Source: Candidatus Marinacidobacterium sp.
GTDB lineage: Bacteria; Acidobacteriota; Vicinamibacteria; Marinacidobacterales; Marinacidobacteraceae
Length of the DNA: 64,000 nucleotides
NCBI GenBank assembly: GCA_965202845.1
Contig: OZ241856.1
Span: 1,452,012-1,516,011, forward strand
Reading direction: 5' to 3'
The notes beneath the pieces are model-generated. The model did no database searches. It saw only the letters and a list, made by a program, of their open reading frames with translations, and was not told the DNA's origin. The position numbers were made by a program, and so were the translations under genes. Of the stretch, positions 1 through 64,000 are shown piece by piece; positions within the stretch are counted from its first letter, which is position 1; each line of letters opens with the position of its first letter.

Positions 1-1
1 C

Positions 2-1567
2 GGCCCCTACATCCAGTTCAACCACGTCATCCACCAGCCGGAGGAGCTGCTCCCCGCGCAGTCGTTCCCCGACGAGTCGCGGATGGAGGCGTACACCCAG
101 CTCTCGGAGATTGCGCCCGACCTGGCGCACGCCAGCATCACCATGCGCGCCGACCGCGGGGTGACCGCGAGTCTGGTGCAGCCGGACATGGAGATTCTCC
201 AGACCCAGACCCTCCTCTCCGACATCAACCGGGCGCCGTACCGCCTGCTGGACACCAGCTGGGTTTCGGGCGCCGAGGCGCGCGGGCTGGTCGAAAGCGA
301 CTACCTGTTCAACTTCGTGCCGAGCAGCGGCATCGCCCGCGTCTTCGCCGGCCCCACTTCGGACGCCCGCTTCGTCCACTATGCGATCGAGATCGAGCCG
401 CAGCACTTCACGGTGGCCCGGGAGGAGGGCGGCATCGAGTACTTCACCCGCTTCGAGGTCACCGGCGAAGTCGTGGACACCGAAGACCGGGTGATCCACG
501 ACTTCGCGGTGGAGCCGTTCCTGCGACTCACCGAGAGCCAGTTCCAGGACGTGGGGGCGCGACCCTTCACCTACCGCGGCGCCTTCCCGCTGATCGAGGG
601 CAGCTACCGGCTGCGGGTGATCCTCAAGAACGACGCCCGCACCGAGTACACGCTGTTCGAGGACGACATCCTGGCGCCGGGCGCCGACGGCGTCCTCTCC
701 CGCCCCCTCCTGCTCCACGGCCCGCCGACCGAAGCGGCGGAGGAGGATGCTTCCGGGGCCTGGACGACCGGCGGGACGCAGCTGATCCCCAATGCGCGGG
801 CGGTGCTCGCAGCTGGCGGCCGGCTCCGGGCGGCGGCGGCGGTCGCCGGCCACGACGCCGTGACCTTCCGGGTCGCGCCCTGGCGGGCGGACGGCGAACC
901 GGCGGAACCGATTCTCGAGGAACAAGCGGCGGTCGTGGACGGGATCGCCTTTTGGTCTCCGGACGCCGCCGCCTGGGAGACCGGCCGCTACCTGCTGTCG
1001 CTGCGCGCCGGAAGCGGGGAGCGGAGCATGACGTTCGACATCACCGCCCGGCGCGCCGTCGCGCCGCCGTGGGGACTCGGCGACTCGTTCGGCGTTGAGA
1101 TGCCGGGAAGCCTCGCCGCCACCCTCGCCGAGCAGTGGCTCCGGGCGGAGGACCACGAACGCGCCCGGCGAGCCTTCCGACAGGCGCTTTCCGAGAACCC
1201 CAACCTCGGCCGGGCGCGGCGGGCGCTCGGCCGCTTCGCGCTGGACGACGGCGAACCGCGCGAGGCGGTCCGCCTTCTCGAACCGGCGCTCGCCCAGGCC
1301 CCGGAGGATGTGGGGTTGCTGCGGCTGCTGGGGGACGCCCACCGGGAGTCCGGCAACCATCCGCGGGCGATCGATCTCTACCAGCGTTCGCTCCCGCTCC
1401 GGGCCGCCGACCCGCCGCTGCTGAACGCGCTGGCGCTCTCGCTCGCCGCCTCCGGCGACCGGGGGCAGGCCATCACCCGTCTGGAGGAGTCCCTGCGACT
1501 CGCTCCCGACCAGCCGGAAGTCCGCCAGCTGCTCGCCTCCTTCCGCGCCGCGCCGCCCGGCCCCTGA
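2..1567 (+). CDS. TPR-repeat protein, 5'-truncated; resembles the C-terminal part of acidobacterial GWxTD-domain proteins
   Basis: Frame open from nt 2. C-terminal TPR-like helices (ARRAFRQALSENPN, AIDLYQRSL, LEESLRLAPDQPEV). The GWxTD motif itself is not in the window. Confidence 0.6.
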   Translation, partial: GPYIQFNHVIHQPEELLPAQSFPDESRMEAYTQLSEIAPDLAHASITMRADRGVTASLVQPDMEILQTQTLLSDINRAPYRLLDTSWVSGAEARGLVESDYLFNFVPSSGIARVFAGPTSDARFVHYAIEIEPQHFTVAREEGGIEYFTRFEVTGEVVDTEDRVIHDFAVEPFLRLTESQFQDVGARPFTYRGAFPLIEGSYRLRVILKNDARTEYTLFEDDILAPGADGVLSRPLLLHGPPTEAAEEDASGAWTTGGTQLIPNARAVLAAGGRLRAAAAVAGHDAVTFRVAPWRADGEPAEPILEEQAAVVDGIAFWSPDAAAWETGRYLLSLRAGSGERSMTFDITARRAVAPPWGLGDSFGVEMPGSLAATLAEQWLRAEDHERARRAFRQALSENPNLGRARRALGRFALDDGEPREAVRLLEPALAQAPEDVGLLRLLGDAHRESGNHPRAIDLYQRSLPLRAADPPLLNALALSLAASGDRGQAITRLEESLRLAPDQPEVRQLLASFRAAPPGP

Positions 1568-1769
1568 TCCAACAAACCGGTCCGGGGCTTCGGTCCGTTG
1601 GAACTCCGGGGGAGCGCACTGCAGCGTCCCGCAAACCCAAACCCATGAAAACAGGGAACTTGGATTGGATTTTGGGTTTTCCCGCGAAGCGTGGCATAAT
1701 CGTTGCCCCTGACAGTTTCCCCGGCCCTCGCGGCCCGGCTTTTCCAACCTTCCCATCCAAGGAGAAATC

Positions 1770-4700
1770 ATGCGGAAGTCCACTTTCGCGCCGCTGCTTG
1801 CGGCGCTCGCCCTCCCGGCGCTCGCGCTCGGACAGGGCGGCGACTCCAGCATCCGCGGCACGGTCACCGATGACACCGGCGCGGTGCTGCCCGGCGTCAC
1901 CGTCACCGCCACCAGCCCGGCGCTCATCAGCCCGGCGACCACCGTCACCGACGGCCAGGGCGGCTACCGGCTGCTGAACCTGCCGGTGGGCGAATTCGTC
2001 GTCGAGGCGTCGCTCTCCGGGTTCGCCACCTACCGCCAGGAAGGCATCCTGGTGCGGGCCAGCACCAACATCGGGGTGGACCCGGTGATGTCGATCAGCA
2101 GCGTCCAGGAGACAGTCACGGTGACCGCCGAGACGCCGATGCTCGAGATCTCCCGCCCCGGCAACATCCTGACCATCGAGGGCGACCTGCAGCGCGACCT
2201 CCCGATCCAGGCCCGCGGCAACTGGAGCGACTTCCTCGAGATGACTCCTGGCGTGAACGCCCGCCCCTTCGACGACGGCTCCGGTCGGATGGTCTACTTC
2301 GGCCACGCCACCGAGCACTTCGCGCATGTGATCCAGCTGGAGGGCATGGCGGCGGCCGGCTACACCGACTCCCAGGTCACCTACGTGGGCATGAACGCCG
2401 ACATGATGGAGGACATGTCGGTGAAGACCGGCGGCGCCGAGGCCAAGGACCCGATGGGCACCGGCCTGATCATGAACGTGGTCACCCGGAGCGGAGGCAA
2501 CGATCTGACCGCGTCCGCCGCCTACGACTACCAGTCCTTTGATTGGGGGACGGGCAACGAGAACCAGCTCGAAGGGTTCCTCGGCGACAACGAGATCCCC
2601 GAGGGTTGGGATCCGTTCACCGAGGAGCGGCAGAAATTCCAGTCGCTCGGCGTCTACAATCCGCCCGAGGGACGCGCCGCCACGGCGGGGACCCCTACCG
2701 CGCACCTCGTGAAACAGGCGGACTTCTCGGTCGGCGGCCCGATCATCCGCGACAAGGCATGGTTCTTCGGGGCGTACCGGAACGCCGATCTGGCCTCCCG
2801 CATCAGTCGCCTCCCCAGGGACCTTGAACGACTGAACGCCCTCTCCGGGCTCAGCATGGGGAGCACCGGAACCGCGCCCACCTACACCGAGTTCAACAAC
2901 ACGACCAAGAGCCACCAGCCGTACCTCAAGATCAGCGCGCAGCTCAACCCGAGCCACGAGCTGAACCTCTACTACCAGGGCGACGCGGTCGAGAACACCT
3001 CGAACCGCGAATACGATCTCGCGTCGCGGTTGACGGTGCGGACCGGCGGGAACCTCGCCGGCGCCAAGCTGACCTCGGTGTTCGGCGCCGCCACCACCGG
3101 GCAGTTCACCGCTTCGTGGAACAACAAGGCGTCCCAGGTTCCCGCGGACATCCAGCCGCAGCGCGACAGCCTGCCGCTCTACATCGAAATCCACAGCGGG
3201 TACTCGGTGAACGACAGCGGCACCATCGGCCGGGGCGGCCGGATCGGCGCCGCTGGAACCCCCAACGGCTCCGATCGGCCGGCGCGGCTCATCCTGATGC
3301 GCGCCGACATGACCCACTACGTGGACAACTTCGGCGGCTCCCACGAATTCGGGTTCGGCGTCTACGCCGCTCCGTGGAGCACCTATCCGAGCACCACGGT
3401 CTACGCCACCAGCAACGGCTGGGGCACCGAGTACCACACGCCGGTGAACGCCGCCGGAGAGCCGACGACGAATCTCGCCGACGCGGTGGGCACCCGGTGG
3501 TTCGAGCGGCGTCGCACCGGCGACCAGAACGGCCCGATCGATCAGCTCCTGACCCGCGACGCGCAGGATCGCAACATCGCGTTCTACGTCCAGGACGCCT
3601 GGAAGCCGGTGGACCGGCTCACCCTGAACCTCGGAATCCGTGCCGACTACGTCCGGCGCTACGACGCCCTTCTGGACTTCGAGCGGATGAACACCTGGGC
3701 GATCGGTCCGCGCCTGGGCTTCGCCTACCAGCTGACCGGCGACGGGCGGACGATCCTGCGAGGGAACGCCGGCCGCGTCCACGAGCAGATGAACGGACGC
3801 GACAACATCACCTCGGTGCACGGCGGAACCAGCGTCGGCAGCTATGTGGAATACGACCACGACGGCGACGGCATGCCCGATCACAGTCGTTATACCCCGC
3901 CCGCCGACCGGCTGCCGATCTCGGCGCTGTTCGATCCCGCGGGCATCACCCAGCCGTTCGTGGACGAGGCCATCCTCGGTCTGCGCCGTCAGTTCGCCGG
4001 TCAGTTCGCCATGGACGTGGCCTTCGTGCACCGTCGCTACACCGACAACTACGCGCTTCGCGAGGTCAACGGCTACTACCCGGCGGAGTCGCCGGCCTCG
4101 GTTCCCCGGGGTGAATTCCAGTACGGCGCGGTGGATATCGACTACGGCGATCTGCTGCAGCAGACGAACAACGCGTGGAGCAAGCTGGTGTACTCCGCCA
4201 TTGAGATCACCACCACCCGTCGCACCGAGCGGATGTCCGCAACGTTCAACATCAGCCGTCAGTGGCAGCACTTCGCCGGCGACTGGAACCCGACCGACCC
4301 GGCGCGCTTCATCTCGCCCGAGAAGTTCGCCTCCACCAAGGCGCTGTACATGCCGCGCGGCAACAACGAGCACGACACGCTCCGCGCATCCACCGCTCTT
4401 TCCTACGCGCCGACGTGGCGGCAGTACTCGATCCGGGGCGGCATGAGCTACCTGATGCCGTGGGACATCACGGTCGCGGCCAGCTACACGGCGAACGCCG
4501 GTCCTTGGACCGGCCCGCCCCTCTCGCGGCTCGCCGCCGACGATCCGCAGGTGACCCAGTACGGTCCGGGAAGCGCGAACAACGACTTCTCGAACCCGCT
4601 GGCGACCCGCTACCGCATCGTCGGGGCCGACCGGGGCGAGCTGCAGGTGCAGGCGCCGACCGTGCACACGCTCGGCCTCTCGCTCGGCAAGATCATCGAT

Positions 4701-4874
4701 CTCGGTCCGGCGCAGTTCGAGACCTCGGTCCAGATGTTCAACCTGCTGGATGCGCACGACCACAACCAGTTCACGTATTCCGGCGCCAACCGGACCTGGG
4801 TTCCCGCCTTCATGGAGCTCCGGAGCCGGCAGAACGCCCGGACCATGCTCGTCCGGGGCACCCTCCGCTTCTAG
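1770..4874 (+). CDS. TonB-dependent receptor, Oar-like, with N-terminal carboxypeptidase-regulatory-like domain
   Basis: Signal peptide, GTVTDDTGAVLPGVTVT motif, FYVQDAWK..RLTLNLGIR, C-terminal Phe; RBS AAGGAG upstream. Confidence 0.9.
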   Translation: MRKSTFAPLLAALALPALALGQGGDSSIRGTVTDDTGAVLPGVTVTATSPALISPATTVTDGQGGYRLLNLPVGEFVVEASLSGFATYRQEGILVRASTNIGVDPVMSISSVQETVTVTAETPMLEISRPGNILTIEGDLQRDLPIQARGNWSDFLEMTPGVNARPFDDGSGRMVYFGHATEHFAHVIQLEGMAAAGYTDSQVTYVGMNADMMEDMSVKTGGAEAKDPMGTGLIMNVVTRSGGNDLTASAAYDYQSFDWGTGNENQLEGFLGDNEIPEGWDPFTEERQKFQSLGVYNPPEGRAATAGTPTAHLVKQADFSVGGPIIRDKAWFFGAYRNADLASRISRLPRDLERLNALSGLSMGSTGTAPTYTEFNNTTKSHQPYLKISAQLNPSHELNLYYQGDAVENTSNREYDLASRLTVRTGGNLAGAKLTSVFGAATTGQFTASWNNKASQVPADIQPQRDSLPLYIEIHSGYSVNDSGTIGRGGRIGAAGTPNGSDRPARLILMRADMTHYVDNFGGSHEFGFGVYAAPWSTYPSTTVYATSNGWGTEYHTPVNAAGEPTTNLADAVGTRWFERRRTGDQNGPIDQLLTRDAQDRNIAFYVQDAWKPVDRLTLNLGIRADYVRRYDALLDFERMNTWAIGPRLGFAYQLTGDGRTILRGNAGRVHEQMNGRDNITSVHGGTSVGSYVEYDHDGDGMPDHSRYTPPADRLPISALFDPAGITQPFVDEAILGLRRQFAGQFAMDVAFVHRRYTDNYALREVNGYYPAESPASVPRGEFQYGAVDIDYGDLLQQTNNAWSKLVYSAIEITTTRRTERMSATFNISRQWQHFAGDWNPTDPARFISPEKFASTKALYMPRGNNEHDTLRASTALSYAPTWRQYSIRGGMSYLMPWDITVAASYTANAGPWTGPPLSRLAADDPQVTQYGPGSANNDFSNPLATRYRIVGADRGELQVQAPTVHTLGLSLGKIIDLGPAQFETSVQMFNLLDAHDHNQFTYSGANRTWVPAFMELRSRQNARTMLVRGTLRF

Positions 4875-4936
4875 TTTGACAAAGGACCCGGAGCGGGGCA
4901 TTGGGCTTCCGCTCCGGGTTCCCGGAGGGAAACACC

Positions 4937-6043
4937 ATGTTCCGCACTTGGCGTCCCTCCCGCGCCGTCTGCGTTCTTTCCCTGCTCGCCGCGTGTGGCG
5001 GCGAGCCGGCGTCCGGACCGGCTGACCCGTATCAGGACATCGTCAGCGAAGCCCGGGAGACCGCCGGCAGTCCGGGACTCTCGGCGGCGGTCGCGGTGGA
5101 CGGCGCGATCCTCTGGACCGGGGCGTCCGGCCTCGCCGACGTCGAGAACCAGGTCCCGGCCACCGCCGAAAGCGTCTACCGGATCGCCTCCATCTCCAAA
5201 CCGATCGCCGCCACCGCGATCCTGCAGCTGGTGGAGCAGGGGCAGATTGGCTTGGACGATCCGATCCAGACCTGGTTTCCGGCCTATCCGGAGAAGGAGC
5301 GCCCGGTCTCCATCCGCCACCTGCTGACCCACACCTCCGGCATCCGGCACTACCGGCCGGGTGAGATGGACATGCGGGAGCACTTCGACACGGTGGAGGC
5401 GGGCATCGCCATCTTCGCCGACGATCCTCTGCTCTTCGAGCCGGGGACCGAGTACCGCTACTCCACCTACGCCTACAACATGCTCGCTGGAGTGGTGGAG
5501 ACCGCCTCCGGCCTGTCCTTCGACGAGTACATGCGCGCCTTCATCCGGGAACCGGCGGGGATGCGCGCCACCTATCTGGAGCACCAGGGGCCGCTCGTCC
5601 CCCACCGCGTGCGGCAGTACGTCAAGGCCGAGACTCCCGACCTGGTGGCGAACGCGCCGTTCGCCGACCTGTCGATCAAGTGGGCCGGCGGCGGCATGAT
5701 CGCGACCGCCCCCGACCTGGTCCGCTTCGCGCTGGCGCTGGACGCCGAGACCCTGCTCGAGGCCGAAACCCACGAGGAGATGGTCACCCCCTACAGACTC
5801 GCCGACGAAAGCCTCAGCGACTACGCGCTCGGCTGGCGCATCAGCGAGGACGAGGCCGGAACCTGGGTCGCCCACTCCGGCGGCGCGACCGGCGGCACCA
5901 CCCACCTGCTGCGGCTGCCGGAGCGGGGACTCGCGGTCGCCCTGACCGCGAACGTGCAAAACGGCGCCGGGCTGCCCGACGCGGCGCGCCGACTCGCCGA
6001 CCTCGCCCTCGCGGGCGTCCGCCCATCCATGCCGAACCCATGA
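4937..6043 (+). CDS. Serine hydrolase, beta-lactamase class C-like lipoprotein
   Basis: SISK (SxxK), LLTHTSG, YST and HSG motifs; lipobox LLAAC; RBS GGAGG before ATG 4937. Confidence 0.85.
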   Translation: MFRTWRPSRAVCVLSLLAACGGEPASGPADPYQDIVSEARETAGSPGLSAAVAVDGAILWTGASGLADVENQVPATAESVYRIASISKPIAATAILQLVEQGQIGLDDPIQTWFPAYPEKERPVSIRHLLTHTSGIRHYRPGEMDMREHFDTVEAGIAIFADDPLLFEPGTEYRYSTYAYNMLAGVVETASGLSFDEYMRAFIREPAGMRATYLEHQGPLVPHRVRQYVKAETPDLVANAPFADLSIKWAGGGMIATAPDLVRFALALDAETLLEAETHEEMVTPYRLADESLSDYALGWRISEDEAGTWVAHSGGATGGTTHLLRLPERGLAVALTANVQNGAGLPDAARRLADLALAGVRPSMPNP

Positions 6044-6062
6044 ACCCCAATTTCCCTCTCTA

Positions 6063-6076
6063 CACGATTTTTCGTG
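6063..6076. promoter_or_regulatory. Inverted repeat CACGA-N4-TCGTG, candidate TA operator
   Basis: Perfect 5-bp inverted repeat just upstream of the antitoxin start in an AT-richer stretch. Confidence 0.4.
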
Positions 6077-6089
6077 CTACGCTGACTCC

Positions 6090-6407
6090 GTGTTGAGCCG
6101 GACTGTAAACCTGACAATCAACGCAGATCGGGATGCGCTCCAGCGGGCCCGGGTGCGCGCCTCTCAGGCAGGCACTTCGGTGAACGCAGTGCTACGGGAA
6201 CAGTTGCGCCGTCATGCGGCTGGCGACTTGTTGCCGGCAGCCCCAAACAAGGAAGTCAACGCAAAAATCAAGGCGCAGCGGCAGCAGGCCGTCCGCGATC
6301 TGCTCCGCATTGCGCAGGAACCCCGTCCACTGGCCGAACCGGCCCAGAGCACCCTTGACGCAAACGGGAACCGATCCTGGACGCGGGACGAATTGTATGA
6401 ACGATGA
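6090..6407 (+). CDS. Antitoxin, ribbon-helix-helix type (VapB-like)
   Basis: NLTI...ARVRA..GTSVNAVLRE RHH pattern; C-terminal WTRDELYER; overlaps the PIN gene start. Confidence 0.75.
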   Translation: MLSRTVNLTINADRDALQRARVRASQAGTSVNAVLREQLRRHAAGDLLPAAPNKEVNAKIKAQRQQAVRDLLRIAQEPRPLAEPAQSTLDANGNRSWTRDELYER

Positions 6408-6822
6408 GCGGTTTTTTCTGGACACCAATGTTCTTGTGTACCTGTTTGATGAAGAAAACCCAAACAAGCAATCCGCTGCATCGAATCTGATCAACCAACC
6501 GGATCGCCAGATCGTCCTCAGCGTTCAAGTTCTGGGCGAATTCTTTCACGTCGTCACCCGCAAGCTCAAGCAGCCGCTCTCCTCCTCCCAAGCGTTCCAT
6601 GTCGCCAACAGCTTCCATCGTTACGAAGTCAGACCAATCGATTCCCTGCTGATTCGCAAGGCCATGGAAAGACAGATCGCTTCCGAGCTGTCTTATTGGG
6701 ACTCCTTGATCGTTGAGAGCGCCATTGACGCCGAAGCGACCTTCCCGGTCACGGAAGACCTTCATCATGGCCAACGATTCGGCGCCCTGGAAATCAGAAA
6801 TCCTTTTCGGGATTCGTCCTGA
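6397..6822 (+). CDS. vapC: PIN-domain toxin (VapC)
   Basis: Starts MNDERFFLDTNVLVY; also QVLGEF, LSYWDSLI and TEDL acidic PIN motifs; NPF C-terminus. Confidence 0.9.
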   Translation: MNDERFFLDTNVLVYLFDEENPNKQSAASNLINQPDRQIVLSVQVLGEFFHVVTRKLKQPLSSSQAFHVANSFHRYEVRPIDSLLIRKAMERQIASELSYWDSLIVESAIDAEATFPVTEDLHHGQRFGALEIRNPFRDSS

Positions 6823-6843
6823 AACCTCGTTCAATTCCATATC

Positions 6844-7107
6844 ATGTCAAGCATGGTGAAACTGACGATCCGCGTGGACCGGGGCGTGCTCCAGTGCGCC
6901 CGGGCACGGGCGCAGCGAGAGGGGACTTCGGTGCAGGAAGTGCTGCGGGAGCAGTTGCGCCGCTATGCGGCCGGCGACCTGCTGCCGAAAACGGCCCGTC
7001 CGTTCCAAGCGGAGTGGCTGGAAGAGGTCGCCAAGCGGGTGAAGGCCTCAGGCGCCAGCGTCCCCGTGTCCGCCATTCTGCAGGCCCGGGATGCCGACCG
7101 GCGCTGA
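6844..7107 (+). CDS. Second RHH antitoxin-like protein (orphan paralog)
   Basis: N-terminal ~48 aa strongly similar to 6090..6407 (GTSV..VLREQLRR.AAGDLLP); different C-terminus; no toxin follows. Confidence 0.7.
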   Translation: MSSMVKLTIRVDRGVLQCARARAQREGTSVQEVLREQLRRYAAGDLLPKTARPFQAEWLEEVAKRVKASGASVPVSAILQARDADRR

Positions 7108-7118
7108 AGGACTGCCGG

Positions 7119-7505
7119 CTACTCCCCCGACGCGCCGGGGTGGACGCGCTCGCCCTCGTACTCCCGCAACCCGCAAAACCCCACCACCTCGTATCCGTTG
7201 GCTGTCAGCAACTCCGCGGCACGCGCGGCTCTTCCGCCGCCCTGTCAAGCGGTGAGGATGGAGACGTCCTTCGGCAACTCGTCGAGCCGCCCCTCCAATT
7301 CGTCAATGGGGATGTGCACGAACCCCTCGATCGTCCCGTGCTCGGCCAGTTCCGCGGCGGTGCGGACGTCCAGCAGCAGCGCCCCGTCCGCCAGCGCGCC
7401 GTCGATGTCCGCGGCCTCCACCCGGGGCGTCGCCCCCTCCTCCCCTGCCCCGCAAGCCGAAAGGATCAAAAACAAAAACGCCGGAACAGCAAGTTTGCGA
7501 AGCAT
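7119..7505 (-). CDS. Rhodanese-domain lipoprotein, probable selenoprotein (Sec87, TGA at 7245-7247)
   Basis: LLDVRT..E...GTIEG..HIP rhodanese motif; readthrough gives ILTA-U-QGGGRAARAAELLTANGYEVVGFCGLREYEG to TAG 7119; lipobox LSAC. Confidence 0.85.
7214..7229 (-). promoter_or_regulatory. Candidate bacterial SECIS hairpin
   Basis: mRNA GCCGCGCGUGCCGCGG 15 nt after UGA; stem CCGCG/CGCGG, loop CGUGC; identical to 7621-7636. Confidence 0.7.
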
Positions 7506-7873
7506 CAGGAAACCTCCCCGCTTTCTTCGTCTCCGTTGAGCGGACGGTACTCCCGTTCGCCCTGGTAGTCCTTGAGGCCGGAGAAGCCGATCACGTCCCG
7601 GCCCGATCGTTCAAGGATAGCCGCGGCACGCGCGGCCCGGGGGCCGACCATTCAGGTGGTCAGGATCGGACGGTCGGCGGGCACTTCGTCCATGCGCTCC
7701 GCCAGCTCGCCGAGATGGATGTGGAGCGCCCCCGGGATCGTGCCCGCTTCGGCCAGCTCCTGGGCGGTGCGGACGTCCAGCAGAACCGCCCGCCGCTCCC
7801 GCAGCACCCGGTCGATCCGGTCGGCGGCGACGTGAGGGGCGCGGGTTCCGAGAACCCGTCCGACGAAACTCAT
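7505..7873 (-). CDS. Rhodanese-domain protein, probable selenoprotein (Sec74, TGA at 7652-7654)
   Basis: LLDVRT..GTIPGALHI; readthrough ILTT-U-MVGPRAARAAAILERSGRDVIGFSGLKDYQG to a TGA overlapping the next ATG (TGATG). Confidence 0.85.
7620..7636 (-). promoter_or_regulatory. Candidate bacterial SECIS hairpin
   Basis: GCCGCG-CGUGC-CGCGGC 15 nt after the in-frame UGA. Confidence 0.7.
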
Positions 7874-7913
7874 GCTCCGCCCATCGTATCAGAGCGAAGA
7901 CGGGAATCGCGCT

Positions 7914-8186
7914 TCAGACGGACAGGTTGCGGGCGGGAGCGCGGGGCGGTAGCACGTCCTTGAGCCGAAGCCCCTGCCCCTTCACGAACGCAAGCAGCCC
8001 CTTCTTGTCAATCGTCCGCAGGGCGCGCGCCGAAAGCCGCAGCCGCACCGAGCGCCCCAGCTCGGGCACCCAGACCGACTTCCACTGCAGGTTGGGAAGC
8101 TGCCGCCGCTTGTTGTGGTTGTTGGCGTGGCTGACGGAGTTCCCCGACAGGGGACGCTTGCCGGTCAGCGAGCAGGTACGAGCCAT
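7914..8186 (-). CDS. rpmB: 50S ribosomal protein L28
   Basis: MARTCSLTGKRPLSGNSVSHANNHNKRRQLPNLQ. Confidence 0.97.
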   Translation of the reverse strand: MARTCSLTGKRPLSGNSVSHANNHNKRRQLPNLQWKSVWVPELGRSVRLRLSARALRTIDKKGLLAFVKGQGLRLKDVLPPRAPARNLSV

Positions 8187-8200
8187 GACGATGGGGGATT

Positions 8201-10831
8201 CTATCGCATCGACGTCGGCGGCGGGGCCAGGTCCTCAACCGCCGCGCCGTTGAGCGCATTCAGGAACAGCTTGTAGGTGCCGCGCGGCTGCCCGCGGAAC
8301 TGGGGGCGGAAGCCGAACAGGATGACCTCGCCGGTTCCCCGGGGAACCCGGGCTATCGCGATCTTGCCGCCGATGGCGCTCTCCTCGCCGAGCGCCCAGC
8401 CGCTCATCAGCAGGTCGTCCTCCGCATAGCGCGCCACCACCTCCACATTGGGCGGCGGCTGCTCCACCGTGGTCTCGGCGCCGCCCTCGCGGGTACGGGG
8501 CAGCGTCACCAGCTCGAAGGCGCGGCTCCGCACGAACTGGGTGGCCGCCTCCTCCCGCATCCCGAAGGCGAGCGGGTGGCTTGTGTCCACCTCCGCGCGG
8601 ATCAGGGAGCCGGGGATGAAGAACCGGTCGGGCGGGAGATTCGCCGTCGCGTTGCGCAGCGGAAGGCCGAACTGGCTGATGACGAAGTCGGAGGCGTGGT
8701 CCAGCGCGATGAGGGTTCCGCCGTCCTCCACAAAACGGGCGAGCGCCAGCGTCCCCCGGAGGCCGATCCCGCCGGTGTACTCCTCGGGCATCGATCCCGG
8801 CGGATGCCCGTTCAGGATCGGACCGGGCGCCTGGTGCGGCAGGATGATCGCGTCCAGCCGGGACAGGTCGCCGTCGCGGATGTCGTCATCGTGAAGGCTC
8901 ACCAAGTCGTATTCATAGGTTTCCAGCAGCCAGCGGGTCCAGCCCTCGTCCATGCTCGCCACCCACGACTTGTAAAGCCCCACCCGCACCGGGGCAAGCG
9001 GGAGCAGCGGGATTTCCGGGGCTGATTCCAGTCCGATGACGTCCAGACCGAGTTCGGAGGCGATCCCCTCCACCGACGCCTCGGCGGCGTCCGAGCGGCG
9101 GACCACCAGGGTTCCCGCCTCGTGCTCCCGGTCCCCGTCCCGGAACGACTCCCGCGCCCAGGCCACTTCGGCGCCGGCGGCGAGCAGCCGGTTCTGCGCC
9201 AACACCGCGGCGTTCGGGCGATGCGAAATCGCGTATCCGAACCCGGGATCGCCCGAAACCGCTCCCGCCGGGGCGCGCGCCGGCCCCGACAGCGGCTCGA
9301 CCGGGACGTCGGGGACGCCGGGAACCCGCTCCACGTCCACGCCCATCTGCATCGGCAGGGTCCAGCCGGCAAGGTCGTAGGGCGGATCGGGCGGACCGTC
9401 GGGCGTGCGGCGCCGATCCGGGTAGGACTGGGCCTCCAGCAGGTCCTCGGCGTAGGCGCGAAACGCCTGGACGCCGGAAATCACATGGGAGCCGGCGCCG
9501 AATTCCCGGTCGCCTGCGACGAACGACTCGGTGGCGCGTCCGATTTCGATCCCGCCGTCCAGCAGGACGTTGAGAAGCGCCGCCGTCTCTCCCGGATCCC
9601 ACTGCTCCGCCGGAATCACCCAGCTGGCGTCGCTCTCCAGGATGGCGTCGCGCCCCATCCGCCAGATGTCGAACAGCCACTTTTCGCGGAGGTCGGCGGC
9701 GACGTCCAGCACTGCCATCGAGGCGGTGAGGGTGTAGCGGATCGGGTCGGAGAAATGCGACGGGCCGCCCGGCCACGGGTAGGGATGGAAGACGTCGGTG
9801 CCGTCGGTGGGCGCCGCCTGGCCGCGCCGGGGGTTGCCGACGAACTCCGGACGCTCCTCCGGGTCGTACATCCGGGGGGTCGCCGAGGCGTGCGAGGTTT
9901 CGGTCAAAAGCCCGATCATGTTGTGGAAGTAGGGCACGGTGCGCATCCCGCCGTTCCACCACATCGAATAGATCATGTCGGAGACCACGCCCGGCATCCG
10001 CTTCATGGCGAAGCGGTTCGCCATCGCCGAGCCGATCAGGTTGACCGAAGTGGTCACGCCCGGATGGATGCGCGGGTTCACCGGGTCGGCGAACGGCGGC
10101 AGGAAGATGCGCGCCCACGCCGGGCCGGTCTGGTGGTGGTTGTAGACGATCTGCGGAAACCACTCCCGGTACAACACCCGGCTCACCGCGGCGGTCTCCG
10201 GCATGTTGTTCATGAACCAGTCGCGGTTGTTGTCGTGCCCGACGTAGTGGTGGTAGAGCTCGGGCGGACGGGTGGTCTCCCACTGGGTCTCCCGGTTCCG
10301 GTGGTACCACGACGCCACGATGTCGAGGCCGTCCGGATTCATGCACGGCATGAGGATGAGCAGCACGTTCTCGCGGATCTTCCGCATCTCCGCCGATTCC
10401 TCGGTGGCGACCCGGTGCGCCAGTAGCGGCGCCATCTGCGCCGGGGCGACTTCGGTGGCGTGGAGGCCGGCGTCGATCCAGACAACCGCCTTGCCGTTCG
10501 CCGCCAGCCGCCGCGCCTCCTCCTCCCCGATCCGGGCGTTCGCCAGCCGGGAGGCGGTCTCCCGATGCTCGTCCAGCGCGGCCAGGTTCGACTCGGAGGA
10601 GAGGAAGAGGACGATCAGCGGCTTCCCCAGAACCGACCGGCCAATCTCACGCAGTTCCACCCGGGGGGATGCCTCCGCCAGCCGCCGGTAGTACTCGTGC
10701 AGATCGTCCCAGAGCGCCAGCTGGTAGTCGTCGCCCGGCTCGAAGCCGAGAACCTCCGCTGGCGTCGGAACGTCCTGGGCGACGGCGGGAGCGCCGAGCG
10801 CCAGCGCCAGAACGAATGCAACGAATTTCAT
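8201..10831 (-). CDS. Secreted M14-family zinc carboxypeptidase
   Basis: Signal peptide MKFVAF..AVAQ; GLHATE, NPDG and DNNRDW motifs; ATGA overlap with the ilvC stop. The ORF track start is over-extended. Confidence 0.85.
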
Positions 10832-11841
10832 GTCGACTCCTTGAGATCCACCGCATCGAGGAACGGCATCAGCTTGCGGAGGCGCGCGCCCACCTCCTCG
10901 ATCGGGTGCCCCTGCTCCTCCTTCCGGCGGGCGAGGAACCTGGGACGGCCGGCGGCGTCCTCGGCGATCCAGTCCCGGGCGTAGCTGCCGTCCTGGACCC
11001 GCTTCAGGATCGCCCGCATCGCCGCCCGGGTCTCGTCGGTGACGATCTGGCGCCCCCCGGTGTAGTCGCCGTGCTCGGCGGTGTCGCTCACCGAGTAGCG
11101 CATGTAGTTGAGGCCGCCCCGATAGAAGAGGTCCACGATCAGCTTGAGCTCGTGGAGGCACTCGAAGTAGGCGATCTCCGGCTGGTAGCCGGCTTCCACC
11201 AGGGTGTCGAACCCGGCCTTGACCAGCTCGCTGACCCCGCCGCAGAGAACGCTCTGCTCCCCGAAGAGATCGGTCTCGGTCTCCTCGGCGAAGGTGGTTT
11301 CGATGACCCCGGCCCGGGTGAGGCCGACGGCCTTTGCGTAGGAGAGCGCGAGCGCCATCGCCCCGCCGGAAGCGTCCTGCTCCACCGCCACCAGCGCCGG
11401 CGTCCCCGCCCCTTCGAGGAACAGCTCGCGCACCCGGTGCCCGGGCGCCTTGGGAGCGATCAGCGAAACGTCCACATCGGCGGGGGGCTTGATGGCGCCG
11501 AAGCGGATGTTGAACCCGTGGGCGAACAGCAGCGTCTTTCCGGCGCCCAGGTGGGGGGCGATCTGCTCCCGGTAGACGCCCGGCTGGGTTGTGTCCGGGG
11601 TCAGGACGACCACCACGTCCGCCCACGCGGCCGCCTCCGGGCCTTCGGCGACGACCAGCCCGGCCTGCTCCGCCCGCTTCCGGGAACGGCTCCCCGGATG
11701 CAGCGCGACCCGGACCGGAACGCCGCTGTCCTTCAGGTTCAGCGCATGGGCGTGCCCCTGCGAGCCGTACCCGAACACCGCGACCCGCCTGCCCCGGATG
11801 ATGCCGATGTCAGCCGCATCGTCATAGTGAATCGTCGCCAT
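10828..11841 (-). CDS. ilvC: Ketol-acid reductoisomerase
   Basis: [30 protein letters not shown]. Confidence 0.97.
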
Positions 11842-11889
11842 ACGTCGCCTCCCCGAAAGGGAAAATGGGACGGCGATCCTACCAGTCGT

Positions 11890-12447
11890 TCACGAATCGG
11901 CTTCGTCCTCAACCGGCGCCGGCGCCAGCCGGGCCCGGGGATCGGTCATCGCGCTCGCCTTGCCGCGGGTCATGCCGACCAGCCCGGTGCGGACGATCTC
12001 GAGGACGCCGTAGCTCCGCAGCACCTCGAAAAGGCCGTCGATCTTCTCCGGCGAGGCGGCGGCCTCGATGACCAGCGACTCCGGCGCCACGTCCACCAGG
12101 CGCGCCCCGGTGGCGCTCGCCAACTGGATCAGGCCGCTGCGGTTCTCTTCGGTGGCCGCCACCTTGAACATCGCCAGCTCCTTGCGGATCATCGGACCGT
12201 CGTGGAGCGCCTCCACCCGCAGCACGTTCACCAGCTTGTAGAGCTGGGCCGCCAGCCGCACCGCGCCGCCGCGGTCGGTGCGCACCACGATCGTCATCCG
12301 CGAGATGCCGGCGGTGCGGGCCGGACCGACGGTCAGCGACTCGATGTTGAACCCCCGGCGGCGGAAGAGCGAGGTGACCCGGTTCAGCACCCCGGGACGG
12401 TCCTCGACCCACAGCGCGAAGACCCGGGGCGCCACCGGGTCGCTCAC
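11890..12447 (-). CDS. ilvN: Acetolactate synthase small subunit
   Basis: EDRPGVLNRVTSLFRRRGFNIESL; GTG start overlapping the ilvB stop. Confidence 0.93.
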   Translation of the reverse strand: MSDPVAPRVFALWVEDRPGVLNRVTSLFRRRGFNIESLTVGPARTAGISRMTIVVRTDRGGAVRLAAQLYKLVNVLRVEALHDGPMIRKELAMFKVAATEENRSGLIQLASATGARLVDVAPESLVIEAAASPEKIDGLFEVLRSYGVLEIVRTGLVGMTRGKASAMTDPRARLAPAPVEDEADS

Positions 12448-14165
12448 CACTCCCGCTCCCCGTGGATCGCGGCCTCCGGACGGCGGATCATCTCGCCCAG
12501 GTCCTTTCCGGTGGGAACCATCGGGTACACGGTGTCCTCCGGCTCGACCTGGAAGTCCAGCACCACCGTCCGGTCCTCGGCGCGCGCCCGCGCAAGCGCC
12601 GGCCCGGTCGCCTTCCGGGAGGTCACGGTCTCGGCCGCCAGCCCGAAGCTCTCCGCCAGCCTGGCGAAATCCGGACTCAGCAGCGGCGTGCCGGAATAGC
12701 GTCCCCGGTAGAAGAACTCCTGCCACTGCCGAACCATCCCCAGGTACCCGTTGTTGATGATGGCGATGTGGAGCTTCAGCCGCTCCTGGGCGACGGTGGC
12801 GAGCTCGCACATGGTCATCTGGAAGCCGCCGTCGCCCACCACCACCCAGACATCGTCATCCGGACGGGCCGTCTTGGCCCCGATCGCCGCCGGCAACGCG
12901 AACCCCATCGTTCCCAGTCCGCCGGAGGTGATCAGGCTGCGCCGGTGGTCGTGGCGGTAGTACTGCGCCTCCCACATCTGGTGCTGCCCGACGTCGGTGA
13001 CCACGATCGCCCGGCCCTCGGTCGCCTTCCAGATGTCGTGGATCACGTGCGCGGCGTGGAAGTGCCCGGTGTCGGGGAGGTTCTGGATGTCCCGGACGGC
13101 GCTGTCGCCCCGCATGGCGCGGATCCGTTCGTTCCAGGGGGCGCGCCCGCCCGCCGCCACCGACGGGAGCAGCCGGTCCAGCACCGCGGCCAAGTCCCCT
13201 TCGAGCGCCACGTCCACCTTCACGTTCTTGTTGAACTCGGAACGATCGATGTCGATGTGGATTTTCCGGGCGCTGGTCGCGTAGCTCGCCGGGTCGCCGG
13301 TCACCCGGTCGTCGAACCGCATGCCGAGCGCGATGAGCAGGTCCGCCTCCTGGATCGCCTGGTTCACCCACGCCTCTCCGTGCATGCCCATCATGCCCAG
13401 GTTGAGCGGGTGCGAGGCCGGAACCGCGCCGATGCCGAGCAGCGTCATCGCTATCGGGATGTGCGCCCGCTCCGCCAGCTCCAGCACCTGCCGCTGCGCG
13501 CCGGAAAGCTCGATCCCGCGCCCGGCGAGCAGCACCGGACGCTCGGAGGCGGCGATCCGCTTCGCGGCCTCCCGGTAGGCGGCGTCCGAGGGGCTGGGCT
13601 CCGGGCTGTATCCGGGAAGCTCGATGGTTCCCGGATCCCAGCGCCCGCTGGTGGAGGCCTCCTGCGCGTCCTTGGTGATGTCCACCAGCACCGGCCCCGG
13701 ACGCCCGGAGCGCGCCACGTAGAACGCCTCGTGGAGCGTCGGAGCGATGTCGTTCACGTCGGTGACCAGGTAGTTGTGCTTGGTGATCGGGAGCGTGACC
13801 CCGGTCACGTCCACCTCCTGGAACGCATCGGTGCCGATCACCCGGCTCCCGACCTGGCCGGTGATGCAGACCACCGGGGACGAATCCAGCATCGCGGTGG
13901 CGATCCCGGTGACCATGTTGGTGGCGCCCGGCCCGGAAGTGGCCACCGCGACCCCGACCCCGCCGCCGGCGCGGGCGAAGCCGTCGGCCATGTGCACCGC
14001 GCCCTGCTCGTGGCGCACCAGCACGTGCCGGATCGGGTATTCCAAAAGCGCGTCGTAGGCGGGGAGGATCGCGCCCCCCGGATAGCCGAAGACGGTCTCC
14101 ACCCCCTCGGCCAGCAGGGTCTCCCAGAGGATCCGGGCGCCGGTGCGGGAAGACGCGCCGCTCAT
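12444..14165 (-). CDS. ilvB: Acetolactate synthase large subunit
   Basis: FGYPGGAIL, RHEQGA, TSGPGATN, GDGGFQM...NN. Confidence 0.96.
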   Translation of the reverse strand: MSGASSRTGARILWETLLAEGVETVFGYPGGAILPAYDALLEYPIRHVLVRHEQGAVHMADGFARAGGGVGVAVATSGPGATNMVTGIATAMLDSSPVVCITGQVGSRVIGTDAFQEVDVTGVTLPITKHNYLVTDVNDIAPTLHEAFYVARSGRPGPVLVDITKDAQEASTSGRWDPGTIELPGYSPEPSPSDAAYREAAKRIAASERPVLLAGRGIELSGAQRQVLELAERAHIPIAMTLLGIGAVPASHPLNLGMMGMHGEAWVNQAIQEADLLIALGMRFDDRVTGDPASYATSARKIHIDIDRSEFNKNVKVDVALEGDLAAVLDRLLPSVAAGGRAPWNERIRAMRGDSAVRDIQNLPDTGHFHAAHVIHDIWKATEGRAIVVTDVGQHQMWEAQYYRHDHRRSLITSGGLGTMGFALPAAIGAKTARPDDDVWVVVGDGGFQMTMCELATVAQERLKLHIAIINNGYLGMVRQWQEFFYRGRYSGTPLLSPDFARLAESFGLAAETVTSRKATGPALARARAEDRTVVLDFQVEPEDTVYPMVPTGKDLGEMIRRPEAAIHGEREW

Positions 14166-14596
14166 CGCCCGGCGTCTCCGTCGAGGGCGTCCCGGATGGA
14201 GGCCGCCAGCCGCTCCCCCTCCCCCTTCCCCAGCGAACCGGGGCGCCAGCGCAGCGCGAGCCCTTCCCGGGGACCATGATGCGGGATCACGTGGAAGTGC
14301 ACGTGCGGCACCGACTGGCCGGCGGGAGCGCCGTTGTTCTGCAAGATGTTGCAGTGGGGGGTTCCGCTAGCGGCCGCCACCGCCCGGCAGATGCGGGGGA
14401 GCGCCCGTCCGAGGGCCGCCGCCGATTCGTCGGAGAGTTCGCCGAGCGTCGCCCGGCTCTCGCGGGGCACGACCAGCACGTGGCCGGGACTCTGCGGGGC
14501 GATGTCGAGGAACGCGAAGACCAGGTCGTCCTCATAGACGCGATGGCTCGGAATCTCCCCGGCCCCGATGCGGTCGAAGAGGGTGGGAGCGTTCAC
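14162..14596 (-). CDS. HIT-family hydrolase
   Basis: GQSVPHVHFHVIP histidine triad. Confidence 0.92.
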   Translation of the reverse strand: MNAPTLFDRIGAGEIPSHRVYEDDLVFAFLDIAPQSPGHVLVVPRESRATLGELSDESAAALGRALPRICRAVAAASGTPHCNILQNNGAPAGQSVPHVHFHVIPHHGPREGLALRWRPGSLGKGEGERLAASIRDALDGDAGR

Positions 14597-14631
14597 GTGG
14601 CGGGGCCTACTTTACACTTCGCGCCCACACG

Positions 14632-15639
14632 ATGAAGCACTGGATCTTCCCCCGGTTCGGAGCGGAGCATCTGCGTTTCGAGGACGCGGAACGCCCGGTC
14701 TGCGGCCCCCGGGACGTGCTGGTGGAGTTGCGAGCGGCGTCGCTGAATTACCGCGACATCCTGGTGCTGGACGGGCGCTACAACCCGCGGATGCCGCTCC
14801 CGCAGGTGCCGGTCAGCGACGGCGCCGGGGTGGTCGCCGCAATCGGCGATGAGGTCCGGGAGTTCCAGCCGGGCGACCGGGTGCTCACCCACCCGGTGGT
14901 CGGCTGGGAGGACGGGCGCTTCCGGCGGGAGTACGCGCGCGCCACCCTGGGCGGACCGGGGCCGGGCATGGGGCAGGAAGCCGTCGTTCTGCCGGAAGCG
15001 GCGCTCTGCCGGACGCCCGCCGGCTGGACCCACGAGGAGGCGTCCACCCTGCCGATCGCGGGTCTCACCGCGTGGAGCGCGCTGGTGACCGAGGGGCCGG
15101 TGGCGCCCGGCCAGACGGCGCTCACCCTGGGAACCGGCGGCGTGTCGATCTTCGCGCTCCAGATCGCCAAGGCGATGGGGGCGCGGGTGCTCATCACCTC
15201 CGGCTCCGCCGCCAAACTGGAGCGCGCTCTGGCGCTCGGCGCCGACCACGGCGTCCACCGGCTGGAAACCCCCGGCTGGGACGCCAAGGTCCGCGAACTC
15301 ACCGACGGGGAGGGCGCCGACTTCGTGGTCGAAAACGGAGGCGCCGGAACCCTGGAGCAGTCGCTCCGGGCCGCCGCTTCCGGCGGGACCGTCGCCCTGC
15401 TGGGCGCGCTCACCGGCCTCTCGGCGCCGGTCGATCTCGCTCCCGCCATCATGCGCCGCATCCGGATCGCCGGGATCATGACCGACTGCCGCCGCGCGCT
15501 TCGGGACCTGGTCGCCTTCGTGGAGGAGCGGGACATCCGTCCCGTGGTGGATCGGGTGTTTCCGCTCGCCGAGCTCCCGGAGGCGCTCGCCTTCATGCGC
15601 CGGGGCGCCCACTTCGGCAAAATCGTGCTGAAGGTCTGA
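14632..15639 (+). CDS. MDR-family NAD(P)-dependent oxidoreductase (alcohol dehydrogenase/quinone reductase-like)
   Basis: SLNYRD, SDGAG, GTGGVSIF, HFGKIV. Confidence 0.88.
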   Translation: MKHWIFPRFGAEHLRFEDAERPVCGPRDVLVELRAASLNYRDILVLDGRYNPRMPLPQVPVSDGAGVVAAIGDEVREFQPGDRVLTHPVVGWEDGRFRREYARATLGGPGPGMGQEAVVLPEAALCRTPAGWTHEEASTLPIAGLTAWSALVTEGPVAPGQTALTLGTGGVSIFALQIAKAMGARVLITSGSAAKLERALALGADHGVHRLETPGWDAKVRELTDGEGADFVVENGGAGTLEQSLRAAASGGTVALLGALTGLSAPVDLAPAIMRRIRIAGIMTDCRRALRDLVAFVEERDIRPVVDRVFPLAELPEALAFMRRGAHFGKIVLKV

Positions 15640-15648
15640 GGGGCGGGC

Positions 15649-16617
15649 GTGGGCGAGACCTTCCTGGTCACCGGGGCCGCCGGCTTCATCGGCAGCCGCT
15701 TCGTCGAGCGGGCGCTCGCGCGGCGACCCGACTGCCGGGCGCTCTCGGTGGACAAGCTCACCTACGCCGGATCGCTCGAGAACCTCGAATCCGTCCTCGA
15801 CAGCCCCCGGCATCGCTTCGTCCATGCCGACATCTGCGACCGGGAGGCGATGGCGCCGCTGGTCGCCGAGGCCGACGTCGTGATCAACTTCGCCGCCGAG
15901 ACCCACGTGGACCGCGCCATCGGGGACGGGGTCGCCTTCGCGCGCACCGACAGCCTGGGAACCGCCGTCCTGCTGGAGTGCTTCCGGCGGGCCGGGAGGG
16001 GGCGCCTCTTCCTCCAGGTGTCCACCGACGAGGTCTACGGGCCGATTCCGGAGGGGGCGGTCGCCGAGGACGCGCCGCTCGCCCCCGGGAACCCCTATGC
16101 GGCGAGCAAGGCGGGGGCCGACCTGCTGGCGCTCGCGTGGGCTTCGACCCACGGCGTCCCGGTTCTCGTCAGCCGCGGCGCGAACACCTACGGCCCTCGG
16201 CAACACCCGGAGAAGATGATCCCGGCGTTCATCCGGGCCGCGCTCGAGGACCGTCCGCTGCCGGTCTACGGGGACGGGCTGCAAGTGCGGAACTGGCTGC
16301 ACGTGGATGACCACTGCGCGGCGCTGGAGCTGCTGGCGGACCGGGGGGCGCCGGGCCGGATCTACAACATCGGCAGTTCGGAGGAATCCACCAATCTGGC
16401 GATGGCGCGCCGCATCCTCGACCTGGTGGAGTGCCACGCCAGGGTCCGCGGCCGGATCGCGCACGTCGCCGACCGGCCGGGGCACGACCGCCGCTACGGG
16501 ATCGACAGCAGCCTTTTGAAAACCCTCGGCTGGAAGCCCCGCGTCCGGCTCGATCAGGGGCTGGACGCCACCGTCCGGTGGGGCGTCGAGCGGGTTCCCG
16601 CGCCGGCGCCGGTCTGA
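15649..16617 (+). CDS. rfbB: dTDP-glucose 4,6-dehydratase
   Basis: GAAGFIG, DKLTYAG, AAETHVDR, STDEVYG, YAASK, RPGHDRRY. Confidence 0.92.
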   Translation: MGETFLVTGAAGFIGSRFVERALARRPDCRALSVDKLTYAGSLENLESVLDSPRHRFVHADICDREAMAPLVAEADVVINFAAETHVDRAIGDGVAFARTDSLGTAVLLECFRRAGRGRLFLQVSTDEVYGPIPEGAVAEDAPLAPGNPYAASKAGADLLALAWASTHGVPVLVSRGANTYGPRQHPEKMIPAFIRAALEDRPLPVYGDGLQVRNWLHVDDHCAALELLADRGAPGRIYNIGSSEESTNLAMARRILDLVECHARVRGRIAHVADRPGHDRRYGIDSSLLKTLGWKPRVRLDQGLDATVRWGVERVPAPAPV

Positions 16618-17333
16618 CCGCTTTCCGGGGTGTGGGGCTCCAGCCCCAGGCGGTTCCGGATGAACCAGACCGCCAGGTAGATGAGCGGGGTGTCGGCGAC
16701 CGCCACCATCCACTTGAAGACGACTCCGTTGGCGATCAGCGCGGGCAGCCGCTCCCAGGTCAGCTCCGGGGCGCCGAAGAGAGCGAGCAGGACGCTGACC
16801 AGGGCGGTGTCCACCAGTTGGGACACGAAGGTGGAGGCGTTGTTGCGGAGCCAGAGGTGGCGGCCCCGGGTGACCCGCTTCCAGAAGTGGAACATGCGGA
16901 TGTCGAGATACTGGGCGCCCAGGTAGGCGCCCATCGAGGCGATCAGCGCGACCGCCTGGAGTCCGAACACCTCGGTGAACATGGCGTCGTCCACCCGGCT
17001 CCAGGAGGCCGCCGGAACCGCGTCCGCAACCGCCACCAGCGCGCCGACGAACACGCTGGCCGCGAGGCCGGCGGTCACCAGCTGGCTCACCCGCCGCCGC
17101 CCGAAGAACTCGGACAGCACGTCGGTGCAGATAAAGGTCACCGGGTACGCCAGAATCCCCACCGAAAGCTCCATCCGGGGCGCGAGCCCCAAGTGTTCCA
17201 GGGCGGGGATTTCCCAGACGAAGAACTTCCGGAAGATGAGATTGCAGGCGACCAGCGCCGCGAGGAAGATCGCCCCCAGGTACAGGAACACCCGATCCGG
17301 ATGCGCGGAAGGACCCGTTTTATCGCGAAGCAA
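16554..17333 (-). CDS. Queuosine precursor transporter (YhhQ/VUT family)
   Basis: YPVTF..TD..SE.FG and LWLRNNAST.VSQLVDT motifs; multiple hydrophobic segments. Confidence 0.88.
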   Translation of the reverse strand: MLRDKTGPSAHPDRVFLYLGAIFLAALVACNLIFRKFFVWEIPALEHLGLAPRMELSVGILAYPVTFICTDVLSEFFGRRRVSQLVTAGLAASVFVGALVAVADAVPAASWSRVDDAMFTEVFGLQAVALIASMGAYLGAQYLDIRMFHFWKRVTRGRHLWLRNNASTFVSQLVDTALVSVLLALFGAPELTWERLPALIANGVVFKWMVAVADTPLIYLAVWFIRNRLGLEPHTPESGQTGAGAGTRSTPHRTVASSP

Positions 17334-18414
17334 GACCCGACTCGATCACGACGTCCTCGATCAGACTCTTCCGCAGATTCACCGCGCTGTTGGTGGACGG
17401 GAAACACGTCTTCCGCCAGTCATGCCCCATGAGCAGTCGCTTGATTTCCGGCTTCCGCTTGTGAATCACGACGCCGTAGCCGCGCCGGTTCGGCAGGTCC
17501 TCGAATCGCTCGTAGGCTTTCATCCCGCTGTAGGTGGTGGACGGCAGATAGACGTCGCAATGGCCGATCCACGCCTTGTTGCGGGTGCTCGCCGGAGTCC
17601 CGCCGTTGGAAAGCGACTTGACGGAGACGAACCCGCTGCAATCGGGGCGCGCCGACGCGGCGATCCGCTCCACTCCCACCCGGGTCCACACCTGGAAGAT
17701 CGTGTTGATTCGGATGAGGCTCCCATCGGGACGGGAGAAATGCTCCCCGCTCAGGTCGGCCTCGGCGGCGAGCGCGTATCCCCGCACCCGCTTGCCGGGA
17801 GCGCCCTTGCCGTCGCTTCCGAAATTCTGCGGGAGGATGAAGGCGACGGCGTCCGCAAAGGCGGCGGAATGGTTGATGAACTGGAGCGCCAGGTGCCCGC
17901 GCAGACCGAACGGCGGGTTGCCGACCACGACGAAGGGCCCCGGCCCTTCCGGCTTCCAGCGGAGGTAGTCGGAGCGGATGCAGTCCGGGTGGGCGGATGC
18001 GATGTCGATCCCGAGGCGGCGCCCGGCGGGAAGAACCTGGTAGAAACAACCCTCCCCCATCGAGGGTTCGATGAAGGTGTGTCCGGCGAGGTCCACGCCC
18101 AGCGCATCCATCGTTTCCCGGAATCGCGCAAGGCAGCGGGCGGCGGTCTCCGGCATGGTGAAGTACCGATCCGCCGCGTCGTCCTGCCGCTCCGGCTCCT
18201 CCAGCAGGCGGCGGAGGTCCGCAAGGTAGTGCGCCGGGACGCGCCGGACATCGACCCAGCGACGCACCGTGTTCGCATGCAGCCCGATCTGGGCGGCGAC
18301 TCCGGGAACGCCCCATGCGTGGATGGCGCGGAGGAAAGTCTCGCCGGGTTCGCCGGGCGGCCAACCCCGAAGCAGGACAGCCTCGTCTCCGAACGGAAGC
18401 GCGCGTTGTCTCAT
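17320..18414 (-). CDS. Orphan SAM-dependent amino-methyltransferase (NPPF type) with N-terminal HTH-like segment
   Basis: DRYFT, FIEPSMGEGCF (motif I), VVVGNPPFG (motif IV), AFILP; ATG at 18414 after GGAG. Confidence 0.75.
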   Translation of the reverse strand: MRQRALPFGDEAVLLRGWPPGEPGETFLRAIHAWGVPGVAAQIGLHANTVRRWVDVRRVPAHYLADLRRLLEEPERQDDAADRYFTMPETAARCLARFRETMDALGVDLAGHTFIEPSMGEGCFYQVLPAGRRLGIDIASAHPDCIRSDYLRWKPEGPGPFVVVGNPPFGLRGHLALQFINHSAAFADAVAFILPQNFGSDGKGAPGKRVRGYALAAEADLSGEHFSRPDGSLIRINTIFQVWTRVGVERIAASARPDCSGFVSVKSLSNGGTPASTRNKAWIGHCDVYLPSTTYSGMKAYERFEDLPNRRGYGVVIHKRKPEIKRLLMGHDWRKTCFPSTNSAVNLRKSLIEDVVIESGLASR

Positions 18415-18451
18415 CTCTCCCCGGCGCCCCGCCTCGCCGGAGGGCATGGTA

Positions 18452-19321
18452 TCACGGAGCGGCGGGCGCGACCTCCCGCAGCCGGCCGTAGGTGTCCGCC
18501 CGCCGGTCGCGCAGGAACTGGAGCAGCCGCCGGGCGTCGGCGATCCGGTTCCGGTCCAGGGCGGCGATGACCAGCCCGGGGCGGTCGTCCCCCTGGGCCA
18601 GCACCTCTCCCAGCGGGTCGACGACGAAGCTGCCCCCGTAGAACGTCCCCTCCCCCTCGCGCCCGACCCGGTTGGCGGCGCCGACGAAAACCCCGTTGGC
18701 GATCGCGTGGGAGCGCATGACCGTCCGCCACGCATCCTCCGAGGAATAGCCGGGGCGGTCGGGTTCGGAGCCGATGGCGGTCGGAAAGAGAAGGATTTCG
18801 GCGCCGCCCAGCGCGAAGGCGCGCGCCGCTTCCGGGAACCACTGATCCCAGCAGACGCCCACCCCGATCCGTCCGTGCGCGGTGTCCCAGACCGGATACC
18901 CCAGGTCGCCGGGGGTGAAGTAGTACTTCTCGTGGTAGCCGGGGCCGTCCGGGATGTGGTTCTTCCGGTAGCGGCCCAGGAGCGTCCCGTCCGCATCGAA
19001 GACCAGTGCGGTGTTGAACGCCACTCCGGGCGCCGCCTCCTCGAACACCGGAACCACCAGAACCAGCCCCAGCTCCCCGGCGAGGCGTCCGAGCTCCCGG
19101 GCGCGAGGCGAAGGCTGGGGTTCGGCGAGATCGCAAAGGCGCACATCCACTCGCGCCGGGAAGTAGGGAAGGTCGTAGAGCTCGGGCAGGCAGACGATGC
19201 GGGCGCCGGCGTCGGCGGCCTCCCGGACCGCCTCCAGCGCGGCGCGGTGGGCGGCGTCCCGGTCGTCCGCTTCAACCGCCCGCTGCGCCAGCGCGAGACG
19301 GACCGGGCCCAAGGCGACCAT
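18452..19321 (-). CDS. aguB: Carbon-nitrogen hydrolase, N-carbamoylputrescine amidase-like
   Basis: LPEL, YRKNHIPDGPGYHEKYYF, CWDQWFPE, PTAIGSEP; adjacent to agmatine deiminase. Confidence 0.85.
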   Translation of the reverse strand: MVALGPVRLALAQRAVEADDRDAAHRAALEAVREAADAGARIVCLPELYDLPYFPARVDVRLCDLAEPQPSPRARELGRLAGELGLVLVVPVFEEAAPGVAFNTALVFDADGTLLGRYRKNHIPDGPGYHEKYYFTPGDLGYPVWDTAHGRIGVGVCWDQWFPEAARAFALGGAEILLFPTAIGSEPDRPGYSSEDAWRTVMRSHAIANGVFVGAANRVGREGEGTFYGGSFVVDPLGEVLAQGDDRPGLVIAALDRNRIADARRLLQFLRDRRADTYGRLREVAPAAP

Positions 19322-19337
19322 CCCCCGAGTATAGGGT

Positions 19338-20528
19338 TCAGGTGGGCGGGCCCGGTTCGTGCTGGATCATGCAGTGGACGCCGCCGCCGCCGAAGTTCGC
19401 CGCCCGCGGATCGAAGCCGAGCACATGCCGGCCGGGGAACGCCGACTCCAGCATCCGCCGCGCCCGTTCGTCCTTCGCCCGAACCGACTCGGGGAGGCCC
19501 GGTCGCCAGTAGCGGGGGGCGAGCGTCAGCCCATTGGTCGTCTGGAAGTTCAGGTAGCTGGTCGCCCCGATCACCCGGAGCAGGCCTTCCGCCGGCGCCC
19601 CAGCGAAGTCGCGGAGCGCGTCGAAGACGCCGTCCCCCGGCCCCACGTCCGCGAACAGCGGATCGGGGACCGGGAGGCGCAGAATCCGGAAGGGCCTGCC
19701 GTGCGCGTCGCGGGCCAGGAGCAGTCGTCGATGGTTCTCCTCCAGACGCTCGTGGGCGGCGGCCGCGAGCCGGTCGCGCTCCCGCTCCTCCGGGGCGACT
19801 TCGGCGAGCAGGATCGTTTCGGGGTCGGCGAAGCGGGCGAATTCGTCCACGTGGCCTCCGGTGCCCATCGCCGTCCAGGCGCCGCTGCCGGGAAGCGGCC
19901 CGCCGAGCGCGTGGTCGTCCTCGGGCATGCCCCGGTCCAGCCACACGATCTTCTCCGCGCCCAGAACCCGCCGGTATTCGGCCTCGATTTCGGCGCGGGT
20001 CCAGTCCGGGTTGCGCTGACGCTCGACCGCCTCCACCAGCAGCAGCGCGCCCTCCCCGTTGCACTCGCGGGCGCCTCCCTCGCTGACCAGCGGCGACCGC
20101 ACCACCGGAATTCCGAGCCGCTCCGCCGCCAGGCGGGGGATCGCGCCTTCCAGCCGGGAGGCCGGGGCGTCCCGACCCGCGTACCCCCACATCGTGAACG
20201 CGAACTCCGCCACCCGGCGTCCGCCGCGGTCCCCCTCAAGGAAGATCGGGCCCGTGTCGCGCAGCCAGACGTCCCCGTGGGGAATCGGATGCATCCGAAC
20301 CCGCCCTGCCGGAATCCCGGCTTCCCGGAGCCGGGCGGCGACCCGCTCCGCTTCCGCGTCGTCCTGGACGAGCAGCTCGATCCGCACCCGATCCTGCGCC
20401 GCCGCGAGGATCCGGAGGGTCAGCGGTTCGGTGGGAAGCTCCCGCCGGTTCGGATACGTCGGCCACGCCAGCCACAGCGTCCGCTGCGGTTCGAACTCGG
20501 CGGGAAGCCGGAACCGCTCGCCGCTCAT
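19338..20528 (-). CDS. aguA: Agmatine deiminase
   Basis: PAEFEPQ, WLRDTGP, EGG, TGGHVD, SYLNF, GGGVHCM. Confidence 0.9.
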   Translation of the reverse strand: MSGERFRLPAEFEPQRTLWLAWPTYPNRRELPTEPLTLRILAAAQDRVRIELLVQDDAEAERVAARLREAGIPAGRVRMHPIPHGDVWLRDTGPIFLEGDRGGRRVAEFAFTMWGYAGRDAPASRLEGAIPRLAAERLGIPVVRSPLVSEGGARECNGEGALLLVEAVERQRNPDWTRAEIEAEYRRVLGAEKIVWLDRGMPEDDHALGGPLPGSGAWTAMGTGGHVDEFARFADPETILLAEVAPEERERDRLAAAAHERLEENHRRLLLARDAHGRPFRILRLPVPDPLFADVGPGDGVFDALRDFAGAPAEGLLRVIGATSYLNFQTTNGLTLAPRYWRPGLPESVRAKDERARRMLESAFPGRHVLGFDPRAANFGGGGVHCMIQHEPGPPT

Positions 20529-20574
20529 GGAACCATGCCCCGCCCAATATACTCCGGGGGAGCGCGTGCGGCGG

Positions 20575-20832
20575 ATGCAACCGGGGGACATGGAAGAGCT
20601 GGCAGGGGTGCGCCTCGCATCCGGCGCGGCCGCCTGGAAGCGTCTCGCGGCCTTCGCCGAACGGGTGAGCCGGAATCCACCCGAAGTCCTGTCCGGGACG
20701 CCGGCCGCCACCGGCGACTGCCCGCTCCGCGCCGACCGGGAGGGAGGGGAGCGGGCTCTGCCGCCGATCGATCTGGAGCGGGTCGCCCCGGAGCACCGGA
20801 ACGGCCTGCTGCTCGTTCCCCGCGTCCTTTGA
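20575..20832 (+). CDS. gatC: GatC-like subunit (divergent)
   Basis: Small ORF ending PLRAD...APEHRNGLLLVPRVL immediately before gatA. Confidence 0.65.
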   Translation: MQPGDMEELAGVRLASGAAAWKRLAAFAERVSRNPPEVLSGTPAATGDCPLRADREGGERALPPIDLERVAPEHRNGLLLVPRVL

Positions 20833-22250
20833 GTCCGCCGCCGCCGAAGACGGTGGCCGGAGGCGACCTGCGGCGCCTCGGCGCCCGGCTGCGGAACCGG
20901 GAGATCGACGCGACGGAAGCCGTCCGGCTCGCGCTGGATCGCATCCGGAGCGTCGAGAACGAGGTGCGCGCCTTCCTGCATCTGGACTCGGAGGGGGCGC
21001 GCGCCCGGGCGCGAGAGCTGGACCGTGCGCCCGCCGAGCAACGGGGGGCGCTCCACGGCCTGCCGATTTCCGTCAAGGACAACATCGCCATCCGGGGGAT
21101 GCCGCTCACCTGCGCCTCGGCCCTCCTCGACGGGTTCGTCTCTCCCTACGACGCCACCGTCGTCGCCCGGCTGCGCGACGCCGGAGCGGTCCTCCTCGGC
21201 AAGACCAACCTCGACGAGTTCGCCATGGGGTCCAGCACGTCCAGCGGCTACCGGGGCGCCACCCGCAACCCCTGGGACACCGCCCGGGTTCCCGGAGGCT
21301 CTTCCGGCGGAGCGGCCGCGTCGGTGGCGGCCGGGATGGCGGCGGCGGGCATCGGCACCGACACCGGCGGCTCGCTGCGGCATCCGGGAGCGCACTGCGG
21401 CCTCCATGCGATCCGCCCGACCTGGGGGCGGGTCTCCCGCTTCGGAGTCACCGCCTATGCGTCGTCGCTGGATCAGGTGGGTTGTCTCGCCTGGGACCTG
21501 CCGGACCTCGCCGCCGTCCTCTCGGTCCTTTCCGGCTCCGATCCCAGGGACGCCACCTGCAGCCGGCGACCGGTTCCCGACTTCCTGACGGCCGCCGCGT
21601 CGCCTGCGTTGCCGGAAAGCGTCGCGATTCCCGCGGACGCCGACCGCCCCGGGCTCGACCCGGAAGGCGAGCGGGCCTACGCCCGCTGCGTCGCCCGCCT
21701 CGAAGAGGCCGGCGTCCGGATTCGGGAGGCGGCGCTGCCCGACTGGGGACTGGCGGTCGCCACCTACTACGTGCTGGCCTGCGCCGAGGCGAGCTCCAAT
21801 CTGGCGCGTTTCGACGGCGTTCGCTACGGCAGAAGGCGTCCGCCCGATCTCGTCGAAAGCCGCACCGCCGGATTCGGCCCCGAAGTGCGGGAGCGGATTC
21901 TCCTCGGCGCCGGGTGCCTTTCGAGCGGCTACGAGGACGAGGTCTACCAGGCGGCCAAACGGCGGCGCGCCGCATTCCGCGCCGAGCTGCTGGAGATTCT
22001 GGAAGCTTCGGACGCGATCCTGCTTCCGGTGGCGGTGGCCCCGCCCCGGCGTTCCGACGACCGGGAGGCGGCCCGGCGGGAGTACGAGGACGACCGCTGC
22101 AACATCCTCGCCTCGCTGGCCGGCCTGCCCGCCCTCGCGGTTCCCGCCGGGAGCTGGCGGGGCCTTCCGTTCGGCGTCCAGTTCGTGGGGGCGCCGTGGC
22201 GCGAGGATCAGCTCATCCGGTTCGCCGGTGCGTTCGGGGACCTCGCCTGA
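20829..22250 (+). CDS. gatA: Asp/Glu-tRNA amidotransferase subunit A (amidase)
   Basis: KDNI, GKTNLDEFAMGSS, PGGSSGG, GTDTGGS, EASSNLARFDGVRYG, GFGPEVRERILLG; start uncertain (TTG 20829). Confidence 0.88.
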   Translation: MSPPPPKTVAGGDLRRLGARLRNREIDATEAVRLALDRIRSVENEVRAFLHLDSEGARARARELDRAPAEQRGALHGLPISVKDNIAIRGMPLTCASALLDGFVSPYDATVVARLRDAGAVLLGKTNLDEFAMGSSTSSGYRGATRNPWDTARVPGGSSGGAAASVAAGMAAAGIGTDTGGSLRHPGAHCGLHAIRPTWGRVSRFGVTAYASSLDQVGCLAWDLPDLAAVLSVLSGSDPRDATCSRRPVPDFLTAAASPALPESVAIPADADRPGLDPEGERAYARCVARLEEAGVRIREAALPDWGLAVATYYVLACAEASSNLARFDGVRYGRRRPPDLVESRTAGFGPEVRERILLGAGCLSSGYEDEVYQAAKRRRAAFRAELLEILEASDAILLPVAVAPPRRSDDREAARREYEDDRCNILASLAGLPALAVPAGSWRGLPFGVQFVGAPWREDQLIRFAGAFGDLA

Positions 22251-23193
22251 GCGCGTCCCAGCCCCGCCGGGGGAGCGGCGATACGCCGTCCGGCCCGACC
22301 AGCCGGACGCCCTCTTCGGGAGGCGTGATCGCGCCGATCCGACGGACCGGAACGCCGGCCTGCTCCGCTGCCGCCCGGACCGCCGACGCATCGCCGGAGG
22401 CGAACAGGAGTTCGTAGTCCTCTCCGCCGCCGAGCGCCGCCTGGAGTCCCTGGTCGCCGGTTCCGGCCAGCGGCAGCCGCGCGCTCTCGATCCGGGCGCC
22501 GACCCCGCTCGTTTCGGCGAGGCGGCGCAGGTCCAGGGCGAGTCCGTCCGAAATGTCCATCGCCGCGCGGGCGGCGCCCCGGGCCGCCAGCTGCTCCCCC
22601 AGGGCGATGCGCGGTTCGGGGTTCAGGTGCGTTTCGATCCGCCGCTTCTCCTCCGGCGTCGACTCCCGACCGGCGCGCAGCAGCTCCAGGCCGAGCGCCG
22701 AACCGCCCAGGGCGCCGCTCACCCAGAGCGAATCCCCCGGGCGGGCGCCGGAGCGGGTGAGCGGACGGCGACCGGGCGCCAGGGCGCCCAGAACCGTCAC
22801 GTGGACCGCGAGCCGGTCTCCCGTCGTGAGGTTGCCGCCGGCGACCCGCGCGCCGAGTTCGACGGCGCGCTGACCAGCGGCCGCCGCCAGATCCCGGGCG
22901 CGCTCCTCGTCGCCGGGCGGCACGACCTGGGAAAGGAGAACCACCAGCGGCGAGCCGCCCATCGCGGCGATGTCGCTGACCGCGGCGGCCACCGCCCGCC
23001 GTCCCACCGCCCGGATCGGGTGCAGGCGCCGGTCGAAGTGGACGCCCTCTTCGGCGGCGTCGGTGGTGAGCAGCGCCAGCGCCCCGTCGGGCAGCCGGAC
23101 GCCCGCCGCGTCATCCCCCGGTCCGGGGAAGCCCCGGGATCCGCCGGGGAGTCCGTCCAGAATCCGCCGGAGGAGTTCCCCTTCCCGGTTCAG
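22213..23193 (-). CDS. thiL: Thiamine-monophosphate kinase
   Basis: GPGDDAA, EGVHF, SDIAAMGG, RSGARPGD, MDISDGL, GGEDYEL; start uncertain. Confidence 0.9.
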   Translation of the reverse strand: MNREGELLRRILDGLPGGSRGFPGPGDDAAGVRLPDGALALLTTDAAEEGVHFDRRLHPIRAVGRRAVAAAVSDIAAMGGSPLVVLLSQVVPPGDEERARDLAAAAGQRAVELGARVAGGNLTTGDRLAVHVTVLGALAPGRRPLTRSGARPGDSLWVSGALGGSALGLELLRAGRESTPEEKRRIETHLNPEPRIALGEQLAARGAARAAMDISDGLALDLRRLAETSGVGARIESARLPLAGTGDQGLQAALGGGEDYELLFASGDASAVRAAAEQAGVPVRRIGAITPPEEGVRLVGPDGVSPLPRRGWDALRRGPRTHRRTG

Positions 23194-23462
23194 GCGGACG
23201 CCCGCCGTTCGATCTCCCGGAGGCGCTCGCGCACCGTGTCCACCGCCCGGGCGACCGCCTCCCGCTCGCGCAGCAGCTCGTCGCCCACGTTCAAGGCGGC
23301 CAGGATGGCGGCCCGCTCGGTGGAGATGCCGGGAACCGCCTTCCGAACCTCCTCGATCCGTTCGTTCACGAATGCGGCGACCCGGGACAGGTCGGCGCCC
23401 TCGTCGTCGGCGCGGAGCCGGTAGGACCGCCCCGCAACCTGGACTTCGACCTGCTCCCTCAT
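23190..23462 (-). CDS. zapA: Cell division protein ZapA
   Basis: V.V.GRSY.L ... RAAILAALN..DEL. Confidence 0.88.
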   Translation of the reverse strand: MREQVEVQVAGRSYRLRADDEGADLSRVAAFVNERIEEVRKAVPGISTERAAILAALNVGDELLREREAVARAVDTVRERLREIERRASA

Positions 23463-23674
23463 GCCGGTTCCGTTCCCTCAAGCTCCGCGATCCGGCGCAG
23501 GGCGTCCCGAATCTCCCCGCGCTCGCGCTGCAGCAGCCGCACCGCCTCCCGGGCGCGATCCAGTTGCTCCTTCCGCTCCCCCGCCTTTTCGCGCGACGAC
23601 GCCCTGGACTGCACCGCCCGCTCCAGGCGCTCCAGGTCGTCGCCCAGGCCGAGCACCAGATCGGAGGGGCGCAC
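23459..23674 (-). CDS. Short coiled-coil protein, ZapB-like
   Basis: LERLERAV...LQRERGEIRDAL heptads; upstream of zapA with ATGA overlap. Confidence 0.6.
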   Translation of the reverse strand: MRPSDLVLGLGDDLERLERAVQSRASSREKAGERKEQLDRAREAVRLLQRERGEIRDALRRIAELEGTEPA

Positions 23675-23685
23675 CCCGGGAAGCC

Positions 23686-24060
23686 TCAGTCCGCGGCCAA
23701 ACGGGTTTCGAGCGCCTGCCTCGAAGTGGCGACCAGCTGATCGAAGGCGCCCGGATCGTGGATCGCCAGTTCGGCGAGCTGCTTGCGGTTCAACGCGACT
23801 CCGGCGAGCGAAAGCCCGTGGGCGAACTGACCGTAGGGCAGCCCGCGCTCCCGGGACGCCGCCGAAATGCGGGTGATCCAGAGGCGCCGGAAGTCGCGCT
23901 TCCGGTTCCTTCGGTCCCGGTAGGCGTAGCTCAGCGCCCGATCCACCGCCTGCTTGGCGTGGCGGTAGAGCTTCCCGCGCATCCCCCGGTAGCCCCGGGT
24001 CAGCTTGAGGATGCGTCGCCGCCGGTCGCGCCGGTGGGTTCCCCGCTTGACTCTGGCCAT
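23686..24060 (-). CDS. rplT: 50S ribosomal protein L20
   Basis: [27 protein letters not shown]. Confidence 0.98.
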
Positions 24061-24081
24061 GCTCCCGATCTCCCTTCCCGG

Positions 24082-24276
24082 CTATCCGAGGATCCGCGCG
24101 ATCCGCTTCGCGTCGCCGGCCGCGACCCACGCCCCGCTCCGCAGCCGACGGAGGCGCTTGGGGGACTTCTTGGTGAGGATGTGGTTGTGGTTGGCGCGAC
24201 GACGGCGGATTCGTCCGCTCGCGGTGGTCCGGAAGCGCTTGGCGGCGCCCCGGTGCGTCCTGGTCTTGCGGTTCAT
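24082..24276 (-). CDS. rpmI: 50S ribosomal protein L35
   Basis: [19 protein letters not shown]. Confidence 0.96.
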
Positions 24277-24286
24277 GATGGATTCC

Positions 24287-24931
24287 TCATTGAGTCTTCA
24301 AGTCTTCCTCCTCCAGCTCGCTGGCGGATTGCATCGGCCGGGGCGGGCGGCGCATCCGGGGCGCGGGAGCGTCCCCTTTGGGACCCTGCGCCCGCGCCGC
24401 CCGCCGCTCCTCGGAGAGGCGACGGTTCGGGGCGAGGATCATGCTCATCTGGTTCCCGACGATGTTGGACCGGGATTCTACCGTAGCCATGTCCTTCAGC
24501 GCCTCGGAGACCGAATCGAGAATCTGATCCCCGATCTCCCGGTGGCTGCGCTCGCGGGCCCGCTTGAACCAGATCGTCGCCTTCACCTTGTGCCCCTCCC
24601 GAAGGAAGCGCTGGATGTTCCTCATCTTCGTTTCGCGGTCGTGCTTGTCGATGATGATCCGGAACTTGACTTCCTTGACCTGGTTCTGCCGATGGTGGCG
24701 CCGGGCTTCCTGCGACCGCTTGCTCTGCTGGTAGACGAACTTGCCGTAGTCCATGATCCGGCAGACCGGCGGGATCTGGTTGGGACGGATCTCGACGAGG
24801 TCCACGCCCCGGTCCCGGGCGATCCGTCGAGCCTCCATCACCGAATACTCGCCGAGCCGCGTCCCCCGTTCGTCGATCAGGAGAACCACCGGGGCGCGGA
24901 TGCGCTCGTTGATTCGGAGGGAACTGTCGAT
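24287..24931 (-). CDS. infC: Translation initiation factor IF-3, non-canonical ATC start
   Basis: [31 protein letters not shown]; GGAGGT SD 5 nt before ATC 24931; in-frame TGA two codons upstream. Confidence 0.93.
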
Positions 24932-25011
24932 ACATCACCTCCCGGGTGATGGGTTGGAGGGGCGGATTATCACCGCTCCCGCACGGCGGCGCCAGTGGCG
25001 CGCCCGGAAAT

Positions 25012-26910
25012 CTACGGGGTCACCGCCCTGGAGTCCACCAGCTCGCGGAGTTCGGCGGCGAACGAGTCGGGCGTCAGGGTCCGCTGCCCCTTCGCGCCGC
25101 GGGTCCGCACCGACAGGGCGCCGGACTCCTGCTCGCGGTCGCCGATCACGACCATGAACGGGATCCGGCCCAGCTCCGCCTGGCGGATCTTGTAGCCGAC
25201 CTTCTCGCGCCGGTCATCGAGCTCGACGCGGAATCCCTGCCCGCGAAGGTCCCGGGCCACCCCGGCCGCGTGGTCGCGGTGCGCCTCGGTGATCGGAATC
25301 ACCGTCGCCTGGACCGGCGCGATCCAGACCGGAAAGGCGCCCGCGGTGTGCTCGGTCAGCATGGCGAAGAACCGCTCCACCGAACCGAGGATGGCGCGGT
25401 GGATCACCACCGGGCGCGCCCGGTCGCCGGCGTCGGTCGCGTAGTGGAGGTCGAAGGCCTCCGCCTGCGAGAAGTCGACCTGGATCGTGGCGCACTGGTG
25501 GCTGCGCCCCAGCGCGTCCCGCACATGGAAGTCGATCTTGGGGCCGTAGAAGGCGCCGTCGCCCTGGTTGAGAACCCAGCGAACCCCGGAGCGATCCAGA
25601 GCCTTGCGGAGCGCCTCTTCGGCGGCGTTCCAGGTCGCCTCGGTCCCGACTGACTTCTCCGGCCGGGTCGAAAGCTCCACCATGAGATCCCCGAAGCCGA
25701 ACTCCCCGTAGACCTCCGCCACCAGCTCCATGAGTTCGAGAATCTCCCCCTCCAGCTGATCCAGCGCGCAGTAGATGTGGGCGTCGTCCTGGGTGAAGGC
25801 GCGCACCCGGGTGAGTCCCGAAAGCACCCCGGAGGGTTCGTTCCGATGGCAGTGGCCGAACTCGGACAGCCGGAGCGGCAGGTCGCGGAAGGAGCGGATC
25901 GCCGATCGGTACACGAGCGCGGCGCCCGGACAGTTCATCGGCTTGATGCCGGCGCGCTTCTCCTCCGACTCGACGAAGAACATGTTCTCGCGGTAGTGGT
26001 CCAGGTGCCCGCTCCGGACCCAGACCCGTTCGTCCAGGAGTAGCGGGGTGCGAATCTCCTGATACCCGCGGGCGTCGAGCTTCTCCCGCATCGCGCCCAG
26101 CAGCAGGTTCACGATCCGCATCCCGGCCGGAAGCCAGAAGACCTGGCCGGGCGCCTCGCCCAGAATCAGGAAGAGACGCTGGTCGCGCCCGATCCGGCGG
26201 TGATCCCGCTTCCGGGCCTCCTCGATCCGGGCGAGGTGCGCCGCCAGCTCCTTCCGGTCGGGGAAGCTGGTGGCGTAGATCCGCTGCATCGGAATCCCGG
26301 CGCTGTCCCCCTTCCAGTACGCCTGGGAGCTGGACATCACCTTGAGCGCGCGAATCACCCCGGTGTGGGGCACGTGCGGCCCCTCGCAGAAATCGAGGAA
26401 ATCCCCGACCCGGTAGCAGGAAACCTGGTCGTCGCCCTTCTCGCGGATCAACTCCACCTTGAACGGCTCGTTCTGCTCCTCGAAGATCCGAATCGCCTCG
26501 TCCTTGTCGAGGATTTCGCGGGTAAAGGGCTGGCGCTCCCGCACCAGCTCGCGCATCCGCTTCTCGATCCGCTCGAGGTCCTCGGGGGCGAACGGCTCGT
26601 CGACCCGGAAGTCGTAGTAGAACCCGCCCTCGATCGGCGGGCCGATCCCGTACTGGGCCTTCGGAAAGAGGTCCTTGACCGCCGCCGCCAGCAAGTGGGC
26701 CGAGCTGTGCCGAAACACGTGGAGGCCGTCCGCGTCCCCGGGGGTCAGGAAGCGGACTTCGCCGTCGGCCTCCGGGCAGGCGGCGAGATCCACTTCGCGC
26801 CCGTCGAGGACCGCCACGATGGCCCCCGGCGGCGCCACCGAAGCCAGGGGCGCCCCCCTTTCGACTTCGAGGGCGCGTTCACCGGCGGTGAGGCGGATGG
26901 GAGAAGTCAT
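25012..26910 (-). CDS. thrS: Threonine--tRNA ligase
   Basis: RHSSAHLLA, CEGPHVP, RDHRRIG, KPMNCP, RVRAFTQDDAH, FYGPKID, HRAILGS.ERF. Confidence 0.98.
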   Translation of the reverse strand: MTSPIRLTAGERALEVERGAPLASVAPPGAIVAVLDGREVDLAACPEADGEVRFLTPGDADGLHVFRHSSAHLLAAAVKDLFPKAQYGIGPPIEGGFYYDFRVDEPFAPEDLERIEKRMRELVRERQPFTREILDKDEAIRIFEEQNEPFKVELIREKGDDQVSCYRVGDFLDFCEGPHVPHTGVIRALKVMSSSQAYWKGDSAGIPMQRIYATSFPDRKELAAHLARIEEARKRDHRRIGRDQRLFLILGEAPGQVFWLPAGMRIVNLLLGAMREKLDARGYQEIRTPLLLDERVWVRSGHLDHYRENMFFVESEEKRAGIKPMNCPGAALVYRSAIRSFRDLPLRLSEFGHCHRNEPSGVLSGLTRVRAFTQDDAHIYCALDQLEGEILELMELVAEVYGEFGFGDLMVELSTRPEKSVGTEATWNAAEEALRKALDRSGVRWVLNQGDGAFYGPKIDFHVRDALGRSHQCATIQVDFSQAEAFDLHYATDAGDRARPVVIHRAILGSVERFFAMLTEHTAGAFPVWIAPVQATVIPITEAHRDHAAGVARDLRGQGFRVELDDRREKVGYKIRQAELGRIPFMVVIGDREQESGALSVRTRGAKGQRTLTPDSFAAELRELVDSRAVTP

Positions 26911-26937
26911 GCAATTGGGGACCAAGTGGGGGCCAAG

Positions 26938-27012
26938 TGGTAGGCGCGGGCGGATTTGAACCGCCGACTTCTACCGCGTCAAGGTAGCGCTCTCCCCCTG
27001 AGCTACGCGCCT
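26938..27012 (-). tRNA. tRNA-Val(GAC)
   Basis: AGGCGCGTAGCTCAG...CTACC-TT-GAC-GC-GGTAG...GGTTCAAATCC...GCGCCTACCA; cloverleaf with encoded CCA. Confidence 0.97.
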
Positions 27013-27032
27013 TCCGATTCGGGAATCGCCCA

Positions 27033-27041
27033 ATTCTAGCA
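27033..27041 (-). promoter_or_regulatory. Extended -10 promoter (TGcTAGAAT) for the tRNA-Val/thrS unit
   Basis: TG-n-TAGAAT about 20 nt upstream of the tRNA 5' end. Confidence 0.5.
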
Positions 27042-27136
27042 GGCGACGGCGCCCGATTCGGGGAGTTTTTCCCCATTTCCCCGGCAATTTCGGGTTCCGG
27101 CGCACGGAATTGCGCTCCCGTGCGTGTATGTCTTGC

Positions 27137-30076
27137 ATGAGCCCGCGATCCGCCCACCCGCACCCCCATCCGATCCTCGACATCGTCGCCATCCTGCGTC
27201 GCCACCGGCGCCTTCCCGCCGGCCCGGCGACCAGGCGGGTCGAGTCCCTTCCGCCAGAACAGCAAGAAGCCGCGCTGGTCGCCCAGGGCGTCGTCTCCGA
27301 GGAGGACATCGCCCAGACGGTCGCCCTGGACGCCGGTCTTCCGCACCGCGCCATCAACGCCGCCGAAATCAGCCCGGAGATGGTCACCGGGATCCTTCCG
27401 GCGCCCTACGCCCGCCGCAACGCGATGTGCGCCCTCTCCCGGGAGGGCGACACCCTGACCGTGGCGATGGCGAACCCGTACCGCCGCAACGCCATCGTCG
27501 AGCTCGAGCGCTACCTGGGCATCCGGGTGCTGGTGGTGGTCGCCACCCGGTCGGACATCAGCGGCATCAACGGCAGCCTCTACAACCTGCGGACCTCGCT
27601 GGTGGCGGCCGCCACCGAACTCGAGGACGAAAGCGCCGGGGGACCCGACGAGTCGGTCGCATCCTCGGAGCTGGTCTCCGGCGCCGACGAGATGACCGAT
27701 CTGGCGCCCACCACCCGGCCGGTGGTCTCGGCGCTCGACAGCATCCTGCAGCAGGCCTTCGAGCAACGGGCTTCGGACATCCACATGGAGCCGAAACGGG
27801 ACAAGGCGCTGGTGCGCTTCCGGGTGGACGGGGTGCTCCAGGACATGCACAGCTTCCCCCGCATCGTGTACCGGGCGGTGGTCAGCCGGCTCAAGATGCT
27901 GAGCGGCCTCGACATCGCGGAAAAGCGCCGCCCCCAGGACGGGCGCTTCAAGCGCATCGAAGCGGACAAGGAGATCGAACTCCGGGTGTCCACCATGCCC
28001 ACCGTGTTCGGCGAAAAGGCGGTGCTGCGGGTCTTCGATCCGGCGGCGCTGGTCTCGAACATCGAGCAGATGCGCCTCGCGCCCGACGAACAGGAGCGGC
28101 TGGAGACCATCCTGGGCCGCCGGGAGGGGCTGGCGCTCGTGACCGGCCCCACCGGAAGCGGCAAGACCACCACCCTCTACTCGGTGCTGCGCCACCTGGC
28201 GACCCCAGAGGTGAACGTGATCAGCATCGAGGATCCGGTGGAGCTGGTGCACCCGCAGTTGACCCAAGTGCAGGTGAATCCCCGGATCGATCTCAACTTC
28301 GCCGCCGCCATCCGCAGCGTCCTGCGACAGGACCCGGACATCGTCATGGTCGGGGAGATCCGCGACGGCGAAACCGCCGAAATGGCGGTTCAGGCCGCCC
28401 TGACCGGCCACTTGGTGCTCTCCACCCTCCACACCAACGACGCCGCCTCCACCGTGACCCGGCTGGCGGACCTGGGCGTTCCTCCCTTCCTGATCGCCTC
28501 CACCCTGGTCGGCGTGATCGCGCAACGGCTGGTGCGCACCCTCTGCGAACGCTGCGCCGCTCCCGTCCGCATCTCCGGGGCCGAAGCGCGTCATCTGGGC
28601 GACCGGTCGCTGGCCGGACGCCCGGTTCGGCGCGGCAGGGGCTGCGCCCGCTGCCGACAGAGCGGCTATCGGGGCCGGCGCGGCGTCTTCGAGATCCTCC
28701 CGGTGGAGGCGGAAACCGCGGCGGCGATCTCCCGGGGCGCGACCGCGGCGGACATCGCCGGGGAGGCGCGGCGGCGGGGCTGGCCCAGCCTCCGGCAAGC
28801 CGCGCTCCGGCGCCTGCTCGCCGGCGAAACCACGGTGCGCGAGGTGTTCCGGGTCACCGGCGTCGGCGACGCCGTCCGGTCGTCAGACGGCGCGGCTGAC
28901 CATGAGGATGAGTCCGGGAACGGCGTAGAAGACGAACCCCACGTAGCCGATGGCGAGCCACCGGCTGCGAACCGCGATCCGGGCGAGCCAACGGGCGGCG
29001 GCCAGCGGAATCCGGCGCACCGACGGGATCGGATAGACGATGAGGATCGCGATCAGGTTGAACAGCAGGTGGACGACCGCGATCTGGAACCCCCAGTGGG
29101 CGTTGGGGCCGGAAACCGCGAGCGCGGCGAGGAAGGCGGTGAAGGTGGTGCCGATGTTGGCGCCGAGCGTGACCGGGAAGGCGTCCTCGAGCAGGAGCAG
29201 GCCGGCGCCGGCCAGCGGCACCAGGGTCGAGGTGGTGACCGAGCTGGACTGCACCATGACGGTGGCGAGGGCGCCCAGCCCCATCGCGAGGATGGCGCTT
29301 CTGCCGAGCACCCGATGGAGCGACCTGCCCACTCCGGCGCCGGCGAGCCCCTTGAGCGCGCGCACCAGCAGCATGAGGCTCAGGACCAGCAGGGCGGCGG
29401 AAAGGAACACGAGCAGGCCGGCGGCGCCGGAGCCGGTTCCGGCGAGCTGGCGGGAGACCCAGGCGAGCGGCCCGGAGACCAGCTCGATCAGGTCCCCCAG
29501 GGGATTGGCGACCAGGACGCCGGAACCGACGAACCCGGCCAGCCCCCCGGCGATTCCGGCGGCCAGTCTGCCGAGCAACCCGGTGAGGATTTCGAGCGGG
29601 AGCAGGATCGCCACCGCCAGCAGGTTGAACATGTCGTGGCAGGTCGCCACCTCGAAAGCCCGCCGTACCGAGGCGGAGTCGGCGATGTCGGCCAGCGCGA
29701 CCAGGCTGTTGGTGACGGTGGTTCCGACGTTCGCCCCCATCACCATCGGGATCGTGCTCTCGAAGGGCAGCGGGGATTCGGGCGCCGCGACCAGCGCCAC
29801 GATGAGGGAGCTGGTCACCGAGGAGCTTTGCACCAGGGTGGTGGCGAGGACGCCGGCCAGAAACCCGGCGAACGGATTCTCGAAGGCGGTGAAGAAGGCG
29901 TCCAGCAGGCCGCTTCCGAGTCCCCGGAAGCCCTCGCCCAGGCCGTCGATCCCTCCCAGAAAGAGCAGGAACAGCCCGGCGACCGCAAGCGCCCGGAGGC
30001 CGTGGTTGCCGGCGACGGAGTTCGGCTGGGGCACAAGAACCCCCCCGGGTCGACGGTCTTCGAGTTCGAGGACTAG
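27137..30076 (+). CDS. GspE/PilB-family secretion/pilus ATPase (homology ends ~28880; frame stays open to 30076)
   Basis: ASDIHMEP, RFRVDG, PQDGR, GPTGSGKTTT, LRQDPD..GEIRD, LSTLHTND, two CxxC motifs. Confidence 0.88.
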   Translation: MSPRSAHPHPHPILDIVAILRRHRRLPAGPATRRVESLPPEQQEAALVAQGVVSEEDIAQTVALDAGLPHRAINAAEISPEMVTGILPAPYARRNAMCALSREGDTLTVAMANPYRRNAIVELERYLGIRVLVVVATRSDISGINGSLYNLRTSLVAAATELEDESAGGPDESVASSELVSGADEMTDLAPTTRPVVSALDSILQQAFEQRASDIHMEPKRDKALVRFRVDGVLQDMHSFPRIVYRAVVSRLKMLSGLDIAEKRRPQDGRFKRIEADKEIELRVSTMPTVFGEKAVLRVFDPAALVSNIEQMRLAPDEQERLETILGRREGLALVTGPTGSGKTTTLYSVLRHLATPEVNVISIEDPVELVHPQLTQVQVNPRIDLNFAAAIRSVLRQDPDIVMVGEIRDGETAEMAVQAALTGHLVLSTLHTNDAASTVTRLADLGVPPFLIASTLVGVIAQRLVRTLCERCAAPVRISGAEARHLGDRSLAGRPVRRGRGCARCRQSGYRGRRGVFEILPVEAETAAAISRGATAADIAGEARRRGWPSLRQAALRRLLAGETTVREVFRVTGVGDAVRSSDGAADHEDESGNGVEDEPHVADGEPPAANRDPGEPTGGGQRNPAHRRDRIDDEDRDQVEQQVDDRDLEPPVGVGAGNRERGEEGGEGGADVGAERDREGVLEQEQAGAGQRHQGRGGDRAGLHHDGGEGAQPHREDGASAEHPMERPAHSGAGEPLERAHQQHEAQDQQGGGKEHEQAGGAGAGSGELAGDPGERPGDQLDQVPQGIGDQDAGTDEPGQPPGDSGGQSAEQPGEDFEREQDRHRQQVEHVVAGRHLESPPYRGGVGDVGQRDQAVGDGGSDVRPHHHRDRALEGQRGFGRRDQRHDEGAGHRGALHQGGGEDAGQKPGERILEGGEEGVQQAASESPEALAQAVDPSQKEQEQPGDRKRPEAVVAGDGVRLGHKNPPGSTVFEFED
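28883..30034 (-). CDS. Na+/phosphate cotransporter (NptA/PNaS family)
   Basis: Duplicated QSSSVT and GANVGTT/GANIGTT motifs. Confidence 0.9.
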   Translation of the reverse strand: MPQPNSVAGNHGLRALAVAGLFLLFLGGIDGLGEGFRGLGSGLLDAFFTAFENPFAGFLAGVLATTLVQSSSVTSSLIVALVAAPESPLPFESTIPMVMGANVGTTVTNSLVALADIADSASVRRAFEVATCHDMFNLLAVAILLPLEILTGLLGRLAAGIAGGLAGFVGSGVLVANPLGDLIELVSGPLAWVSRQLAGTGSGAAGLLVFLSAALLVLSLMLLVRALKGLAGAGVGRSLHRVLGRSAILAMGLGALATVMVQSSSVTTSTLVPLAGAGLLLLEDAFPVTLGANIGTTFTAFLAALAVSGPNAHWGFQIAVVHLLFNLIAILIVYPIPSVRRIPLAAARWLARIAVRSRWLAIGYVGFVFYAVPGLILMVSRAV

Positions 30077-30118
30077 CCGCCCGGGGGCGGGCGGGATGCT
30101 AACAGGCGCCCGCCCGGA

Positions 30119-31669
30119 CTACGGGCCGGACTCCGATTCGGGCATCTCCACGATCGCGAACGTGCGCCGCCACTCCCCGGGAGACAGCGGAACCGCGAAC
30201 CAGATCGGGAACGTCGTCCCGGCGGGGATCGCATCGAGCGCGGAACGCAAGTCGGCGACGCTTCGCACCGGCGTTCCGCTCACTTCGGTGATGACATGGC
30301 CGGGCTCGATCCCGACCCGCGCCGCCAGTCCGTTCCCGGCTACCCGCCGCACCAGGACCCCTTCGAAATCGATTTCGAGTTCCCGGGCGCGTTCGGGCGT
30401 CAGGGCCTCGCCGGCGATGCCGAGCCGGTCGGCGGCGTCCGGTTCGGACGCGGGCGGCGGCGGCTCCTGGGCGCGGCGCAACGGAGCGGCCGCCTCGAGG
30501 TCGCGGCGCGCCAGCACCACATCCATGTCCACCAATTCGCCGTCGCGCAGGATTTCGACGTTCGAGACCTCGCCGGGGCGCGCGTCCGCGACCGCGAACT
30601 GGAGGTCCACGCTGCTGGCGATGGGGCGGCCGTTGAAGCGAACGATCACGTCGCCGCGCAGCAAGCCCGACTTCCGGGCCGGGGAATCGGGTCCCGAATA
30701 GTCCTCGATGATGGCGCCCCGGACATCCTCGTCCAGACCGAACGCGAGCGCCGTCCCGGCGTCCAGCGGGCGCACCGCGACGCCCAGCCAGCCCCGGGTG
30801 ACCTCGCCGTCCCGCGCCAGCTCGTCGTAGACCCGACGGGCCAGATGGGACGGAATGGCGAACCCGATCCCGATGTTCCCCGAGGGCGCGCCCATCTGCG
30901 CCACCACCTGGATCATCGTGTTGATCCCGACCAGCTGCCCGTCGAGATTGACCAGGGGTCCTCCCGAATTGCCCCGGTTGATGGCGGCGTCGGTCTGGAT
31001 GTAGTCCTGGTAGTCGCCCCCCAGAACCCGCCCCTTGGCGCTGACGATTCCAGCGGTGACCGAGTGGCTGTTGCCGAGCGGATTGCCGATCGCCAGCACC
31101 CAGTCGCCGACCCGCACCTCGTCCGAGTTGCCGATGGCGAGCCAGGGGAACTCCTCCCCGTCATCGGCCTCCAGGCGCAGCACCGCCAGGTCGGTGGGGG
31201 GATCGGTTCCCACCACCGTCGCGGTCCGTTGCCGGTCGTCGGCGAATGTGGCTCGGATCTGCTCGGCGCCCTGGATCACGTGGTAGTTGGTCAGAATCAG
31301 CCCTTCGGGGGAAACGATCGCCCCCGAACCGCGGCCGATCGGCGGGTCCTGCGGAACGCCGCCCCGGAACATGTCCGGCAGATCGAACGTCGGGCGCGAA
31401 CGCTGCTCCACCTCGAGGCTCACGACCGCCGGAGTGGCGACCCGCGCCACCTCGGCGAAGGCGTCGGAGAGGGTCCGCGCCGCAACCGTTTCGTCCGGGT
31501 CCGGGGATGCGGCGCCGACAGAGCGCTGCGCTGGCGCCAAACCCGCGAGCCGGGGGCGGCCGGCTTCGGACGAGTCGGCGCCGGGGCGGTCCTGCGCCGG
31601 GAACGGCTCGACCAGACACCCGAGGACGGCGGCGGCGAGCAGGAGCGACGCAACCTGGTTGCGGATCAT
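30119..31669 (-). CDS. DegP/DegQ (HtrA) serine protease with two PDZ domains
   Basis: TNYHV, DLAVL, QTDAAINRGNSGGPL, RGWLGV; start uncertain. Confidence 0.93.
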   Translation of the reverse strand: MIRNQVASLLLAAAVLGCLVEPFPAQDRPGADSSEAGRPRLAGLAPAQRSVGAASPDPDETVAARTLSDAFAEVARVATPAVVSLEVEQRSRPTFDLPDMFRGGVPQDPPIGRGSGAIVSPEGLILTNYHVIQGAEQIRATFADDRQRTATVVGTDPPTDLAVLRLEADDGEEFPWLAIGNSDEVRVGDWVLAIGNPLGNSHSVTAGIVSAKGRVLGGDYQDYIQTDAAINRGNSGGPLVNLDGQLVGINTMIQVVAQMGAPSGNIGIGFAIPSHLARRVYDELARDGEVTRGWLGVAVRPLDAGTALAFGLDEDVRGAIIEDYSGPDSPARKSGLLRGDVIVRFNGRPIASSVDLQFAVADARPGEVSNVEILRDGELVDMDVVLARRDLEAAAPLRRAQEPPPPASEPDAADRLGIAGEALTPERARELEIDFEGVLVRRVAGNGLAARVGIEPGHVITEVSGTPVRSVADLRSALDAIPAGTTFPIWFAVPLSPGEWRRTFAIVEMPESESGP

Positions 31670-31790
31670 GGAACGGAACACCTCCCCCATTGGGAATCGA
31701 CGGTTGGGAAGACGGATGAGAATGGGGAACGCGAATATAACGCGGAGCGGCGCCGGACGTTCCCCCGACCGGGGCGAAACATGGAACGGG

Positions 31791-31805
31791 TGGCACACCC
31801 ATTGC
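31791..31805 (+). promoter_or_regulatory. Sigma-54 promoter (-24/-12)
   Basis: TGGCAC-accca-TTGC matches TGGCAC-N5-TTGC, about 30 nt upstream of the OMP start. Confidence 0.7.
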
Positions 31806-31836
31806 GGGTCGCCTCCGCGAAAGGAACCCCACCATC

Positions 31837-32580
31837 ATGATCCGAATCGTTCTCGCAGGCCTGCTGGCAAGCGCCCTTCCCCTCCTCCCGGCGGACGCGA
31901 CCGAACAGCCTCCCTGGCGCGGGGAGCGGAGCCGCCCGCCGGAGGGCGACGAGATGGCGTCGCGACGCGCCGGCTTCTCGATGCATCTGGGAGCGAGCGC
32001 CTTCCTCCCGGAGGGCGAGCTCTGGGAGGACAACGAGTTCGACTTCGGCACCGAAACCGGGGATCTGGCGGCCCTGCGCTGGGGCGCCGAATTCCACTAC
32101 GCGGTCCACCCCCGCGTGGATCTCTTCGCCGGCGTCGATCTCGGGAAGCGGAATTTCCCGAGCGTCTACATCGACTACGTCTTCGAGGACGGAAGCGAAA
32201 TCCAGCACTCCACCGAGTACTCCTTCACCGACCTCATCCTGGGCGTCCGGGTGCGGCCAGGGCCTCCCCGGAGCCGGTTTTCCCCCTGGCTGCAGGGCGG
32301 CTTCTCCGGCAGCTTCTACCGGTACGACGAATACGGGGACTTCGTGGACTTCGGAACCCCGAACCAGGACATCGTGTACGACGCGTACCAGGAGTCCAGC
32401 TTCCTTTACGGCTTCTTCACCGGCGTCGGCGCCGACTACCGCTTCGCCCCCAACTGGAGCCTGTACGGCGAGTGGCGCCTGAACTACGCCGGGGCCCGCC
32501 ACCAGGACGACTTTGCCGACTACGGCGATTTCAAGGCCTGGCGCACCGGCGGGGTCATGGGGTTGCGGCTCCTGTTCTGA
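31837..32580 (+). CDS. Outer-membrane beta-barrel protein
   Basis: Signal peptide, alternating aromatic strands, C-terminal MGLRLLF. Confidence 0.75.
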   Translation: MIRIVLAGLLASALPLLPADATEQPPWRGERSRPPEGDEMASRRAGFSMHLGASAFLPEGELWEDNEFDFGTETGDLAALRWGAEFHYAVHPRVDLFAGVDLGKRNFPSVYIDYVFEDGSEIQHSTEYSFTDLILGVRVRPGPPRSRFSPWLQGGFSGSFYRYDEYGDFVDFGTPNQDIVYDAYQESSFLYGFFTGVGADYRFAPNWSLYGEWRLNYAGARHQDDFADYGDFKAWRTGGVMGLRLLF

Positions 32581-33403
32581 CCTCGGCGAACCCCGTCATC
32601 TCCCCCGTCATTTCCCGGTTGCGCGCGATCATCTCCAGCAAAACGGGGTGCAGCGCGCCGTTCGAGGCGACGATGTTCGGCCCTCCGTTGACGAACGCTC
32701 CGCCCTCGTAGTCGGTCACCCTGCCGCCCGCCTCCCGGACGACCAGCTCGCCGGCGGCGGTGTCCCAGGCGCGCAGCGTCTCCTCCCAGAACCCGTCGAA
32801 GCGCCCGGACGCCACCGCGCACAGGTCGAGCGCCGCGGAGCCGGCCCGGCGCACCGCGCGCGCCTCGCGCATGATCCCGACGAAGAGCCGGAGCGCCCGG
32901 TCCATGGCGTCCCGGGCGTACGGAAACCCGGTCGCCAGCAGCGCCCGCTCGAAGCGGGACGTGGAGGACACCCGGATGGGAGCCCCGTTGAGCGCCGCGC
33001 CCTCTCCCTCCCCGGCGGTGAACAGCTCGTCGCGGGTCGGGTCCAGCACCGCGCCGGCGCGCACCCGCCCCTCCTCCTCGTACGCCACCGAAACCGCGAA
33101 CACCGGAAACCCGTGGGCGAAATTCGTGGTGCCGTCCAGCGGGTCCACGACGAACCGGCACCCGGCGCGGGCGCCCCCCACCTCGCCCCGCTCCTCGGCC
33201 AGGATGGGGACGTCGGGGCACCGCGCCCGAAGCGCCTCGATCACCCGCTCCTCGGCGGCCCGGTCCACTTCGGTCACGATGTCGATGCGGTCCTTGTAGT
33301 CCACCGCGAACCGCCGCGAAGCCCGCTCGCCGTGCGCCTTGCGGATGATCGCCGCCCCCGCCCGGGCCGCCGCGACGCACGCCGCCGCCTCCCGGGATCT
33401 CAC
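32555..33403 (-). CDS. suhB: Inositol monophosphatase
   Basis: VTEVD, DPLDGTTNF, GSAALDL, WDTAAG. Confidence 0.92.
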   Translation of the reverse strand: MRSREAAACVAAARAGAAIIRKAHGERASRRFAVDYKDRIDIVTEVDRAAEERVIEALRARCPDVPILAEERGEVGGARAGCRFVVDPLDGTTNFAHGFPVFAVSVAYEEEGRVRAGAVLDPTRDELFTAGEGEGAALNGAPIRVSSTSRFERALLATGFPYARDAMDRALRLFVGIMREARAVRRAGSAALDLCAVASGRFDGFWEETLRAWDTAAGELVVREAGGRVTDYEGGAFVNGGPNIVASNGALHPVLLEMIARNREMTGEMTGFAEVRTGAATP

Positions 33404-33828
33404 CCGGCTTCCTTCCGGGGAGCGCGCTTGCGCAGGATCACCCGGGTTCCGCCGCCCGGCGTCGGCGCCCAGTCCACCTCATCCATGAACTGACGCATGA
33501 AAAAAATGCCCCGGCCGCTCTCCTTGAGCAGGTTCTCCTCCCGGAGCGGATCGGGCACCGATTCGGCGTCGAACCCCTCGCCCTCGTCCTCGACCGAGAC
33601 CTCGAGCGCCTGGCCGCCGGCGAGCGTCTCGATCCGGATGCGGAGTCGGCGGGAACGCTCCATCCGGTTGCCATGCCGCATGCCGTTGGTGACCGCCTCG
33701 CGCACCGCCGCTCCCATCCAGTGCGCGGTTTCGGCGTCGAATCCGGAGTCCTCGCACGCCCTGGCGAAGATCGACATCACCATCTCCACCCATTCGATGC
33801 GGGTCTCCAGATCGAGATACGCCCTCAA
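33400..33828 (-). CDS. Anti-sigma factor / RsbW-like ATP-binding kinase
   Basis: EAVTNGMRHGN, DEGEGFD, GRGIFFMRQFMD; TTG start overlapping the rng stop. Confidence 0.85.
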   Translation of the reverse strand: MRAYLDLETRIEWVEMVMSIFARACEDSGFDAETAHWMGAAVREAVTNGMRHGNRMERSRRLRIRIETLAGGQALEVSVEDEGEGFDAESVPDPLREENLLKESGRGIFFMRQFMDEVDWAPTPGGGTRVILRKRAPRKEAG

Positions 33829-35339
33829 TCCGCCGGTCCCCCGACAACGGCCGGTTCCTCGACAGCCTCTTCCGGGGACGACGCCGAGCCGCTCTCCAGC
33901 CGTTCCAGCGCGTACGGCAGCCCCCCGGCGACATCGAACGACTCCTCGATTCCGACCTCCCCGCCCACCGTCGACCGGATCTCGTTGAGCGCCGGCGAGG
34001 CGCGCAGCGTGGCCGCCAGGGTGGGAATCGCCCGGATGCGAAGACCGCCGTCCGCTCCGGAAGCGAAGTCCTTCCGAACCTTGTTCACGATGTCCTGACA
34101 CACCGCGTGCAGCGAGCGGATCCGGCCGGTTCCCTTGCATTCGGGACACCGCGCCAGCAACGCGAAGTCGAGCGACGCCCGTTCCCGCTTCCGGGTGATG
34201 ATCACCAGCCCGGCGCGGGACTCGGGCGGCGAGGCGCGGGTGAAGGCGGGGTCCTTGCGGAGGCGACTCTGGAGCGCCTGGAAGACCCGCTCCCGGTTGC
34301 GATGGCTCCGCATGTCGATGAAGTCGACCACGATGATCCCGCCCAAGTCGCGCAGCCGGAGCTGCCGGGCCACCTCGGCCGCCGCCTCGATGTTGGTCGC
34401 GGTGTTGGTGTCCTCGCGGTCCGAGCCTTCCCCGTGGAAGCTGCCGGTGTTCACATCCACCGCGACCAGCGCTTCCGTCTGGTCGATCACGATCGAGCCG
34501 CCGGAGGGGAGCTTGACCCGCCTGCGGGTGGCGTTCGCGAAGGCGGTCTCCACCCCGTACTCGTCGAAAATCGGGTAATTCCGCGAGTAGAGGCGGACGT
34601 TGTGCTCCATGCCGGGCAGGAATTGGCGGATGAAGTTGAGCAGCCGGCCGTAGAGTTCCTCCGAATCCACCCGGATCACGCTGAATCCGGAGAACAGAAC
34701 GTCCCGAACGTAGCGGAACACCATCGGCACCTCGGCCCGGAGGCAGGCGGGAGGGCCGGAAGCTCCCAGACGCTGGATTTCGGCGAAGTCGGCTTCCAGG
34801 CGGAGGATGTCGGCGCGCAGCGCCTCCTCGTCGCGCTGCTCCGACGACGCGCGGGCCGACCACTCCCCGGGAAGCGTGGCGACCCGGCGTATCAGCGCCT
34901 TGAGGCGCACCCGCTCGCGCTCGCCCTCGATCTTCGGGGACACCAGCGCGCCGTTCGGCGAGAACGGCCGGAAGTCGAAGTACCGCCCGGGAACCCGGAG
35001 CATGCCGCTCACCTTGTACCCCTTGGCGCCCAGCGGCTCCCGCGTCACCTGGACCAGAACCGACTGCCCGACCCGCACCAGATCCTCGATCCGTCCGTTC
35101 CCGGACCCGCCGCCGCCCGGCATGTTCCCCGCCTGCAGGAACCCGTTCTGGGCGAGCCCCAGATCCACGAAGGCGGACTGGGTTCCGGGAATCACCCGCT
35201 GCACCCGGCCCCGGTACACCCCGTGCAGGATGTTCTGCTCCGCCCGCGGCTCGACCCCGAGCTCCACGACCTCGCCGTCCTCGAGGAGCGCCACCCGCGT
35301 CTCCTCGGGTAGACGGGTGACGATCAGCTCACGCAACAC
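33825..35339 (-). CDS. rng: Ribonuclease G/E family
   Basis: S1 domain, VDVNTG, RQLRLRDLGGIIVVDFIDM, CPECKGTG. Confidence 0.92.
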   Translation of the reverse strand: MLRELIVTRLPEETRVALLEDGEVVELGVEPRAEQNILHGVYRGRVQRVIPGTQSAFVDLGLAQNGFLQAGNMPGGGGSGNGRIEDLVRVGQSVLVQVTREPLGAKGYKVSGMLRVPGRYFDFRPFSPNGALVSPKIEGERERVRLKALIRRVATLPGEWSARASSEQRDEEALRADILRLEADFAEIQRLGASGPPACLRAEVPMVFRYVRDVLFSGFSVIRVDSEELYGRLLNFIRQFLPGMEHNVRLYSRNYPIFDEYGVETAFANATRRRVKLPSGGSIVIDQTEALVAVDVNTGSFHGEGSDREDTNTATNIEAAAEVARQLRLRDLGGIIVVDFIDMRSHRNRERVFQALQSRLRKDPAFTRASPPESRAGLVIITRKRERASLDFALLARCPECKGTGRIRSLHAVCQDIVNKVRKDFASGADGGLRIRAIPTLAATLRASPALNEIRSTVGGEVGIEESFDVAGGLPYALERLESGSASSPEEAVEEPAVVGGPAD

Positions 35340-35413
35340 GGGCGAACGGCCCCTTCAAGCATCCATGATCCTGCCCTGAACGCTAGCACGCCGACGGGTT
35401 TCGCCCGCGGGTT

Positions 35414-36508
35414 TCAGGACAGGAAGGTGTGACGCCGCACCGCCGCCACCAGCCCGACGGCGGCGCCGGTCACGAGGAGCGAATTGCCCCCGTAGCTCAG
35501 GAACGGAAGCGGAAATCCCTTCACCGGAACCAGCCCCGCCACCATCGCGATGTTGTAGAGCGCCTGCAAGAACAGCATGAGGAACAGGCCGCCGCAGATC
35601 AGCCCGCCGAGCGAATCCCGGGCCTGCGCCGCCGCCGCCCCGATGGTGAGAATCGTGTGTCCGAGCCAGACGTACAGTCCCAGAACCACCAGCACCCCGA
35701 CGAACCCGAACTCCTCGGCGAGCACCGCGAAGACGAAGTCGGTATGCGGCGCCGGAAGGAATTCGTAGCCGGTCTGCGACCCCTGGAGCCAGCCGGTTCC
35801 GGTGAGCTGCCCCGATCCCACCGCGATCGCCGCCTGCCGGGACTGGTAGGACGCGCCCAGCGGATCGCTCTCCGGGTTCAGGAAGGAGAGGATTCGCTGC
35901 TTCTGGTACTCGCGCAGGCCGAAGAACCACATGAGCGGGAGCGAGAGCGCGGCGACGCCCGCCACCGGGAGGATGCGCCTCCAGGGCGCGCCGCCGATGA
36001 CCACCATTCCGCAGGCGACGCCGGCCAGCACCGCCGCGCTTCCCAGATCGGGCTGGGTCGCCACCGCCAGCACCAGCCCCACCGTGCAGGCGAACCAGGC
36101 GACCGCGGCCCGGGGATCCAGCCGGTCCCGGATCGCTGCGGAGATCAGGTGGGCGAGCAGGAGCACCAGCGCCAGCTTGGCGAGCTCCCCGGGCTGGATC
36201 GTCGCCAGTCCGATGTCCAGCCAGCGACGGGTGCCGGCGCGGAGTCCGGCGGCCGCGGTGGCGTACACGCTGAGCAACAGGGTGAACAGGAACAGGACGG
36301 CGGAAAACCGGGACAGCCTCCGGTAATCCACCCGGGACGCCGCGAGGCACACTGCGGCGGCGATTCCGAGCCGGATCAGGTGGTCCCCAATCGAGACCCC
36401 GCCCACGCCGCGCAGCGCGCTGACCAGCACCGGCAGGGCGATGAGACACAGCAGGGTGACGCTGGCGAGGAGGCCGCCGTCAATCCCGCGAAGCCATCGG
36501 GCGAACAT
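35414..36508 (-). CDS. rodA: Rod shape-determining protein RodA
   Basis: RRW, QPGELAK, QPDLG, HTDFVF, LPFLSYGG. Confidence 0.93.
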   Translation of the reverse strand: MFARWLRGIDGGLLASVTLLCLIALPVLVSALRGVGGVSIGDHLIRLGIAAAVCLAASRVDYRRLSRFSAVLFLFTLLLSVYATAAAGLRAGTRRWLDIGLATIQPGELAKLALVLLLAHLISAAIRDRLDPRAAVAWFACTVGLVLAVATQPDLGSAAVLAGVACGMVVIGGAPWRRILPVAGVAALSLPLMWFFGLREYQKQRILSFLNPESDPLGASYQSRQAAIAVGSGQLTGTGWLQGSQTGYEFLPAPHTDFVFAVLAEEFGFVGVLVVLGLYVWLGHTILTIGAAAAQARDSLGGLICGGLFLMLFLQALYNIAMVAGLVPVKGFPLPFLSYGGNSLLVTGAAVGLVAAVRRHTFLS

Positions 36509-38321
36509 CGCCGGCCCCTCCTCCTTCCTCCCGGCGGCCCTGGAACCAGGCGTCGAACACCGCCCGCGCCACCGGCGCCGCGAACACACCGCCCCCGCCG
36601 GAATGCTCCACGATGGCGGCCACCGCGATCTCCGGATCGTCGTGGGGCGCAAACCCCACGAACCACGCATGGGTGCGGAGTTCGCGGGGGCGATCGGCGT
36701 TGTCCCGCGCGATCCGGGACAGGCCGGCGACCTGGGCCGTCCCCGTCTTCCCGCTCACCTGGACCCCTTCCAGCGCGGCGCGCCGGGCGGTTCCGTCCTC
36801 CACCGCCGCCCGCATCCCCTCCCGGATCAGGGCGAAGCGCTCCGGCGCCAGCCCGGTCACCCGCCCGGACGGGGCGACGCCGACCAGCCGGGGCTGAAAC
36901 AGCGTTCCCGAAGTCGCCACCGCCGCCGCCAGCCGCGCCATCTGCATCGGAGTCACTTCGAGCGGCCCCTGCCCCACCGAGAGGGACGCCGTCTCGCTCG
37001 CATACCAGGGTTCGTCGTGGACCCGCCGTTTCCAGTCGCGGCTCGGCACCAGGCCGGTCGTCTCGTTGGTCAGGTCCACGCCGGTGGCGGCGCCCAGCCC
37101 GAACGCCCGCGCGTAGCGGGCCAGCACATCCACGTCCAGCCGCTGCGACAGGCGGTAGAAGAAGACGTTGCACGACTCCTTGAGCGCCTCCACCAAGGAG
37201 ACGCTCCCGTGCCCGGACTCCCGGTGGCAGGCGAACGTCCGCCCCGCCACCCGCGCCCGCCCGCGGCAGGTGAATCGGGTGCTCGCATCGGCCACTCCCT
37301 CGCCCAGGGCGGCCGCCGCCGTGATCAGCTTGAACGTGGACCCCGGCGGGTACTTCCCCTGGGTGGCGCGGTTCAGCAGCGGGTTCATGGGGTTGTTCAA
37401 GAGCGCGCGCCAGACTCCCGGCGCCCGCTCGGGGCCGGCGTCGAACGCCGGAAAGCTCCCCAGGCCGAGGACGCCCCCGGTCTTCAGGTCAAGCGCGACG
37501 AACGCGCCGCTCTCGCTTCCGAACGCCTCGTGCCCGGCCCGCTGGATCGCGGCCTCCGCCGACAGCGTGAGGCGCCGTCCCCGCACCGGCTCGACCCGGC
37601 TGATCCCCCCGGGAACCAGCACCCGCTGGCGGCTGTCCACCACGCTCTGGATCCGGCCGTCCTGTCCGGCCAGCACCTCGTTGTACATCCGCTCGACGCC
37701 GTCCTGCCCCACCTGATCCCCGGCTCGGGACCCCGCGAACTCCTCGAGCAGCAGCTGGGCGCCGGTCACTTCGCCCACATGACCCAGCAGATGCGCGGTC
37801 GCCGCTCCCATCGGATAGACGCGCACCGGCACGAAATCCACCCGCACGTCGGGAAGCTCCCGACGCCGCGCCATGTACCAGGACGCCGCTTCGAAGGTGA
37901 GGGGCCGCACCACCGCCGGCTGGCGCGCCGCCTGCCGACGCAGCGCGGCCCGCTCTTCGGGGGAGACGTCCAGGTGGCCGATCGCCTCGAGTTGGTCGAG
38001 TCCCTCCGTACCGGCGGTCAGCCGGAAGAACGGCCGGCTCTCCGCAAGCACGACGCCGCGCCGATCCACCACCAGCCCCCGCGGGGCCCGGGTGCGTTCG
38101 GTCGCCACGTAGTTGCTGCGCGCCCGCTCGACGAACTCCTCGCCGCGCGCCACCTGAAGGCTCCAGAAGCGGACCACCAGGAGCACCATCGCCACCCAGA
38201 AGACCCCGCGGGCGAACAGGAGACGGGAGGCGATCCGTCCGCCGGCGTCCCCGTCGAGGAACCCGAAGCCGCCCCTCGAGGCGGGGCGGGAGGAGGGACG
38301 GGAACGGCTAAGGCGCGGCAT
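36480..38321 (-). CDS. mrdA: Penicillin-binding protein 2
   Basis: YPPGSTFK, SCN, GKTGTAQ; mre cluster context. Confidence 0.94.
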   Translation of the reverse strand: MPRLSRSRPSSRPASRGGFGFLDGDAGGRIASRLLFARGVFWVAMVLLVVRFWSLQVARGEEFVERARSNYVATERTRAPRGLVVDRRGVVLAESRPFFRLTAGTEGLDQLEAIGHLDVSPEERAALRRQAARQPAVVRPLTFEAASWYMARRRELPDVRVDFVPVRVYPMGAATAHLLGHVGEVTGAQLLLEEFAGSRAGDQVGQDGVERMYNEVLAGQDGRIQSVVDSRQRVLVPGGISRVEPVRGRRLTLSAEAAIQRAGHEAFGSESGAFVALDLKTGGVLGLGSFPAFDAGPERAPGVWRALLNNPMNPLLNRATQGKYPPGSTFKLITAAAALGEGVADASTRFTCRGRARVAGRTFACHRESGHGSVSLVEALKESCNVFFYRLSQRLDVDVLARYARAFGLGAATGVDLTNETTGLVPSRDWKRRVHDEPWYASETASLSVGQGPLEVTPMQMARLAAAVATSGTLFQPRLVGVAPSGRVTGLAPERFALIREGMRAAVEDGTARRAALEGVQVSGKTGTAQVAGLSRIARDNADRPRELRTHAWFVGFAPHDDPEIAVAAIVEHSGGGGVFAAPVARAVFDAWFQGRREEGGGAGDVRPMASRD

Positions 38322-38353
38322 CGGGAAGGCGGAGACGGGAAGGCGGAGACGGG
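38322..38353. repeat. Tandem 14-bp repeat CGGGAAGGCGGAGA x2
   Basis: Seen directly in the mreD-mrdA spacer. Confidence 0.7.
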
Positions 38354-38361
38354 GCGGGAGG

Positions 38362-38886
38362 CTACCAGAGCGGCAGGCCGTTTTCGCCGGGAACCGGGAA
38401 CCGGGACACCGCGCGCAGCCGACGGCAGAGTATGTAGAGAAGAACGGCGTAGATCGCGGTCACCGGAACCCCGAGCAGGAACGGCGCCATCGCGCCGGCG
38501 AGCGCCGGAGCGCCGCCGGTGACCGCCCGCATGATGATGAGCAAGACGCCGTCGGCGAGCGCGGCGAACACCGAAACCAGCAAGAACGCCAGCGGCGGAA
38601 TCGCCGGCCACGGCTCGGAAAGGCGCTGGAGCGCGTAGCACGCCAGCAACTTGGACAGGCCGTTCAGACCGACGTACCCGGAGGACATCGCATCCTGCAG
38701 CAGTCCCCCGGCCGCCGACGCCCCGAGCGCCGCCATCGGCCGGCCGGCCACGCCGAGCGCCGCCACCGTGGCCAGCACGAAGTCCGGCGCGAGGATCTCC
38801 GGGGTCACGATCCGGGCGAACAGCGCCTGAAACAGGAACGCGGCGAACAGGAAAACCGGGATCGCCAGGATCCGCACGGCGCGCAA
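38362..38886 (-). CDS. mreD: Rod shape-determining protein MreD
   Basis: Hydrophobic, PD and GLLQD motifs; lies between mreC and mrdA. Confidence 0.8.
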   Translation of the reverse strand: MRAVRILAIPVFLFAAFLFQALFARIVTPEILAPDFVLATVAALGVAGRPMAALGASAAGGLLQDAMSSGYVGLNGLSKLLACYALQRLSEPWPAIPPLAFLLVSVFAALADGVLLIIMRAVTGGAPALAGAMAPFLLGVPVTAIYAVLLYILCRRLRAVSRFPVPGENGLPLW

Positions 38887-38887
38887 C

Positions 38888-39742
38888 CTATCGGGAGGCC
38901 CAAGGGCCGGCGTCGGGAACCGGCGGCAGGATGAACACCCGCTCGAGGGTCTTGAAGTCGGCGAGCGGAACGATCCACACCCCGGCCAACATGCCGCTTC
39001 CCGAACGCACCGCGCTCACCTCGCCGATGGGAAGCCCCTTGGGGAACAGCCGGTCCACGCCGCTGGAAATCACCTTCTCACCCACCGCGATGCGGTGGCC
39101 GACCGACACGAAATCAAGCGCAAGGACCGCCATCGGCTCTTCGGAGTCGCCGAGCGCCGGGCGAACGACGCCCGGGGTGCGGCTCTGCGCGGTCAACGCC
39201 GCCGCCGAGCTCGAGGGATCGGTGAGCAGCGCCACCTGGCTGGAGGCGCGGGCCACCCGGATCACCCGCCCCACCAGTCCCTGGGCGGCCATGACTGGAG
39301 CGCCCCCGAACACTCCGTGCTCCGAGCCGCGGTTCACCGTCAGCGAACGGTCGAAGGGATCGGCGCCGAAGCCGACCACTTCCGCCTCCAACGGTTCCCC
39401 GACGTCGAACATCTCCCGGTCCAGCACCGTGAACCCGCGCGCCCGGTCCAGCAGACCGCGCTGCACGGTGAGCTCCCACTCGAGCCGGGCCAGCCGGTCC
39501 CGGGCGCGGTTCCGCTCGGCGCGCAATCCCGCCGGATCGAACGCCGCGTCGAACCGTTCCCCGAGGGAGCGGAGCGCGACGGCGAGGCCGCCCCGGCTCA
39601 CCGCGACGACAGCCGCCAACCGGTCGCCGCCCGGAAACCGGCTCTCGCCGATCCGTACCTGCCAGGTGAGCAGGGCGAGGTTGCCGAGCAGCAAAGCGGC
39701 GAAGAGGCTCCGCGCCGGGCGCCCGCCGGGGATGGGACTCAC
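38888..39742 (-). CDS. mreC: Rod shape-determining protein MreC
   Basis: NRGS..GV, GLVGRV, SSGVDRLFPKGLPIG. Confidence 0.9.
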   Translation of the reverse strand: MSPIPGGRPARSLFAALLLGNLALLTWQVRIGESRFPGGDRLAAVVAVSRGGLAVALRSLGERFDAAFDPAGLRAERNRARDRLARLEWELTVQRGLLDRARGFTVLDREMFDVGEPLEAEVVGFGADPFDRSLTVNRGSEHGVFGGAPVMAAQGLVGRVIRVARASSQVALLTDPSSSAAALTAQSRTPGVVRPALGDSEEPMAVLALDFVSVGHRIAVGEKVISSGVDRLFPKGLPIGEVSAVRSGSGMLAGVWIVPLADFKTLERVFILPPVPDAGPWASR

Positions 39743-39766
39743 GGGAAATTCAGGAGCGCCCCCTCG

Positions 39767-40795
39767 TCAGTCGGCGAGCGTCACCCGCCGGAGCAGCGGG
39801 ATGTCATCCAGAACCTGGCCGGCGCCCAGCACCACGCAGTCGAGCGGGTCCTCGGCCAGCCGCACTTCAAGTCCGGTGCTTTCGCCCAGGACGCTGCCGA
39901 GGCTTCGCAGCAAGGAGCCGCCGCCGGTGAGCACGATGCCGTTCGGGATCAGATCGGCAGCCAGCTCCGGCGGAGTGCGCTCCAGCACATGGTGCACCTC
40001 CTGGACGAGCTTCGCCACCGGGGCTTCGAGGCCGGCATAGACATCCCGGTCCGAAAGGGTGATGGAGGTCGGCGTCCCCCGGGTCAGGTGCCGGCCGCTG
40101 ATCACCATCGTCGTGCCGCTGGCTTCGTCGGTGGGCTTGGCGGTGCCGATCTGCATCTTCACCCGCTCGGCGGTGCGCTCCCCGACCAGCAGGCTGAAGT
40201 TCCGATGCAGGTGCGCCCGGATGGCGTCGGTGAATTCATCGCCGGCGGTGGTGACCGAGGCGCCGGCCGCGATGCCGGCGAGGGCGATGACGGCGATGTC
40301 GGTGGTGCCGCCGCCGACGTCCACGATGCAGCAGCCCTGGGGGCTCTTGACGTCCATCCCGGCGCCGATCGCCGCCGCCATCGGCTGGTCGATCAGGAAC
40401 ACCTCGCTCGCCCGCGCCCGGAGGATGCTGTCCCGCACCGCCCGCTTCTCGACCGGCGTCACGCTCAGCGGCACCCCGACGACCATCTTGGGCGCCGCCC
40501 AGCGCCGCTTCAGCGCCTTCACCGCGAAGTAGTTGATCATCCGCTCGGCCACCTCGAAGTCGGCGATGACTCCGTTCTTCATCGGACGGACGGCGGTGAT
40601 GTGCGCCGGGGTCTTCCCGATCATGTCGTAGGCTTCCTGCCCCACCGCCTCCACCCGCCGGTTCATGGTGTTCATCGCCACCACCGACGGTTCGCGCAGC
40701 ACCACCCCCTCCTCCTTCGTGTAGACCAGGGTGTTCGCAGTGCCGACGTCCACCGCCAGGTCGGCGGAGAACAGGCTCAGGAGAGCTCGAAACAT
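39767..40795 (-). CDS. mreB: Actin-like MreB
   Basis: DVGTANT, PMKNGVIADF, VDVGGGTT, LTGGGSLL. Confidence 0.97.
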   Translation of the reverse strand: MFRALLSLFSADLAVDVGTANTLVYTKEEGVVLREPSVVAMNTMNRRVEAVGQEAYDMIGKTPAHITAVRPMKNGVIADFEVAERMINYFAVKALKRRWAAPKMVVGVPLSVTPVEKRAVRDSILRARASEVFLIDQPMAAAIGAGMDVKSPQGCCIVDVGGGTTDIAVIALAGIAAGASVTTAGDEFTDAIRAHLHRNFSLLVGERTAERVKMQIGTAKPTDEASGTTMVISGRHLTRGTPTSITLSDRDVYAGLEAPVAKLVQEVHHVLERTPPELAADLIPNGIVLTGGGSLLRSLGSVLGESTGLEVRLAEDPLDCVVLGAGQVLDDIPLLRRVTLAD

Positions 40796-40936
40796 GGGGG
40801 GCGGGACCGGGGTTCGGGAGCGTGCCGGACGGCGAGCTCGGACATGGTGTCGGGAGTCTGCGAATCATACCCGCCAGCGGGCCGCCCGCGGTTTGTTTGC
40901 GGGGAAGCGGCGGGTCGGAGTACGATCCCCGGTTTC

Positions 40937-42841
40937 ATGATTCTGGAGTACTTCCGCAACCGCAGGTCCGTCGGCTGGTTCGCCGGGGCCGGACTGCTGG
41001 TGCTGGTCATCCTCGCGTTCATCGCCCTCTACATCCCCGATTTCATGGGCGACCCGACGCAGGCGCTCTACAACCAGGAGGTGGCGTCGGTGGACGGGGA
41101 GCCGATCCGGGCCAGCGAGTTCCTGGCCCGCTACCAGCAGGTCTCCCGGCAGTACCAGGAGCAGATGGGCGAGGGCTTCACCCCGACCTTCGCCCGGCGC
41201 ATGGGGCTGCCGCTCTCGGTGGTGAACGACCTGGCCCAGCGGCGCATGCTCGTCGCCGAAGCCGAGCGTCACGGGATCGAAGTCACCGACGATGCCGTGG
41301 GCGAGGCCATCCGCGCCCTGCCGGTGTTCCAGCAAGGCGACGGTTTCATGGGGCGCGAGGCGTATCTGGCGCTGCTCGCGTCCAACCGGCTGACCCCCAG
41401 GGATTTCGAGAATTCGATGCGCGAGGATCTGCTGGTGGAGCGCCTGCAGGCGATGGTCACGGGCCCCGCCGGCGTCGCGGAGACCGAGCTGCGCGAGGAA
41501 TACCGGCGCCGCAACGAACATCTCTCGCTGGATCTCTGGCATCTGACCGAATCCGCGTTCCGGGACGAGGTGGGGGACATCACCGGGGAAGAGGCGCAAG
41601 AGCGCTATGAGAGCGACCCGTCGGCCTACGAGGTTCCGGCGCGGCGGCGCATCCGCTTCGTGACCGTCTCCGAGCAGTCGCTCGCCGAGGAGGTGAGCGT
41701 GCTCCCGCGCGAAATCCGGCGGTACTACAACCGCAATCTCTTCCAGTACCAGACCGAGGCGGAGGCGACCGCCAGCCACATCCTGTTCACCCCGGATCCC
41801 GGGGAGGACGAGGAGGCGGTCCGGGCCGAGGCGCTGGAAATCGCGGAGCGGGCCCGCTCCGGGGAGGACTTCGCCGAACTCGCCCGGGCGCATTCCGACG
41901 ATTCGGTGACCGCCGAAACCGGGGGGAGCCTCGGGACCTTCAGCCCCGCGGCGCTGTTGCCCGAGCTGGCCGAGGCGATCCCGGCGATGGCGCCGGGCGA
42001 GGTGAGCGATCCCATCCGCACCAGCGACGGCTTCCACATCGTGCTGCTGGAGTCCCAGGTTCCGGGCGAGACCACCGAACTCGCCGACGTCGAGGCGGAG
42101 ATCGAATCCATCCTGCGGGAAGAGAAGGCGCAGGAGCTGCTGGCCGACCGGATTCCCGAACTCACCCGGCTGGCCGCCGATGCGGACGGCCTGGACGCCA
42201 TCGCGGCGCGCTATCCGCTGATGATCCCCCAGGAAAGCAGCGCCTTCGCGGCCGGCGAGGCGGTTCCCGAACTCGGTTCCGCCGCCCTGGGCGATCTCGC
42301 GTTCGAGCTTGACGCCGGAGAGGTCGGGGGGCCGGCGCGGCTCCCGAACGGCTTCGCCCTCATCGAACGGATCGAGGAGGAGCCGGCTCACATCCCCGAC
42401 TTCGAGGACGTGGAGGAGCAGGTCAAGGAGGACATCCGGTCCGAGCGGGCGCTCGCGCTCGCCCGGGAAGCCGCCGACGAGCTGTTCCAGACGCTCGAGA
42501 GCGGCGCGACGCCGGACACCGACCCGACCCCGCTGGCCGCCTGGTACCGGGGGCGGCCGCTCGATGCGGCCGGCGCGATCCCCCTGGACGAGGATCGGCT
42601 GTTCGCGGCGGAACCCGGATCGATCCCGCCGCCGATCGCCGCCGAAAACGGCTTCGCGGTGGTTCGGGTGCTGGAGCGGAACGGCTTTTCGGACGAGGAG
42701 TTCGAGGCGGCGCAGGAGTCCTTCCGCGAGGAGCTCCTTTTCGAGCGGCGGAACCTCCTCTGGGCCGCCTTCGTGGAAGCGGCCGCCGAAAGACACGAAG
42801 TCCGCATCGACGAACAGGCGCTCAACGACCTCATCGGCTAA
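40937..42841 (+). CDS. ppiD: PpiD/SurA-family parvulin PPIase
   Basis: N-terminal TM, SurA-like domain, ASHIL, FAELARAHS.D, GGSLG, GFHIV. Confidence 0.85.
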   Translation: MILEYFRNRRSVGWFAGAGLLVLVILAFIALYIPDFMGDPTQALYNQEVASVDGEPIRASEFLARYQQVSRQYQEQMGEGFTPTFARRMGLPLSVVNDLAQRRMLVAEAERHGIEVTDDAVGEAIRALPVFQQGDGFMGREAYLALLASNRLTPRDFENSMREDLLVERLQAMVTGPAGVAETELREEYRRRNEHLSLDLWHLTESAFRDEVGDITGEEAQERYESDPSAYEVPARRRIRFVTVSEQSLAEEVSVLPREIRRYYNRNLFQYQTEAEATASHILFTPDPGEDEEAVRAEALEIAERARSGEDFAELARAHSDDSVTAETGGSLGTFSPAALLPELAEAIPAMAPGEVSDPIRTSDGFHIVLLESQVPGETTELADVEAEIESILREEKAQELLADRIPELTRLAADADGLDAIAARYPLMIPQESSAFAAGEAVPELGSAALGDLAFELDAGEVGGPARLPNGFALIERIEEEPAHIPDFEDVEEQVKEDIRSERALALAREAADELFQTLESGATPDTDPTPLAAWYRGRPLDAAGAIPLDEDRLFAAEPGSIPPPIAAENGFAVVRVLERNGFSDEEFEAAQESFREELLFERRNLLWAAFVEAAAERHEVRIDEQALNDLIG

Positions 42842-42853
42842 GGCCCCCCAATC

Positions 42854-43234
42854 ATGCAACTCGACATCCGGCAACGGCGCGACGTCACCATCCTGGTCTT
42901 GGAAGGACGCCTGGTGGAGGGACCCGGAAGCCAGCAGCTTCGGGAGGCGGTGGAAGTGCTTCTGGAGTCCAGGCGGCTCCATCTGGTCGTGGATCTGAGT
43001 TCGGTGACCAGCATCGACAGCGGCGGCGTGGGGGAGCTGGTGGCTTCGGCGCAGCGGCTGAAGGAGGCGGGCGGGCAGCTGAAGGTGATCAATCCGCTGG
43101 ACCGGGTGGTCCGGGTCCTGGACGTCGCCCGGGTGCTGCCGATGTTCGAGGTCTTCGAGACCGAAGAAGAAGCGGTGGACAGCTTCGCCGACGCCGTCGG
43201 CCCGGCGCCGTCGACGAACTCGCATCCGGCGTGA
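42854..43234 (+). CDS. STAS-domain anti-sigma-factor antagonist
   Basis: [19 protein letters not shown]. Confidence 0.9.
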
Positions 43235-44520
43235 TCCCGGTCGGGGAGGCGCGCGCCACCGTCCTCGAGCGGACGCCGGATCTGGGAATCGAGACCGTCG
43301 GTCTGGGCGCGGCGTGCGGCCGGGCGCTGCGCGAGACGATTCGAGCCGACCGGGACCAGCCGCCCTTCGACCGGTCGCTGGTGGACGGATACGCGGTCCG
43401 CGCCGCCGACCTGGGCGACGCCGGCCCGCCGCTGCGCCTTGTAGGCACGGTTCCGGCAGGCCGGGCGGCCGACTTCGCGATCGGTGCGGGAGAGGCGGCG
43501 GCCATCATGACCGGGGCGCCGATGCCGAAAGGCGCCGACGCCGTCATCCTGGTCGAACACGCCGATGCGGACGGAGACGCCGTCTCCTGGCCCACCCCCC
43601 GGTTCGCCTCGCTCCCGCCGGTCGCGCCCGGAGACCAGGTGGCGCGCCGGGGACGGGACGCCCGCTCCGGGTCGCCGCTGCTCCTTCCCGGAACCCGCCT
43701 CTCCCCCGCCGGGATCGGCGTGCTGGCGACGGTGGGACGGACCCGGGTTCAGGTCGGACGCCGCCCGCGCATCGCGGTTCTCTCCACCGGCGACGAACTC
43801 GCGCACCCCCGCAAGCGAAGGCTTCGCGCCGGCGCGATCCGCGATGCGAACAGCCACATGCTGGCGGCCCGTTGCCGCGCCCTGGGCCTTCGGGTCCGCC
43901 GTCTCGGCTTCGTGCGCGACCAGCCGGACGCGCTCTTCCGGGCGATCCGGGAGGGACTCCGCGCGGACGTCCTGCTGGTCTCCGGCGGCGTCTCGATGGG
44001 GCGGTTCGATCTGGTGGAGGACGTGCTGACGGAACTCGGCGCCGCGCTCCACATCACCTCGGTGGCCATCCGCCCCGGCAAGCCCTTCGTTTTCGCTACG
44101 ATAGACGCTCCGGGGACGCCCCGGCTGATCTTCGGACTCCCCGGAAACCCGGTCTCGGCGCTCACCACCCTCGAAGTTCTGGTGCGCCCGGCGTTGGACC
44201 GGGCGGAAGGCATGGCCGACCCGACGCGCCCGCGGATGCGGGTCCGCTTGGAAGCCCCGGTCTCCAACCCCGGTCCCCGCCAGGCGTTTCTTCCGGTGCG
44301 GGTGCATTGCGACGAGAACGGCGCCCTCGCCGCCCGCCCCATCCCGATCCGGGGATCGGGCGACATCGCGGCGATCTCCCTCGCCAACGGCCTGCTGACG
44401 CTCCCCGGAACCGAAAGCGCCTCCGCCGGGGCGTCGGCGCTGGTCGAGCCGCTTCCCGGATGTCCCGATCCGGGCGCCGCAGCCTGGAGCGACCCCCGCC
44501 CCGGGAGTCCCCCATGCTGA
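43231..44520 (+). CDS. moeA: Molybdopterin molybdotransferase
   Basis: [44 protein letters not shown]. Confidence 0.95.
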
Positions 44521-44981
44521 GTCATCTGGACGCCCAGGGGCGGGCCCGCATGGTGGACGTCGGCGAAAAGCCGGTCACCGGGCGGGAGGCGGTCGCCGAG
44601 GCCTTCGTGACGGCGCGCCCGGAAGCCCTCGCGCTGGCGCGGGAGGGGAAGAACCCCAAGGGCGGGGTGGTTGAGACCGCCCGGCTGGCCGGCATCCAGG
44701 CGGCCAAGGTCTGCGCCTCCCTCATCCCGCTCTGCCACCCGCTGCCGCTCGACCACGCCGACGTCGAAGCGACCATCGAGGACGACGGCGTCCGTCTGCG
44801 CAGCCGGGTCCGCTGCCGGGCCTCCACCGGCGCCGAGATGGAGGCGCTGACCGCGGTCTCGGTGGCGGCGCTCACCGTGTACGACATGCTGAAGGCCGCC
44901 GACCGGGGCATGACCATCGGCGGCGTCCGCCTGCTGGAAAAGCGCGGCGGGCGCTCCGGCGACTGGAGGGCGGCGGAATGA
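44514..44981 (+). CDS. moaC: Cyclic pyranopterin monophosphate synthase
   Basis: [31 protein letters not shown]. Confidence 0.96.
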
Positions 44982-45832
44982 ACGCATCCGGGACGAAGGA
45001 GTCGGCCCTCCGGGAGGCGCTCCGCGGCCTCGGATCGGTCGTGGTGGCGTTGAGCGGCGGGGTGGACAGCGCGACGCTCGCGGTCCTGGCGCACCGCGTC
45101 CTCGGCGCCAGGAGCCTCGCGGTGACCGGGGTCAGCCCCAGCCTCTCGGCGCATCAGCGGGAGCTGGTGCGGCGGACGCTCGAGGTCGAGCCGATGCCGC
45201 ATCGGTGGATTCCCACCGCCGAGATGGAGGACGTCCGCTACCGGCGCAACGAGCGGGACCGGTGTTTTTTCTGCAAGAACGAGCTCTACGGAACGCTTCG
45301 GGCGTTCGCCGACCGGAACGGATTCCGCGCGGTGGCGGACGGAACCAACCGGGACGATGAGGGAGACGAACGGCCGGGCCGGCGGGCGGCGGCCCGGTTC
45401 GGGGTGCGCGCCCCGCTGCTGGAGGCCGGGTTCGGCAAGGCGGACGTCCGGGACCTCGCCCAAAGGCTCGGCATCCCGGTCTGGGAGGAGCCGGCTTCGG
45501 CCTGCCTCGCCTCCCGGATCCCCCACCGGATCCCCATCGACGCCAACCTGCTGGAACAGGTGGAGGCGGGAGAGGCGGCGCTCCGGGACATGGGGTTCGG
45601 CGATTCGCGGGTGCGCCACCACGGCGATCTGGCCCGGATCGAGCTGCCGCCGGACGCGATGGAGCGCCTCCTCCAGCCCGAGGTCTCCGGCCGGATCGCC
45701 CGGCGACTCCAGGCGCTCGGATTCCGGAGGGTCGCGGTGGACCGGCGCGGCTACCAGCCCGCCGGAACCCAGGCGCCGTTCCGCCCGGAGCGCGACCTGA
45801 TCGAACTCCAGCCCGTCGCCGGAACCCGCTGA
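44978..45832 (+). CDS. larE: LarE-family ATP-dependent sulfur transferase
   Basis: SGGVDS PP-loop, RCFFCK, DGTN.DD, RPG, CLASRIP, RVRHH. Confidence 0.88.
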
Positions 45833-46909
45833 TTGTCGCTCGAAGTCAGCATCCTCGCCCATCCGGACTCGGACGACGGCGACGGGCGCGTCGTCGAGGT
45901 CCGCAGCCTGGCGCAGCGGTTCGGGGACGAGGACCCGATCGAGGACTCCCGCCAGTTCGCCGCCGGCGAGCCGGACGCGATCCTCGCCTTTGTCGCCCAG
46001 CTGCTCGAGCGGCGCAAGGACGCGCTTCCCCTCGCCAGCCACCGGGAGTGCCGACGGTGCGGCGCGGCGCGGGACGCCGCCGGGGACGGACGCTCGCCCT
46101 TCGTCTGCGTCGACTGCCTTTCCGCAGCGGCCCGGTCCGTGCGACCGGCGCCCGAACCCGGAGACGGCGTCGAGGCGCTCTTTCTGGGGACCGGCGACGC
46201 CTTCGGATCAGGCGGACGCCGCGCCGCCTCCCTCTTCGTGCGGGCGCTGGGGGCGGAGCAGGGCGTCCTGCTGGACGCCGGCCCCGGTTGCCTCGCCGCG
46301 CTGCATGCGGAGGGCCTCGGCGGCGAGGACGTGGGCGCGCTGATCCTGAGCCATTTCCACGGTGACCACTTCGGCGGCGCGACCTTCCTCGAACTGGATC
46401 GGCGCGTGCGGAATCGGAAGGCGGAGCCTCTTCCCGCCTTGACTCCTCCGGGCGGCGCCGACCGCATCCGGGACCTGCGCAAGGCGCTCTACCCCGATTT
46501 CCGTTCGGAGTCCGGCTTCGACGTCCGGGAGCTGCTGCCGGGCGAGACCGCCCCCCTGCCCTCCCGTACCGGCGGCGGCTGGGCGACCGCGTTCGCCGCC
46601 GACCACCAGCCGCGCGCCTGGGCCTTCGGCTGGCGGGTTCGGCTGGGCGGACGCACCCTGGTGTACTCCGGCGACACCGCGTGGAATCCACGCATCCTCC
46701 GGGAGTCGGACGGGGCGGACCTCCTGATCCACGAATGCACGTCCGGCGCCGCTCCCCTTCCCGGCCACACCAGCCACGTCGATCTCCAGCGGGCGGCGCC
46801 GGACATCACCGCGCGCCGGGCGCTGCTGGTCCACGCGGGACCGGAGACGCTGGCGCTATCCGATCCGGTGTTTCCGCTCGCCCACGACGGCTTGCGCGTC
46901 GTGATCTGA
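45833..46909 (+). CDS. MBL-fold metallohydrolase (RNase Z-like) with N-terminal CxxC..CxxC extension
   Basis: LGTGDAFGSGGR, SHFHGDH, YSGDT, HECT. Confidence 0.8.
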   Translation: MSLEVSILAHPDSDDGDGRVVEVRSLAQRFGDEDPIEDSRQFAAGEPDAILAFVAQLLERRKDALPLASHRECRRCGAARDAAGDGRSPFVCVDCLSAAARSVRPAPEPGDGVEALFLGTGDAFGSGGRRAASLFVRALGAEQGVLLDAGPGCLAALHAEGLGGEDVGALILSHFHGDHFGGATFLELDRRVRNRKAEPLPALTPPGGADRIRDLRKALYPDFRSESGFDVRELLPGETAPLPSRTGGGWATAFAADHQPRAWAFGWRVRLGGRTLVYSGDTAWNPRILRESDGADLLIHECTSGAAPLPGHTSHVDLQRAAPDITARRALLVHAGPETLALSDPVFPLAHDGLRVVI

Positions 46910-46917
46910 AGCGAAGC

Positions 46918-47187
46918 TCAGTCGTCCTTCGTCCGGGATCCGGAAGCCTCGCCGCCGTCCGAGCCGCCGGTGAGGCTCCGCATGGACTTGCGGAAGTTCC
47001 GGATGCCCTCCCCGAGTCCGGCGCCGAGCTGGGGCAGCTTGCCGGCGCCGAACACCAGAATCACGATGAACAGGGTGATGAGCAGTTCCGTGGTTCCCAG
47101 CCCGCCAATCAACAGGAGGGGAACCGCCGGGGGGATCGCCAGAGGAATCACTTGCGGCGCGAGGAGTGCGGAGATCATGCCCCCCAT
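46918..47187 (-). CDS. tatA: Twin-arginine translocase subunit TatA
   Basis: GLGTTELL...FGAGKLPQLG..LGEGIRNFRKS; start uncertain (47187 or 47178). Confidence 0.92.
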   Translation of the reverse strand: MGGMISALLAPQVIPLAIPPAVPLLLIGGLGTTELLITLFIVILVFGAGKLPQLGAGLGEGIRNFRKSMRSLTGGSDGGEASGSRTKDD

Positions 47188-47290
47188 TCTACCCCCTTCC
47201 CCGAAAATCCGGATGGCGCGGCTTCCCCTGCGCTTTCGGGAAACCGGCGCCGGCAAACCCCGCCGGAAACGAGTGGTACCCTGATTCGCG

Positions 47291-48100
47291 GTGCTTTTCT
47301 CCTCCCGCCCGGTCCGTCTCGGCGTCTTCGGGCTGCTCCTGGCCGGCTTGGTCGCTCTGGTCGCGGCGGCGCTCGGCGCCTGGCGAACCGACGAAATCAG
47401 CAATGGGGCCGCCGCGAGAGTGCCGACGATTTCCGTCAACGTGCGGAGCGAACCGCGGCAGCGGGAAGAGGACGCCACCCCGGTTGGCCGACTGGTCTCC
47501 GCTTCGTCGCATGCCGACGCCGAAACTGTCCGCGCGCTTCTCGCGCAAGGCGCGAGTCCGAACACCCAGGACATCAATGGCGAGCTGCCGCTCCATCGCG
47601 CCGCGGGCGCCGGAAGCCTCGAGGTCGTGGAGTTGCTGCTGGACGCTGGCGCGGACGTGGACACGGCCTGTGGACTCGGCTGGTTCCCGCTTGCCCATGC
47701 GGCCGATTCGGGTTCTCCCGAGGTAACTGCACGACTGCTGGAGGCCGGCGCTTCCCCCCGGGACTCCACATCGGGAGAATCGCCGATTTTCCAAGTGGTA
47801 TACGGCGCGATGTCCTCCAGGCACGGACTATCGGACGCCACCAGCGCGACCGAAGAACAACGAGTGGAGGTCCTGCAAACGCTCCTTGAAGCCGGAGCGA
47901 GCACATCCGGGATGGACGTTCTGCTGTTCCATGCGATTTTCATGACCCAAAGCGCGGACATCCTGTCGGTCCTGCTGGGGCACGGCGCTCGGCTTGACCT
48001 TGCATCGAGAGAGGGGCGCGCGCTCCTGAACCTTCCTGGCGCCCTCGGGGAACGCCTCCGGGAAGCGCATGAGAATTCCGAAGCGGCATCCACGCCGTGA
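47291..48100 (+). CDS. Membrane-anchored or secreted ankyrin-repeat protein
   Basis: N-terminal hydrophobic segment; G.LPLHRAA..G..EVVELLLDAGADV and PLAHAA..G...LLEAGA repeats. Confidence 0.85.
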   Translation: MLFSSRPVRLGVFGLLLAGLVALVAAALGAWRTDEISNGAAARVPTISVNVRSEPRQREEDATPVGRLVSASSHADAETVRALLAQGASPNTQDINGELPLHRAAGAGSLEVVELLLDAGADVDTACGLGWFPLAHAADSGSPEVTARLLEAGASPRDSTSGESPIFQVVYGAMSSRHGLSDATSATEEQRVEVLQTLLEAGASTSGMDVLLFHAIFMTQSADILSVLLGHGARLDLASREGRALLNLPGALGERLREAHENSEAASTP

Positions 48101-48180
48101 ATACCCTGTTTTTGTTCCGTCCCATCCCATCCATAGCCCCCTTGAAGGGAGGGCCAACAGACCCAAAGGAGATTTGTGAC

Positions 48181-48339
48181 ATGACGAGGAAGTTCGGAAA
48201 GCTCTCCATCGCCGTCGCTGTTGTCGGCGCGATTCTCATTCCCAGCGCGTTCGCTCTGGCGCAGGATTGCCACTACCATGTGGTCTGCGTGGTCAAACCG
48301 CATGGTTCGATTTGCGTTGACCTCTGGCTTTGCTTCTGA
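48181..48339 (+). CDS. 52-aa secreted four-cysteine peptide precursor
   Basis: AAAGGAG SD 9 nt before ATG; signal peptide ending AFALA; core QDCHYHVVCVVKPHGSICVDLWLCF. Confidence 0.75.
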   Translation: MTRKFGKLSIAVAVVGAILIPSAFALAQDCHYHVVCVVKPHGSICVDLWLCF

Positions 48340-48363
48340 TTCTTTGACCGCTGACTGAGCGGC

Positions 48364-50748
48364 ATGGACGGGATCGTCCAGAGGATCCGTAGCCGCATTC
48401 CGTTTCCCGTTCGGCTCGCGTGGAAATCGCTCGCCGGGCGGCCGGGGAACACTCTCGCGGTATTGCTGGCGCTGTCGTGCGCCCTGGGCGCCCACGGCGC
48501 GGTGGCCGCCCTGTGGTCCACCGTGATGCGCCCGGACTTGCCCTGGTCGGAGCCGGAGCGTCTGATCCGCCTGGAGGCGGTCGGCGCGGCTCCCCTGCGT
48601 CCGGGAAGCGAGCACCTCTTCGGCGCCGAAGTCGAAGCGCTCCAGGAGGAAGCGGAGTCCTTCGAGTGGGTGGGGCACTATGTGCGGGCGGACATGCCCA
48701 TGGGCGAACGCGGCGAGCGCCTGATCCGAACCGCCGTCGTGGATCCCGGCCTCCTGAAGACGCTTGGCGTCCCGCCCGCCTTCGGAAGACTGTTCCGGGA
48801 CGACGACCACACGCCGAGCGGAACTGGGGCGTCTTTCGACCTGTTCCGCCCCGATTACGGGGAACCAGCCGCGATCCTCGCGCACCGGCTCGCGTCGCGC
48901 CTGGCGCCGGACCCCGAGGCGATGCAGGACGCGGACATCGTCCTCAACGGGACCCGGTTCCGCGTCGTCGGGATCATGCCCGATTCGTTCTTCTTCCCCG
49001 ACCGGGAGACCGAAGCCTGGCTCCCGAAGGCCGACCGGCCGCTCCCGCCGCCCACCCGCTCCCGCAGCAACGCTCCCACCTTCGGACGCCTGCGGATCGG
49101 AGTTTCCCCGGCGGCAGCCGGGGAGGAAGCCACCGGCATCGTCCGCCGCATGCATCTGCGCTCGGAGGATCAGCGGGTGCAGGCGACCCCCATCCGGGAA
49201 ATCGGGATCCGCCCGATTCGAACGACCGCCGTCGCGCTGCGCCTGGGCGCGTGGCTGCTGGTGTTCGCCGCCGCCGGGAGCGTGGTGGGGCTGGGCCTCT
49301 CGCGCCGCGCCGCCGAAGCGCGAAACGCCGCAGTACGCCGATGGGTGGGCGCCACGCCGGCAGACGAAGCCCGGATCGCCCTCGTCCGTTGGGGGCTGCT
49401 CGCGGCGGGCGCCGGAGGAGGCGCATGGATCGTCGGTTCGCTGGCGACGCCTTTCCTGCGTCCGGTCGTCGGCTTGCACGGTCCGGAGTTGGCGCTCGCC
49501 TGGCCCGAAACCGGGGAGGTAGCGCTCGGAACCCTGCTCGCCGCCGGGATCGCCGAGTTCCTGGGCGCCCTGCGTGGACCGGGGCGCTCCGGGCGGCAGA
49601 CGGGGACGCTGGCGTTTCTCGGCGGAGGCGTCGCGGTAGCCACCGTCACCCTGATCATCACCGTCGCCCTGGGGGGCGCGGCGTGGCGACTTCTCGAAGG
49701 AAGCGGAAGCTACCCCGGGAGACGCCTCGCGCAACTGACGGTCCGCTTCGACGGCGCCGCCCTTGCCGTACCGGAGCAGACCCGCCTGCTGGACCGGCTC
49801 GTCCGGCGCATCGAGTCGCTCCCCGAAGTCGAAGCGGCCGGGTGGGCCGACGAGATGCCGGACGCGATGGGCGGCCGGAGCATCAGCTACGACCCCCGCG
49901 CCGAAAAGTCCGCTTCGCAGATCCGGTCCCGCTCCATCGGACCGGGCTTTCTGAACGTCCTCGGCATTCCGGTGGTGGCCGGACGCGGCACCCTTCCCAC
50001 CGACGATCCGCCCGCCGAACCGGTCGTCCTGGTGGATCGGACGCTCGCCGCCGACCTGGAGATCGGCGATCTGGCGCGGCTGGGGTCGATTTCCCCCCAA
50101 GTGGTGGGCGTGGTTCCCGACATCGGCGCGTTTCCCTCCACCCGCCCGGTTCCCACCGTGTACCAGCCCTTCGCGACGGCGAGCGCCGCCTTTGCATTCC
50201 TTCCGCGCACCCGGGCGGTGGTCGCCGTCCGGTTCCGGGACCGGGTGGACGCGGCCGCCCTCAGCCAGCTTGCGGCGCTGCCGGCCGAAACCGACCCGCT
50301 GCTGAGCGCGCTCCGAGTGGAATCGGTGCTGGAGCGACGACGGCGTTCGCTGGGCGCGCCCCTGCTCGGCGCGATGGTCATCGGGGTGTTCGCCGCCTGC
50401 GGGATTCTCCTCGCCCTCGCCGGAGCGATCGGTCAGGTGGCCGACCTCGCCCGGCGATCGGTTCGCCCGGTGGCCATCCGCCAGGCGCTCGGCGCGCCTC
50501 CCGACCTCGTGGTGTGGGAACTGACCCGCCGGGCGCTGTTCGCGACGGTCCTCGGCGTGCTGACCGGCGGGTTCGGCGGCTGGATCGTGACGCGGTGGAT
50601 CGCGGAGCGGGTCGTCTGGGCGCCGGAGGCCGGGCCGGCAGCCTACTTCGGCCCGATGGCGCTGCTGACGCTGCTCGTCGGCGTCGCCAGCCTGGTCGCC
50701 GGGTATCGCGCCTCCCGCGCCGAACCCTGGCCGCGGCTTACGGTCTGA
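48364..50748 (+). CDS. Duplicated MacB/FtsX-type ABC permease (ADOP-like), no cognate ATPase in window
   Basis: PERL..L, LGV.P.FGR.F, VVGIMP..F.FP, LGIPVVAGR, AIRQALGA; two-fold internal repeat. Confidence 0.85.
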   Translation: MDGIVQRIRSRIPFPVRLAWKSLAGRPGNTLAVLLALSCALGAHGAVAALWSTVMRPDLPWSEPERLIRLEAVGAAPLRPGSEHLFGAEVEALQEEAESFEWVGHYVRADMPMGERGERLIRTAVVDPGLLKTLGVPPAFGRLFRDDDHTPSGTGASFDLFRPDYGEPAAILAHRLASRLAPDPEAMQDADIVLNGTRFRVVGIMPDSFFFPDRETEAWLPKADRPLPPPTRSRSNAPTFGRLRIGVSPAAAGEEATGIVRRMHLRSEDQRVQATPIREIGIRPIRTTAVALRLGAWLLVFAAAGSVVGLGLSRRAAEARNAAVRRWVGATPADEARIALVRWGLLAAGAGGGAWIVGSLATPFLRPVVGLHGPELALAWPETGEVALGTLLAAGIAEFLGALRGPGRSGRQTGTLAFLGGGVAVATVTLIITVALGGAAWRLLEGSGSYPGRRLAQLTVRFDGAALAVPEQTRLLDRLVRRIESLPEVEAAGWADEMPDAMGGRSISYDPRAEKSASQIRSRSIGPGFLNVLGIPVVAGRGTLPTDDPPAEPVVLVDRTLAADLEIGDLARLGSISPQVVGVVPDIGAFPSTRPVPTVYQPFATASAAFAFLPRTRAVVAVRFRDRVDAAALSQLAALPAETDPLLSALRVESVLERRRRSLGAPLLGAMVIGVFAACGILLALAGAIGQVADLARRSVRPVAIRQALGAPPDLVVWELTRRALFATVLGVLTGGFGGWIVTRWIAERVVWAPEAGPAAYFGPMALLTLLVGVASLVAGYRASRAEPWPRLTV

Positions 50749-51109
50749 CCGCGCTCCGGGTCCGGGTCCAATCGAGCGGATTCGGCCGGTACCGCGGCTC
50801 GGCCCACGGCGTCTCCGGGCCCCCCTCCCCTTCGCCTTCGCTCTCCGGCCCCTGCGTCGCCTCCAGGTAGTCCAGCACCTTCTCCCGACTCTCGTCGTCC
50901 AGCGGCTCCATCCCCATCCCCACCATGACGTCGAGCATCTCGTCCCAGGTCTCCCGGTCGAACTCCGCCGACGTGATGTAGCTGTCCTCGTGGCAGGCCA
51001 GGCACTGCTCCCGGACCAGCTCCACGTGCGGGCCGTCCTTCAGGTTGTCGGTCTGCCCAAGCGCCGGGGCGGCGAAGGCCAGCAGCAGCGCTGCGCGCAA
51101 AACTCTCAT
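50738..51109 (-). CDS. Periplasmic monoheme cytochrome c, partner of the sulfite oxidase
   Basis: Signal peptide, CLACH, W...M motif; directly downstream of the molybdoenzyme. Confidence 0.82.
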   Translation of the reverse strand: MRVLRAALLLAFAAPALGQTDNLKDGPHVELVREQCLACHEDSYITSAEFDRETWDEMLDVMVGMGMEPLDDESREKVLDYLEATQGPESEGEGEGGPETPWAEPRYRPNPLDWTRTRSAVRP

Positions 51110-51111
51110 GT

Positions 51112-52344
51112 TCAGATCACCGTGACCGCGATGCGGTGCATCGCGTTGTTGAGATACCCCCGGGGGTTCCAGCCCGGAGTCACCATCGGTTGCATGCGAC
51201 CGGAATCATCGGTCGCCCGCGCCCACACTTCGTAGTGGCCGGGAATGTCGAAAACGAGACGCCCCTCCCAACGCTGCCAGGCGAACCGGTTCTCCGGCGC
51301 CTCGAGTCGGCAGTCGACCCAGGTCGCGCCGAAGTCGGCGCTCAGATGCATCGCCGCCACCCGCCCGGCGCCCGACCAGGCATGCCCGCGCAGCGCGAGC
51401 GACCCCACCACCGAGCGCCGCACGCCCGACGCCGGTGCGGTGATGATCGACTTCACCGGCATCGTCTCGATGATCCGCATGTCTGCTTCCGGAACTTCGG
51501 TTCCGGGCGCCACCGGCTCGCGCGGCATCCGGTAGGAATGACCGGTCATCTTCGGGCCGTCGTGCACCCGGTCCCGGATCCAAAGACGCCGCAGCCACTT
51601 GCCGCTGGCGGACGCCGGATAGCCGGGCGCGACCAGCCGCAGCGGAAATCCGTGGATCGGCGGCAGCGGCTCGCCATTCATTTCGAACGCCAGGATCGTG
51701 TCCGGATCGAGCGCCTTCGAGACCGGAATCCCCCGGGAGATCGGAACGGCGTCCGCATCGCCGCCGCCCAGCGGCGGGTCCTCCCCGTACCAGGCCACGT
51801 ACACCGCGCTCGAACGCAAGCCGGCGGACTCGAGGACATCGCGCAGCCGCACCCCGGCGTACCTGGCGCAGCCCACCGCTCCCAGCCACCAGGGGTTGCC
51901 CGCCGCCGCCGGACGAAACGCCGCCCGGCCGTTGCCGGCGCACTCCAGCACCAGCGACAGCGAGACGGTCTCGAACGCGGTCGCCAGATCATCGAACGAC
52001 AGTTCCAGTTCGGCCTCGACTTCGCCGTCCACCTTCAGGGTCCAGCCATCCAGGTCCCCGGCGAGCGCCCGCTCCGGGATGCCCCCGTTGTTCCGCACGA
52101 AGTGCCGGTCGTTGGGGGTGTAGCGCGGGTCGAGGTCGGTGACCCAGGTTTCGGCGTTCACCGGGCGGTCGCTCAGCACCCGGAGATCGGTCTTCCCGGC
52201 GATCGCCGCCGACGGGGGGCGCTGCCGCCCCTCTCCGGCTGCGGAGGCGGCGATCCCGGGCAGGAGCGCGCTGGCGCCGAGGAACCGGCGACGGGAGAGC
52301 GGAGAGGCGGGCACTGCGCGGATCGTACCGGATTGGGAGGTCAT
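51112..52344 (-). CDS. Tat-exported sulfite oxidase-family molybdoenzyme (SorA/SorT-like)
   Basis: SRRRFL Tat motif, HFVRNN, LECAGNGR, MNGEPLPPIHGFPLR, KWL, WNPRGY.NN. Confidence 0.9.
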   Translation of the reverse strand: MTSQSGTIRAVPASPLSRRRFLGASALLPGIAASAAGEGRQRPPSAAIAGKTDLRVLSDRPVNAETWVTDLDPRYTPNDRHFVRNNGGIPERALAGDLDGWTLKVDGEVEAELELSFDDLATAFETVSLSLVLECAGNGRAAFRPAAAGNPWWLGAVGCARYAGVRLRDVLESAGLRSSAVYVAWYGEDPPLGGGDADAVPISRGIPVSKALDPDTILAFEMNGEPLPPIHGFPLRLVAPGYPASASGKWLRRLWIRDRVHDGPKMTGHSYRMPREPVAPGTEVPEADMRIIETMPVKSIITAPASGVRRSVVGSLALRGHAWSGAGRVAAMHLSADFGATWVDCRLEAPENRFAWQRWEGRLVFDIPGHYEVWARATDDSGRMQPMVTPGWNPRGYLNNAMHRIAVTVI

Positions 52345-52368
52345 TCCGTCTCGTTCAGGAAGTCGCCG
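52343..52368. repeat. 26-bp direct repeat, copy 1
   Basis: ATTCCGTCTCGTTCAGGAAGTCGCCG, identical to 54278-54303. Confidence 0.95.
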
Positions 52369-52987
52369 GGCGGCGCGCGGAAGCCACGATCCATTCCGTG
52401 AGCAAATGCACGGTCGTGGACGGGTTCCCGCCCGGGCGTCCCGCCTCCTCCCTGCGTCGCGCCGCCCGGGAAGCCCTTCGGACGGCCGCGGGATAGCGGC
52501 GCGCGATGGCTTCCCGATCCTCGAAACGCTTGTTGCTCCTGACGCCGTATGGAAAGTGCAACGTTTCCAGCATGCGCTGGCATTCCCGACTCCCGAGGGG
52601 CGCGTTCTGTTCCCGGTAGTGGAGAATCCCCCAGAGTTCGAAACACGGATTCGAAATGGCCGTGCGGATACCCTTGCGGCGCGCCAGATCCCTCGCCTCG
52701 TCGAATCTCGAATGGCTATCCCGGTCAAACAGCGCCCAGAAGGAATCCCCGGCGGCGAGCCGATCCCGCTTCGATTTCTCCGATTCCTCGATCGCCCGTT
52801 CCACCACGGCTCGGGGATCGCCTCCAACCGGAATCGGAACCACTCTCGCTGCGGATCGATCTCCATGGATGTCGCTGAATACCTTGAGATACCCCGGTTC
52901 GGTCACCACCCCTTCGGTAGCGACCACGATGCGCGAGGCCGGCTGGCGGATGGCCGGGCGTCGCGCGATGCGCCTGACTCGACTCAT
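52355..52987 (-). CDS. rloB: RloB-family protein (AbiLii-like)
   Basis: TEG..TEP.Y, WALFDRD, SNPCFELW..LHY, NPST.V. Confidence 0.9.
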   Translation of the reverse strand: MSRVRRIARRPAIRQPASRIVVATEGVVTEPGYLKVFSDIHGDRSAARVVPIPVGGDPRAVVERAIEESEKSKRDRLAAGDSFWALFDRDSHSRFDEARDLARRKGIRTAISNPCFELWGILHYREQNAPLGSRECQRMLETLHFPYGVRSNKRFEDREAIARRYPAAVRRASRAARRREEAGRPGGNPSTTVHLLTEWIVASARRPATS

Positions 52988-54252
52988 GGCGCTCGCAAAT
53001 CGATGAAAAAATCATCCCCCGCCGGAACGCCTCCAAACCGTCCCAGGCGGTACGCCTTCTCGATGTCATCGCGGGAGCGCAATTGGAAATCCATCAATGG
53101 CGTGAACCGGGACTCTCCCTCGCCAGTCTTGTCGATCAGCCAGATTGCATCCGAATCCAGGACGCCACTTCCGAGCAGCGCGACATCATGCGTGGAAAAA
53201 ACAAGTTGCGCGCCGCGCGGGTTGGATTCCTTCCTTGCGAAAAGCGAGACGAACGCCCGCGCCAGATTCGGATGAAGGCTGGTATCCAGTTCGTCGATCA
53301 CGAGCAGCGACCCGCGTTCGAGCGCTTCCAGCGCCGGAACGAGCAAGCAGACAAGAACCTGTGTTCCCCTGCTTTCCGTGGCGTATCCGAAAGCCGCCGC
53401 GCGATCCCCGGCCGCCGCATGCATGAAACGAAGCCGCTTCCGGCGCCGGATAGCCTCCACCAAGGAAGTCTCGTCGCTATCCTTGACTTCCTCATCTTCC
53501 ACATGCATGCCGATGATTCCCACATCGGCCTGGCGCAGGATGGCGAGAAGACGTTCCCGGCGCTCATGTTCGGCCAAGCGCTTCGCAACATCATGGGCAT
53601 GCATGCCATTCATGGCCTCCGAACTCAAGACAGTCGTCCATTTCCCGGCGAAATGCCGGTACAAATCCGCCAGCAATGGGTGATTGTTCTGGGCGGCGGC
53701 GGAAAGAAACAGACTGTTCGGACGAGTCCAATTGACGATCGCGCGGTTCGATCCCCGCAGATGGCTGCCGAATTGCACCTGAATCCTTCCGTCCCCGGTC
53801 GCGCGCTCGAAAAGCAATTGGGTGCTTTGTCGTTTCTTTCGCACGATGCGAAACAACCATTCGCGTTGAAACTGCGCGTCCACGTACTCGAACCCATATT
53901 CGTACACGGTTCCGGCCGTCCCTTCTCCGGCGACGAACGTGCAATCGAACCGCGTCGGTTTCGCGCTGGACGCATCGTCCAGCCGAAACGGGTCCCGGGG
54001 AATGGGATCGGCGGCGCCCAGGGACGTGTGGGACCGAACAATCAATCTCCGAAACGCATCCATCGCATCGATGAGATTCGATTTTCCCGCCGCATTGCCG
54101 CCGTAGAGCGCGACAACCGGAACCGCACTCTCCCCGAGCGTCGGCGCCGGGATCGACTGCCCGCTTCGCCGGACGCGTCTGGACGCGCTCAAGTGAAGCT
54201 CCTGGTAATCGCGAATGGAGCGGTGGTTGGCGACTCCGAAACGCAGCAGCAT
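52984..54252 (-). CDS. RloA/AbiLi-like ABC-type ATPase (AAA_21)
   Basis: F.VANHRSIRD, YGGNAAGKSNL, ESRGT, IDELDTSLHP, FSTHD, Y..GRFGGVP; ATGA-coupled to rloB. Confidence 0.9.
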   Translation of the reverse strand: MLLRFGVANHRSIRDYQELHLSASRRVRRSGQSIPAPTLGESAVPVVALYGGNAAGKSNLIDAMDAFRRLIVRSHTSLGAADPIPRDPFRLDDASSAKPTRFDCTFVAGEGTAGTVYEYGFEYVDAQFQREWLFRIVRKKRQSTQLLFERATGDGRIQVQFGSHLRGSNRAIVNWTRPNSLFLSAAAQNNHPLLADLYRHFAGKWTTVLSSEAMNGMHAHDVAKRLAEHERRERLLAILRQADVGIIGMHVEDEEVKDSDETSLVEAIRRRKRLRFMHAAAGDRAAAFGYATESRGTQVLVCLLVPALEALERGSLLVIDELDTSLHPNLARAFVSLFARKESNPRGAQLVFSTHDVALLGSGVLDSDAIWLIDKTGEGESRFTPLMDFQLRSRDDIEKAYRLGRFGGVPAGDDFFIDLRAP

Positions 54253-54266
54253 GGGAACGTTTCATT

Positions 54267-55079
54267 CTAGCGGACGGATTCCGTCTCGTTCAGGAAGTCG
54301 CCGAGGGTCCACCAGTTGGCGGGTCCCCTGCCCCCCGCCTCGCCGTACACCAGAACGAGGTCGTAGGCCGCCTCCCCCTCCCCGGCGATTTCCGCCGAGA
54401 GGAACAGCGCCTCGCGTTTCGCGCCCAGCAGCGCGCACGCACCAAGCGGGACCTGGGCCAGGAACAGGCTTTCGGCGCGGGCCGGTTCGCCGCCCAGGGC
54501 GGCTTCCACGATCGGGGTCATCGCCTCCCGGGTGGCGCAGCCGGGAGCGCCTTCCAGCTCGAAGTCCACCCCGGGGCGTTCCAGGGTCGCATCGAGAAGC
54601 ACCGTTTCCCCCGGACGGAAACGCGCGAAGACCCGGTGGTTCGGGTCGGCGGGCAACTCCGGCACCCGCCGATCCAGATCGACGCCGTCGAGGCGCAGCG
54701 AGGCGCCCGATGCCAGACCGATGCTCCCGGCCGGCACGCCGACCCCGTCCCGGTCGTGATCGCCCCGGCGAATCCGGTAGGCGAACTCCAGCCGGTCCCC
54801 TTCGACCGGCCGGATTTCCGCCGGCTGGCGGGCGCGTCCGAGATCGAACTCCAGCCACGCCGAGCCGTCCGCCCGGATCGCCCCGCCGCGGGTCAAGGTG
54901 AGCGCGAAGACCAGGGTCTCCCCCGCCAGATAGGTGGCGCCGCGCTCCGGCTTCGAGACCCATTCCACCCGGTCCACCCGCGCCGCCCCCGTCGGGGCGG
55001 GAACGGTCGGGCCGTCCCCGTCCGAGGCGCCGTCGCAGGCCGCAAACCCCAGAAGGCCGGCGAGAAGGAGCCGTTTCAC
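54267..55079 (-). CDS. Hypothetical lipoprotein with Ig-like beta domain
   Basis: GTG start overlapping the symporter stop; lipobox FAAC; TY.AGE and L.F.Y....GD.D.DG motifs. Confidence 0.65.
   Translation of the reverse strand: MKRLLLAGLLGFAACDGASDGDGPTVPAPTGAARVDRVEWVSKPERGATYLAGETLVFALTLTRGGAIRADGSAWLEFDLGRARQPAEIRPVEGDRLEFAYRIRRGDHDRDGVGVPAGSIGLASGASLRLDGVDLDRRVPELPADPNHRVFARFRPGETVLLDATLERPGVDFELEGAPGCATREAMTPIVEAALGGEPARAESLFLAQVPLGACALLGAKREALFLSAEIAGEGEAAYDLVLVYGEAGGRGPANWWTLGDFLNETESVR
54278..54303. repeat. 26-bp direct repeat, copy 2
   Basis: Identical to 52343-52368; lies in the 3' end of the lipoprotein gene. Confidence 0.95.
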
Positions 55080-56566
55080 CGGGAGCGGGCCCAGGCGGCG
55101 GCGCGGTCGATTTCGCGTGTTCCCCGCGCCTCCGCCGGAGTGAGCAGGCTGACCACGATCGCGGCGCCAAAGCCGGCCGCGAACCCGACGACCATCTCGT
55201 ACAGATCGTGGAACACCGGTTTTCCGTAGAGGTACCACAGTACCGAGGCCGCGAATCCGACGACCATCCCGGCCACCGCCCCCGGCAGGGTCATGCGCTT
55301 CCAGAACACGCCCAGAATCGCCACCGGCGCGAAGGCGCAACCGAGCCCCGACCACGAGAACAGGACGAAGAAGAACACCACCCGCACTTCGGGAAGCGCG
55401 ACCAGCACCCCGACGACGCCGAGTCCGAAGGTCACGAACTTCCCCAGTCGAACCACCCGCGCCTCGTCCGAGACGAACCGGCCGAGCCGGCCGCCGCGCT
55501 CCCCGACAATCTTCTGGAGCACATCCCGCACCGCGGTGGAGGACGCGAGCAGCAGCACCGAGTCGGCGGTGGACATGATCGCGGCCAGCACCGCCACCAG
55601 GAACAGCCCGGTCACGACCGGGGGCATGAGTTCGGAGGAAAGCAGCGGAAGGATGCCCTCCGGGTCGGCGATCCCGGGATGCAGCACGCGGCCGGCCATC
55701 CCGGTCAAGACCGCCCCCAGGTCGAACAGGATGATGACGAAGGTGGCCATCAGCCCGCCGTCGGAAAGCGCGCGGCGGTCGCGCGAAGCCATGAACCGCA
55801 CCAGAAGCTGGGGCGCGCCCAGGAAGGCGAGTCCGACTCCCAGGTGGCTCGCCACGTCGGCGATCCCCCCGGCCGACCAGCCGTCCGAACCCAGCGGGCG
55901 CAGGAGTCCCGGGTCGGCGGCGCCGAGCGCCTGCCCCAGCGCCGCCAGCCCGCCGACCTCGGCGATGGCGACCAGCGGGAGGGCGACCAACGCCGCCGCC
56001 ATCAGGGAAGCCTGCATCAGGTCGCTCCAGGCGACCGCCTTGAGCCCCCCGAGGCTCGTGTAGAACAGGATCACCACCGCCCCGATGAGAACCCCGGCCT
56101 CGTAGGAGATCCCGGTGAACGACTCGAAGGTCTTGCCCGACGCGGTGAGCTGGGCCGCCATGTAGGTGCCCGCCATCACCAGAATCACCACCGAACCGAT
56201 CCTCCGCAGGATCCGGCGACGGTCGGCGAAACGCTCCTCCATCCAGTCGGCGACGGTGATCGCCGCGTAGCGGTCGGCCAGCGCCTTGAACCGGGGGCCG
56301 ATCACCATCCAGGCGATCGCGGTGGCGAGCACTTCCCCGAACACGATCCACAGCGCGTTCACCCCCAGCAGGTAGCCCATCCCGGTGAGTCCCAGGAGCA
56401 GCCACGCGCTTTCGCCGGTGCTCGCCGCCGAAAACCCCACCACCGCCGCCGGGAGCTTGCGGCCGGCGAGGTAATAGCCGGCGAGGTCGCCGGAGCTCCG
56501 GGCGCTCCAGAGGGCGAGGCCGAACAGAACCGCTAGGTAGGCCCCGAAAACGATCCAGAGGGCCAA
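55076..56566 (-). CDS. Sodium:solute symporter (PutP-like)
   Basis: YYLAGR, S..S.ESAWLLLGL.G, GGLKAVAWSD, AAIMSTADS. Confidence 0.9.
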   Translation of the reverse strand: MALWIVFGAYLAVLFGLALWSARSSGDLAGYYLAGRKLPAAVVGFSAASTGESAWLLLGLTGMGYLLGVNALWIVFGEVLATAIAWMVIGPRFKALADRYAAITVADWMEERFADRRRILRRIGSVVILVMAGTYMAAQLTASGKTFESFTGISYEAGVLIGAVVILFYTSLGGLKAVAWSDLMQASLMAAALVALPLVAIAEVGGLAALGQALGAADPGLLRPLGSDGWSAGGIADVASHLGVGLAFLGAPQLLVRFMASRDRRALSDGGLMATFVIILFDLGAVLTGMAGRVLHPGIADPEGILPLLSSELMPPVVTGLFLVAVLAAIMSTADSVLLLASSTAVRDVLQKIVGERGGRLGRFVSDEARVVRLGKFVTFGLGVVGVLVALPEVRVVFFFVLFSWSGLGCAFAPVAILGVFWKRMTLPGAVAGMVVGFAASVLWYLYGKPVFHDLYEMVVGFAAGFGAAIVVSLLTPAEARGTREIDRAAAWARSR

Positions 56567-56567
56567 A

Positions 56568-56672
56568 TCAGTGGCTGCGGCGCATCCGCCAGGCGTTCCA
56601 GACCGCGATTCCGAGTCCGGGGAGCACAGCGGCGGCGGCGAGGAGCCAGGCGCTCGCCGGAAAGCCGCTCAT
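56568..56672 (-). CDS. 34-aa single-TM protein upstream of the symporter
   Basis: MSGFPASAWLLAAAAVLPGLGIAVWNAWRMRRSH; stop 1 nt before the symporter TTG; not in the ORF track. Confidence 0.55.
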   Translation of the reverse strand: MSGFPASAWLLAAAAVLPGLGIAVWNAWRMRRSH

Positions 56673-56735
56673 CGGTCGCGTCCGGGAGAAGCCCGGAGGG
56701 CGTCGATCCTCATGCGGATCGCATAATAGCCGGGC

Positions 56736-57707
56736 GTGTCCGCGCCCGAACTCCGGGGAAGCCCGGTCCAGCCTCCCGGGTGGACGGAAGCGGAGGCCGC
56801 CGCCCGCCGTCTTCGTCGGGTCTTTCCGCCGAGTCCGCTGGTGGAGGCGCCCGGCCTGGCGGAGGGGTTGTTTCTCAAATTGGAAAGCCTGCTGCCCACC
56901 GGCTCCTTCAAGGTGCGGGGGATATGGGACGCGGTCTCGCAGCTCCCGGAGAAGGCGGTCGCGCCCGGACTTTCGACGGTGAGCGCCGGGAACACCGCGC
57001 TCGCGCTCGCCTGGGCGGCGCGACGGCGGGGCGTCTCCGCCCGTTCGCTGCTGCCGGAAACCGCTCCGGCGGCCAAGGTGGACGCCTTCCGGGCGGCGGG
57101 CGGCGAACCGCGGATGGTCCCGGTTCCCGAACTCTTCCGGTTCTTGCGGGAGCGGTTATGGGAACACGAGCCGCAGGCGTTCCTCCATCCCTGGATCGAG
57201 CCGGCGGTGCATCGGGGGCACGCCAGCCTGGCGGTGGAGCTGCTGGAGACGGCGCCGGCGGACCTGGAGTCGGTGTTCATTCCGGTGGGCGGCGGCGGCC
57301 TGCTGACCGGCGTGGCCGGCGCCCTGAAGGACCGGCGCCCGGACATCCGGATCGTCGCGGTGGAGCCCGCCGGGTGCTGCGCCCTGGATGCGAGCCTCCG
57401 GGCCGGGCGCGCGGTCGCGGCCCCCTGCCGGACCGTTTGCGACGGCGTCGCGGTCCCGTACCTGACCGACGAGCTCTTCCCCGCCCTCGCCCGCCTGGTG
57501 GACCGAACCGTCCTGGTCCCGGACGGGGACGCCCTGGACGCCGCGCGGGATCTGTTGCTCGGCGCGAAGGCGCTCGCCGAACCCTCCGGGGCGCTCGCGG
57601 TGGCCGGCGCCCGCTCCGTTCCCTTCGCCGAACGCGGCCCCAGCGCCGCAATCGTGACCGGCGCGGGCATCGGAGGCGAAGAAATCCGGAGACTTCTGGA
57701 TCGATAG
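56736..57707 (+). CDS. PLP-dependent threonine/serine dehydratase-family enzyme
   Basis: LKLE...PTGSFKVRG, SAGN, PVGGGGL, EPSGA. Confidence 0.88.
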   Translation: MSAPELRGSPVQPPGWTEAEAAARRLRRVFPPSPLVEAPGLAEGLFLKLESLLPTGSFKVRGIWDAVSQLPEKAVAPGLSTVSAGNTALALAWAARRRGVSARSLLPETAPAAKVDAFRAAGGEPRMVPVPELFRFLRERLWEHEPQAFLHPWIEPAVHRGHASLAVELLETAPADLESVFIPVGGGGLLTGVAGALKDRRPDIRIVAVEPAGCCALDASLRAGRAVAAPCRTVCDGVAVPYLTDELFPALARLVDRTVLVPDGDALDAARDLLLGAKALAEPSGALAVAGARSVPFAERGPSAAIVTGAGIGGEEIRRLLDR

Positions 57708-57775
57708 TGTTATCCTTCCCCGCTGGGGGGGTGGAACGCCCCTTGAGCCGGGGCCCCAAGGGAAAGGAACGCAAC

Positions 57776-58597
57776 GTGGATCGGGTCGCGGTGTTCGTGG
57801 ACGCCGGATATCTCATCGCCCGGGGCGGCGAGGCGAAGTGGGGACCCGGGATGCGCCGCGAGGACTTGCGGCTGGATGTTCCGGCGGTCTGCGAAGTGCT
57901 GAGCCGGTTCGCCCGGCGCACATCGGGCTTGCCGCTTCTTCGCATCTACTGGTATGACGCGGCCCGGCAGGGACACCTGAGCATCGAACAGCTCGCCCTG
58001 GCGTCGCAGAACGACGTCAAGCTGCGGCTGGGGGAGCTCGGCTTCGACGGCAAGCAGAAAGGCGTGGACTCGCTGCTGGTCACCGACATGATCACGCTGG
58101 CGCGCAACGGGGCGATGGCGGAGTGCGTCCTGGTCGCCGGGGACGCGGACATCCGCGAGGGAGTGCACCAGGCGCAGGAGCACGGCGTCCGCATCCACCT
58201 GCTCGTCATCGCGACCGACGACGGATCGATGGCGCAGTCGAACCTGCTTTTCCGGGAGGTAGACCAGACCAGCGCATGGACATCGGAGGACATCGGCCCC
58301 TTCATCGAGCGGCTGGAATTCACTCCGTCCACCGACGGGGACGAGGACGCCCTGGACCGGATCGCCCGGGAGGAGGCCCGCTTCGTGCCCGAAGCGGCCA
58401 TGCGGGAGATCGTGAATCAATTCGACCGCACCGGCTGGATCGACCGGGACTGGAACAACTCGCTGCTGGGAAGGGCCAAGCGAACCTACGAACGGTTCCT
58501 CGACCACTCCGAGACCGACCGCATCCGATCCGCCTTCGTCGAGGCGCTGCGGACGCGCCTCGAGCCGGACGCCGAGCGCGAAACCAACGACGACTGA
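57776..58597 (+). CDS. NYN-domain (LabA/DUF88) nuclease, copy 1
   Basis: VFVDAGY, LRIYWYD, QKGVDSLLVTD, LVAGDAD; AAAGGA SD before GTG. Confidence 0.88.
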   Translation: MDRVAVFVDAGYLIARGGEAKWGPGMRREDLRLDVPAVCEVLSRFARRTSGLPLLRIYWYDAARQGHLSIEQLALASQNDVKLRLGELGFDGKQKGVDSLLVTDMITLARNGAMAECVLVAGDADIREGVHQAQEHGVRIHLLVIATDDGSMAQSNLLFREVDQTSAWTSEDIGPFIERLEFTPSTDGDEDALDRIAREEARFVPEAAMREIVNQFDRTGWIDRDWNNSLLGRAKRTYERFLDHSETDRIRSAFVEALRTRLEPDAERETNDD

Positions 58598-58617
58598 ATC
58601 GGCCCCGCGCATTTTTG

Positions 58618-58648
58618 TTGACGCGGGGGCATCCGTTTGTGCTATAGT
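58618..58648 (+). promoter_or_regulatory. Sigma-70-type promoter upstream of NYN copy 2
   Basis: TTGACG ... TGcTATAGT (extended -10; 19-nt spacer). Confidence 0.5.
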
Positions 58649-58782
58649 TCTCCCACTGCGCCCTCCCACCAACAAACCCACTCCCGGGAGGGCAAGAACT
58701 CTGGGGGCCTCCGGTAGGGCCCCCCCCAATACAATGGGTCGCCGAGCCGTGGGGCGCTCGGCAATCAAGGAGGGACGAGCAC

Positions 58783-59611
58783 GTGGATCGAGTCGCGGTG
58801 TTCGTGGACGCCGGATACCTCATCGCCCGGGGAGGCGAGGCGCAGTGGGGGCCCGGGGTTCGCCGCAAGGACTTGCTTCTGGATGTTCCGGCGATCTGCG
58901 GGGCGCTGATCCGGTTCGCCGAGCGCGTCTCGGGCCTGCCGCTTCTGCGCATCTACTGGTACGACGCGGCCCGGAGAGGGTGGCTGAACCCCGAACAGCT
59001 CGCGTTGGCCAACCAGCGCCGAGTGAAGCTGCGCTTGGGGGTGCTCGGCTACGACGGCAAACAGAAGGGCGTGGATTCGCTGCTGGTGACCGACCTGATC
59101 ACCTTGGCGCGCAACCGGGCCATGGCCGAGTGCGTTCTGGTCGCGGGGGATGAGGACCTCCGGGTGGGGGTGCAGCAGGCGCAGGAACACGGCGTCCCCA
59201 CCCACCTGCTTGGCATCGCAGCAAGTGACGGTTTCGTAGCCCAGTCAATCCTTTTGCGCCAGGAAGCGGACGAGATCAGCGCGTGGACCGTCAACGACAT
59301 CGGGCCTTTTCTCGAGCGCGTGGAACTCACTCCTGCTGCGAACGGCGATGAGGACACCTTGGGCAGGCTCGCGAAGGCGGAGGCCCATTCCGTGCCCGAA
59401 ACCTCGATTCGGAGGATCCTCAACCAGTTCGAAAAAACCTGACTCAAAGGGGCGCGCCGGCTATCTGGATCCCCTTTGGAACAAACGGCTTTTGGGCAGG
59501 GCTCGCAAAGAACTGGAACGGGACCTCGAGGAACCCGCCGAGACCGACCGCATCCGATCCGCCTTCGTCGAGGCGCTGCGGGCGTGCCTCCCGCCGGAAA
59601 CCGACGACTGA
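58783..59611 (+). pseudogene. NYN-domain nuclease, copy 2, frameshifted at the A6 tract 59432-59437
   Basis: Paralog of copy 1; stop at 59440-59442; homologous C-terminus (ETDRIRSAFVEALR) continues in the +1 frame to 59611. The catalytic domain is intact, so a truncated product is possible. Confidence 0.7.
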
Positions 59612-59651
59612 CCGGCGGCGACGCGAGCCACCCCGTACCATTCCCCCCGGC

Positions 59652-60452
59652 ATGAGCATCTGGGGCGCCCTCATCGGCGGCGCGTTGGGATTCACCCTGG
59701 GCGGACCGCTCGGCGCCATGCTGGGCGCGGCGATGGGGTCCGGCCTCAGCGGCGGAGGGCGATCCCGGCAAGCCCGGTACGAGCCGGGCGCCGGAGGCGG
59801 GGCAGCGGGGCAGGACCCGAACGAGGTCCGCCGGGTCACCTTCTTCGTGGCCACCTTCGGGGTGATGGGGCACATCGCCAAGGCCGACGGGCGGGTGAGC
59901 GAGGAGGAAGCCGAGCTGGCGCGTCAGGTCATGCGGGGACTCGGACTCGACGCCGAGGACCGCCGGCTGGCGGGCCACCTGTTCGACCAGGGAAAGTCTC
60001 CCGACTTCGACCTGAACGACGCCCTCCACCAGCTGCGCGCGACGGTGGGGCGGCGGCGGAACCTGCTGCGCGCCTTCGTGGAAATCCAGCTCAAGGCGGC
60101 CTGGGCCGACGGCCGCGTCCACCCGGAGGAGCAGCGCATTCTGGACCATGTGGCGCGCTTCCTCGGCTTCTCGCGCGCCGAGATGGCCCAGATGGAGCGG
60201 CTGGCGGCGGGCGCGATGCGGCAGCCGGCGCCGTCCCCGGAAGCGAAGCTGGTCGCCGCCTACGAGTCGCTGGGGATCGAACGGGACGCGAGCGACGAGG
60301 AGCTGCGCTCCGCCTATCGACGCCTGATGCGCCAGCACCATCCCGACCGACTGGCGGCGCAGGGCCTCCCCGAGGCGATGAAGGCGGAGGCCACCCGCCG
60401 CACCCAGGAAATCCAGCAGTCCTACCGGGTCATCCGCGACGCCCGGCAGTAG
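59652..60452 (+). CDS. djlA: Co-chaperone DjlA
   Basis: N-terminal GALIGG..G TM, AKADGRV, TerB-like domain, J-domain HPD. Confidence 0.92.
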   Translation: MSIWGALIGGALGFTLGGPLGAMLGAAMGSGLSGGGRSRQARYEPGAGGGAAGQDPNEVRRVTFFVATFGVMGHIAKADGRVSEEEAELARQVMRGLGLDAEDRRLAGHLFDQGKSPDFDLNDALHQLRATVGRRRNLLRAFVEIQLKAAWADGRVHPEEQRILDHVARFLGFSRAEMAQMERLAAGAMRQPAPSPEAKLVAAYESLGIERDASDEELRSAYRRLMRQHHPDRLAAQGLPEAMKAEATRRTQEIQQSYRVIRDARQ

Positions 60453-61395
60453 GCGCCGTCTCCCCGGCCGCGGCGTCCTCCGGGGAGGCGTGCAGGATGT
60501 GGGGAAGGTTCCGCTCCCTCCGTCGCTTCCCGGCCTCCCGCCACTGGAGAATCGCCACCGGAACCACGATCATCGCCAGCGCGGCGAGCGCCCGGGCAGA
60601 GACCTCCTCGCCCGCCGCCAGCCAGCCGAGGAACACCGCCACCAGCGGGTTCACGAAGGCGTAGGTGCCGACCAGCGCCGGATCCACCCGGCTCAGCAGC
60701 CAGACGTACGACAAGAACGCGATCATGGATCCGAAGACGATCAGGTAGAGGAACAGGAGCAGGACCGGCCCGCCGAGGCCGCCCCAGTCCACCCGCTGCC
60801 AGTCGCCGGAGGCGGTGGCGAGGCCGAGCAGCGCCCCGCCGCCGACAATCTTCTGGGCGCCCACCGAGAGCGGCAAGCAGCGCGGCATGGAGGAGCGCCG
60901 CGCCCAGAGGCTGCCGATGGCCCAAGCGAGCGGCGCGAACAGCAGGGCGACGACCCCGGCGGGATCGAGCGCCAGGTTCGCCCGCCAGGGAGCGACCAGA
61001 ACCACCACCCCGAGAAAGCCGCAGAGGACGCACAGGATCGAGGTTCCGGAGGGCGCCCGCCGGCGCACGAAGGCGGCGTCAAGACCGACGAGCCAGAACG
61101 CGACCGTCGCCACGATCACCGCCGCCGCTCCCGAGGGAACCCGCACCTGCGCCCAGTGCCCCAGTCCGTGGGTGGCGGCGAAGAAGAAAAGGCCCGCCAC
61201 CGCGGTCTCGCCCCACTCGCGGCGGGTCAGCGGCGCCTCGTTGCGGCGGGCGTACAGGAAGAGCAGCAGCCCGGCGGTGAAGAAGCGGCCCCCGGCCAGC
61301 ACGAACGGCGGGAGCTCCTGGACCCCGAACCGGATCGCCAGGTAGGTGGAGCCCCAGATCAGGTAGATGGCGGCGAACGCAAGGACCTTCTGCAT
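60430..61395 (-). CDS. EamA/DMT-family transporter
   Basis: [12 protein letters not shown]...[14 protein letters not shown]. Confidence 0.9.
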
Positions 61396-61422
61396 CCGCC
61401 CGGCGCGGGGAAAACGCGGCGA

Positions 61423-63465
<2,043 letters not shown>

Positions 63466-63599
63466 GATGAAGCCTCCCGGAAGGAATGGATGCCCGATCC
63501 GCGCGCCGGGCCACCCGCCCGCGCCATGCGGGGAGGATTCTACCCGAATCGCAACGGACTGATACAGTCCCGGATCGGCCGACGGCCAGAAGAACCCTT

Positions 63600-64000
63600 T
63601 TGCTCTCCGCGATCGCCGCTCGGACAGTCCTCTCCTCCGCGATTCTCGTCGCCTCGCTGGAGTACCCGGTGGACGTGGCGGTCGCCCCCGACGGCGCGAT
63701 CCTGGTGGCGGACCTGGAGGCGGCGGCCGTCCTCCGCTGGAACGGCGCCGGTTTCGATGTGGTGGCGCAGGGCGAGGGCCTCCCCCGGACGCCGCTCTTC
63801 GGCATCCGCCACATCGCCCCCGACGCCGACGGCGCGCTGGTGGCGAGCGACCCGGCCACCATGGCGCTCTACCGCATCGACGCCCGGGGCGGCATCCAGC
63901 CGATCCCGGACGACCAGCAATTCGTGACCCCGTGGGGGGTCGCCCTGCTCCCTTCGGGCGGGGTGCTCGCGGTGGACCGGGTCACCCGGCGGCTCCGTCA
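63600..64000 (+). CDS. NHL/beta-propeller-like secreted protein, 3'-truncated
   Basis: [19 protein letters not shown] and [11 protein letters not shown] repeats; runs off the window. Confidence 0.6.

Follow-up and report, generated by a model that had tools for sequence, protein, structure and literature searches.

Rhodanese selenoproteins have been tabulated since an early survey of prokaryotes, in which three sequences were listed (PMC1088965). They appeared again in the selenoprotein table of the Sargasso Sea and GOS marine metagenomes (PMC2398784), and eight genes of this kind were counted in the symbionts of Olavius, according to the available part of that report (PMC1976440). A review from 2026, in the part of its text accessible to us, distinguishes five "forms" of rhodanese selenoprotein: the motif is UxxG in forms 2 and 4, UxxS in form 1 and CxU in form 3, and form 5 is TsoB (PMC13188914). 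Form 3 is the family NF041203 of NCBIfam (rhodanese_LYCAU), a rhodanese (seleno)protein family recognised by the NCBI annotation pipeline. In the accessible main tables on rhodanese selenoproteins, the supplements of which may differ, there is no lipoprotein, no second conserved cysteine, no tandem pair with one cytoplasmic and one exported member, and no entry from the Acidobacteriota.

Among the rhodaneses with cysteine in the active site, three groups are of interest here. E. coli contains one periplasmic and one cytoplasmic single-domain rhodanese, PspE (2jtq) and GlpE (1gmx), both of about 100 residues and with a six-residue active-site loop. Sud from Wolinella succinogenes (1qxn) is an exported single-domain rhodanese and a periplasmic carrier of sulfane sulfur, which works with polysulfide reductase. 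The third group comprises rhodanese domains fused to CoA-disulfide/persulfide reductases or persulfide dioxygenases (3icr, 3nta, 8a56, 5ve3 and 3tp9), which carry persulfide sulfur on their catalytic cysteine. The active-site loop of rhodanese sulfurtransferases is six residues long (C-x4-R), that of the Cdc25/Acr2 phosphatases and arsenate reductases seven (C-x5-R).

The locus described here lies in a window of 64,000 nucleotides, the whole stretch of DNA that was analysed, from contig OZ241856.1 of Candidatus Marinacidobacterium sp. The genome is a single contig of 2.86 Mb and is 94.9% complete. Two adjacent genes, given below in window positions, each contain an in-frame TGA.

7505..7873, minus strand: gene 1, predicted Sec-rhodanese, 122 aa with the internal TGA read as U (ATG 7873-7871, in-frame TGA 7654-7652, terminal TGA 7507-7505)
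7652..7654, minus strand: putative Sec codon UGA at residue 74 of gene 1, in the catalytic-Cys column, loop U-M-V-G-P-R
7119..7505, minus strand: gene 2, predicted lipoprotein Sec-rhodanese, precursor of 128 aa with the internal TGA read as U (ATG 7505-7503, in-frame TGA 7247-7245, terminal TAG 7121-7119)
7245..7247, minus strand: putative Sec codon UGA at residue 87 of gene 2, loop U-Q-G-G-G-R

The first-pass annotation of this DNA had claimed that both open reading frames stop at a TGA exactly where the catalytic cysteine of a rhodanese belongs, and that read-through yields two loops fitting the rhodanese motif (U-MVGPR and U-QGGGR) and C-termini homologous to each other. The alignments bear this out. 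Both TGAs fall into the Cys column, gene 1 reads through to ...PILTT-U-MVGPRAARAAA... and gene 2 to ...SILTA-U-QGGGRAARAAE..., the motif U-x-x-G-x-R is common to both, and the two paralogous proteins are 51% identical across about 104 residues that include the TGA site. The same annotation expected standard gene calling to cut both genes short, as indeed it does: public collections carry only cut-off forms of 86-110 aa, several of them titled "hypothetical protein".

A further argument had been drawn from the junction of the two genes, where the stop of gene 1 and the start of gene 2 share one base (TGATG). This overlap is present, but it is particular to this genome and gives little support for read-through. 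In relatives the genes are usually separated by −4 to +29 nt. Of the 24 genomes, out of 27, for which the gap could be computed, 21 lie within −29 to +29 nt and the other three have gaps of 47-193 nt. The short gap in most relatives suggests co-transcription, and we regard the two genes as tightly linked and probably co-transcribed.

Our reading of the locus is that gene 1 and gene 2 code for Sec-decoded selenoproteins, rhodaneses of the PspE/GlpE type that would carry sulfane sulfur or selenium and one of which would be exported. From the sequence comparisons given below we put its probability at roughly 0.85.

With U at the TGA, PF00581 (Rhodanese; cut-off 22.2 bits) matches gene 1 with 40.9 bits and gene 2 with 42.8 bits; for the ORFs cut at the TGA the scores are 26.1 and 21.0 bits, respectively. 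The U/C, G and R columns of the loop are invariant in 55 aligned sequences. Both loops are of the six-residue C(U)-x4-R type, a length that rules out an identity as arsenate reductase or Cdc25. The AlphaFold model of the mature gene 2 product is a standard rhodanese domain (mean pLDDT 85.7, pTM 0.75). Apart from one two-domain Cys protein there are no other rhodaneses in the genome, and gene 1 and gene 2 encode its only single-domain ones.

The best match of the model among solved folds is the rhodanese domain of CoADR-RHD (3icr; E 3.2e-8, TMq 0.78). Other top matches are likewise rhodanese domains, those of 3nta (a persulfide reductase; 43% identity), 8a56 (a CoA-persulfide reductase) and 5ve3 (a persulfide dioxygenase-rhodanese fusion). 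As a group the fused rhodanese domains are the closest solved relatives, with profile E values of 4e-23 to 4e-17, TMq of 0.73-0.78 and identities of 30-43%. They differ in being Cys-based C-terminal parts of large flavoproteins or of enzymes with a metallo-beta-lactamase fold, whereas the proteins of gene 1 and gene 2 are stand-alone and Sec-based, and have no gene for a reductase or dioxygenase partner nearby.

PspE and GlpE are matched by profile with E values of 3.6e-11 and 1.6e-9. They resemble the pair in size, in loop length and in the distribution over the two compartments, but they are Cys-based, are neither lipoproteins nor encoded in tandem, and do not have the cysteine of the G-F-C-G motif described below. 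In the NCBIfam equivalogs for the E. coli types the scores are 29.2 and 17.0, against a cut-off of 102. Sud (profile E 4.6e-9) is Cys-based too, and it is soluble; a further difference from the Sud system is that the genome described here encodes no molybdopterin oxidoreductase of any kind.

Compared with the catalogued selenoproteins, the pair has in common with forms 2 and 4, as the accessible text of the review presents them, the PF00581 domain, Sec in the place of the catalytic cysteine, the U-x-x-G motif, the existence of Cys homologues and a basis in bioinformatic prediction only; the comparison is one by motif and description, and we leave membership in form 2 or form 4 unassigned. The first-pass annotation had stated that the class was not new, and rightly so, since rhodanese selenoproteins with UxxG are catalogued in that part of the review (PMC13188914). 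NF041203 has a cut-off of 115 bits and the motif CxU; with scores of 18.9 and 20.1 bits and the motif UxxG, the two proteins are not members. Among the NCBIfam matches at E <= 0.01 there was none to form 5 (TsoB).

Gene 2 differs from gene 1 at its N-terminus and by a second cysteine.

7452..7505, minus strand: signal peptide and lipobox L-S-A-C of gene 2, residues 1-18, with Cys18 (7454-7452) as the predicted lipidated N-terminus
7173..7175, minus strand: second conserved cysteine of gene 2 in G-F-C-G, residue 111 of the precursor and 94 of the mature protein

That one copy carries a lipobox (LSAC) had been proposed from the start. The N-terminus of gene 2, MLRKLAVPAFLFLILSAC, passes the strict lipobox pattern (PROSITE PS51257); gene 1 has neither a signal peptide nor a lipobox. 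Of 49 distinct gene-2-type sequences, the strict pattern fits 27, and a relaxed one with Trp allowed at position −2 fits another 11 (LGWGC, in one genus), together 38 of 49. The remaining 11 fail the rule: three run off the locus and, as judged by eye, three have leaders of the signal peptidase I type and two have no evident leader. None of 27 gene-1-type sequences has a lipobox. Lgt (PF01790, 176.7 bits) and LspA (PF01252, 128.3 bits) are both encoded in the genome. We infer that the gene 2 product is exported and lipid-anchored and that the gene 1 product is cytoplasmic.

The cysteine in G-F-C-G is present in all 47 distinct gene-2-type sequences. In the gene-1-type sequences the same column contains Ser in 19 of 25 and Cys in 6. 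In the model of gene 2, Sec stands at the end of strand 66-70 and the second cysteine at the end of the last strand, 90-95. The strand order of the rhodanese fold is 1-5-4-2-3. Since the two strands adjoin in this order, Sec and the second cysteine of gene 2 are probably close in space.

If our reading is right, Sec would take the place of the catalytic cysteine in the six-residue active-site loop U-x-x-G-x-R. Downstream of each UGA, a hairpin (see below) would recruit SelB together with Sec-tRNA(Sec), and the UGA would thus be decoded as Sec; at the second TGA of gene 1, which has no such hairpin, translation would end. The gene 1 product would remain in the cytoplasm and the gene 2 product would be exported and anchored to lipid at Cys18. 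Both would accept sulfane sulfur or selenium and pass it on by way of Se-S(H) or Se-Se(H) held covalently on the Sec. Sulfur or selenium carriage is proposed because of the C-x4-R loop and because the nearest solved domains accompany persulfide reductases and dioxygenases. In the exported form the invariant cysteine and Sec could form a selenenylsulfide, which would either resolve an intermediate or shield the Sec in the oxidising periplasm. The first-pass annotation suggested that Se/S transfer takes place on either side of the inner membrane, which may be retained as a possibility read from the targeting signals.

The alternative that survives best accepts the selenoproteins and disputes their function. 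They would then be redox enzymes rather than sulfur carriers, the exported one being a selenol/thiol oxidoreductase that cycles via a Sec-Cys selenenylsulfide, with periplasmic polysulfide, selenite-derived species or peroxides as examples of substrates. The second cysteine speaks for it, being invariant (47/47) in the exported clade, mostly replaced by Ser (19/25) in the cytoplasmic one, and located at the end of a strand beside the Sec strand, as far as the model and the strand order taken from other rhodaneses go. The other Sec candidates of the genome are peroxiredoxin-like. Reviews, in their accessible parts, ascribe a likeness to thiol oxidoreductases to most predicted bacterial selenoproteins (PMC9312934). 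Against this stand the six-residue C-x4-R loop, which is that of the sulfurtransferases, and the nearest solved structures, which are persulfide-handling rhodanese domains; moreover, the cytoplasmic paralogue mostly lacks the second cysteine and no gene for a redox partner is linked to the pair. We consider the redox function unlikely.

One can go further and regard the exported clade as a distinct, uncatalogued lipid-anchored selenoprotein with a Sec-Cys couple, partnered by the cytoplasmic Sec paralogue in the movement or detoxification of reactive sulfur or selenium species on either side of the inner membrane, and with a start of the RAARAA helix that the SECIS RNA has shaped as much as the protein has. 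In this extended version the proposal appears distinctly doubtful to us.

The selenoprotein reading itself is supported by the conservation of the TGA column. In the family, which consists of Vicinamibacteria-type Acidobacteriota MAGs, both genes are present in 27 of 28 genomes from seven genera, and all 54 listed matches have the in-frame TGA; the one that gave no match has a completeness of 89% and consists of 210 contigs. Protein identities across the family genomes are 62-83%. A TGA column that persists in the two genes alike across 27 of 28 genomes is well beyond chance. Another 22 genomes of the phylum have one gene-2-type copy each, likewise with TGA. When the codon in the Sec column was read by tblastn, it was TGA at every close locus (L013-L066 and L068), that is, at the family loci and at 22 loci of five other families, and TGC or TGT at the seven most distant ones, in which the domain is fused to proteins of the metallo-beta-lactamase-fold or the CoA-disulfide-reductase type. 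Cysteine in this column is also found in a close full-length public orthologue (P0004), which shares 59% identity and the C-terminal motif with the Sec forms and has RASRALTLL in the place of their RAARAAALL. The alternation of Cys and TGA in this column, which had been named as something to look for, is thus found, with TGA at the close loci and Cys in the distant homologues and in P0004.

Conservation does not end at the TGA. The orthologues align through to the C-terminus, and the paralogues are conserved past the TGA as well; a lack of such conservation would have spoken against the first-pass annotation. Across the two TGAs, contigs of a second study show no difference at all. In a third study, of a sponge metagenome, a strain about 97% identical shows 34 differences, none of them in either TGA or in either hairpin. 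Elsewhere in the phylum there are 15 weaker rhodanese matches that contain a TGA (E 1.6e-13 to 4.8e-9).

The genome has the machinery for Sec, the presence of which had also been raised as a point to check: SelA (393.5 bits), SelB (328.6 bits) and SelD (253.2 bits), all above the curated cut-offs, and one tRNA-SeC, which is the only one among 47 tRNAs with the anticodon tca. SelA is widespread in the phylum (301 of 401 sampled genomes) and occurs in 21 of the 22 genomes with a TGA form, the exception being 69% complete; its co-occurrence is consistent with Sec decoding, but with SelA so common it discriminates only weakly. These two tallies include one unpublished genome (G051), on which no other statement in this paper depends. 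A search of the genome for a molybdopterin oxidoreductase found none, which means that it is also without formate dehydrogenase; its Sec machinery must therefore be used for small proteins with redox or sulfur-handling roles, like those predicted for gene 1 and gene 2. In-frame TGAs occur in two genes of the peroxiredoxin family in this genome.

Downstream of each in-frame TGA a hairpin of the SECIS type can be drawn.

7620..7636, minus strand: hairpin of gene 1, GCCGCG / loop CGUGC / CGCGGC, encoding A-A-R-A-A
7213..7229, minus strand: hairpin of gene 2, (G)CCGCG / CGUGC / CGCGG(A), five pairs in the register of gene 1

In both hairpins the stem starts 15 nt and the loop 21 nt after the UGA. 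The bacterial SECIS model, as given in the accessible part of the review and its Fig. 2 legend, has a loop of 3-9 nt, a stem of 4-16 bp, a distance of 16-37 nt from UGA to loop and a minimum free energy (MFE) of −7.5 kcal/mol or lower; one of the first two loop bases is a G, and the base after it is usually G or U (PMC13188914). With a loop of 5 nt, a stem of 5-6 bp, a G as second loop base, a distance of 21 nt and an MFE of −12.6 (gene 1) and −7.9 kcal/mol (gene 2), both hairpins agree with all four constraints of the model as available to us, gene 2 barely so for its energy, which was computed on a 30-nt segment. The loop begins with C-G-U in 62 of 69 sequences and with C-G-G in the other seven. 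No such hairpin follows the terminal TGA of gene 1.

The hairpin was analysed in an alignment of 69 distinct sequences that spans positions −9 to +60 relative to the TGA. In the given register 94.4% of the cells are paired, shifting the 3' partner by 1-3 columns lowers this to 25-81%, and RNAalifold independently predicts the five inner pairs of the stem. Compensatory double changes are found in two of the six pairs (C-G to U-A twice, G-C to A-U once, G-C to C-G once); the stem is nearly invariant, so that the covariation amounts to four cells in two pairs among related sequences. The covariation score was matched by none of 500 shuffles, a control that is inflated by the relatedness of the sequences. 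At the five free third positions of the hairpin the entropy is 0.22-0.48 bits, compared with 1.2-1.9 bits at the four-fold-degenerate sites flanking it downstream of the TGA and 0.68-0.92 bits at three such sites upstream of the TGA. In this GC-rich DNA the folding energy compared with shuffles gives z values of +0.6 to −1.7; folding energy alone does not discriminate, because some hairpin also forms at the equivalent site in GC-rich Cys homologues. A scan of positions 6500-8500 with Rfam at E <= 10 matched nothing, as is to be expected for bacterial SECIS elements of this type.

Judged from these sequences, selenium is almost certainly incorporated at both UGAs. A UGA read through without the Sec system, by a near-cognate Trp or Cys tRNA or in a reassigned code, would explain the downstream conservation equally well. 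TGA, however, ends many genes in this genome, including gene 1 and 25 of 27 of its orthologues; the only tRNA with the anticodon tca is tRNA-SeC, accompanied by a complete selA/selB/selD set; the Cys of the homologues in this column makes up a classic Sec/Cys pair; and a conserved hairpin stands at SECIS distance. Read-through of this sort is very improbable. That the TGAs are true stops, leaving pseudogenes or short N-terminal fragments with the downstream similarity as a relic, is hardly credible, even though gene callers and public databases give only the products of 86-110 aa and TGA is also the genuine stop of gene 1: the TGA and the frame behind it are kept in both genes in 27 of 28 genomes from seven genera and in the 22 genomes from elsewhere in the phylum, conservation of the hairpin extends to synonymous sites, and by the AlphaFold model the cut products would lose two secondary-structure elements along with the catalytic loop.

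In a maximum-likelihood tree built from 55 sequences and rooted on long Cys branches only, the Sec subfamily stands apart from the Cys fusions (support 99/95), and the gene-2-type sequences from within and outside the family (90/86) together form the sister group of the gene-1 clade (100/95). This sister position suggests that gene 1 is not a recent copy of its neighbour. Outside the family only single gene-2-type copies are seen; gene 1 was seen in the family alone. We tentatively suggest that gene 1 is either an old paralogue kept only in the family or the product of fast divergence after loss of the leader. The public carriers of the TGA form are Vicinamibacteria, Acidobacteria or Acidobacteriota MAGs, among them "Candidatus Marinacidobacterium", and their records overlap with the 28-genome family set and are not independent evidence. 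All 66 matches from other phyla have Cys in the Sec column.

The neighbourhood of the genes varies. Here rpmB lies 40 nt upstream of the pair, as it does in only three of the seven genera. At ten loci outside the family no neighbour recurs beyond close kin, among which an aldo-keto reductase gene is found in two and a glyoxalase gene in two of one genus. With no conserved neighbour, gene context is without a functional clue and any substrate is a guess.

On the evidence of its sequence, the tandem pair is a genuine, conserved and mis-annotated set of Sec rhodaneses of an already known class. Only two of its aspects are mildly new, the exported lipoprotein form with Sec and Cys and the compact, invariant SECIS. 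The pair leaves the current understanding of selenoproteins unchanged. Correcting the annotation matters because the cut-off listings hide the only single-domain rhodaneses of the genome from functional profiling, and the two genes are a well-supported addition to the selenoproteome of marine and sponge-associated Acidobacteriota. Their SECIS, 17 nt long and invariant in sequence within conserved codons, may serve as a model for dual coding constraints.

Immediately upstream of gene 1, the cytoplasmic member of the selenocysteine (Sec)-rhodanese pair, and within the small open reading frame (ORF) group downstream of the pair, the window contains:

7914-8186, - strand: ribosomal protein L28-like gene (assigned on an impression of its sequence); identity to its counterparts in relatives, 76-90%
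6844-7107, + strand: second small ORF, paralogue of 6090-6407
6214-6822, + strand: 202-aa ORF, between the two paralogous small ORFs
6090-6407, + strand: first small ORF, paralogue of 6844-7107

The L28-like gene, which by the same impression is probably rpmB, ends 40 nt before gene 1, and its adjacency to the rhodanese pair is retained in 3 of the 7 genera of the family; therefore, the rpmB-like gene and the pair may be co-transcribed in G000, the genome holding the window.

The ORF group at 6090-7107 (+) is convergent with the pair (-). Its two paralogues are 54-65% identical (tblastn), and the arrangement gives the impression of a duplicated antitoxin-like gene on either side of a putative toxin-like gene. 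Besides loci of the genome itself, only one relative with these small ORFs was found by tblastn.

In one genus of the family (loci L020-L034) the orthologues of gene 2, the predicted lipoprotein, carry the lipobox L-G-W-G-C with Trp at -2, which is conserved in 11 gene-2-type sequences and does not satisfy the classical lipobox pattern.

Formate dehydrogenase is the commonest bacterial selenoprotein. The molybdopterin oxidoreductase family (PF00384) had zero matches in the whole genome G000, so that this Sec-decoding organism is devoid of formate dehydrogenase. Two AhpC-TSA (PF00578) matches outside the window, each with one in-frame TGA, are candidate Sec-peroxiredoxins:

G000:C1:1091372-1091761, - strand: AhpC-TSA, 99.6 bits
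G000:C1:1862203-1862652, + strand: AhpC-TSA, 70.7 bits

In the sample of Acidobacteriota genomes, one in-frame TGA also occurs in each of 15 rhodanese matches that are weaker, with E values between 1.6e-13 and 4.8e-9, for example:

G207:C86:637-909: weaker TGA-containing rhodanese
G285:C1:3229382-3229627: weaker TGA-containing rhodanese
G139:C1:192366-192611: weaker TGA-containing rhodanese

These 15 may represent additional, remoter clades of Sec-rhodaneses in the Acidobacteriota.

Follow-up and report, generated by a model that had tools for sequence, protein, structure and literature searches.

Several described systems come close to parts of the locus analysed here. Protegrin, tachyplesin and gomesin are strongly cationic host-defence peptides folded as two-disulfide antiparallel hairpins. 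Darobactin is a modified RiPP and, to our knowledge, neither the darobactin DarCDE system nor the lactococcin 972 exporter system has an ankyrin component. The members of the ADOP family are duplicated permeases encoded with no adjacent ABC ATPase gene; Acidobacteriota, from which few peptide products are known, have many such ADOP-type permeases, and our literature search found no functional studies of them. Similarly, searching the literature for Sec-dependent beta-hairpin bacteriocins returned general reviews only. Type VII ABC systems are described as being defined by their partner protein (PMC12646458), and STII, a heat-stable enterotoxin of E. coli, as being exported by Sec, oxidised to two disulfides in the periplasm and expelled by MacAB-TolC (PMC5985334). 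As for ankyrin proteins, Bd3460 of Bdellovibrio is presented as a periplasmic self-protection protein (PMC4686830), and 'Imm-ank' as a class of ankyrin immunity proteins (PMC3482391).

The three-gene module of the window (the whole stretch of 64,000 nucleotides analysed here) resembles the STII system as described in PMC5985334 in combining a small, predicted Sec-exported peptide with two predicted disulfides and a candidate MacB-fold pump, for which relatives encode HlyD-type adaptors in the same operon. It differs by its fused pseudo-dimer permease, its two distinct adaptors and its extra ankyrin protein; furthermore, its peptide is predicted to be all-beta and is unrelated in sequence to STII, and the parts of the system are dispersed in the window's genome. 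Similarly to YbbAP-TesA as described in PMC12646458, the module comprises a fused multi-helix FtsX-type permease, for which a candidate ATPase is encoded apart, and a predicted periplasmic partner whose gene is linked to that of the permease; this partner is, however, an ankyrin-repeat protein and not a hydrolase. The conserved association of the peptide with the ankyrin protein and the pump subunit, in one family of uncultured Acidobacteriota, suggests a novel system for secreting peptides or for self-protection.

A conserved gene for a small cysteine-rich peptide

The three co-oriented ORFs (ankyrin, small peptide and permease) noticed in the initial annotation were confirmed at their positions (Table 1), and the placement of the small ORF (48181-48339), its strong Shine-Dalgarno site, its predicted signal peptide and its cysteine pattern were all found again on re-reading the sequence. 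The precursor begins with a K/R-rich segment, continues with a hydrophobic one and the AFALA motif, and goes on with QDCHYHVVCVVKPHGSICVDLWLCF; its cysteines are at precursor positions 30, 36, 45 and 51. Around the module, a search for signs of mobile elements (flanking repeats, sigma-70 promoters, terminators and Rfam families) gave nothing convincing.

Table 1. Features of the peptide-ankyrin-permease module and of its flanks (window positions)
Feature	Position	Strand	Remarks
TatA gene	46918-47190	-	Flanking gene
Ankyrin-repeat protein gene	47291..48100	+	269 aa; Pfam Ank matches with E 1e-11 to 2e-18
Shine-Dalgarno-like AAGGAG	48166..48171	+	9 nt before the peptide ATG; read directly
Precursor gene, 52 aa	48181..48339	+	Between the ankyrin and permease genes
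Predicted signal peptide, 27 residues ending AFALA	48181..48261	+	Sequence features; AF2 helix at residues 5-27
Predicted mature core QDC..CF, 25 aa, plus stop codon	48262..48339	+	C-x5-C-x8-C-x5-C
Duplicated MacB/FtsX-type (type VII ABC-like), ADOP-like permease gene	48364..50748	+	794 aa; no ATPase domain of its own
SorB-like cytochrome c gene	50738-51109	-	Flanking gene

The following lines of comparative sequence evidence lead us to conclude that the small ORF is a genuine gene, and a conserved one. First, its homologues in relatives share the signal/core boundary and the cysteine pattern, and seven clusters of homologues occur in large protein libraries; it is this shared boundary and pattern, in relatives and libraries alike, that speaks against a chance ORF. 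Second, 22 of the 26 profile matches obtained from the 1.84 billion representatives searched are small signal-plus-cysteine peptides. Third, in other genomes, the start codons of homologous peptide genes are preceded by GGAGG-type sites. Fourth, the homology search with the precursor that the initial annotation had proposed retrieved homologues with the cysteine pattern, lying beside ankyrin orthologues and, where the contig allows, permease orthologues. The ORF is short, and its G+C content is 56.6%, as compared with 70% for the window, as might be expected of a chance ORF within the intergenic spacer; however, this low value fits the Ile/Phe/Val/Lys-rich composition of the peptide, and the conservation of the signal peptide, the Shine-Dalgarno site and the cysteine pattern across genera and in metagenomes contradicts that explanation, to which we attach a negligible probability.

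The peptide family comprises about 30 distinct sequences, previously had no model and has no Pfam or NCBIfam match. It was found in no bacterial family other than that of the window, where 11 of the 28 genomes carry an intact copy. No match of at least 0.9 was obtained in the ESM Atlas, nothing meaningful in a PDB sequence search with the peptide profile, and nothing in a metagenome scan for a GGG-tailed peptide subgroup. Of the 21 peptide genes, seven are broken, in most cases next to an ankyrin gene that is intact; some of these breaks may be assembly errors. Two in-frame TGA codons were considered as selenocysteine codons and rejected: one of them (in G009a) occupies the Cys3 position, but in a gene that has lost its start codon and whose neighbouring permease is internally deleted; the other one (in G007b) stands where close homologues have a Trp.

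In an alignment of 25 members, the four cysteines are the only invariant core columns, the Ala at -1 is near-invariant and Gln occupies +1 in 18 members. The sequence features of the precursor, this conservation of the cleavage region and the helix modelled by AF2 predict a Sec-type signal peptide. The lipoprotein reading was rejected, as the residues that precede the first cysteine (Q-D, Q-H, D-D etc.) do not form a lipobox.

Predicted hairpin fold and chemistry of the cores

The core is predicted to be a two-disulfide-ladder antiparallel beta-hairpin, as the initial annotation had proposed. In the AF2 model of the window's four-cysteine peptide, strands span residues 30-39 and 42-51 (block pLDDT 91-92), and C30/C51 and C36/C45 are in register. 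The six-cysteine form (spacing 3-7-8-7-3) was modelled with 16-residue strands and three cysteine pairs in register (block pLDDT 90-94), and seven-cysteine variants also occur. The arms are equal (5/5) in 18 of the 22 four-cysteine sequences, with a loop of 4, 8 or 10 residues, and this natural variation, which changes the loop and keeps the arms, supports the laddered reading together with the AF2 models.

The predicted cores (n=25) are 25-43 residues long and about 60% hydrophobic, with a net charge of -11 to +1 (median -3). Similarly to protegrin, tachyplesin and gomesin, they include predicted two-disulfide hairpins that are some 18-25 residues in size and may carry pyroglutamate at the N-terminus; they differ from these animal peptides in being anionic, hydrophobic, bacterial, Sec-exported (as predicted) and unrelated in sequence, and in having six- and seven-cysteine variants. 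The likeness to animal peptides drawn in the initial annotation is therefore architectural only, and does not extend to their cationic character.

Metal binding had been regarded as a plausible role as well. A metal-binding periplasmic peptide would suit the three His of the window's core and the HH or WHE motifs of some six-cysteine members. However, His occurs in 14 of the 25 cores and is absent from the other 11, and since it occupies no conserved position, metal binding does not characterise the family; in addition, the cysteines are placed in register for disulfides. We hold this role to be very improbable.

In agreement with the initial annotation, no RiPP tailoring enzyme was found among the Pfam-annotated neighbours in the window and in six related loci (L009, L010, L011, L064, L219 and L228). 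Only generic disulfide formation and a possible pyroglutamate are expected on the peptide. Since there is no tailoring enzyme, RiPP-centred mining would probably miss this peptide family.

The ankyrin-permease pair and its candidate ATPase and adaptors

Its domains place the permease in the type VII ABC (MacB/FtsX) superfamily: PF12704 (MacB_PCD; 81.6 bits) matches two stretches, indicating a duplicated unit, and PF02687 (FtsX) matches residues 675-785 with 32.3 bits, above the cut-off of 25.5 bits. No solved chain in the PDB matched the permease sequence. The protein resembles the ADOP family (TIGR03434) by its duplicated MacB_PCD/FtsX architecture, by its Acidobacteriota lineage, by the lack of an ATPase gene beside it in the window and by its full-length alignment to the model (16-789). 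Its score of 281 bits (278.5 in a six-frame search) is nevertheless far below the curated cut-off of 622.3 bits, and another gene of the same genome is a true ADOP, with 668.5 bits. The ADOP identity given in the initial annotation hence stands for the architecture and the end-to-end alignment, and fails at the cut-off. The permease is also an orphan only locally, contrary to what had been claimed, as several relatives of the same clade have an adaptor-ATPase-adaptor set in the same operon.

This operon, seen in three loci (L064, L219 and L228), encodes in that order an HlyD adaptor, an ABC ATPase, a second HlyD adaptor, the ankyrin protein, (the peptide) and the permease. An orthologous ATPase adjoins the module in 6 of 38 related stretches as counted by tblastn, a Walker-A/LSGGQ regular expression finding just 3 of the 38. 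No ATPase gene was found near the window's permease (between 35 and 63 kb of the window); in the window's genome, orthologues of the ATPase and of an adaptor lie 57 kb off the module with no permease beside them, and a second adaptor orthologue lies about 800 kb away. This ATPase is 79.6% identical to that of the relatives (48.9% for the next best), and the adaptor beside it 54.9%; from this orthology, we infer their pairing with the window's permease. The best NCBIfam scores of the operon ATPase are those for DarD (245 bits), MacB (231 bits), LolD, the lactococcin 972 exporter, FtsE and YbbA, and the adaptors weakly match DarC. This likeness to the DarCDE and lactococcin 972 exporters is limited in that all ATPase and adaptor scores are below the equivalog cut-offs and no tailoring enzyme is seen beside the module. 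A gene for a TolC-like outer-membrane factor adjoins the module in one genome only (G004), and the window's genome has an oxidative folding gene encoding VKOR fused to Thioredoxin_4.

The ankyrin protein (best Pfam match Ank_2, E 2e-18) begins with a basic stretch and one hydrophobic helix, which precede the Ank domain, and this N-terminal anchor is conserved in all 14 aligned orthologues, so that the protein is predicted to be membrane-anchored and periplasmic. Like Bd3460 and Imm-ank, as far as these are described in PMC4686830 and PMC3482391, it would be an exported ankyrin protein encoded beside a potentially self-harmful secreted product, and the extra ankyrin copies of some module loci form arrays like those of polyimmunity loci. 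It differs from them in being helix-tethered, in being coupled to a permease and in that its partner would be a peptide of 25-43 residues and no enzyme.

An ADOP-like permease gene adjoins the ankyrin gene in 42 of the 47 ankyrin loci, and a peptide gene is present in 17. The ankyrin-permease pair is the conserved core of the module, with the peptide at fewer loci. The linkage itself was borne out. First, no strong peptide match is farther than about 1.5 kb from an ankyrin orthologue, and the same holds for the permease where the contig allows. Second, the module is retained across genomes in spite of different flanks (PALP genes, amidohydrolase/GH109 or a TolC-like gene). Third, with the ankyrin protein as query in metagenomes, 2 of 24 loci had a full-length orthologue, and both carry the peptide and the permease.

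Of the 30 ankyrin loci with no detectable peptide, 26 keep the adjoining ADOP-like gene (degraded in 2 of these 26). The peptide-less cassettes include that of G012, which of all pairs beyond the window's genus is the nearest to the window's own (45.5/45.9% identity; genes about 100 nt apart). As peptide-less cassettes outnumber peptide-bearing ones (30 vs 17), the pump does not need a peptide encoded in cis. These cassettes would also suit a self-standing ankyrin-permease pair, acting as an extractor or a resistance device, with the peptide as a kin toxin that it neutralises, or as a small periplasmic ligand or subunit by which it is modulated. The decay of peptide genes beside intact ankyrin genes is in line with this proposal, as are a seven-member peptide-less clade of the ankyrin tree that is stable across genomes, and the BceAB- and YknWXYZ-type relatives of MacB, described as acting in resistance and not in secretion (PMC5985334; PMC12646458). 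However, peptide-bearing loci occur in all major clades of the same tree, a peptide gene between the ankyrin and permease genes in one operon with adaptors is the arrangement of a tripartite exporter, and one would expect a structural subunit to keep more than its cysteines. We consider such a self-standing pair rather unlikely.

The module appears to evolve as if in conflict, as argued from its low identity between genera (30-46% for its proteins vs 56-62% for MoeA and PBP2), from the tandem ankyrin and peptide duplicates of two genomes (G001 and G014), from the broken peptide genes and from an excess of non-synonymous changes. Regarding the latter, of the 49 codons compared between two loop-4 peptide genes, 6 differ non-synonymously and 0 synonymously (43 and 49, respectively, in their flanking genes), a signal that comes from very few substitutions in related sequences. 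The hairpin might alternatively be a secreted pheromone or quorum signal, with the pump as its mere exporter, since it is a small and stable exported peptide that varies from strain to strain; furthermore, in L219 and L228, the permease gene is followed by a co-oriented gene of the sigma-70 family. The window's locus, however, lacks this gene, whose scores are those of a generic RpoS/RpoD-like factor, and the annotated flanks showed neither a sensor kinase gene nor a receptor gene. The extra ankyrin genes and the broken peptide genes are also easier to reconcile with conflict than with signalling. A signalling role is thus improbable in our opinion.

A candidate envelope pump for hairpin peptides

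The initial interpretation is supported for the gene, the predicted hairpin and the linkage, and is corrected for the orphan permease and metal binding. Our preferred reading, to which we give about an even chance of being right, is that a MacAB-like pump exports or neutralises a Sec-delivered hairpin peptide, with the ankyrin protein as periplasmic partner. The computed basis of this reading comprises the gene's reality, its conservation, the predicted fold, the linkage, the operon context and the presence of genes for the ATPase, adaptors and oxidase; on this basis, we infer the cleavage, oxidation, ankyrin binding, transport and activity of the peptide.

The three genes would form the distal portion of an envelope pump system of the MacAB-like (type VII ABC) kind, dedicated to small, unmodified, Sec-exported peptides. 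The 52-aa precursor would cross the inner membrane by Sec and be cut behind AFALA by signal peptidase, so that Gln, which may cyclise, would become its N-terminus. An envelope thiol oxidase (the VKOR-thioredoxin fusion) would then close C1-C4 and C2-C3, and the resulting beta-hairpin would be rigid, hydrophobic and mildly anionic. The membrane-tethered ankyrin protein would be the periplasmic partner of the pump and would most likely bind the hairpin, as a substrate receptor or for self-protection. The fused-dimer permease, powered in trans by the MacB/LolD-type ATPase and capped by the HlyD-type adaptors, would remove the peptide from the periplasm or the outer leaflet and expel it. Outside the cell, the peptide would probably act between strains as a bacteriocin-like agent, even though its core is anionic and hydrophobic, unlike those of known membrane-active hairpin peptides, so that any antimicrobial role is putative.

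A bolder version, possible though on balance doubtful, is that these peptides constitute a new class of ribosomally made, unmodified, anionic, disulfide-ladder hairpin bacteriocins in Acidobacteriota, under diversifying selection, with a cognate tethered ankyrin protein as immunity protein or receptor, and that they are secreted by a MacAB-like pump of a new kind with an ADOP-type fused permease. If true, ADOP-like permeases would gain their first cargo and their first partner protein. The module already gives one clade of these permeases a testable candidate cargo or ligand, a partner (the ankyrin protein) and an ATPase and adaptor set, and the ankyrin protein would be a new entry among the partner proteins that define type VII ABC systems. 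Being short (25-43 residues), rigidly cross-linked as predicted, and naturally variable in the length of their loops and ladders, the peptides would make attractive scaffolds and might also serve as weapons between strains.

Gene content of the module and spread of the peptide family

The initial annotation had proposed three co-oriented genes, and all three were found by sequence inspection, Pfam and NCBIfam (genes 1 to 3 in the table). They are preceded by a TatA gene on the opposite strand and followed by a convergent SorB/SorA-like gene pair. Since the intergenic gaps are small (80 nt between genes 1 and 2; 24 nt between genes 2 and 3), no promoter-like site occurs in window 46800-51200, and the sole terminator-like site of that region falls inside gene 3 (a count below that from shuffles), the three genes are probably co-transcribed. 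The N-terminus of gene 1 is basic and leads into one hydrophobic helix, so that, by the positive-inside rule, its ankyrin repeats would face the periplasm. The product of gene 2 comprises MTRKFGK, a hydrophobic stretch, AFALA and the core QDCHYHVVCVVKPHGSICVDLWLCF. Gene 3 aligns end to end with TIGR03434, the model of the ADOP family of duplicated MacB/FtsX-type permeases, at 281 bits for a cut-off of 622 bits; a true ADOP (668 bits) is encoded elsewhere in the window's genome, G000.

Locations and sequence features of the module and of related loci (window positions, unless a genome, G, contig, C, or homologous locus, L, is named)
Feature	Location	Strand	Evidence or remark
Gene 1, ankyrin-repeat protein	47291-48100	+	Pfam Ank_2, E 2e-18
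Gene 2, peptide precursor	48181-48339	+	AAGGAG 9 nt upstream of ATG
Gene 3, permease	48364-50748	+	two MacB_PCD stretches and FtsX domain (Pfam)
Terminator-like site	48967-48984
SorA-like molybdoenzyme	51112-52866	-	listed as 584 aa
AAA_21 ATPase and RloB-like genes	52355-54252	-	PF13304, E 5e-29; PF13707, E 2.5e-33
HlyD-type adaptor and MacB/LolD-type ABC ATPase	G000, about C1:1441899-1444029 (L230 5885-8030)		57 kb upstream of the module
VKOR and DsbA-like thioredoxin domain	G000:C1:509107-510261		one 657-aa open frame
Giant ankyrin open frames	G001:C1:549545-556389		1055 and 1144 aa
TolC-like outer-membrane factor	L011 (G004 C98) 7682-9244	+	PF02321, E 9e-45
Asymmetric peptides	L218 (G020 C132) 5655-5915, 6897-7496	-	Cys spacing 6-9-3 and 6-8-3
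Peptide homologue with TGA	L005 (G009 C176) ~1501-1626	-	TGA exactly at third conserved Cys
Peptide homologue with TGA	L031 (G007) 1486-1650	+	TGA at conserved Trp
Sigma-70-family gene, 342 aa	L219 873-1901; L228 1151-2179	-	best scores RpoS/RpoD models, below cut-offs

Two flanking features deserve mention in their own right. The RloB-like gene directly follows the AAA_21 ATPase gene in the variable region that also houses the peptide module, and together they resemble an anti-phage or abortive-infection module of two genes. The SorA-like open frame, as listed, overlaps the RloB-like gene; its family matches start near residue 220, just behind a twin-arginine-like motif (SRRRFLGASALL), and its true start probably lies about 200 codons downstream.

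A six-frame search of related genomes with the window peptide gave weak but patterned matches, and the alignment-based search gave strong matches confined to the 28 genomes of the window's taxonomic family. Of the two other families of the order, one had no match in its 8 genomes and the other had matches in 2 of its 19, both weak, in the signal-peptide part and within long ORFs. When 400 other genomes, sampled evenly from the phylum, were searched, eight had matches at E <=0.001, none of which resembles a member (the signal-peptide part was covered, or the pattern was absent in the two that were translated) or adjoins the ankyrin gene. Seven clusters of the family were present in an index of 5.8 billion proteins, and among 1.84 billion representatives the family profile matched 26 at E <=0.001, which inspection sorted into 22 small signal-plus-Cys peptides, 2 long proteins and 2 sequences lacking the pattern. 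No Pfam or NCBIfam model and no solved protein chain matches the family. On this sequence evidence, gene 2 is genuine and belongs to a new peptide family. Precursor homologues, for which the initial annotation had proposed a search, thus exist in both the family's genomes and the protein libraries, and small ORFs with conserved Cys spacing do stand beside related permeases.

Every strong peptide match adjoins an ankyrin orthologue, plus a permease orthologue where the contig continues, while the surrounding genes differ among genomes. The congener G001 keeps the backbone MoeA, NAD-synthase-like, MBL and TatA (68-82% identity) but has no module after it; its module lies 1.9 Mb away, between PALP genes. 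The gene order is peptide, ankyrin, permease in genomes G004 and G020. In a metagenome search from the ankyrin, full-length orthologues were limited to the 2 best of 24 loci, both of which have a permease and, between the ankyrin and permease genes, a peptide whose loop is 4 residues long. Scanning 185,579 species genomes by pattern, in a collection that may omit records of the window's genome or one very near, yielded 80 ankyrin loci, with a permease or peptide at only two, both from a MAG identical to G009; the others encode generic ankyrin proteins. The organisms carrying the module appear to be known from assemblies only.

The predicted hairpin and the properties of the peptides

Tabulation of the Cys spacings in 32 peptide sequences distinguished the 5-8-5 type of the window peptide (13 sequences), a short-loop 5-4-5 type (4), a long-loop 5-10-5 type (1), six-Cys forms (3-7-8-7-3 in three sequences and 3-7-8-8-3 in one), forms with adjacent Cys-Cys and 6-7 Cys (5), asymmetric 6-8/9-3 forms (2) and three singletons (5-9-6, 5-8-4 and 3-1-10-5). 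The loop length varies while the arms stay equal, and the longer form is mirror-symmetric, which is the pattern predicted by a hairpin ladder. AlphaFold2 with the family alignment predicted strands 30-39 and 42-51 for the window peptide (block pLDDT 91-92), and 34-49 and 54-69 for the six-Cys form (pLDDT 90-94). The position sums of the Cys pairs are constant (81 and 103, respectively), so the paired cysteines would lie opposite each other across the strands. The laddered two-disulfide hairpin suggested initially agrees with these models and with the equal arms of the family. A perfect ladder is not universal, as indicated by the two asymmetric sequences. Both flank a single ankyrin gene at locus L218, start with Cys after the predicted cleavage site and neighbour a convergent permease with an identity of only 28%; as a subgroup they depart from the perfect ladder.

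In an alignment of 25 members, the four cysteines are the only invariant columns, Ala at position -1 is near-invariant, and the first core residue is Gln in 18. Animal hairpin peptides are cationic, whereas the 25 predicted cores (25-43 residues) have a net charge of -11 to +1 (median -3) and consist of hydrophobic residues or Cys for about 60%. The likeness to the animal peptides therefore holds for the predicted fold but not for charge and composition. Similarly, the metal binding suggested from the three His of the window peptide is not a family feature, because His is found in 14 of the 25 cores and none of the alignment columns conserves it. The residues preceding the first Cys rule out a lipobox, and hence a lipoprotein. 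As the initial annotation had noted for the window, no tailoring enzyme was found in any annotated flank. Selenocysteine was considered for the two in-frame TGA codons (loci L005 and L031), which we read as decay because the L005 copy also lacks a start codon and its permease is internally deleted.

ATPase, adaptors and the proposed export pathway

In the clade of loop-4 peptides (those with a 4-residue loop), the operon begins with two HlyD-type adaptor genes that enclose an ABC ATPase gene (227 aa), and continues with ankyrin, peptide and permease (loci L064, L219 of G023 C71, and partly L063). Locus L228 (G022) has this order without the peptide, and three further loci (L122, L223 and L224) have the ATPase directly upstream of ankyrin-permease. 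The best-scoring models of this ATPase (DarD, MacB, LolD, lactococcin-972-exporter, FtsE, YbbA and DevA) are named type VII ABC systems or bear NCBIfam names of exporters of peptides or glycolipids; every score is below the equivalog cut-off. The G000 orthologue (79.6% identity; next best 48.9%) adjoins an adaptor of 54.9% identity, the two spanning C1:1441899-1443867. No permease stands beside this pair, which has a GCS2/CBS gene downstream and a phosphodiesterase gene upstream; its orthologues in relatives directly precede ankyrin-peptide-permease. The second adaptor (59%) lies beside a TRAP transporter, as in G001. Hence G000 holds, as distinct parts, an ATPase-adaptor pair that lacks a permease and an ankyrin-peptide-permease module that lacks an ATPase. 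Because relatives have both in one operon, we infer that the two parts work together. The permease, initially regarded as an orphan ADOP, indeed has no ATPase beside it, but judging from the operons of relatives it is not truly orphan, and its score is below the ADOP cut-off. Among the cassettes annotated, only that of G004 has an outer-membrane channel gene beside it, the TolC-like gene lying on the opposite strand between two hairpin-peptide genes. At L219 and L228, in two genomes, the permease gene is followed by a co-oriented sigma-70-family gene, which may have a regulatory role or simply be adjacent.

G000 also encodes a VKOR-thioredoxin fusion, likely the envelope disulfide oxidase of this organism, and a second DsbA-like protein; DsbB was not found in G000. 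The fusion and the DsbA-like protein make periplasmic disulfide formation plausible. We propose, giving it even chances, that a MacAB-like pump, assisted by the ankyrin protein, would carry the peptide as its cargo, and that the peptide would act outside the cell, probably against competitors. Published papers offer precedents that fit each step. First, STII is exported by Sec, oxidized by DsbA and then expelled by MacAB-TolC, and YknWXYZ counters SDP, a one-disulfide peptide (PMC5985334). Second, the function of type VII ABC systems is defined by a characteristic partner protein (PMC12646458). Third, a periplasmic ankyrin protein of Bdellovibrio shields the cell from its own secreted enzymes (PMC4686830), and a table of immunity domains includes ankyrin repeats (PMC3482391). 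The general scheme of a Sec-exported disulfide peptide with a MacB-type pump is already known; what is new is the family of peptides, the involvement of an ankyrin protein, a pump core formed by a fused ADOP-like permease, and the dispersal of the operon in the window's genus. Our literature search found no paper on ADOP function, matching only unrelated papers, and none on such hairpin peptides.

Probable loss of the peptide gene and mode of evolution

Most of the 28 family genomes encode full-length, anchor-bearing ankyrin paralogues, often several each. Among the 47 such loci examined, 42 have an ADOP-like gene within ~2 kb (a contig end cuts three of the other five), 17 have a hairpin-peptide gene or remnant, and 30 have no peptide by profile or Cys pattern within the ~1.5-6 kb reached by each stretch. 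In many of these 30, the ankyrin and permease genes are less than 150 nt apart; at L216 of G011, a gap of 580 nt may hold a divergent 5-Cys ORF, so peptide detection is not perfectly sensitive. These gene neighbourhoods indicate that the ankyrin-permease pair is the core of the module. The three-gene linkage claimed initially therefore stands from the side of the peptide, with its constant neighbours in differing surroundings, but not from that of the ankyrin. The many peptide-less cassettes favour the main rival to export, in which the pair would serve as guard or extractor and do no more than neutralise such peptides, or would be modulated by them; we consider this rather unlikely, and prefer export of the peptide by the pump.

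Seven of the 21 peptide genes in the family are defective: G001 pepB (frameshift in a G run; the intact homologue is P0006), G007a (start codon reading ATAG), G007b (TGG to TGA), G009a (TGA at Cys3 and start codon lost), G014 (truncated duplicate), G023 C77 (1-nt insertion) and a remnant at 341 kb in G001. Some may be assembly errors. At least one intact copy is present in 11 of the 28 genomes. An ankyrin tree of 29 rows, excluding fragments and matches below 130 residues, places peptide-bearing loci in all major clades, requires at least four gains or losses and contains one stable 7-row clade without peptide. Our reading is that the peptide gene was probably lost repeatedly while the ankyrin and permease were retained.

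Comparison between genera gives identities of 30-46% for the ankyrin and permease, 18-42% for the peptides relative to the window precursor, and 56-62% for MoeA and PBP2 from the window. Within the genus, the values are 55-57% (ankyrin and permease) and 41% (peptide), versus 69-72% for MoeA and PBP2. In G001, one array combines two peptide genes with three intact ankyrin genes, a further fragment of an ankyrin gene and what is left of a second permease; G014 has a duplicated ankyrin and a peptide remnant. Two loop-4 peptide genes differ by six codons, all non-synonymous. Synonymous and non-synonymous codon differences number 29 each in the ankyrin genes flanking them, and 20 and 14, respectively, in the 5' parts of the permease genes; these are small numbers from related sequences. 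Taken with the arrays and the decay of peptide genes, this pattern resembles toxin-immunity loci. Elsewhere in G001, the ankyrin profile matches two long open frames many times in succession, which suggests giant proteins with multiple ankyrin repeats.
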